The translations under genes and the position numbers were made by a program. A DNA stretch of 28,150 nucleotides from Oligoflexus sp. (GTDB lineage Bacteria; Bdellovibrionota_B; Oligoflexia; Oligoflexales; Oligoflexaceae). The stretch spans positions 1-28,150 of the forward strand of contig JBGSTX010000315.1 of NCBI GenBank assembly GCA_041736305.1. The letters are read 5' to 3'. This document shows positions 1 through 28,150 of this stretch, piece by piece. Within the stretch, counting starts at the first letter, position 1; each line of letters starts with the position of its first letter. The notes under the pieces were generated by a model. The model was not told the origin of the DNA and ran no database searches. It was given only the letters and a program-made list of their open reading frames with translations.

Positions 1-1209
1 GGCCGCTTCACTTCAGCGATCAATCCCCGCGCTATCATCCTGTCTACGGAAGCTCTTGGAAACAATGTAGCGAACCCCAACTTTATCGTCATGGGCTTCG
101 TTCGTGGTGAGCAATTCGTTGAGGTGGCTGTTAACAATCCTGCGACTCCAGGTCAGCCGGACTTCTTCCTTGTAGGCTTTACTCAGGCTTGTAATCAGCC
201 ACCGAACCACTGTAGCCCAGCCGAACTCTTAGGGCCGGCTATTGAGAGCAACTGGACCGGCTTCACGATCTATCAAGATGAAGACCTGAAGAATTCTATC
301 GTCGACTGCCGCCATTGTCACCAGCCCGAAGGGCTAACAGGTTCCAAAATCCTTCGCATGTCTGAGCTCAGAAACCCTTGGACTCACTGGTTCCGCGACA
401 ATACCGCTGGAATCAACCTGATCAACGATTACTTCGCGGCCCACGGCCAAGATGAAACTTATGCGGGCATCGCTGGCCCTATGATACGAGGATCCGATCC
501 CCAAAAAGTCGAAAATATGATGCGCGGCAATGGATTCAGTGCTCAGCAGACTATTGGAGAGTTCCAGACACAGACTATTCAGCAGGAAGTTGTCGCCAGT
601 TCACCAGCTCAACCAGCAGATAACACGATTCCCGGCAGGAGTGCTACCTGGGACGCTATGTTCCAGCGCGTGGTACAGGGCCTGACTATACCTATCCCCT
701 ATCACGATGTGAAGGTCACCGAGCCAGCGCTGTTGGCCCAGTTTACAGCCCAATATCAGGGCTTCAAAGCCGGCACCGTAGCAGCTAAAGACTTCAAAGA
801 TCACAGGGATGTCCTCCGCACTGATCAGAAGCAAAGAGCCGATATGGGTTTTGCAGTAGCCCCTGGAACGAGTCCTCAGGAAACGATCATGCTGGCCTGT
901 GCTCAGTGCCACAACGGTAAACTCGACCAGAACGTCTCCCGTTCAAAGTTCAACGTCAACCTCGCTGCAATGCCTAATGCTGCCGCGGAAATCGATATCG
1001 CAATTTCGCGAATTCGTTTGGGCTATTCCCCTGCGCGCCTCAAGGCCGAAGGTGTACGCATCACCAAAGAAAGCGGCGAAGCCGTTGAACTGCACAAGGG
1101 CGAGCACCTCCTGACCATGCCCCCAAGACGCTTTAAAGATCTGACCGATGAGCAGATCGACGGACTCATCAAGTATCTTGAAGGGGAAAAGGCCAAGTTC
1201 GTGAAGTAA
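1..1209 (+). CDS. c-type cytochrome-like protein with at least 2 CxxCH motifs (5' partial; begins upstream of the window)
   Basis: The frame is open from base 1 (GRFTSAINPRAII...MGFVRGEQF). Heme motifs CRHCH and CAQCH are present. The C-terminal MPP...LTDEQIDGLIKYL is typical of a class I cytochrome c Met ligand plus final helix. Confidence 0.7.
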   Translation, partial: GRFTSAINPRAIILSTEALGNNVANPNFIVMGFVRGEQFVEVAVNNPATPGQPDFFLVGFTQACNQPPNHCSPAELLGPAIESNWTGFTIYQDEDLKNSIVDCRHCHQPEGLTGSKILRMSELRNPWTHWFRDNTAGINLINDYFAAHGQDETYAGIAGPMIRGSDPQKVENMMRGNGFSAQQTIGEFQTQTIQQEVVASSPAQPADNTIPGRSATWDAMFQRVVQGLTIPIPYHDVKVTEPALLAQFTAQYQGFKAGTVAAKDFKDHRDVLRTDQKQRADMGFAVAPGTSPQETIMLACAQCHNGKLDQNVSRSKFNVNLAAMPNAAAEIDIAISRIRLGYSPARLKAEGVRITKESGEAVELHKGEHLLTMPPRRFKDLTDEQIDGLIKYLEGEKAKFVK

Positions 1210-1229
1210 TCTTTCTTTATTCAAAGCAG

Positions 1230-1261
1230 AAGGCGCCGGTCGCAAGTCCGGCGCCTTTTTT
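1230..1261 (+). terminator. Rho-independent terminator
   Basis: AAGGCGCCGG-tcgcaagt-CCGGCGCCTT stem followed by a T-run, 20 bp after the stop at 1209. Confidence 0.85.
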
Positions 1262-1325
1262 AATTCGCGAGTGCGGGACTTTGCTATAGTAGTCCTTATA
1301 TTTACCCGCAAGAAAGGATCTTTCG

Positions 1326-1691
1326 ATGCAAAAGAAAAACCTCGGCCTCCTGGCAGCCTCGACTCTGGCCCTACTCAGTGCGAAGAGTGCCTTTGCGATG
1401 GATGTGGCAACTGTCAAAGACAAAGATGGCAAAGTTTACTTTTGTGCCAACGCCAAGTGCGCGGGCAATTCTGAATGTGCAGGCGCAGGCAATGCAAAAT
1501 GCGGTAGCCAGAACAAGTGCGCTAACACCGATCAGAAGATGCTAGTCGGTTGGGTGAGCGCACCTAGCAAAGAAGTCTGTGAAAAAGACGGAATGGGCAA
1601 GTGGATGGCCTTTAAGAAAGAATATGGAGTAAACGACGGTAATGTCGCGCCTCTAGGCAAGGGCAAGAAGACTGAGGCCCCGAAGAAATAA
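1326..1691 (+). CDS. Secreted six-Cys small protein, BufA2/bufferin-precursor-like
   Basis: Sec signal peptide (…KSAFA), then CANAKCAGNSECAGAGNAKCGSQNKC…GWVSAPSKEVCEKDG and a Lys-rich tail. AAGGA RBS and extended -10 TGCTATAGT at 1282-1290. Confidence 0.6.
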   Translation: MQKKNLGLLAASTLALLSAKSAFAMDVATVKDKDGKVYFCANAKCAGNSECAGAGNAKCGSQNKCANTDQKMLVGWVSAPSKEVCEKDGMGKWMAFKKEYGVNDGNVAPLGKGKKTEAPKK

Positions 1692-1734
1692 TTCTGCGAT
1701 TCCGAAAGCTCCAACTCTCCGTCCCCGCTGATCC

Positions 1735-1761
1735 TCAATAGTCGGATAAAACTGCCGATAC
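1735..1761 (+). promoter_or_regulatory. Putative sigma28 (FliA)-type promoter
   Basis: TCAA-N15-GCCGATAC upstream of the 1802 ORF. Confidence 0.5.
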
Positions 1762-1801
1762 CACGAAGAGGTTCAAATCAGTACGGTCGGAGAGGTACAT
1801 T

Positions 1802-2488
1802 TTGATTAGCGTTTCACGCAGCATCATGCTTGTTCTAGCGCTCATCGCTTGTGACCCGCTCGCTCTGGCTGCGAATGATAGCCTTAAACCAGATCTCTAC
1901 TTCGATACTCAATTTGCGATGAGCACATCCAAGAGCAAACTGGTAAACAGCAACGACACCGGTACTGCTCTTCGCTACGGAGCAGGGATGTTTGCCGGTA
2001 ACAATAAGAATCTTGAACTGCTCTTGATGCGCGAGAGTGATACGACCACTTTCGCTCTGAACGACAGCAGTATGCAGATGGCCTGGCAAGACACGACCTT
2101 TCGCTATCACCTGGGTTTCTTTTACTTGGCTGGGATCTTCACGCAGGTAGAAAGCAAGATCAAGAGCCAGGGAGTCGAACTCGTCGATGCTGCAGGATCG
2201 GGAATGGGCGGGGGTCTTGGGGCGATCTTTGCCGTCGGCCGAGGCGGAAGCTTTCACGTCGATCTATCGGGGGTTACCGTATCCTCGATGAAGGACGCGC
2301 TCCCTCAGGAAATTGCGATACCTTCGAGGATCTATGTTGATGTCGGTGGATCGCTCGATCTAAGCGCGAAGCTCTTCGATCTCACCTTCGGCTATCGCAT
2401 GCGGCTGCTCAGCATTAAAACCGATACAACCTATGCGGACACAGCCTATCAAACCTATGTAGGGGTCCGCTGCTCCTGGGACTTCTAG
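1802..2488 (+). CDS. Small outer-membrane beta-barrel protein
   Basis: Signal peptide, alternating amphipathic beta-strand patterns and the C-terminal beta-signal YVGVRCSWDF ending in Phe. The start is uncertain (TTG 1802 or ATG 1826). Confidence 0.65.
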   Translation: MISVSRSIMLVLALIACDPLALAANDSLKPDLYFDTQFAMSTSKSKLVNSNDTGTALRYGAGMFAGNNKNLELLLMRESDTTTFALNDSSMQMAWQDTTFRYHLGFFYLAGIFTQVESKIKSQGVELVDAAGSGMGGGLGAIFAVGRGGSFHVDLSGVTVSSMKDALPQEIAIPSRIYVDVGGSLDLSAKLFDLTFGYRMRLLSIKTDTTYADTAYQTYVGVRCSWDF

Positions 2489-2493
2489 ATATT

Positions 2494-2970
2494 TCAGTCA
2501 GATTTGTCCTTAAGCTCAGCTCGCGGTGAGTGGACTCCTCGCCTCAAGACACGAAATCCTTTCTCTAGCATTTGCACGCCCCAGAGTAGGCTGACCCCAA
2601 TTATCGAAAGAACCAAAGCTATATCGAAGTGGCCAAATCCTATAGAGGCGCCGACAGCGGTCAGCACCCAGATAACGGAAGCAGAAGTGACGCCATTTAC
2701 CAGGCCGCCCTGTGTAAATATGACCCCTCCACCTAGAAAACCGACTCCCGACACGATTTGGCCTAAAAGACGAATATGGTCCGCCTCCCACTTCGATTGG
2801 AGGAGCCCGAGATGGACAAAGGCCATGGTCCCTAGACAGATCATGGAACTGGTCCGGATACCGACAGGTTTGCCGCGGATCTGGCGTTCAAGGCCGAAAA
2901 TCAGCCCACAGCCCACAGCGCAGAGTACTTTCGTCCAAAATAAGGGGTCGATGGCATTGCCAAAGTTCAT
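2494..2970 (-). CDS. mgtC: MgtC/SapB family membrane protein
   Basis: GLERQ..GKPVGIRT, GQIVSGVGFLGGG and GVTSASVIW motifs. Confidence 0.9.
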   Translation of the reverse strand: MNFGNAIDPLFWTKVLCAVGCGLIFGLERQIRGKPVGIRTSSMICLGTMAFVHLGLLQSKWEADHIRLLGQIVSGVGFLGGGVIFTQGGLVNGVTSASVIWVLTAVGASIGFGHFDIALVLSIIGVSLLWGVQMLEKGFRVLRRGVHSPRAELKDKSD

Positions 2971-3067
2971 GCGCGGCCTCTTGTTGCAAAGCTCGGAATC
3001 AGGTTTATGAATGGGGAACCCTTCGACCTTCTTGCCTGGACTTGGCCTAAGCGTGCAAGGATTAATT

Positions 3068-3283
3068 TCAATGGGGTGAGAAGATGTCTTCGACGATCCA
3101 GGTTTCCGACTTCAAATCGCTCTGTCCGTTCCAGTTCTTCAGCAAATCGGTACTTTTTTGAGTCGAGTTCACTAGGCTGGCAGATTTAGGAGTTCTAAGG
3201 TTCGAGCTCTCAGTCTTCATGCAGGCCGTCATGCTCAGTGCAAAGATTAGGCAAAGTAAGGGCTGATGAAGTCGGCTGCGCAT
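3068..3283 (-). CDS. Small putative lipoprotein
   Basis: Basic N-terminus, hydrophobic stretch and lipobox-like MTAC. It starts 3 bp after the protease stop on the same strand. Confidence 0.5.
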   Translation of the reverse strand: MRSRLHQPLLCLIFALSMTACMKTESSNLRTPKSASLVNSTQKSTDLLKNWNGQSDLKSETWIVEDIFSPH

Positions 3284-3286
3284 GAG

Positions 3287-4435
3287 TTAATCCTTTTTCT
3301 TAACGCGAATCTGACGTTTTGCCAGGATATTACCTTGAGCATCGTAGGCTACAATCATGAGACTCGTGCCTTTAGCACTGATGCCCGGATTAGCTTGTCG
3401 AAATATCTGTCGCGAGCCCTTTTGGGGCTGCTTAATCAGGGCCTGCGCTCCCGGGCTCCGAGCATCACAGCTAATTGCAGGGTAAGGACAACTCATGACC
3501 GATTCAGCCTCTTTAACGGCTGAAATCCAAAGATAGCTACCACTCGCTGACTCTTCTATGCCGCTGTAGAGTTGGGAAAATGCCCCTAGAGCTCGTTCTT
3601 CGGTCGAGGCCTTGCCTCCTAGAGGAAAAAGTTCCTTCAGTATCGCGGATGTCGGATAAATGACCCAGAGCGGCACAGCTGTATTCCAGCTTTCGCTCGC
3701 ATTAAGATCGTTCTGGTCCCAACCTTCGTCGAGGTAATTGTCAGGGCCGGAACTCACTAGGCCCACCAGCATAAGGCTGTCTTTTCGTAGGATCCCGCCG
3801 CCTGAGTTGCCATTGATGGTGCCGACGTTTATCAATAACCAGCCTTTCTCGTTAAGACCTTTAGCTTGCCCTTCGGCATAGGTGGCAGCCCAGATCCCTT
3901 TCTTGTCGTCTGGAAAGCCGACCGTAAAAATAACGTCGCCTTCGCCGACCTGAGAGCTCAAATTCAGACTTTGACGGTTGGTAGCGACAGCCGGGGGAAA
4001 CTGTTGGTCACTGGGCATGGGTAGGATCCATTTTATCTCTAGTATCGCGTAGTCGAGCGCCGCATTTTGCTCGACAACTCTGGTCACCTGAATATCGCTC
4101 GGACCATTGGCCACAGCCGCGAGACCACTTCGGTATATCTCGCCTGCTTCGCTCTTGCAGTGAGCCGCCGTCATCATGTAGCGCGCGCTGAGGAGGATCC
4201 CGCTACATCCTGCACTTTTTATTTCTACGGTCCAAATCGCATCTTTTCGCAGAGCTATATGGCGACGCTGATTCCCACGGGGATCGGTCGAATTATCGAT
4301 AGAAAATATATTACTTAAGCTAGTTGGTGGCAGCATAGGTTTGCAAGCTAGATGGCTAGGGCCCATGAGAATAGCCAGAAACAGAGCTAGCAATTTAGGC
4401 TTTGTAGCATGAGCTTTAAAGCTTATGGGTAACAT
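3287..4435 (-). CDS. Trypsin-like (S1) serine protease, probable lipoprotein, with an extra C-terminal domain
   Basis: Catalytic triad motifs TAAHC, DYAIL and GNSGGG. Start reassigned to ATG 4435 (MLPISFK), which follows a GGAGG RBS. Lipobox-like HLAC. Confidence 0.85.
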   Translation of the reverse strand: MLPISFKAHATKPKLLALFLAILMGPSHLACKPMLPPTSLSNIFSIDNSTDPRGNQRRHIALRKDAIWTVEIKSAGCSGILLSARYMMTAAHCKSEAGEIYRSGLAAVANGPSDIQVTRVVEQNAALDYAILEIKWILPMPSDQQFPPAVATNRQSLNLSSQVGEGDVIFTVGFPDDKKGIWAATYAEGQAKGLNEKGWLLINVGTINGNSGGGILRKDSLMLVGLVSSGPDNYLDEGWDQNDLNASESWNTAVPLWVIYPTSAILKELFPLGGKASTEERALGAFSQLYSGIEESASGSYLWISAVKEAESVMSCPYPAISCDARSPGAQALIKQPQKGSRQIFRQANPGISAKGTSLMIVAYDAQGNILAKRQIRVKKKD

Positions 4436-4659
4436 TGACGGACCTCCATTTAGAAATCTATGCAAAAATGTCGCCATCTTGACACAGATAAAAAAGGGAG
4501 TAAGTGTCTGAAAATCAAAGCAAGTAATGGGGAGAAGAGCTTGTCTTCGCAATGGAACCGTCCAAAGCTTCAACACTGCCGCCGGGCAAGGCTTGCATTC
4601 ACGATCAGAGTCTATAAAATCCACTGGCTCGTGAAAGTGGACTCAAAGGGGAAGCCGTC

Positions 4660-5682
4660 GTGACGACCAACAGTGCCCGCCGTACCGTATCTTTTTACCG
4701 CTACGTGAAGCTTGAACATCCGGAAGCTTTGCGCCAAGAACTCAGCGATGCATGGTCGGCGCTCGGAGTCTTAGGGCGGGTGTATCTGGCTGCTGAAGGC
4801 ATCAACGCTCAGGTGAGTGTCGTGGAATCGGCACTGGAAAGCTACAAAGCCCATGTTTGCTCGGTCTTTCCCGACATGACTTTCAAAACAGCTCTCGAAG
4901 AGCAGGGCGAGCCCTTCGTAAAACTCAAAATCAAAGTCAGACAGAAGCTGGTCGCCGATGGGCTTAGCGACGCAAGCTTCGATTCGAGTCAGGTCGGCGA
5001 GCACCTCGATGCCAAAGCTTTCAACGAAGCGCTCAGCGAACCCAATACTCTCGTCGTCGATATGCGGAATCATTATGAGTCAGAGGTGGGGCGTTTCGAA
5101 GGAGCATTCTGCCCTGAAGCCAACACCTTTCGCGAAGCTCTCCCCGAAGTGGCCGATAAATTAGGCGATCAAAAAGATCGCAAGATACTTCTCTACTGCA
5201 CCGGCGGCATTCGCTGCGAGAAAGCCAGCGCCTGGCTGCGGCATCAGGGTTTCAAAGAAGTGAAGCAACTCTACGGCGGTATCATTTCCTACGCCCAGCA
5301 AGTCAGGGCCGAAGGTCTAAGCAACCGCTTTATCGGCAAAAACTTCGTCTTCGACCAGCGCATGGGCGAACGGGTAACTGAAGATATCATCGCCCAATGT
5401 CATCAGTGCCTCGAAGCCTGCGATACGCATCACAACTGTGCCTACGAAGGCTGCAATCGGCTTTTTATCCAGTGCCCGAGCTGTCGCGCCGACTTCGATG
5501 CCTGCTGCTCGCGCGTCTGTCAGGAGATTGCAGCGAAGCCCAAAGAAGATCGCGTGAGGATCCAGCAAGAATGGGATCAGCGCCTCGGACCTAAGCACTA
5601 CTGGAGTCGGACCCGCCTACCGCGCGAGTATGCTCTCCAAGACGCCAGTACTTTAGAGCCCTTAGCCGTGAGAGAATCCTAA
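4660..5682 (+). CDS. trhO: tRNA uridine(34) hydroxylase TrhO (YceA; rhodanese-related)
   Basis: GRVYLAAEGINAQ, DMRNHYESEVGRF, YCTGGIRCEKAS, FVFDQR and the C-terminal Cys cluster. Confidence 0.93.
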   Translation: MTTNSARRTVSFYRYVKLEHPEALRQELSDAWSALGVLGRVYLAAEGINAQVSVVESALESYKAHVCSVFPDMTFKTALEEQGEPFVKLKIKVRQKLVADGLSDASFDSSQVGEHLDAKAFNEALSEPNTLVVDMRNHYESEVGRFEGAFCPEANTFREALPEVADKLGDQKDRKILLYCTGGIRCEKASAWLRHQGFKEVKQLYGGIISYAQQVRAEGLSNRFIGKNFVFDQRMGERVTEDIIAQCHQCLEACDTHHNCAYEGCNRLFIQCPSCRADFDACCSRVCQEIAAKPKEDRVRIQQEWDQRLGPKHYWSRTRLPREYALQDASTLEPLAVRES

Positions 5683-5729
5683 TACGGTGGCATAGGCAAA
5701 GCCTGCCCTAACTTCCCCCGCTAGCCCCT

Positions 5730-5738
5730 TGCTATAAT
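5730..5738 (+). promoter_or_regulatory. Extended -10 sigma70 promoter element
   Basis: TGCTATAAT (TGn-TATAAT) just upstream of the lipoprotein gene. Confidence 0.5.
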
Positions 5739-5775
5739 CGGAAGGATGGAGATCTTCCTCCTTCGGCGAGGTCCT

Positions 5776-7074
5776 ATGCGGGTGCTCTTCCTTAAAACTC
5801 GAGTCCTCTTCCTCAGCATAGGGCTTTGCGCTTGTGCCAAGACCTCTACGGAAGTGAGTTTCGTGCAGCAGCTGACTCCGACAGAGGGCTACAGCGAGCT
5901 CAAAAGACTGGCCTTTAGCATCGATCCCTATCTCGACCCTGAGTTGAGGGAGAGTATGATCGCCGGTTTGAAAACCTGCACCGCCTTTCAAGAAATTACT
6001 GTCTTAGAAAAACCCGTCAAGGTCAGTGGGACCAATCCCAAGGATTACCTCGATGCTTTTATCAAAACGTCTGAAGTCGCGCAAAACGCACAAGGTATCC
6101 TGAGCCTGCAGATCGAAGCCAACACCCAGAGCAGCAATACGGAAAAGGTCCAGCTCTGGTCTTTCGAAGAGAAACCCACCATCGAGTGGGGAGGAGCCGC
6201 GAGTGCCCCTTTTCTGGGCACGCTGGGTCTAGGCGATATGCCGGAGCCGAATCCGCAGCGACGATACAAGCGTCGTGAGACCCTGGTTCGCAGTGAAAAA
6301 ACCCAATTCGTCGTCCGACTCGTTGTCTACAATAAGCTGAAGGGCGCCGTCATCCACGACCGTCTGCTGAGCAGCCAGTCTTCGCTCTACAATTATTCGC
6401 GTAAAGCCGGTATCAAGAAAAATACCTTTCTCAAGACTGTTGAAAAATCCCTTGTTAAAGAGGCGATGTTTCATGCGTGCCCCAGTCGGGACACAGTGAC
6501 CCGCAAGCTTTATTATGGGAAAGACCCGGCTGACCCATCGACCCCAGCGATTAATGAAGGGATAGAGCTGGCGATGGACGATCGCTGGACTTTGGCAGCT
6601 GCGAAATGGACAAACGTGCTGATTAAGGCACCCAAGCAGCCCTTCGCTCTGCATAATCTCGGCGTTCACTTCGAACGGCAGGGGGAACTCCTGAAGGCGC
6701 TGGGGCAGTATCGGGAAGCTTCAATGAGTCGCCAAGCGACTATGCTCGATTCTATCGTTTACGATGAGATCTTGCGGAACTATCAGCCTCCTCTCGGCAG
6801 CCAGCCGCTCTATCCTCAAGTTGCTTTCGTCAACGGTGACGGCTGGATATATATTCGCGCAGAAAGCATTAAGATCCCAAAAAAACGGACCTTTTCAGTT
6901 TATCGGATCGATGCTGCCCTCACACCCGACCAGCTCCATAGTCAGGGTCTCAATCTGCGTGAAATCGGCGTTATCCGCCTGCAGTCGGCCTTTAATGGCT
7001 ACTACACGGGGAGGATGCGCGATCAGCTTGTCGATTTTCCTGTGCGCGCGGGCGATTTCCTCATTGTGGATTGA
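5776..7074 (+). CDS. TPR-containing putative lipoprotein of unknown function
   Basis: Long ORF with lipobox-like LCAC and a TPR-like segment (ALHNLGVHFERQGELLKALGQY). ATG 5776 follows a GAGG RBS; the alternative start is 5746. Confidence 0.65.
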   Translation: MRVLFLKTRVLFLSIGLCACAKTSTEVSFVQQLTPTEGYSELKRLAFSIDPYLDPELRESMIAGLKTCTAFQEITVLEKPVKVSGTNPKDYLDAFIKTSEVAQNAQGILSLQIEANTQSSNTEKVQLWSFEEKPTIEWGGAASAPFLGTLGLGDMPEPNPQRRYKRRETLVRSEKTQFVVRLVVYNKLKGAVIHDRLLSSQSSLYNYSRKAGIKKNTFLKTVEKSLVKEAMFHACPSRDTVTRKLYYGKDPADPSTPAINEGIELAMDDRWTLAAAKWTNVLIKAPKQPFALHNLGVHFERQGELLKALGQYREASMSRQATMLDSIVYDEILRNYQPPLGSQPLYPQVAFVNGDGWIYIRAESIKIPKKRTFSVYRIDAALTPDQLHSQGLNLREIGVIRLQSAFNGYYTGRMRDQLVDFPVRAGDFLIVD

Positions 7075-7095
7075 GAGCTGAGGCACAATCTTCCA

Positions 7096-7104
7096 TGTTA
7101 TAAT
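7096..7104 (+). promoter_or_regulatory. Extended -10 sigma70 promoter element
   Basis: TGTTATAAT about 48 bp upstream of the MFS gene, followed by a GGAGG RBS. Confidence 0.5.
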
Positions 7105-7151
7105 GAGGGAGACGATCTGAGGTAGCTGAGTGGGAGAAAAGGGGAGGGGTC

Positions 7152-8405
7152 GTGTCTATCAGTCCAAAGCATCGATCCTTCGTTTGGCTGCTCTCCTGTG
7201 GTGCTCTCCCCATCATGATGACAGGGATACTAACTCCTTCGTTACCGGGACTCCACGCCGCCTACAGCGATAATCCTGACATAGAAATCCTATCCAAACT
7301 GGCTTTGACGACTCCAGCTCTCGCTATTGCTGTAGGTGCCAGTTTGATTGGCTTGCTCCTCGATCGCTGGGGAAGGCGACCCGTTCTAGGTGTGGGCCTC
7401 CTGCTTTTTTCCATCGCTGGAACCCTAGGTTACTGGGTTGAAACCATTTACGGATTGATCGCTCTACGCTTCGTCTTTGGACTGGGTGTGGCAGCAATTA
7501 TGACCGCAACGGCGACGCTGCTCGCTGACTTTGTCGAAGGCGACGAACTGCGCCGGGCCCTTGGCCTCCAGGCAGGTTTGATGGGCGGCTGGGGAATCAT
7601 TGCACAATTGGGCGCTGGCTGGTTCGCCGAATATAACTGGCGTGGCCCCTTCCTGCTTTATGCGATAGGACTGCCTCTTCTACTGCTGCTACCAGGCATG
7701 CGCATACCGGAGCCTAATCAGGGGGCTCTCGACGACAAAGGGAGCAGCTCCTCCCAGCTTGAGTCGTGGAAAGCCTCCGTACTTATACTCGGTGCTCTGG
7801 CCTTCACCGGAATGAGCCTCTTTTCACTCGTTCTCGTACACAGTCCCTTTTATTTTCGCCACACAGCCGGCATAGGGCCCCGCGGTACGGGGATATTGAT
7901 CAGCACGCTCACGGCAGCTAGCTCACTCAGCTCCTTCACTTTAGCTATCCTGCGCAAACATATCCCCCTGACCAAGATATTGGGCCTGGGCTTTGTAGAA
8001 ATGGCGCTCGGCCTCGCCGTTCTAGCCCTGATCCCCAAAAAATATGCGCTCGTCGTTGGGATGATCCTCCTCGGCGTAGGCATCGGATCCATTATGCCGG
8101 TGATAGCCGCTTGGATCGCGCAGCTTGTCAAAATAAGGCAGCGCGGGCGCTTTCTTGGGCTCCTCACCACGGTCAATTACATGGGACAATTTTCATCGCC
8201 TCTTTGGGCTCAAGTCATCCTCACGCAGAGCAGCGATCAAGGTCTTTTTGCCGTTGCGTCTGGAATTGCAGTCCTGGCCGCTTTGAGTATCTTAAGTTTC
8301 CGTTTTGCCGTCGCACTTCCTCAAGAACCGCAGAAAACAAGCCTAGGTTCAGCTTCTATCCATCTTGCTCATGAAAAAAGCGACTCAGTTCGTCGATCAT
8401 CGTGA
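7152..8405 (+). CDS. MFS transporter (drug:H+ antiporter-like)
   Basis: About 12 hydrophobic segments, MFS motif A (GLLLDRWGRRPVL) and motif B (LRFVFGLG). Confidence 0.9.
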   Translation: MSISPKHRSFVWLLSCGALPIMMTGILTPSLPGLHAAYSDNPDIEILSKLALTTPALAIAVGASLIGLLLDRWGRRPVLGVGLLLFSIAGTLGYWVETIYGLIALRFVFGLGVAAIMTATATLLADFVEGDELRRALGLQAGLMGGWGIIAQLGAGWFAEYNWRGPFLLYAIGLPLLLLLPGMRIPEPNQGALDDKGSSSSQLESWKASVLILGALAFTGMSLFSLVLVHSPFYFRHTAGIGPRGTGILISTLTAASSLSSFTLAILRKHIPLTKILGLGFVEMALGLAVLALIPKKYALVVGMILLGVGIGSIMPVIAAWIAQLVKIRQRGRFLGLLTTVNYMGQFSSPLWAQVILTQSSDQGLFAVASGIAVLAALSILSFRFAVALPQEPQKTSLGSASIHLAHEKSDSVRRSS

Positions 8406-8542
8406 ACAAGTGAGCGCACTCTTAAGCTCCGCTATCGTCCCGAGGCTCGGGATCGGCTGGACCTTACGCATTCCCCTGGTGTAGACCATAATTCGATTTG
8501 TCGAGTATCGTGCTCGGTCGCTTTAACCTGGAAAGGTAGGCT

Positions 8543-9970
8543 ATGCCGATTTTTCAGCCGCGCTCGATTCTACAATTGGTTTTGGTCGGCTTTCTGGTTG
8601 TGTTGCTTCCTATCCTCGGGGCCTTAGTCTACGGGGCTGGCTCCTTCAGCTCGCTCGCTCAGAGCGGTAGCGATGATCTTGAAGAAGTGGCTGATACGGC
8701 GGAGATCACGCAACGACTCGCTAAAGGTTTAACCGATATCGAGCGATTGACCCGCCAGTATAAGTTGCTTAAAGAGCCCTCTCTCTTGTCGGCTGTGTCG
8801 ACTGAAGTAACTTCCAGTATCGCTAGTCTGAAGAGTCTACGTCTTCTGCGGCCGGAACCCGAGATAGCGCGCAGCATCGAACAGACCCAAGAGCTGATGC
8901 TAAAACTCGAAAAAACTCTTCAAGAACGCCCGAGTGCGCGTGCCATCGAGATGATCCAACCGCTCAATCTCAGTCTCCTCCAACTGCGTCAAGCTCTAGA
9001 AATCGATTTGAAGAGGAAGGTAGCTGCGGCCAAAGATGCAGCTCAAACCATTCGTACGCGCCTGCTTATTCTGAGTTTTACGGTTTTGCCAGGCACCTTG
9101 ATTCTTATTGGCCTCTTCTCGATCCTTATCACGCGCCCGATCAAGATGATCGATCGCGGTATCAAACAGATAGGAACCGGCAGTTATGAGGTCCCCAAAC
9201 GCTTCTCAGGGCCCCGCGACCTGCAGCTCGTAGGTGAACGGGTCAGATGGCTAGGCCAGCGCGTTCGGGCTTCGGAAGAATCCCAGGAGCGCTTTCTCCG
9301 CCACATCTCTCACGAACTCAAAACACCCCTGGCGACAATCAAAGAAGGCATCGAACTGCTGGCCGATGGCATCCCAGGGCCATTGACCGCTCAGCAGAAG
9401 GAGGTGCTCGCCATACTGCGCAGCGGTATTCAGCATTTCCAGGTCCTAATCAACAATCTCCTCGATTTTAATCTGGTGCGCAGCAACAAGGCGCTCAATC
9501 GCGAAGAGGTCGATCTGCGCGAACTCGTTCAGGGTATCGTGCGCCTGCATCAGCTTACCGCCCAGCGCAAATCGGTCGAGTTTGAAATCATCGGTGAAGC
9601 CATGCGTGTGCTGGTCGATCGCTCCGTCCTGAACGCCGCCATAGACAATCTCATATCCAATGCCGTGCATTTTTCACCCGAAGGCGGTAAAGTGCACGTC
9701 CGTTGGTGGCGAAAACCAGATGGCCTCACGCTTCTGATCGGTGATGAGGGGCCAGGTATCGCTCCGGACGAGCGAGATAAGGTGTTCTTGCCGTTTTTCC
9801 AAGGCAAGGCTGTCCGTGTCGGCCCCTTGAAGGGTACTGGCATAGGGCTCTCAGTTGCACGCGAATGCGTTGAACTGCACAAGGGGCGGATTCGTATACT
9901 CGATGCCGAACGAGGTGCTTGGCTGGAGATGTTTTTGCCAGGCACCTCGCTTAATCTGCACCCTGGCTGA
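8543..9970 (+). CDS. glrK: Membrane sensor histidine kinase, GlrK/QseE-like
   Basis: Two TM segments, HAMP, H-box ISHELKTPL, N-box NLISNAVHF and G boxes DEGPGI and GTGIGLSV. The N-terminal PRSILQLVL and the FFQG…GPLKGTGIGL pattern are GlrK-like, and the gene order matches glrK-qseG-glrR. Confidence 0.8.
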   Translation: MPIFQPRSILQLVLVGFLVVLLPILGALVYGAGSFSSLAQSGSDDLEEVADTAEITQRLAKGLTDIERLTRQYKLLKEPSLLSAVSTEVTSSIASLKSLRLLRPEPEIARSIEQTQELMLKLEKTLQERPSARAIEMIQPLNLSLLQLRQALEIDLKRKVAAAKDAAQTIRTRLLILSFTVLPGTLILIGLFSILITRPIKMIDRGIKQIGTGSYEVPKRFSGPRDLQLVGERVRWLGQRVRASEESQERFLRHISHELKTPLATIKEGIELLADGIPGPLTAQQKEVLAILRSGIQHFQVLINNLLDFNLVRSNKALNREEVDLRELVQGIVRLHQLTAQRKSVEFEIIGEAMRVLVDRSVLNAAIDNLISNAVHFSPEGGKVHVRWWRKPDGLTLLIGDEGPGIAPDERDKVFLPFFQGKAVRVGPLKGTGIGLSVARECVELHKGRIRILDAERGAWLEMFLPGTSLNLHPG

Positions 9971-10022
9971 GGCTGAAGGAACGAGACAAGAGACAAAAAA
10001 GATGAAGATGGAATAAGAATAA
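9965..10022. repeat. Run of four different short tandem duplications
   Basis: GGCTGA x2 (9965-9976), GAGACAA x2 (9983-9996), AAGATG x2 (9999-10010) and GAATAA x2 (10011-10022). Confidence 0.7.
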
Positions 10023-10046
10023 ACACCTTCTTAAGAAGGGGTAAGA

Positions 10047-10601
10047 ATGCAGTCTACCGCAAAAGCCATGCTCGCCTCTCTGCTTCTCAGCGGTTTCGCT
10101 TGCCAACACCGCTTCCAGGTGCAAGAGCCCCAGGCCAGGCTTACGGACATGCCTCTCGCAGCGAAAGAGGAGAACGAACGCCCCGAGGCGAAATCGTCTG
10201 AACAGCTCCAAGGGTGGCTCTACTATAACAGCCTCGTGTCTAAAATGAATGCCCGCGATCTCAAGATAGAATTTGAGCAGCAGCGGCGTTCCTTCGAGCA
10301 GTCCCAAGCCTGGGAAGACGAGCTGCGCTTAGGTCTGGTACAGACGGCGCAGCAGCTCAATGGCCGCTCTTTTCAAAAGGCCCTAGAGACTTTCGAGCCT
10401 CTCCTGCAGAATGCGCACTACAGCCCCAACCTGCGCCTTTGGTTGTCGCAGTATAAAGAACAGCTGCAAATGAGTGCCCAGCTTGAAAAAGAGCTGTATC
10501 AGCAAAAGAAAGAGCGCAGCGAACTCGAAGCCAAACTCAAAGCCCTCTCGAATATTGAACTAGAAATGAGCCAGAGACAAAAAAACGATCCTGTACGCTA
10601 G
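10047..10601 (+). CDS. QseG/YfhG-like helical lipoprotein
   Basis: Lipobox GFAC and a coiled-coil C-terminus LEAKLKALSNIELEMSQR resembling the QseG terminal motif. It lies between the kinase and the sigma54 regulator. Confidence 0.7.
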   Translation: MQSTAKAMLASLLLSGFACQHRFQVQEPQARLTDMPLAAKEENERPEAKSSEQLQGWLYYNSLVSKMNARDLKIEFEQQRRSFEQSQAWEDELRLGLVQTAQQLNGRSFQKALETFEPLLQNAHYSPNLRLWLSQYKEQLQMSAQLEKELYQQKKERSELEAKLKALSNIELEMSQRQKNDPVR

Positions 10602-10632
10602 CCCGCAAGCGAGGATAGATGAGCACGGATCA

Positions 10633-10654
10633 GCTGTCGCTGCTAAGAGACAGC
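10633..10654. promoter_or_regulatory. GlrR-type binding palindrome TGTC-N10-GACA
   Basis: GC-TGTC-GCTGCTAAGA-GACA-GC in the intergenic region directly upstream of the glrR-like gene. Confidence 0.6.
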
Positions 10655-10679
10655 AATGGATTGAAAGGAGATCTTTCCG

Positions 10680-12038
10680 ATGAGCGAAGCAGCTGCCAAA
10701 ATTATGCTGGTAGATGACGACCATGGATTTCTGACTTTGCTAGCTATGCGCCTCGGCGCTGAAGGTTTTACGGTTGAAACAGCCAGCAACGGCCGCGACT
10801 GTCTCAACAAAATCGAAAGTTTTACGCCCGACCTCATGATCAGTGATCTGCGGATGGACGTAATGGACGGGATGGAACTCTACGGTCGCGTCCATCGCCT
10901 GATGCCTTATCTTCCCGTCATCATGATCACGGCCCATGGCAGTATTCCTGAAGCTGTTGCTGCTACGCAGCAGGGTGTTTTCTCCTTCTTGCCCAAACCG
11001 GTCGATCGCCAACAACTCTTCGACCTGATTCATCAAGCTCTCGAGCAAAAGGGCCATCTGCCATCGCAGCTTATTGAAGGCAGCGAAGTGAGCTGTATGT
11101 CGCGCAGTCCGAAGATGCTCGAACTCTACGAGCAGCTCCGGATGGTGGCGCCTTCCGAGGCGAGCGTCCTGATCACGGGTGAAAGTGGATCGGGCAAAGA
11201 GCTTTTCGCGCGTGCAGTCCATGCCGCCAGCCCTCGTTCGCAGGGTCCTTTCATCGCTATTAACTGCGGTGCAATACCGGCTGAACTTCTCGAGTCTGAG
11301 CTCTTCGGACATATGCGTGGATCGTTTACCGGCGCAAACAAGGACCATTCGGGCCTCTTCCAGTCGGCGCGCAGCGGGACGCTTTTTCTCGACGAAATCG
11401 GCGATATGCCTCTGCCCTTGCAGGTCAAGCTCTTGAGGGTGATAGAAGAGAAAAAAGTCCGCCCGGTCGGCAGCACCACCTCAGTTCCTATCGATGTCCG
11501 TATCATTTCTGCGACACATCGTGATTTACTCGGCATGATACAAGATCGATTGTTTCGCGAGGATCTTTATTATAGGCTCAACGTAATTCATCTGAGCTTG
11601 CCAGCCCTTCGGGAAAGACGAGAAGACATACCGCTGCTGGCTGAAGCTTTCCTGCAGGAGAATGCCGAAAGACAGAAGCCCAGCGTGAAAGCCTTTGCTT
11701 CGGGAGCTCTGGAGCTTTTAACGGCTGCTGAATGGCCCGGGAATGTCCGTCAGCTCTACAATGCTGTAGAGAAAATGGTGATTTTGTCTCCGAGCCCTAT
11801 TATTTCAGCGGCTCATGTAAGATGGTGCCTCGGCGAAACCCAAGCGGAATCACCGTCCTTGGCCGAAGCAAAGAATCAGTTTGAACGCGACTATCTAGTC
11901 GAGGCATTGAAGAAAACCCATGGCAATGTCAGTAAAGCCGCTCGTGCAGCAAAAAGAAATCGCACCGATTTTTATAAGCTTATGGCGAGACATAATTTGC
12001 AAGCTTCCAACTTTAAAGTATCGAGACGTCACCATTGA
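10680..12038 (+). CDS. glrR: Sigma54-dependent response regulator, GlrR/QseF-like
   Basis: REC domain (LVDDD, ISDLRMD, TAHGSIPEAVAATQQG), AAA+ domain (GESGSGKE, ESELFGH, GSFTGA, WPGNVRQL) and Fis-type HTH (GNVSKAARAAKRNRTDFYKL). Confidence 0.9.
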   Translation: MSEAAAKIMLVDDDHGFLTLLAMRLGAEGFTVETASNGRDCLNKIESFTPDLMISDLRMDVMDGMELYGRVHRLMPYLPVIMITAHGSIPEAVAATQQGVFSFLPKPVDRQQLFDLIHQALEQKGHLPSQLIEGSEVSCMSRSPKMLELYEQLRMVAPSEASVLITGESGSGKELFARAVHAASPRSQGPFIAINCGAIPAELLESELFGHMRGSFTGANKDHSGLFQSARSGTLFLDEIGDMPLPLQVKLLRVIEEKKVRPVGSTTSVPIDVRIISATHRDLLGMIQDRLFREDLYYRLNVIHLSLPALRERREDIPLLAEAFLQENAERQKPSVKAFASGALELLTAAEWPGNVRQLYNAVEKMVILSPSPIISAAHVRWCLGETQAESPSLAEAKNQFERDYLVEALKKTHGNVSKAARAAKRNRTDFYKLMARHNLQASNFKVSRRHH

Positions 12039-12174
12039 GTCAGTGAGTTCGATGAGAACTTCTTAAGACTTAAAAAAGATTTTTGCGAAATTTTTTGATT
12101 ATGTTATTGGTATGAAATGGTGCTTTTGGTTCTTTGGCAGCAGTTAGTGTCTGCTCAATTTTTGGAGATTTCAG

Positions 12175-12405
12175 ATGAAAAAGCTTTTTCTAGCCGTTCT
12201 TTTTTCAGGTGTAGCTTTTGCTGGCGGGAAAAAAGGCGAAGATCATTTCAAAACCCTCGACAAAGATGCTGATGGCTTTGTATCTGCTGAAGAAGCAGCT
12301 ACTCATACTGAACTCAACACTGCTTTCACCACTCTCGACAAAGATGGTGACAAGAAGTTGAGCTCTGACGAATACAAGACTTTCGATAAGAAAGCTAAGA
12401 AGTAA
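12175..12405 (+). CDS. Secreted two-EF-hand Ca2+-binding protein
   Basis: Signal peptide (…GVAFA), EF loops DKDADGFVSAEE and DKDGDKKLSSDE, and a GGAG RBS. Confidence 0.85.
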   Translation: MKKLFLAVLFSGVAFAGGKKGEDHFKTLDKDADGFVSAEEAATHTELNTAFTTLDKDGDKKLSSDEYKTFDKKAKK

Positions 12406-12414
12406 GTAGCAGAC

Positions 12415-13668
12415 TCAGATTTCTGAGGCGAGGTGCCGGGCTAATGGCTCTGGCGCCTTTTTTATTTTATCAGAGTCATAGCCTTTCAATACGGGAATCG
12501 TAACGTCTACCACGGTACCCTGAGCCTCTTCCGAATCGACCTGAAACACGCCGCGCATAGAATCGATAATCTTCTTGCAAAGATTCAGGCCCAGTCCAAT
12601 CCCGGTGCGACTGTGATGACGGAAACTATCACCTTGGTAAAAAAGCTGACAGCAGCGCTCGAGCTGGATATCGTTCATCCCCCTCCCTGAGTCGCTTATC
12701 TTAAACTGCAGAGCGATATGGGCGGGGGCAAGTGCAATCTTGCTCGATCCTCTTTCTACTGCAGAAATCCGGATCTCGATGTAGCCGCGATCAGTGAAGC
12801 GCACACTGTTGAAGAGGATTTGGGTCAACATGTGGCGGAGTAGCTTCACGTCGCCTATGAGGTTCTCAGGCACTTCGGGCGCGACGTGTATATGCAGCTG
12901 GAGCTTCTTTTCTTTGCAAAGGGGATGAAACTGCTGCTCGCAGTAGGCGACCAAGTCGTTGAGCTTAAAGGGGGCCAAGGAGAGGCTGAATTGGGAGCTG
13001 TCCAGATGAGTGTAAAGGAGGACTCCCTCAATTATCTGGCCAAGACGCATCGTTGAACGATGGGAGTTTCGGATAACGTCGAGAGCGGTCTGATCGTTGT
13101 GGCTTTCGAGCAAATCTTCGAGAGTCATCAGGATAACATTGAGCGGCGTCCGCAGCTCGTGGCCGATGATGCCGAGAAAATCGCGCTTGGCCCGATCTGA
13201 AGTCTCAGCCATCGAACGGGCGGCGGCCAGCTCCTGCATATAAACCTTGTTCCGCGCCTGCAGGCGCCACTTGGCTCCAAGATTCATCACCATCTGCTTG
13301 ACTTCGGAGACACGGAAGGGCTTGTTGAGGAACAGGTACTTATCGCAGATGCCGAGTTGCTCGGCAATCTCCATCCACGATTCACTGGCATAGGCTGAAC
13401 AGATAATTAATTCGATATCAGGATCAACCGCTCTGATGCGCTCGATAGTTTCGAGGCCGTTCCAGTCGCTGGGCTCGTTGATATCGACTATGGCCAGAGC
13501 ATAGGGCTCGCCCTGTTCGTAGCTTTTTTGCAGATGAGTAAGAGCTTCGTCGGCGGCGAATGCCGAATCGAACTCGTAGCGAGGATTGTCATGAAACAGA
13601 TTCCGCAGCTGCTCATGGACTTCGGGAAGCTCATCGATGATCAGAACGCGCAGGTTCTGCGTCGGCAT
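12415..13668 (-). CDS. Cytoplasmic hybrid kinase (REC-HisKA-HATPase)
   Basis: N-terminal receiver (VLIIDE, AIVDI, LNKPF), H-box IGHELRTPL, N-box FNSVRFT and G boxes DSGRGM and GIGLGL. Confidence 0.88.
   Translation of the reverse strand: MPTQNLRVLIIDELPEVHEQLRNLFHDNPRYEFDSAFAADEALTHLQKSYEQGEPYALAIVDINEPSDWNGLETIERIRAVDPDIELIICSAYASESWMEIAEQLGICDKYLFLNKPFRVSEVKQMVMNLGAKWRLQARNKVYMQELAAARSMAETSDRAKRDFLGIIGHELRTPLNVILMTLEDLLESHNDQTALDVIRNSHRSTMRLGQIIEGVLLYTHLDSSQFSLSLAPFKLNDLVAYCEQQFHPLCKEKKLQLHIHVAPEVPENLIGDVKLLRHMLTQILFNSVRFTDRGYIEIRISAVERGSSKIALAPAHIALQFKISDSGRGMNDIQLERCCQLFYQGDSFRHHSRTGIGLGLNLCKKIIDSMRGVFQVDSEEAQGTVVDVTIPVLKGYDSDKIKKAPEPLARHLASEI
12431..12463 (+). terminator. Probable terminator of the EF-hand gene, inside the 3' end of the convergent kinase gene
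   Basis: AGGTGCCGGG…TCTGGCGCCT stem (with G-U pairs) followed by a T-run. Confidence 0.55.
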
Positions 13669-13697
13669 GCGATTCTACCTTTTAGGAACCAATGCTC

Positions 13698-14483
13698 TTA
13701 ATGAACAAAGGTAATAACTATTTCGAAAAGTATGAGAAGCACAATAGCCATTTCCAGCCAATAAAGCCGACGGTCGCGGACCGTCTCGACTACGACCGAA
13801 AGCGTCTGCTGAATCAATTGCAGCTTGTATTCCAAGGCTTGAAAGCGTTCGGGTAGATCGAACATGGCACGAAGGTCGCCGTAGATCTCATCCATGACTT
13901 TGTCTTCCCAAATCAGATCCGGCTTATCGAGAAGATGGAGTACGCGGACTACGGTACTGCGCAGCGAGAGGGATTCGGCAATTTGCTTATTGATAGGCGA
14001 GGGTAGAAGGGAGAGCGTCCCACGCAATTTAAGCTGATTAAGTAGCGCGTCAACCTGGTTCCAAGCTTCTTCGACCAAGGACTCATAATATTCCATGGAC
14101 GTGCTTTGAGCCAGTGTTGAGGCTATGACTTCCATCCGGTCGGGATTCAAGCGATCGATGATCAGACGATTGAATTCAACCTGGGCCGAACCAGCTTGCT
14201 CGACTACAGTAAAGTTATCGCTGAACTTAGGCTTCAGATTGGGGACAGCATCGAGTCCGAGAAGTCGGTTCAGGTGATCAGACTGCTCTTCGGCCGCCAC
14301 GTTCCAGAATACTACTGAACCATAGTTGAAAATGAAGATGTATCCATCGCTACCAACTTTGGCACTCAGAGAAGCCCAGGGATCGATGGAAGACTGCGAA
14401 GCCGATAAGGACTTGGCTAGTTCCATCATATTGAGGCTATGGGCAAAAACAAAAGATCGCAGGTTGAACAGACGAGAGTCCAT
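13698..14483 (-). CDS. RMD1 family (DUF155/YagE-like) protein
   Basis: FIFNYGSVVFWN, LAQS…YYE, LLDKPDLIWE, ERF..LEYKL and the C-terminal LEMAIVLLILFEI. Confidence 0.88.
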   Translation of the reverse strand: MDSRLFNLRSFVFAHSLNMMELAKSLSASQSSIDPWASLSAKVGSDGYIFIFNYGSVVFWNVAAEEQSDHLNRLLGLDAVPNLKPKFSDNFTVVEQAGSAQVEFNRLIIDRLNPDRMEVIASTLAQSTSMEYYESLVEEAWNQVDALLNQLKLRGTLSLLPSPINKQIAESLSLRSTVVRVLHLLDKPDLIWEDKVMDEIYGDLRAMFDLPERFQALEYKLQLIQQTLSVVVETVRDRRLYWLEMAIVLLILFEIVITFVH

Positions 14484-14572
14484 ATAAGTCCCTGGCCGTT
14501 AGGCAACAAGTGGTCATAATGTATTGTATGCGACTTGCGCGTTGGGCCACAAGCGGGCAAGCTCAAGCAGAC

Positions 14573-17503
14573 TTAGTGGGCTAATTTGGCATCTACATCG
14601 AGATCAACGGATTTGTTGATTTCTTCACGCCAGCTTTCCGTAGTTGTTCCTTGCTTGGCCAAGCGGAGAGCTTGCTCTTTCAAATCTTTGCGCGCGGCGG
14701 CTAGCTTATTGAGGTATAATGTCTTGAAATCATTAAAGCTTTTAACTCTAGAAGGACCGAGCGTGTCGGCTATCTCGACCTTCTGAACAGCCTCCATAGC
14801 CTGCTTGGCAACCGAAGTCAGGCGCCACAGAGCAGGCGCACACATTGTATTCATGCCAATTTGGCAAACTTTCGCGTAAGGCTGCTTTTCGACGTCGAAG
14901 CGATCCGCATATTTCTTCACGGTCGCTTCGGGATCACGAATTTGCAGGTTACTCTCATTGTTGGAAATGGGCTGAGTCGTCAGCTCGGCCTGACGAAAGC
15001 GAAGTTGAGCTAGGGCTTCGAGTGCCTCTTTCGATTGCGAAACGTGGGGTAGGAGCCTGGCTTCAAGCTCTTCTACACCTTTCAGCTCTTTGCTTTGAGC
15101 GAGGTACCGACCCATGAAAGCGAGTCCCCGGATAGTGAATGGATCTTGGGGCGACGCGAGCTGGAGGATGCGTTGAGCCCCCCAGTAGGCATCTTTCATT
15201 TCGCCAAACTGTTCTTCGATCTCCATGACCTTCGCTGCGGCGTCCAGCTGTATCTCTTTGGAAACATTAGCTGCTGAGCTCTGCTCGCGATAGGTCCGCG
15301 AGGCCCAGCCGTAAAGCTTTCTCTTCAAGTAGGTCTCAGCGAGAGCCTGTCGGACTTGGGGTGCATTGCCTTCATTTTTATAATCGGCTAGGTATTTTGT
15401 ATAAAAATAAATCGCGAATTCAGTCGTCGATTTATCGAGCAGAGCCCACTCGGCTGCCTGCAAGAGAAGCTTGGGGCGGGCCGGGTAGGCGGGATAGCGC
15501 TCTGCTATCGTCCTACACGCATTGAGGGCCGGCGTGTATCGGTTTTGTCCAACGTAAGCAAGGGCTGCGAAGTGAACCGCCTGAGGAATGCGGGGATCGT
15601 TCCCATACAATTGGACGAATTCCTCTAGGTTCTTGGCCGCCCGGGGATAAACCTTGCTAAGTAGGTCGGCACTACCTCCATTGAAGAGTGCATCAGCTAG
15701 CCAGGGAGCATAGTCCAGAGCTTTTGATTTTACCATCACTTCGAGTTTTTTGTTTTTGCAGAGATGGGCCAGATCAATGAAGTCTTGCCAGCGTTTGGCG
15801 GTATGGAAATCCGTGAGTAAGATTCCGCTGGCCTCCATTGCAAACTTTCCCTGAGCCTTTTGCAGAGCGGGCCGCCAAAGTTCTTCGGCAGCCTTATCCC
15901 GGCCGAGGGCTCGATGCAAGAGGCCCATGTGAGCCAAGAAAAACCATTCATCGGCGCCCTTGGTTTTCAATCCCCGCTCGAAAATTCCGATCAGCTTCTG
16001 CCTTTCCTCTTCAGGGCCGGACTGAATTCCTTCAAACGGAGGCTGCTGTGGCCATTTAGCGAGCTGGCTTTGTGATTCGATGGCCGCTAGCAGGAGCTTG
16101 CCGCTGCTATCTTTCGGGGCAAGTTCGAGGTAGAGAGCTGTCGCTTCTGGGTACTGATTGAGGCTGCGGTAAAGCTGAGCTAGCTTCACCTTGTAAGGAA
16201 AGGTCGAGGGCGATTCATTTTCTATTTTACAGTAGCTGACGAGAGTCTGGACGATGGCGGACTTCCGGGCCGCAGGGGTCTGAGCTTGATTCGCTTGAAC
16301 GATGAGTTGGTCGAGAACTCCCCGGTAGCCTTCAGCGACGCTCTGCCAAAGACCTGCAGCCGGACTGGATTTTCGCTTGGCCTCGTCGCGATACCGTCCA
16401 CGTAGATCGAGGTAAGACTTTTCCAAATCGGCTATGGCATTTGACTTCTGATATATGAGCAGATTGGTATCCCAAATCCGCTTGTCTGTGTCTAGGGCAA
16501 GGTCGGGCAGATTCTCCGCGATAGTGCGGTAGAGAGCGATGGCGGCCGGATATTTCTGCGCTTTTATCAGAGCGATCGCCTTGCGTTCGCGAAGGGCTTC
16601 GATGGGACGCTGGCTTTTAAAGCCGCTGCTGAGGTAATTAGGGATCTTGTTTTCTTTGCTGCTCGGCGTCATATTCCAAATTGAAATCGTCGTGTTGAGA
16701 ACATGGCTTTGCGCAGCAGCTGGCAGAGCTTTCGATGCTGTGGCAGCTACAGCGAGCTTCACGTCGTAGGTGGCTTTGACCGTTCCAGTCTGACGACCTT
16801 CGCCATCTATACCGATATCCATGGATGCTTCTATCAGCTTCAGAGCTATCTTCCCGTAGTTGTCAAGGGAAGGTGCTGCCTGATTCAGTAAGTTAGAGGC
16901 CTGACCAGCATTATTTGGGCTCGAGGCCAGAGGATAAGCGGTCAATAGATCAAGGTTTGCCGCAAGTGCTTTGCTGTTTTTAAGCTGTGGACGAAGAGCC
17001 GTCAGCTCACTGAGGCCATCAGCACCATTGGAAAGATAGAACTGGGCTAATTTCTGATAGTAGGCGAACTTAGCTTTTTTCTGAGGATTTTTCACGGCCT
17101 CAAAGCCCGATCCTGCATAGGTCTCGAGCCACTTGGCCGTTGGTGCGATGCGATCTTCTACATCATGGCTCAAGTAGTAATGGAGGAGCTTAGCTGCTCC
17201 CAAGGTTAAATTCTTACTAGTCTCGACAGATATGGGATTTTTCAAGGTCTTGATAGTTTGCTGGGTTTTATTCCAGAGGACCTCTGCCTCTTCTGCTTCT
17301 AGATATTTCGAATCAGTCGAGAGTGCAGCTAGCACCAAAAGGCGATGCATCTGCGAGGGGAATTCCTGCGATAGCAGCGGTTCGAACGAAACGCTAAGCG
17401 ACGCAGACTTTGCTCGCTCGTCGGCAAGTAAGGGAAACGCCAGGGGCAGCTGGCTCAAAATCCAGATGAAACCCAGGTTTAGTGTTGACTGCCTCCAACT
17501 CAT
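14573..17503 (-). CDS. Large secreted tetratricopeptide-repeat protein
   Basis: 976 aa, signal peptide and numerous TPR-like helices (e.g. AAKNLEEFVQLYGNDPRIPQAVHFAALAY). Confidence 0.7.
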   Translation of the reverse strand: MSWRQSTLNLGFIWILSQLPLAFPLLADERAKSASLSVSFEPLLSQEFPSQMHRLLVLAALSTDSKYLEAEEAEVLWNKTQQTIKTLKNPISVETSKNLTLGAAKLLHYYLSHDVEDRIAPTAKWLETYAGSGFEAVKNPQKKAKFAYYQKLAQFYLSNGADGLSELTALRPQLKNSKALAANLDLLTAYPLASSPNNAGQASNLLNQAAPSLDNYGKIALKLIEASMDIGIDGEGRQTGTVKATYDVKLAVAATASKALPAAAQSHVLNTTISIWNMTPSSKENKIPNYLSSGFKSQRPIEALRERKAIALIKAQKYPAAIALYRTIAENLPDLALDTDKRIWDTNLLIYQKSNAIADLEKSYLDLRGRYRDEAKRKSSPAAGLWQSVAEGYRGVLDQLIVQANQAQTPAARKSAIVQTLVSYCKIENESPSTFPYKVKLAQLYRSLNQYPEATALYLELAPKDSSGKLLLAAIESQSQLAKWPQQPPFEGIQSGPEEERQKLIGIFERGLKTKGADEWFFLAHMGLLHRALGRDKAAEELWRPALQKAQGKFAMEASGILLTDFHTAKRWQDFIDLAHLCKNKKLEVMVKSKALDYAPWLADALFNGGSADLLSKVYPRAAKNLEEFVQLYGNDPRIPQAVHFAALAYVGQNRYTPALNACRTIAERYPAYPARPKLLLQAAEWALLDKSTTEFAIYFYTKYLADYKNEGNAPQVRQALAETYLKRKLYGWASRTYREQSSAANVSKEIQLDAAAKVMEIEEQFGEMKDAYWGAQRILQLASPQDPFTIRGLAFMGRYLAQSKELKGVEELEARLLPHVSQSKEALEALAQLRFRQAELTTQPISNNESNLQIRDPEATVKKYADRFDVEKQPYAKVCQIGMNTMCAPALWRLTSVAKQAMEAVQKVEIADTLGPSRVKSFNDFKTLYLNKLAAARKDLKEQALRLAKQGTTTESWREEINKSVDLDVDAKLAH

Positions 17504-17624
17504 TGACTCTCCGAATTGACCCTAGGAAAAAGCAAATGCTCTGCTTTTATCCGGGGCTTCGGAACTTATCGGAATTCAGCCTTACGAACTTGCGTGCATT
17601 GATTCTTACTTTAATGAATGAGGA

Positions 17625-18623
17625 CTAGGGGAGTGCTACGTGCATCTGGAGGAGCCACTGACCGCCGTTATTGGGTAACCAGCTACCGTTCCATTTGACG
17701 GCTGCTTGGGCGGGCATGCGACTCATGTTGGCGGAAACGACTTCGACTTTTTCAGGCTGAGGCGCGTTGATGATAGCTTCTATGATACCTATAGCCCAGA
17801 AACCAACGAATATACCGAGGGCGGCTGTCCGGTCGCTTTTTAAGTCGCTAATAAATGTCTTGTTCTCCTCGTTAAACGTGAGGATTTGGTCTGCAGTCAG
17901 GCGCTCATCCTGCGCAACCTTCACTTCGAGCTCGTCTCTCTCCTTGATTTGATTATTCAAATCGAGGAAGCGGTATATGCCGAATATTTCGACAGCGGCG
18001 AACGCGCTGCCTAGTATATAGGAACCATTATAAAACTGGCCAGTACCCAAAGGTAAGAGATGCGCTATTGAAAAGCGGCTGTCAGGGTCTCTCTGCTTAG
18101 GGTCTCTTGTCTTGGCTTGTGACTTTGCAGCCAAAGCCATTTTAGAAGACTTGGCCACTTTCTGAGATTTAGCCGAAGCTCCTGACGTTTTCTCTTGTGG
18201 GGAAGCAGCGGCGGCTTGAGCCGGAGCTGCTGGTGCCTGAGCTACCGGGGGAGGTGTAACAAACCTATTTTCTTTGATCCATTTACTTTTCAAGGCTGTG
18301 AAAAAACTAATGACTCCCGGATCGAGGACCTCGGACTCGTCAACGGTTATACCTCGATCGAGACTGACCGCTTGGAAAAAGCTTGCCGCTGCCAGCTTCT
18401 TATCGCTGCGCATATACTGGCAAATGCCGATGAACTTGAGGATGAAAGCCTGGTCTTCTTTGGTATTTACCTTTTTGAGGGCTGCCTTAAATTGCAGCTC
18501 GGCAACTGGATACTGGTTGCGCATATAGGGTTGGTATCCATCTTCAAAAGTTTGGCCATAGGCTCGGAGAGCAAAGATTTCGCTCAAAATCCAAAAGCTT
18601 AAGATGGCTCCAGCAGTCCGCAA
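17625..18623 (-). CDS. Exported TPR protein with a low-complexity linker and a C-terminal membrane-associated region
   Basis: Signal peptide, TPR-like N-domain, Pro/Ala/Lys linker and LLPLGTGQFYNG followed by hydrophobic segments. TTG start with a GAGG RBS. Confidence 0.65.
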   Translation of the reverse strand: MRTAGAILSFWILSEIFALRAYGQTFEDGYQPYMRNQYPVAELQFKAALKKVNTKEDQAFILKFIGICQYMRSDKKLAAASFFQAVSLDRGITVDESEVLDPGVISFFTALKSKWIKENRFVTPPPVAQAPAAPAQAAAASPQEKTSGASAKSQKVAKSSKMALAAKSQAKTRDPKQRDPDSRFSIAHLLPLGTGQFYNGSYILGSAFAAVEIFGIYRFLDLNNQIKERDELEVKVAQDERLTADQILTFNEENKTFISDLKSDRTAALGIFVGFWAIGIIEAIINAPQPEKVEVVSANMSRMPAQAAVKWNGSWLPNNGGQWLLQMHVALP

Positions 18624-18760
18624 AAAAATACCTCATTTTAAAGGCTATCTATCTATTCGGAAGCTTGGAATGAATCATGAGCTTTCGGCGCCGAGCAATC
18701 TTACGCCAGCAGTCTAAGTTCATATAAACATAGACAAAAGTTTCGATTGTCAATTTATAC

Positions 18761-18787
18761 TAAATTTTTACCGAAAAATGCCGATAA
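18761..18787 (+). promoter_or_regulatory. Sigma28 (FliA) consensus promoter
   Basis: Exact TAAA-N15-GCCGATAA, 33 bp upstream of ATG 18821. Confidence 0.75.
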
Positions 18788-18820
18788 GGTAAAAGTGTTG
18801 AGTGGAAAGGACCTAAAACG

Positions 18821-19302
18821 ATGAAGCTGAACTCTATGGTGCAAATCTCTCTCCTTTTATTTAGCTCTATTTGGATTATTTCATCCTGTGGGGTTTCCCC
18901 AGGGCCTTATATACCTGTGGCGGGAGGCCCAGTACCTGCGGCGACGTCTGAGCCTTCAGGTACGACGGGAACTGCTCCAGGCACTAAACCAGCGACGACT
19001 GGAACTAAGCCTGCCACCGGCACAACGCCCGGAGCAAAACCAGCTGTAACCCCCCCCCAGCCACTACGGCAACACCAGCGGCACCGCCGAGTGCTGCCTT
19101 GGTTCAACAGGGGACTACTGTTTTCAACGCAAAATGCGCTGCCTGTCATGGGGCAATTGCTCAAAAAGCTAATGATCCTCGCATCAACCTCAAGACCGCT
19201 GCCCAACTTTCGGCCGCGCAAACTAGCAAACCTCTCCCCCACCAAGCTGTGGTATGGCCGGTAGCAACGGAAATAACCGCCCTTGAGGCCGCCCTCAAAT
19301 AG
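18821..19302 (+). pseudogene. Monoheme cytochrome c lipoprotein, frameshifted at a C9 tract (phase-variable, pseudogene or sequencing error)
   Basis: Lipobox ISSC and a Pro/Thr linker in one frame. After the C9 run (19050-19058) the linker continues in another frame (PATTATPAAPPSAALVQQGTTVFNAKCAACHG…LEAALK*). One extra C gives a 160-aa ORF. Confidence 0.75.
18980..19048 (+). repeat. Degenerate peptide repeat G(T/A)KPA x3 in the linker
   Basis: GTKPATT-GTKPATGTTP-GAKPAV in the translation. Confidence 0.6.
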
Positions 19303-19377
19303 TCCGATAGAAACCTGCGCGCTCCTCACTTGCGAGCTGGCTCAGGTCTCAATGTCCCCTTAAGAAGGTGCTGCTGC

Positions 19378-19608
19378 ATGTCAACTAGCTATTCCGGTGA
19401 GAAAATAATCAATCGCCAACGCATCTGCGGCAAGTGCAAGAGCTACGTGACTCATGACAAAGCAAGTGACAATGAAATTGCCTGCGCACTCTGTGGTTTT
19501 CGGATCATTACTTCGCCGAACTTTTCCCGCCCTATTTCAGTAAAAGATATCGTCCGTCTCGTCGCCGTGCAGAATAAAGCGCGAGGTCGTTCGACCGTCC
19601 AAGATTGA
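19378..19608 (+). CDS. Small zinc-ribbon protein
   Basis: CGKC…CALC pair. ATG 19378 is preceded by AAGGT. Confidence 0.55.
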   Translation: MSTSYSGEKIINRQRICGKCKSYVTHDKASDNEIACALCGFRIITSPNFSRPISVKDIVRLVAVQNKARGRSTVQD

Positions 19609-19740
19609 GACTCTTCCCTCTAGTTTCAAAGATAAAAGACGCAGATGCTGCTTCTGCTTGCTCGCGGCCTATCGCGCGCGTATGTCTTGGGAAGGTGCCG
19701 GCGGCTGCAGCCGGTGCTTTTTCAGCGATGGAGTCTCAAG

Positions 19741-20607
19741 ATGATAGGAATCGTAGGCCCTGGGGCACTCGGTCATATGCTGAGCTTTTTTATTCAAAAG
19801 GCTGGGAATACGCCGGTCCAGTTGATAGGTAGACAAGGCCCACAAGAAATCCACGCAGAGATTTTCTGGGAAAACTCTTGGCAGTCCTGCGAAGTTCCTC
19901 TCAGCGATGAACCCTGCGATATGCTCTTAGTCGTTGTTAAAAGCTATGATCTCCTCGTCGCACTAGAGAACTCACTTCCCCGTCTAAAAGCCGGAGGAGT
20001 GCTGGTCTTGCTTGGCAATGGCTACCTCGAAGCGCTTGTTTCAGAGCTGCGGCAGGGGCAGACGCAGGTTCTCTGGCGCAAAGGCCTGGTCACCCGAGGG
20101 GTACGTCTCGAGGGTGAGAAGCGCTTCGTCTTGAGCAGCGAAGGTAAAATCCTCTGGGGAGGCAGGGACCCCGTGCATCCTCTGGAGCAAAATCTATTTG
20201 ATGCGCTGCAGAGTTTTGGTTTCGGCTGGGCTCAAGATGCTTGCGAACTTCGACGCGAAAAGTGGTTCTTTAATACAGTGCTGAATACCCTGACGGGCGT
20301 CTATCATTTGCCGAGCAACGGCGATGCACTTCGACTCTTTGCACAGGAGTTGGAGGTCTTGGCTGAAGAAGTGTTTGCTCTAGGACAGGAACTCTGGCCG
20401 GATTGGACGAAAAGCTGGGATCAGCTCTGGATCAGGCTTCTACAGCTTATTAAAGCGACAGAGAACAATGAGAATTCTATGGCTCGGGATGTTCGTTTGG
20501 GAAGAAGGACCGAAGCAGCCGTTCTTTCCGGCTGCCTTGCACTAGCTAAAAATCGCAGCGCCTATCCCTTGCTAGAGGGCTTCGATCGTCGCTTAGTGAG
20601 TCGGTGA
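19741..20607 (+). CDS. panE: 2-dehydropantoate 2-reductase (ketopantoate reductase) family
   Basis: IGIVGPGALG Rossmann motif, VVKSYD, LGNG, K..FN..LN.LT and NENSMARDVRLGRRTE. Start reassigned to ATG 19741, which follows GGAG. Confidence 0.85.
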   Translation: MIGIVGPGALGHMLSFFIQKAGNTPVQLIGRQGPQEIHAEIFWENSWQSCEVPLSDEPCDMLLVVVKSYDLLVALENSLPRLKAGGVLVLLGNGYLEALVSELRQGQTQVLWRKGLVTRGVRLEGEKRFVLSSEGKILWGGRDPVHPLEQNLFDALQSFGFGWAQDACELRREKWFFNTVLNTLTGVYHLPSNGDALRLFAQELEVLAEEVFALGQELWPDWTKSWDQLWIRLLQLIKATENNENSMARDVRLGRRTEAAVLSGCLALAKNRSAYPLLEGFDRRLVSR

Positions 20608-21546
20608 TTCTTGGCAAGCTTCACTGCTGCTATCAGCAACTAGGCCTAGCGAGCGCGCGCCGATCTCTTCGAAAGTACAGCTGATCCAGCCTTGATAACG
20701 GGTGAGGTCCATGAGAGTCCCACCACCTGCTTCGCAGCTGAGATCAGTATTGCGACCGGGGCCGGTGGTTGAGCCGACTAGAAAAAGACAGGAGCCGCCT
20801 TCCCCTTGAATGAAAGTCGGGCCACCCGAGTCACCGAAGCAGGCTCCCTTGCCAGTTCCGGACTCGAGTTGTAGCTCGCGGATGTCGGAGCGAAGAGAAG
20901 CGAGTTGAAGACGAGCTGTAGATAAAGGACGAAGCTGCCGGTCGCCCGTGTTGTAGGCTCCATATCCCGAGAGAATAACGGGCATGCCAGCGCCGATATT
21001 TTCTGGCTGGGCTAGAGCTACAGGGACCATGCCTTTTTGGAGGTTGCCCTTAAATTTTATGACTGCGACGTCGTTGAAGGCCTGCTCACGGATTCCGTTA
21101 CTGTCGGCTGAAATGCTCGTGAACTGCGGGTGCAGCCGAAAGGCGGTAACTTTCAACGCATCGATGACCGTACCTTGCGTGCCAAATCCCAGACGCAGCT
21201 CGTCAGGAGATTTGACGTCTTTGAGGCAATGGGCGGCAGTCACAAGGTGCTCGGGGCCGATCAGAGTTCCGGTACAAAAGCGTTGATTGCGTACCCATAT
21301 TTTTAGCGTCGAAGCGGTAGCTAAATCATCAGCTGCGACAGTCTCACCACCTACTATTTTGTAGGCAGCAGAGTTGGGGCAAGAAGGGGCCTTTGGCATT
21401 GCCGCTTTGGCGATAGCCTGCTGTGAGTTTTCGGAACTTTGATCTTGAGCTGAGGTTTGGGAAGTCTGTCCGGACTCGCGGCATACAGTGAGCAGGGGCA
21501 TCGCACCTAGCAGAATTGTAAGATAGGTCGCACTCATTTTTGCCAT
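20593..21546 (-). CDS. Secreted trypsin-like (S1A) serine protease
   Basis: Zymogen site K|IVGG, TAAHC, NDVAV and GACFGDSGGP. Start ATG 21546 follows a GAGGAGG RBS. Confidence 0.92.
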   Translation of the reverse strand: MAKMSATYLTILLGAMPLLTVCRESGQTSQTSAQDQSSENSQQAIAKAAMPKAPSCPNSAAYKIVGGETVAADDLATASTLKIWVRNQRFCTGTLIGPEHLVTAAHCLKDVKSPDELRLGFGTQGTVIDALKVTAFRLHPQFTSISADSNGIREQAFNDVAVIKFKGNLQKGMVPVALAQPENIGAGMPVILSGYGAYNTGDRQLRPLSTARLQLASLRSDIRELQLESGTGKGACFGDSGGPTFIQGEGGSCLFLVGSTTGPGRNTDLSCEAGGGTLMDLTRYQGWISCTFEEIGARSLGLVADSSSEACQESPTH

Positions 21547-21570
21547 GAAGCCTCCTCTAAGCTCCAAAGG

Positions 21571-21597
21571 CTATCGGCAAAGTCCTTAAAAATAATA
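21571..21597 (-). promoter_or_regulatory. Putative sigma28-type promoter
   Basis: GCCGATAG -10 box 24 bp upstream of the protease start; the -35 box is degenerate (TATT). Confidence 0.4.
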
Positions 21598-21731
21598 AAG
21601 TATTTGGGTAAGTGTCTGATATTAAAGCATTAAAGGCTTGGTCTTCAGATACTGAAAAGCGCGAGGGGGATTTTGGAGTTTGATTTAAAGGGTGAGTCTG
21701 TCCTGCAGATGATAGCAGGACAGAGAATGGT

Positions 21732-22730
21732 TCAGATGCGACTACAAACTGTTTCCAGAATGAGCTGAGTAACCATATAGGGGTCACAGTTAGCAGCAGG
21801 ACGACGATCTTCGATATAGCCCTTACCTTCTTGAGCTACCTGCCAAGGAATACGCACCGAAGCTCCGCGGTCAGAAACTCCGTACTTATATTCGCGATAA
21901 GAGCAGGTTTCATGCATGCCAGTCAGACGATCTTCGATACCTGCTCCGTAGTTAGAGATGTGCAGCTCATGACGTTCGCCGAGAGCTTGCGCTGCCTGCA
22001 CACATTTTTGGTAGGAATCCCGCATCGAAGCTGTCGAGAAGTTGGTATGGCAGCCGGCACCATTCCAGTCGCCCTTGACTGGCTTGGGATCAAGGCTGAC
22101 GTGTACGCCGTATTTTTCAGAAATGCGGCTGAGGAGCCAGCGGGCGATGACCATCTGGTCGGCGACTTCGGGAGCAGCAACGGGACCGACTTGAAATTCC
22201 CACTGAGCCGGCATGACTTCAGCATTGATTCCGGAAATCTTTAGACCAGCGGCCAGACAGGCGTCTAGGTGCTCTTCGACGATATCGCGACCATAAACAT
22301 AATCACCACCGACGCTGCAGTAATAAGGACCTTGGGGTGGGGGAAAACCAGCGGTCGGCCAGCCGAGAGGACGTCCTTCTTTGAAGAGAGTGTACTCCTG
22401 CTCAATGCCGAACCACATATCATCTTTGAGGTAGCGTTGAGCGATTTCTGCACACTTTGCCCGCGTATTGCTGGGGTGCGGGGCCATATCTATGGTGAGA
22501 ACTTCACAAACGACCAATCTGTGTTGAGCACCGCGAATCGGGTCCGGACAGACGTAAACAGGTTTCAGAACACAGTCGGAAGCTTTTCCAGGAGCCTGAT
22601 TTGTACTCGATCCGTCGAAACCCCAGATAGGAGGTTCTGAGTCACTATCGATAATCTTCGTTTTAGAACGGAGCAATGGAGTAGGCTTCGTTCCGTCTAT
22701 CCAAATATACTCGGCCTTATATTGACTCAT
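21732..22730 (-). CDS. glnII: Glutamine synthetase type II
   Basis: 332 aa with AEYIWIDG, LRSKTK, WGFDGSSTNQA, GIEQEY, GINAEVMPAQWEFQVG, GDWNGAGCHTNFS, RLTGMHET and EDRRPAANCDPY. Confidence 0.95.
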   Translation of the reverse strand: MSQYKAEYIWIDGTKPTPLLRSKTKIIDSDSEPPIWGFDGSSTNQAPGKASDCVLKPVYVCPDPIRGAQHRLVVCEVLTIDMAPHPSNTRAKCAEIAQRYLKDDMWFGIEQEYTLFKEGRPLGWPTAGFPPPQGPYYCSVGGDYVYGRDIVEEHLDACLAAGLKISGINAEVMPAQWEFQVGPVAAPEVADQMVIARWLLSRISEKYGVHVSLDPKPVKGDWNGAGCHTNFSTASMRDSYQKCVQAAQALGERHELHISNYGAGIEDRLTGMHETCSYREYKYGVSDRGASVRIPWQVAQEGKGYIEDRRPAANCDPYMVTQLILETVCSRI

Positions 22731-22784
22731 GTTCGCTTCCTAAATCCAAAAAGTTGAAATTGCGGCGATCGACTCCAGCCCCTA

Positions 22785-22801
22785 AGCAGAGGCTGTGCCA
22801 G
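22785..22801 (-). promoter_or_regulatory. Sigma54 (-24/-12) promoter of glnII
   Basis: The minus strand reads CTGGCACAGCCTCTGCT (GG-N10-GC with TGGCAC), about 55 bp upstream of the ATG. Confidence 0.8.
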
Positions 22802-23020
22802 CTTTTGTCTTCTGGAAAAATGTCTTGAAACAAGCTCACTTATGCGTAGAATAGTCAAAGCGTCTGAGTCAGAAAGAAAGAATCATGATTCGCATAGGTA
22901 GGAATGATAGGTGCTAAGCTACCATTTGGTTGGACTTATGAATTGCTGCTTTCAACTTGGCGTCTGGCGCATTTTTGGTTAGAAACTATGCTTCGAACCA
23001 TAGTCCTTTGAGAGGGAACC

Positions 23021-23296
23021 ATGTCGAATAAGTTTGATGCAGAAGCCTACGTAGCTCGTTGGGAGAAAGTCATCGTCCCGACTATGCTTTCCGTCATAGG
23101 GATCTCCCTTTTATTGGTGATTCTATTGAATATCAAGACCCAGCCTGATTGTCTGCGGCATGAGTTTGTCTACTGTGGAACACCCTCTCAGAGCAGCTAC
23201 CCAGTTCATCATGGGAGTGGAGGAGGCCACGGAACTGGGGCTGGTGACCCTCACCACGCTGATGAAGGTGCCTCAACGGGCCACGCTCCTCATTAA
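23021..23296 (+). CDS. Small single-TM protein with a His/Gly-rich tail
   Basis: GAGGG RBS, one hydrophobic helix, two Cys and the tail HHGSGGGHGTGAGDPHHADEGASTGHAPH. A terminator follows. Confidence 0.65.
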   Translation: MSNKFDAEAYVARWEKVIVPTMLSVIGISLLLVILLNIKTQPDCLRHEFVYCGTPSQSSYPVHHGSGGGHGTGAGDPHHADEGASTGHAPH

Positions 23297-23313
23297 TTTT
23301 CTGCGATCTATAG

Positions 23314-23355
23314 AGCAAGAGGCTGGGAACTAATTCTTGGCCTCTTGCTGTTTTT
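23314..23355 (+). terminator. Terminator hairpin between convergent genes
   Basis: AGCAAGAGGCTGGGAA-ctaa-TTCTTGGCCTCTTGCT followed by gTTTTT. Confidence 0.8.
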
Positions 23356-23368
23356 GTATGCGGAAAAT

Positions 23369-24406
23369 TTAGCGGAGAAGCGGAATACTTTGCGCGATGA
23401 CGGCTTCTCGGTTGATGTCCCTTACTTCGATTCTCATCGTGTTTTTCTGCCAATCAAGTTTGAGCAAGCCGTAGTTGAGACGGTTCAAAACCGGGCCGAC
23501 CCGCATACTGTTCTGGTTCTTGCTAGGATCGAAGGCCAGGTAGCTGTGGGTAAGGCCACTCGAGGTGACTTCCCATAGCTCGCGTCCGGACGGTAAATTG
23601 AGCTTGCTGAGTTCAGCAAAGTGGCGATCGCCACTGATGAGTAGAATATTGGAGGCCGGACTCTCATCGATGAGCTTTAGCAGGCGTTGCCGCGACGCGG
23701 GGAAATTGGCCCACTTTTCAAAGCGATGCTCACTCGGAATAACCTGTATGCTAGATACTACGAGTACGAGTTCAGCATCTTTCTTGGCTAACTCGGCTTC
23801 GAGCCAACGCCACTGTTCGGCTCCTAGCACATCGCCCTCGGGACCCGGCTTCGTAAGGTGATAGCGGGTATCGAGCAAAATTGTTTTCACGCGCTTCGTC
23901 AAAGGCCCCGAGAGATAGCTGGTGTAGATGCCAGCGCGCTGACGGCGCGGCGAATCCTGAGCCTCACCTATGAAATCGAGAAAGAGCTTCTGAGATGTAA
24001 GCTTGGGTTTCCAAGAACCGTCACCGTCGTTTTTCCCGTAGTCATGGTCATCATAGACACCTATCACCGGGACCTCTGTCGCTAGAAAAGCTCGATACTC
24101 CGGCTGTTCAAGTTCGGAAGTATAGATGCGAGCCAGCTTCTGCATATCAGGCGTGTCGCCATAAACTACATCTCCTGTCCAAACGAAGAGATCTGGCTGT
24201 TCCTCAGCGATTTTTCGCCAAAGAGGCTGAGGCAGCCCTTGTTTGTTGCAAGAGCCGAAGGTGATCGTTTGCAGGGGGGTACTCGATACAGCAGGCAGAC
24301 TCTTGGTTAGCTGGTTGCTGAGACCAAGCCCCTCTTCGAGAGCATCGGCTCCGCCGAAGCTGGTGCAGGCGCTCAGAAGAAAGATGGCGAAAAGAGAGAG
24401 TTTCAC
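23369..24406 (-). CDS. phoD: Alkaline phosphatase D family lipoprotein
   Basis: FGSC, GDVVYGD, YDDHDYG, LLDTRY, EKW and ISGDRH motifs; lipobox LSAC. Confidence 0.88.
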   Translation of the reverse strand: MKLSLFAIFLLSACTSFGGADALEEGLGLSNQLTKSLPAVSSTPLQTITFGSCNKQGLPQPLWRKIAEEQPDLFVWTGDVVYGDTPDMQKLARIYTSELEQPEYRAFLATEVPVIGVYDDHDYGKNDGDGSWKPKLTSQKLFLDFIGEAQDSPRRQRAGIYTSYLSGPLTKRVKTILLDTRYHLTKPGPEGDVLGAEQWRWLEAELAKKDAELVLVVSSIQVIPSEHRFEKWANFPASRQRLLKLIDESPASNILLISGDRHFAELSKLNLPSGRELWEVTSSGLTHSYLAFDPSKNQNSMRVGPVLNRLNYGLLKLDWQKNTMRIEVRDINREAVIAQSIPLLR

Positions 24407-24515
24407 AGATCACCTCGAAACTTTGGCGTAGATATGGAGACTGAATAACGTAGCTTTTGGTAGTGAAATTCGGCAAGTTTGTAAATGTTTTATTTCTTTC
24501 AAACCGAGAGGTGAT

Positions 24516-24998
24516 GTGATGTCTGAACTTTATACGTTCGAAGCCAAGACGATAGATGGCGAAGCTACTACGCTGAAACCTTATGAAGGCAAAGTTCTCC
24601 TCATCGTCAATGTCGCCAGTGCGTGTGGGCTCACGCCTCAGTATCAGGGTCTGCAGGAACTCTATGAAAACTACGGGGAAAAGGGCTTTAGCGTACTAGG
24701 CTTTCCTTGCAACCAGTTCGGTGCCCAGGAGCCTGGTACTGAGAAAGAAATAGCCCAGTTTTGCAGCACGAGCTTCGACGTTAGTTTTCCCATGTTTTCG
24801 AAGATCGAGGTCAACGGACCCGGCGCTCATCCCCTCTATCAGTACCTGAAGAAAAAACAGCCGGGTGCTGAGGGTAAGGCTGATATCGAGTGGAACTTCG
24901 CCAAATTTCTAGTCGATAGAAAAGGGCAGGTGGTCGAGCGTTTTTCTGCTCGAACCGAACCCTCGGCGATTAAAGCTAGAGTCGAAGCTCTCCTTTGA
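24516..24998 (+). CDS. btuE: Glutathione peroxidase (Cys-type)
   Basis: NVASACGLT.QY, LGFPCNQFGAQEPG and WNFAKFLVD. The start is GTG 24516 or ATG 24519. Confidence 0.93.
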   Translation: MMSELYTFEAKTIDGEATTLKPYEGKVLLIVNVASACGLTPQYQGLQELYENYGEKGFSVLGFPCNQFGAQEPGTEKEIAQFCSTSFDVSFPMFSKIEVNGPGAHPLYQYLKKKQPGAEGKADIEWNFAKFLVDRKGQVVERFSARTEPSAIKARVEALL

Positions 24999-25053
24999 TC
25001 GTATAGTGGTATACTGAATGCCATCGCCGCTTTTTTCTCATAGAGAGGAGCTT

Positions 25054-25383
25054 ATGGATTTTCGCATTCTTGGCTCGGGACTTTTGCTCTGCGTTTTATT
25101 TCAGTCGTCTTGTGCGACTCCTTTACTTGGATCTCGTGAACGTAAAGAAATGACTGGTCTCGAGGAGATGTCGCTCGAGTATCTCAAGGGCGAATGGGGT
25201 GACCCCGATAGCGACGTCGCCACTGGCGAGAAACGCATCGTCCATTATAAGAATGTCCGCAGCGAAGACCTCGAACCAATTTCTAGGCAGGTGACCGTCA
25301 AACACTGCGTCGTCAAACTTGAAATCAATAAAGCCGAAATGGTCTCGAGCTGGGAATACGAAAGTTGTGAAATAGACAAATAG
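25054..25383 (+). CDS. Small lipoprotein of unknown function
   Basis: GAGGAG RBS before ATG 25054, lipobox-like QSSC and a WGDPD motif. Two further Cys may form a disulfide. Confidence 0.7.
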   Translation: MDFRILGSGLLLCVLFQSSCATPLLGSRERKEMTGLEEMSLEYLKGEWGDPDSDVATGEKRIVHYKNVRSEDLEPISRQVTVKHCVVKLEINKAEMVSSWEYESCEIDK

Positions 25384-25385
25384 CT

Positions 25386-25832
25386 TCAGCCACACTGGCA
25401 GCGGATATCGGGATAGTCAGCAGAGACTCCCGATAGATGATACCAGGCTCCGCCAGGTATAGCCTGGGCTCCTGGACCTTCGACTCCCCCCTGGCCCTGC
25501 ATGCAGTGCTTCTTATCTGCGTTCAGACAACGAACGCTGTTCCTGCTCTGATCTGCTCCTGATTCTAAGACTCTGGGATAAGAACAAATGTAATCTTTAT
25601 CTGCATGCCGAGCGGGGCGGATTATGGAGCGTTTTGGGCATTCCGCTCGAGCCTCAAAATCTGGAGCCGCTTCCATCATTCCGGGTCGACGTCGGCGATG
25701 GGGGCAGTCGGCTACTTGCACTTGCACGTTTATATAGGCCTGCTGCTTGGGATCACAGTAGACCCACAGTTCTTCTGCAGATAGTTCTTGGGATAGTTGT
25801 AGGAGCAAGAAGAATAGCAGGATAGATCTCAT
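25386..25832 (-). CDS. Secreted Cys-rich protein, Hint-less paralog of the N-domain of the upstream gene
   Basis: Signal peptide and 8 Cys. Residues 80-148 align by hand with residues 52-121 of the 25835-26734 protein (31/70 identical). It ends PDIRCQCG*. Confidence 0.85.
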   Translation of the reverse strand: MRSILLFFLLLQLSQELSAEELWVYCDPKQQAYINVQVQVADCPHRRRRPGMMEAAPDFEARAECPKRSIIRPARHADKDYICSYPRVLESGADQSRNSVRCLNADKKHCMQGQGGVEGPGAQAIPGGAWYHLSGVSADYPDIRCQCG

Positions 25833-25834
25833 TT

Positions 25835-26734
25835 TTAGGGTGCCCCATCCTTCTTATGCTTTAAAAAATTCGCGATGCGGGATCTTCGCTCCGACAGTCT
25901 TTTCTGCCAGTTGAGATCACCGACGCGAATATTGTTCGCGATGATTGTATGTTCGGAGTCTGTCGCACCTCGCGAGTCGAAGTTGTAAACGAGCCGATCT
26001 TGCTCAGCAGGAAGGTAGGCGCTGATTTCGCTGAGAGTCTCTTCAGCGCCATCAGCTCCCCTGAGTGTATCTCCCAGGCGAAGGTGAGCGGCCTCGACCA
26101 TCTGCCACGCACTATTCCGCTGAACTAATACAGGATGCTGGTCGGTCATTCTCAAACTCTTGCCGCTGCTCGTGACTACTTGGACGAGAGGACTATTCTC
26201 AGGCCCTACGACAAAGTCCTGGTTCGTTAGACGAGCGGACCCCTTATAGGATGAGGTGTTTTCATCGATCACGGCCGCGGATATGCCACCGAGCGAAGAG
26301 GCTAGCTGGGACATAGAGTCGATGCGCATCTCCCCGAGATGAGTGAGAATCTTTACATCCCCGGGAAAGCATCCGCACTCACAGCGAACGTCTGGGAAAT
26401 CTTCGCTCTGGCCTGCAGCCCAGTACCACTGTCCCCGCGCTACGACGTGGGCTCCGCGACTGCCCTCCGAACCGCCTGCATCCAACTGGCAATTCTCGCG
26501 TTGATCCAAGAGACAGCGGAGAGTATTTCTCTCCGTCGCAGCTCCGGTCTCAGCTGCCGTCGGTGCGCTGCAAACCCAGTCAGCTATAGCCTTGCGTATA
26601 CTGAGAGTGACGTCTTCAAAAGCCTGAGCATCTTTGCAGTAGCCGAAATATTCGGTGTCGAGCCCGTAAGCAGGGCAAGAGAGCAAAGTAAGGAGGAGGC
26701 ATAGGGGGAGGCTTAACAATACTGATGCTTGCAT
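25835..26734 (-). CDS. Secreted Cys-rich domain plus Hint (Hedgehog/intein) autoprocessing domain
   Basis: Signal peptide and a six-Cys domain. Hint block A G121|C122-FPGDVKILT, block B LRMTDQHPVLV, AAHLRLGDTL, block F LVYNF, and block G IANNIRVGD lacking His-Asn. Confidence 0.88.
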   Translation of the reverse strand: MQASVLLSLPLCLLLTLLSCPAYGLDTEYFGYCKDAQAFEDVTLSIRKAIADWVCSAPTAAETGAATERNTLRCLLDQRENCQLDAGGSEGSRGAHVVARGQWYWAAGQSEDFPDVRCECGCFPGDVKILTHLGEMRIDSMSQLASSLGGISAAVIDENTSSYKGSARLTNQDFVVGPENSPLVQVVTSSGKSLRMTDQHPVLVQRNSAWQMVEAAHLRLGDTLRGADGAEETLSEISAYLPAEQDRLVYNFDSRGATDSEHTIIANNIRVGDLNWQKRLSERRSRIANFLKHKKDGAP

Positions 26735-26737
26735 AGT

Positions 26738-28150
26738 TCAAAGATCCTCTGAGTTTCTGTTTTTCACAGTTGAAAGAAGCCGGCGAAGAGCTCGCGCCGC
26801 GTTAGACTCGTCTTGGATCGATAGTCTTTCTGCCGCCGTTGCATGCGAGGAGACCTGCACCAGTAAGCAGCTAGCCTCAGATTTTAAAGCGAAGCTGGCG
26901 TTGTAACGATTCATCTTGCCCGGAAATTGGCGTAGTGATTCCGTATAATAGATGGGCTCTGCGTCTGCAGAAGCGAGGATTTTGGCCGGATCAGTCTTAA
27001 GCAGTAGTTCGATCTTCTTACAGCTGCTATCCATCAGGTCAATTTGTAATTCTATGGCTTGGCCATCGAGAGCGGTCTCCGTGAGAAGCTCGCTAAAGCG
27101 CCAGGCCCTGGTGTCCCCGAATCGCTCTTCGAAGAGACGCGCCGTTCGGCTCGGAAAAAGGATGTTCCAGTCTTTAGTTTTGTAGAGTGCCTCGTGCTCA
27201 TGCTGCTTTTCCTTAGGTTTCGGTAGTTCGACTATCAGCTGTCGCGTAGCTTTGCTACAGGCTTGTGGATCGGCATAACAAGACCTACCAAGATCTATCA
27301 GCTCGTCGAGAGCGCTGGAGATGTCCCTATAGGTAGTGCGCAGTGATGCGAGCTCGGCAGCAGAGAAGTCATAGGTTCCTTGATCGTAAAGATAGATGAA
27401 GGTATCGACTTTTTGGAGAATATCCTGATACCGCCACAGCTGACGCAAGAGCTGATCGATCCGAATACTCCGGGCTATATCGAGCGGATCACTCATGGAG
27501 AAATCGACAATCGTGTTCCAGTCGCTCATTTCAACTTCGATGACTGCAGCGTTTTTGCGCTTTAGGGTTTCGACGAATGCATCGATCGTAGCCTGGGGGT
27601 TTTCCTCAGCCAGCTGGAAATTGACTTTTTCGCCACCGCTCTGCTCAAACTCGCGTTTTAGGAAACTGTTTTGCTCGGCCTTTAAGAAAAGCGAGCGATA
27701 GGCTGCATGGCCATGGACCTTAAGTAAACCCGAACCGAAGGTGGCTTTCATTCTGGCAGAAATCTCTTTGACCTGGTCTAAAGCTTTCGCGCTTATTTCG
27801 AGGACATCGCTGATAGAACCACCCAGGCGAACCGATCTTATGAACTGGGTGCCACACATGCGAAAGAAGGCTTTCTTGGATTCCTCATTGCCAGCTCTTG
27901 CTCCGACGATGAGGGCTTTGGCTTCAGGTTTGAAAGAGTCGAGGGAAAGGCGCTCTGACTGCAGGGTTTTGGTGCCAACAACTGCTTTGAGGGTAAAGAG
28001 CCAGGTGAAACTCTCCTTGGAGGCAGCGAATTTATCATACTGAGAATAGCTCCCGCGACCCGAGAAGGCCCCGTATTTTACCTTGGCGTTAGCGGTCAGG
28101 TTCATTTCTTTGTAGAGATCTTCCTTAGAAGTGACTCTCGTCTCCGATAC
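26738..28150 (-). CDS. MACPF/CDC-like pore-forming domain protein (5' partial; starts beyond the window)
   Basis: The frame stays open to base 28150 (VSETRVTSKEDLYKEMN…). FFRMCGTQFIRSVRLGG (about 27818-27856) resembles the MACPF signature Y/F-G-T-H-F/Y-x6-GG. It is flanked by two TMH-like alternating segments (LTANAKVKYGAFSGRGSY; ISARMKATFGSGLLKVHGHAAY). Confidence 0.65.
   Translation of the reverse strand, partial: VSETRVTSKEDLYKEMNLTANAKVKYGAFSGRGSYSQYDKFAASKESFTWLFTLKAVVGTKTLQSERLSLDSFKPEAKALIVGARAGNEESKKAFFRMCGTQFIRSVRLGGSISDVLEISAKALDQVKEISARMKATFGSGLLKVHGHAAYRSLFLKAEQNSFLKREFEQSGGEKVNFQLAEENPQATIDAFVETLKRKNAAVIEVEMSDWNTIVDFSMSDPLDIARSIRIDQLLRQLWRYQDILQKVDTFIYLYDQGTYDFSAAELASLRTTYRDISSALDELIDLGRSCYADPQACSKATRQLIVELPKPKEKQHEHEALYKTKDWNILFPSRTARLFEERFGDTRAWRFSELLTETALDGQAIELQIDLMDSSCKKIELLLKTDPAKILASADAEPIYYTESLRQFPGKMNRYNASFALKSEASCLLVQVSSHATAAERLSIQDESNAARALRRLLSTVKNRNSEDL

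Follow-up and report, generated by a model that had tools for sequence, protein, structure and literature searches.

To our knowledge, the role that bacterial Hint (BIL-like) domains play in the proteins carrying them is poorly understood. C-type BILs of predatory bacteria were reportedly described in 2009 by Dori-Bachash, with type-C motifs and an association with the PPS-1 domain; they may be the same group as, or a sister group to, the family described here. Type-C BILs of predatory bacteria are also referred to in PMC9185962. In animals, according to the accounts in PMC2362128 and PMC1636047, nematode Warthog and Groundhog proteins are set against Wart-only, Ground-only and Ground-like ones, and sponges and Nematostella have Hedge-only proteins. 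Loss of the Hog domain is discussed there as one route to genes that encode the N-domain only (PMC2362128, PMC1636047). A bacterial group with a C-terminal Hint-like domain was described by Burglin 2008 in Myxococcus, Stigmatella, Photorhabdus, Serratia, Yersinia and Reinekea (PMC2362128).

The window analyzed here is the whole 28,150-nt stretch of DNA from an uncultured Oligoflexaceae-like bacterium. It carries a minus-strand operon of three genes, in the order MACPF-like P0003, P0001, P0002. P0001 and P0002 are adjacent paralogues that have in common a small Cys-rich domain, presumably secreted. This provides a natural experiment in which one secreted domain occurs with and without Hint in a single operon. 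By analogy, this side-by-side pattern resembles that of the nematode hedgehog relatives. As those families are described, both cases combine a secreted, Cys-containing N-domain and a C-terminal Hint/Hog domain, beside N-domain-only paralogues (PMC2362128, PMC1636047). In contrast to the nematode families, the proteins here are bacterial, their N-domain is unrelated and their operon includes a MACPF-like gene. The tail of P0001 has 26 residues and is not an SRR or ARR, and the direction of change, loss, is shown here by Hint-bearing relatives. The features are as follows.

26738-28150, minus strand: P0003, MACPF-like, gene 1 of the operon; its 5' end is missing at the contig end.
25835-26734, minus strand: P0001, 299 aa; signal peptide, six-Cys N-domain, CECG-C junction, Hint domain and tail helix.
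26663-26734, minus strand: residues 1-24 of P0001, a predicted Sec signal peptide (hydrophobic N-terminus ending AYG).
26372-26662, minus strand: six-Cys N-domain of P0001, residues 25-121, with its CECG end (invariant columns of alignment A1).
26369-26371, minus strand: the TGC that encodes Hint Cys1 (C122; invariant, 20/20), which is predicted to be the nucleophile; the predicted scissile bond is G121/C122.
25916-26371, minus strand: Hint domain, residues 122-273; block B is T197-D-Q-H200-P (AF2, Foldseek, profile).
25838-25915, minus strand: conserved C-terminal tail, residues 274-299, a predicted helix (alignment, AF2).
25386-25832, minus strand: P0002, 148 aa; signal peptide and type-2 N-domain with 8 Cys, ending CQCG and then TGA (25386-25388).
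25384-25385, no strand: 2-nt spacer between convergent stops, coinciding with the end of a conserved PhoD-GSHPx-P0015 block.
25018-25383, plus strand: P0015, 121 aa, a conserved gene convergent with P0002, with no family assigned by Pfam.

The N-domain of P0001 matched nothing in Pfam, NCBIfam or, with profile A1, the PDB sequences, which upholds an earlier note's description of it as a probably unnamed domain. All six of its Cys, together with an R and a G, are invariant columns in A1, an alignment of 12 N-domain sequences. Mature P0001 has an even set of six Cys in this domain plus Cys1, and mature P0002 has eight. The AF2 model of P0001 has a pLDDT of ~40 across the N-domain. A model of mature P0002 built from 12 sequences reached a mean pLDDT of 55.7, too poor for a fold search, and the ESM Atlas gave no usable match to P0002.

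Residues 122-273 of P0001 are, on profile and model evidence, a Hint fold with a Cys1 nucleophile and a TxxH block, for which autocatalytic cleavage is predicted. AF2 pLDDT is mostly >90 across these residues. Foldseek returned 66 PDB matches with E <= 0.001, the top ones being to inteins, BIL and Hedgehog (E 3e-10 to 1e-6), and PDB mini-inteins were matched by profile at E 8.5e-8. The intein N-terminal splicing region model, TIGR01445, scored 25.7 bits (cut-off 24.5), with model positions 1-83 on residues 122-204 and position 1 falling on C122. C122, T197, H200 and P201 are invariant in 20/20 family members. E179, which lies in a GPE motif 18 residues ahead of T197, is also invariant. G272-D273 (also 20/20), followed by L/N-W-Q, stands in place of the intein His-Asn, and only the 26-residue tail, with Q277, L280 and R286 invariant, comes after the Hint domain.

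This Gly-Asp replacement would suit a Hint domain that is catalytically inert and stays attached as a structural or export-helper domain, in which case the boundary would be one of architecture only. The Pfam Hint families point the same way, every score of P0001 being under the family's cut-off (for PF14890, 19.6 vs 35.8). However, we regard an inert domain as most improbable. Cys1, T197, H200 and P201 are invariant in 20/20 sequences, TIGR01445 scores above its cut-off, and Cys1 is the sole Cys of mature P0001 outside its N-domain. In addition, a C-terminal motif is not needed for N-terminal cleavage in established intein chemistry, as set out in PMC7765530.

P0001 is similar to BIL domains, Hint-fold autoprocessing domains of non-conserved secreted bacterial proteins that cleave at their N-terminal junction (cleavage here being predicted), and one of its best fold matches was the C. 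thermocellum BIL 2lwy (TM 0.85 on the target; sequence E 0.002). Unlike BIL domains generally, its Hint lies at the extreme C-terminus without a downstream domain. Since it has Gly-Asp (20/20) and not a C-terminal His-Asn, it is not of the A type; by description only, it is like type B, in which the intein motifs are kept except the C-terminal one (PMC7765530). The order of signal peptide, N-terminal domain, G-CF, Hint and C-terminal helical region is that of Hedgehog, and 1at0 was a fold match (E 1.5e-6), whereas the score with the Hog model PF01079 was 12.4 bits (cut-off 29.7) and the tail is far shorter than an SRR. Tetrahymena BUBL BIL2 was also a fold match (6y75, E 2.4e-8). However, BIL2 is flanked on both sides by ubiquitin-like domains and carries an Asn at its C-terminus, whereas P0001 has no downstream acceptor domain. 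The fold, Cys1 and the TxxH block are common to inteins and the PT-HINT domains of polymorphic toxins. Unlike inteins, P0001 has no C-extein, terminal Asn or +1 nucleophile, and unlike PT-HINT it has no C-terminal toxin domain (PF07591, 13.4 vs 27.7). The bacterial group of Burglin 2008 is alike by its description in PMC2362128, having a signal peptide, an N-region with two conserved Cys and a divergent C-terminal Hint-like domain; a difference is that the N-domain profile used here found only 43 unnamed proteins.

BLASTP aligned P0001 with P0002 at 33/80 identities (41%; E 2e-20), and the alignment ended at G121 in P0001 and at G148, the last residue, in P0002. This bears out the earlier note, which had counted 31/70 identities by hand with all six first-domain Cys matched. 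As the note had also read, the TGA of the twin (25388-25386) stands where P0001 has its Cys1 codon TGC (26371-26369), and P0002 has an insertion with two extra Cys (C43 and C65) and an RRRR patch (HRRRRPG). The two-Cys insertion is common to other type-2 proteins and the RRRR run is peculiar to P0002. The further statement that no Hint remnant follows was confirmed. The DNA on the far side of the stop is a genuine convergent gene, P0015. Searches by tblastn, for which P0001 and P0014, a type-2 protein with Hint, served as queries, gave no match past 25389, even at E 10; family profile A2 covers P0002 at profile positions 7-119 only, ending at 25389; and translation past the TGA yields 47 unrelated codons and then TAA. 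Together, these comparisons support the end of P0002 as a marker of the N-domain/Hint boundary.

Two other explanations of this end were considered and rejected. Selenocysteine insertion or read-through at the TGA was rejected because the downstream frame shows no similarity to Hint and closes after 47 codons; the upstream gene P0003, too, has TGA as its stop. A split Hint acting in trans was rejected because the three other Hint matches of the genome sit inside open frames of 512-578 aa.

A complete Hint domain following CQCG (CQCG-CF...) was found in type-2 relatives, namely P0014 of G069, P0023, P0024 and loci L062 and L063. One comes from G069, a congeneric genome, two lie on metagenome contigs and two are database proteins; the locus search with A3, a narrower type-2 alignment, gave one genome locus (G069's own record) and two metagenome loci. 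The same operon is present in G069, with Hint on both paralogues. P0014 is 39% identical to P0002 across residues 20-148 and shares the two-Cys insertion. At the boundary, the window has ggc TGA, G069 has gga TGC and L062 has ggc TGC. That type-2 relatives carry a full Hint with TGC where P0002 has TGA makes P0002 a secondary Hint loss, and the C-terminus of P0002 is on this comparison derived, not original. Thus, of the earlier proposal that the natural C-terminus of the twin coincides with the Hint site, the coincidence with the N-domain/Hint boundary stands, whereas the end itself is a derived one. The stop of P0002 also lies where synteny breaks off, and the stop of the conserved P0015 is 2 nt away. 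P0015 is present in 12/13 other genomes of the genus and retains its synteny with GSHPx and PhoD in G071.

The distribution of the N-domain was assessed by an exhaustive profile search of 1.84 billion representative proteins, which yielded the 43 carriers. A full Hint (CxCG-C and >=165 further residues) is present in 34/43, one is an N-terminal fragment, and four are stand-alone, Hint-less proteins (P0002, P0033, P0047 and P0049), whose ends, in ascending order of distance, lie 0, 0, 4 and 5 residues beyond the Gly position. For P0033, P0047 and P0049 these ends are known from protein sequences alone, and P0047 could be cut by its 717-nt contig; P0033 and P0049 do not have the terminal Gly. 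The remaining four stop inside Hint (+34, +69, +89 and +138 residues), so truncations are not limited to the boundary. Among these four, P0017 is on a 549-nt contig and is probably contig-limited, and P0030 has a 288-aa member in its cluster. The earlier note had held that homologs ending at variable positions would count against the boundary. The four Hint-less forms cluster within 0-5 residues of it, more closely, judging by these sequences, than chance would give, but four other members do end elsewhere. In genome searches of 131 genomes, the N-domain was in an open frame of 273-351 aa at 15/16 places, the exception being P0002.

On the tree of the family, three losses or gains of Hint are needed, two of which are forced by well-supported branches. 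Support for the groupings is only 94/93 (P0047 and P0049) and 92/87 (P0033 and P0014), and the P0033 and P0049 branches are long. The tree suggests that Hint-less forms arose in at least two independent lineages.

One alternative reading makes P0002 a dead remnant: a type-2 precursor that became a pseudogene by nonsense mutation or deletion and ends at the boundary by accident. It is truncated, as its relatives carry Hint; its stop is at a synteny break; other family members are truncated within Hint; and a word-based search with P0002 found no relative of similar length (81-259 aa). A second strain, X2, from another study, has the same P0002 structure. Its 7872-nt contig is ~95.5% identical to the window and spans 24800-26092, including the junction, with no listed difference within 25366-25400; misassembly at the junction was rejected since the X2 contig bridges it. 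Between the two strains, P0002 has a dN/dS of 0.20 (Sd 14.5, Nd 10.5, 115 codons), an estimate that draws on one contig per strain and disregards residues 1-33 as well as two compensating indels (25567/25570). Of the codons that differ, 13 do so synonymously and 8 non-synonymously; every listed Cys codon is retained. A dN/dS of ~0.2 suggests a maintained gene. P0002 also has its 8 Cys, signal peptide, start codon and 2-nt operon spacing intact, and the three other stand-alone forms end <=5 residues from the same point. A dead remnant is therefore very unlikely, and the reading of the twin as just a recent nonsense truncation, named earlier as what would undo the boundary proposal, is not favored by these values. 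From the codon changes, P0002 appears to be under purifying selection and is not a decaying truncation.

The best explanation, which we consider probable, is that P0001 is a Hint-autoprocessed precursor and that P0002 represents a selected type-2 Hint loss encoding the mature domain directly. The two would represent two paralogue types of disulfide-rich secreted domains that are usually made as precursors with a C-terminal Hint. P0001 would be exported by Sec and its N-domain would fold with three disulfides. An N-to-S acyl shift would follow, in which C122, aided by T197 and H200, attacks the carbonyl of G121, and the thioester would be resolved most simply by water, freeing a domain of ~97 residues that ends CECG-COOH. 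As the comparison with its relatives shows, P0002 descends from a type-2 precursor with its own Hint, which was removed by a TGC to TGA change at the Cys1 codon and/or by a deletion or rearrangement ending at that codon. As a consequence, Hint would be a maturation module that can be dispensed with, and the true boundary of the domain would be the CxC(G) end.

The fate of the thioester could be different. Hint may pass it to a specific nucleophile, for example a lipid, a component of the envelope or a lysine on a protein, in which case the P0001 domain would be anchored or conjugated and P0002 would be a soluble, unmodified form with a different role. The G-CF junction of P0001, which we take to be the same tripeptide as at the Hedgehog cleavage site, and the Hedgehog fold match 1at0 are consistent with such ligation. 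The conserved tail helix sits where an adduct-recognition region would be, and E179 presumably resembles the Hedgehog general base. Ligation has precedents in Hedgehog cholesteroylation and in Tetrahymena BUBL BIL2. In the latter, as described in PMC8616854, a Hint thioester is used in ligation, and isopeptide bonds are formed without ATP. Since 34/43 members keep Hint, and since neither the tail helix nor E179 varies, Hint may do more than release the domain. However, the Hint-less forms are repeated and P0002 is under apparent selection, which shows that the domain can function with a free C-terminus. P0033 and P0049 do not keep the terminal Gly, the P0001 tail has only 26 residues, and an adduct or acceptor is known for none of these proteins. 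Overall, the sequence evidence leans toward plain release over ligation, and we consider ligation unlikely.

A more specific form of transfer would make the family a bacterial counterpart of Hedgehog-type signaling or effector maturation. With its tail helix and E179, Hint would transfer the six-Cys domain by way of a Gly thioester onto a lipid, the envelope or a protein, thereby arming or aiming the MACPF-like pore former encoded in the same operon, and P0002-like paralogues would be diffusible and unanchored. We consider this distinctly unlikely; if true, those paralogues would be a diffusible version of the same ligand.

The twin fixes the predicted cleavage site genetically. The Hint-less copy appears to be selected, with similar losses in other lineages, which presents the N-domain as autonomous and able to tolerate a free C-terminus. 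P0002 would also be a ready construct for structure and function work, with no autoprocessing to control.

The MACPF-like neighbor suggests a role in attack or defense, and the host group is related to predatory bacteria. PADLOC gave no match for P0001, P0002, P0003 or the G069 MACPF-like protein, and a Pfam search of ten ORFs neighboring the related loci gave no credible match. Nothing relevant was found in the literature on a Hint domain with MACPF in bacteria or with Oligoflexia. A scan of 24900-28150 detected neither a promoter-like site nor, between the convergent genes, a terminator. A PDB sequence search with the MACPF-like profile A4 returned two matches only (E 0.34 and 0.91), taken as chance. 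P0003 itself matched Pfam MACPF (PF01823) at 23.7 bits (cut-off 21.5; E 6e-5); its relative in G040 scored 16.6 bits, below the cut-off, and five other relatives had no match. In G069 the counterpart of P0003 is complete, with 550 aa and 50% identity. The P0003 stop codon, also TGA, is followed after 3 nt by the start of P0001, and P0001 and P0002 are separated by 2 nt.

Three head-to-tail ORFs, separated by spacers of 3 nt (P0003/P0001) and 2 nt (P0001/P0002), occupy the minus strand at one end of the window, which is one entire contig of a 5.0-Mb assembly in 392 contigs.

26738-28150, minus strand: P0003, a MACPF-like gene, 5' end cut by the contig end
25835-26734, minus strand: P0001, 299 aa, a six-Cys N-domain with a C-terminal Hint
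25386-25832, minus strand: P0002, 148 aa, the Hint-less twin

The DNA past the P0002 stop is occupied by the convergent gene P0015, whose TAG lies 2 nt from the P0002 TGA; 12 of the 13 other genomes in the genus also have it. By Pfam the genes that flank it at 20593-24998 are unremarkable, comprising a trypsin-like peptidase, a PhoD-like phosphatase, a glutathione peroxidase and a gene resembling glutamine synthetase. Hint-domain literature combined with MACPF and bacteria, or with Oligoflexia, yielded no report of an operon of this type.

P0001 and P0002 were compared by BLASTP, giving 33/80 identities (E 2e-20) in an alignment that stops at G121 of P0001 and at G148, the last residue of P0002. 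The next codon is TGC in P0001 (26371-26369) and TGA in P0002 (25388-25386). The coincidence of the twin's end with the Hint cleavage-site position, as the earlier note had claimed, is real and non-random. The six Cys matched in that note proved invariant among 12 aligned N-domains, together with one Arg and the final Gly, and the insertion with two further Cys and the arginine patch (an HRRRRPG run) was found in P0002 as described. Past the stop there is no Hint remnant: a tblastn search run at E 10 detected no Hint similarity, the match to the whole-family profile breaks off at 25389, and reading through the TGA gives 47 codons unrelated to Hint.

The origin of this C-terminus was assessed in relatives. 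The congeneric genome G069 shares the operon, encoding a 550-aa MACPF-like gene, a 298-aa protein like P0001 (type 1) and the 324-aa P0014, which is 39% identical to P0002 residues 20-148, two-Cys insertion included (type 2). P0014 runs on past CQCG/CFAGE (a slash marks the predicted scissile bond) into a complete Hint. Further Hint-bearing type-2 proteins are P0023, P0024 and those of two metagenome loci, one of which also has a type-1 gene upstream. P0002 thus descends from a Hint-bearing protein and lost its Hint secondarily. The earlier note was right on the boundary and on a probably unnamed domain; its reading of the P0002 terminus as a natural end is corrected by these Hint-retaining relatives. 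At the boundary the window reads ggc TGA, G069 gga TGC and the related locus L062 ggc TGC. The conserved PhoD-glutathione peroxidase-P0015 block is syntenic in the genome G071, where the Hint operon is located elsewhere, and P0015 lies on a different contig in G069; the end of P0002 thus falls at a synteny break. Two routes fit equally well: a nonsense change from C to A with a later deletion reaching the neighbour's stop, or a deletion or rearrangement whose joint itself created the TGA.

A contig from a sequencing run of another study (X2) spans 24800-26092 at about 95.5% identity to the window. The listed differences include none from 25366 to 25400, which makes the P0002/P0015 junction the same in that strain. 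Over the 115 P0002 codons with differences listed (one contig per strain, up to 25731, ignoring the insertion/deletion pair 25567/25570), 13 synonymous and 8 non-synonymous codon changes give a dN/dS of 0.20 (Nei-Gojobori). The Cys codons are kept. P0002 is a real gene maintained by selection, and the possibility that the twin is merely a recent nonsense truncation is not borne out. dS between the two strains is uneven among adjoining genes at 24800-25832 (P0015, 0.04; P0002, 0.21; part of the glutathione peroxidase, 0.17), which may reflect recombination or low counts.

The N-domain profile was searched against all 1.84 billion cluster representatives (E <= 0.001), identifying 43 carriers. 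Tabulating what follows the CxCG motif in homologs, a check proposed earlier, showed no domain type other than Hint after the motif in any of the 43.

Endings of the 43 N-domain carriers
CxCG/C plus at least 165 further residues (full Hint and tail): 34/43, some with extra N-terminal regions
Stop within Hint: 4/43 (P0017, P0031, P0045, P0030)
N-terminal fragment: 1/43 (P0056)
Without Hint: 4/43 (P0002, CQCG-stop; P0047, CHCG-stop, 717-nt contig; P0033, CPC+EAPAS, 29-kb contig; P0049, CLC+LGYLGY, 5.6-kb contig)

One homologue is assigned to Pseudobdellovibrionaceae by its source. Four members (P0036, P0042, P0051 and P0054) have extra regions ahead of the six-Cys domain, in P0054 repeated CGDG.VD.GE.CD Cys-rich units. 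The P0036 start may be mis-called, since its 150 extra residues show no obvious signal peptide and its contig is 1455 nt.

A tree was built from 59 N-domains, omitting two non-family proteins, four cluster members, one near-duplicate, P0056, P0010, L037 and the partial L063. P0047 groups with P0049 (support 94/93), and at 34% identity the two seem to represent an older Hint-less lineage. P0033 groups with P0014 (92/87), and P0002 belongs to a clade with P0024, P0023 and L062 that is well supported (96/93). Hint presence and absence require three state changes, and branches with good support force two of these. Among the 131 genomes of the phylum that were searched, 10 contained the N-domain, with 15 of 16 places inside open frames of 273-351 aa and a short frame only at P0002. 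With P0002 as query, matches were obtained in 6/95 genomes of the order, and all alignments end at residue 148.

In the case of the P0001 Hint, every Pfam Hint family scored under its cut-off, and NCBIfam TIGR01445 (intein N-terminal splicing region) scored above it (25.7 vs 24.5 bits), with model position 1 at C122. A profile of 20 family members matched mini-inteins (E 8.5e-8) and a bacterial intein-like domain (E 0.002) in the PDB. The AF2 model is mostly above pLDDT 90 over residues 122-273, with a helix at 274-295; Foldseek ranked inteins first by E-value, then the C. thermocellum BIL domain, Tetrahymena BIL2 and Hedgehog 1at0. C122, T197, H200 and P201 are invariant in 20/20 sequences, Gly-Asp is invariant at the intein His-Asn position, and the conserved tail has invariant Q277, L280 and R286. 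Because there is no C-extein, the Hint is predicted to be capable of cleavage, not splicing. Cys1 is the sole Cys of mature P0001 outside the N-domain, and P0002 has eight Cys, counts that would fit a fully disulfide-bonded N-domain plus a free catalytic thiol.

Judging from sequence, P0001 would be exported by Sec, disulfides would form in the N-domain, an N-to-S acyl shift would take place at G121/C122, and the thioester would then be resolved. Simple release of the N-domain with a free carboxylate is the favoured outcome, because Hint-less forms recur, are maintained, and in two cases lack the Gly. Transfer of the thioester to an acceptor, with which the invariant tail helix and E179 would be consistent, appears less likely. 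The Hint may be a maturation or timing module.

The closest analogy to the P0001/P0002 pair is provided by the nematode hedgehog-related families, in which Warthog and Groundhog precursors occur alongside Wart-only, Ground-only and Ground-like genes (PMC2362128; PMC1636047). Bacterial intein-like domains are the closest mechanistic family (PMC5874633; PMC7765530). Type C of predatory bacteria, as described in citing papers, is possibly an identical group. So is Burglin's bacterial group, described as having a C-terminal Hint and two conserved cysteines upstream (PMC2362128).

P0001 Hint matches were found in 56/95 genomes of the order, at up to 8 places per genome. Small secreted proteins of the order have other Cys-rich N-regions, yet the same C-x-C-G/C-F junction, and proteins of about 640 aa have C-G/C-F ahead of a C-terminal Hint; Cys -2/Gly -1 is therefore a signature of the Hint clan, beyond the six-Cys domain. 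C-terminal Hint proteins are greatly expanded in the order (for example at L022, L012, L023 and L030), and many of about 640 aa end in a short GDLYLQ-type tail after the Hint. Six related loci have a gene of 540-590 aa upstream of the Hint gene, recognisably MACPF-like in some only. Outside the tandem-paralogue clade, the Hint gene is followed by a conserved gene that encodes about 250 aa, has a single hydrophobic segment at the N-terminus and belongs to no Pfam family. It occurs in loci without a type-2 paralogue and is absent from the window and G069. In G071 and G064 the second gene after the Hint gene encodes a Cys-rich secreted protein of 208-212 aa, with 84% identity between the copies.

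L034, 6198-7013: gene of about 250 aa
L035, 7512-8318: gene of about 250 aa
L036, 9868-10617: gene of about 250 aa
L036, 10632-11270: Cys-rich secreted ORF
L037, 9267-10022: gene of about 250 aa
L037, 10051-10677: Cys-rich secreted ORF
L038, 7564-8352: gene of about 250 aa
L039, 9253-9999: gene of about 250 aa

At L040 (G072:C38:282000-300000), about 7876-15039 on the minus strand, a cluster includes a pair of small, divergent Hint genes (297 and 275 aa; junctions RCQCG/CV and /CS). Four ORFs of 228-283 aa alternate with this pair, which lies downstream of a 592-aa gene.
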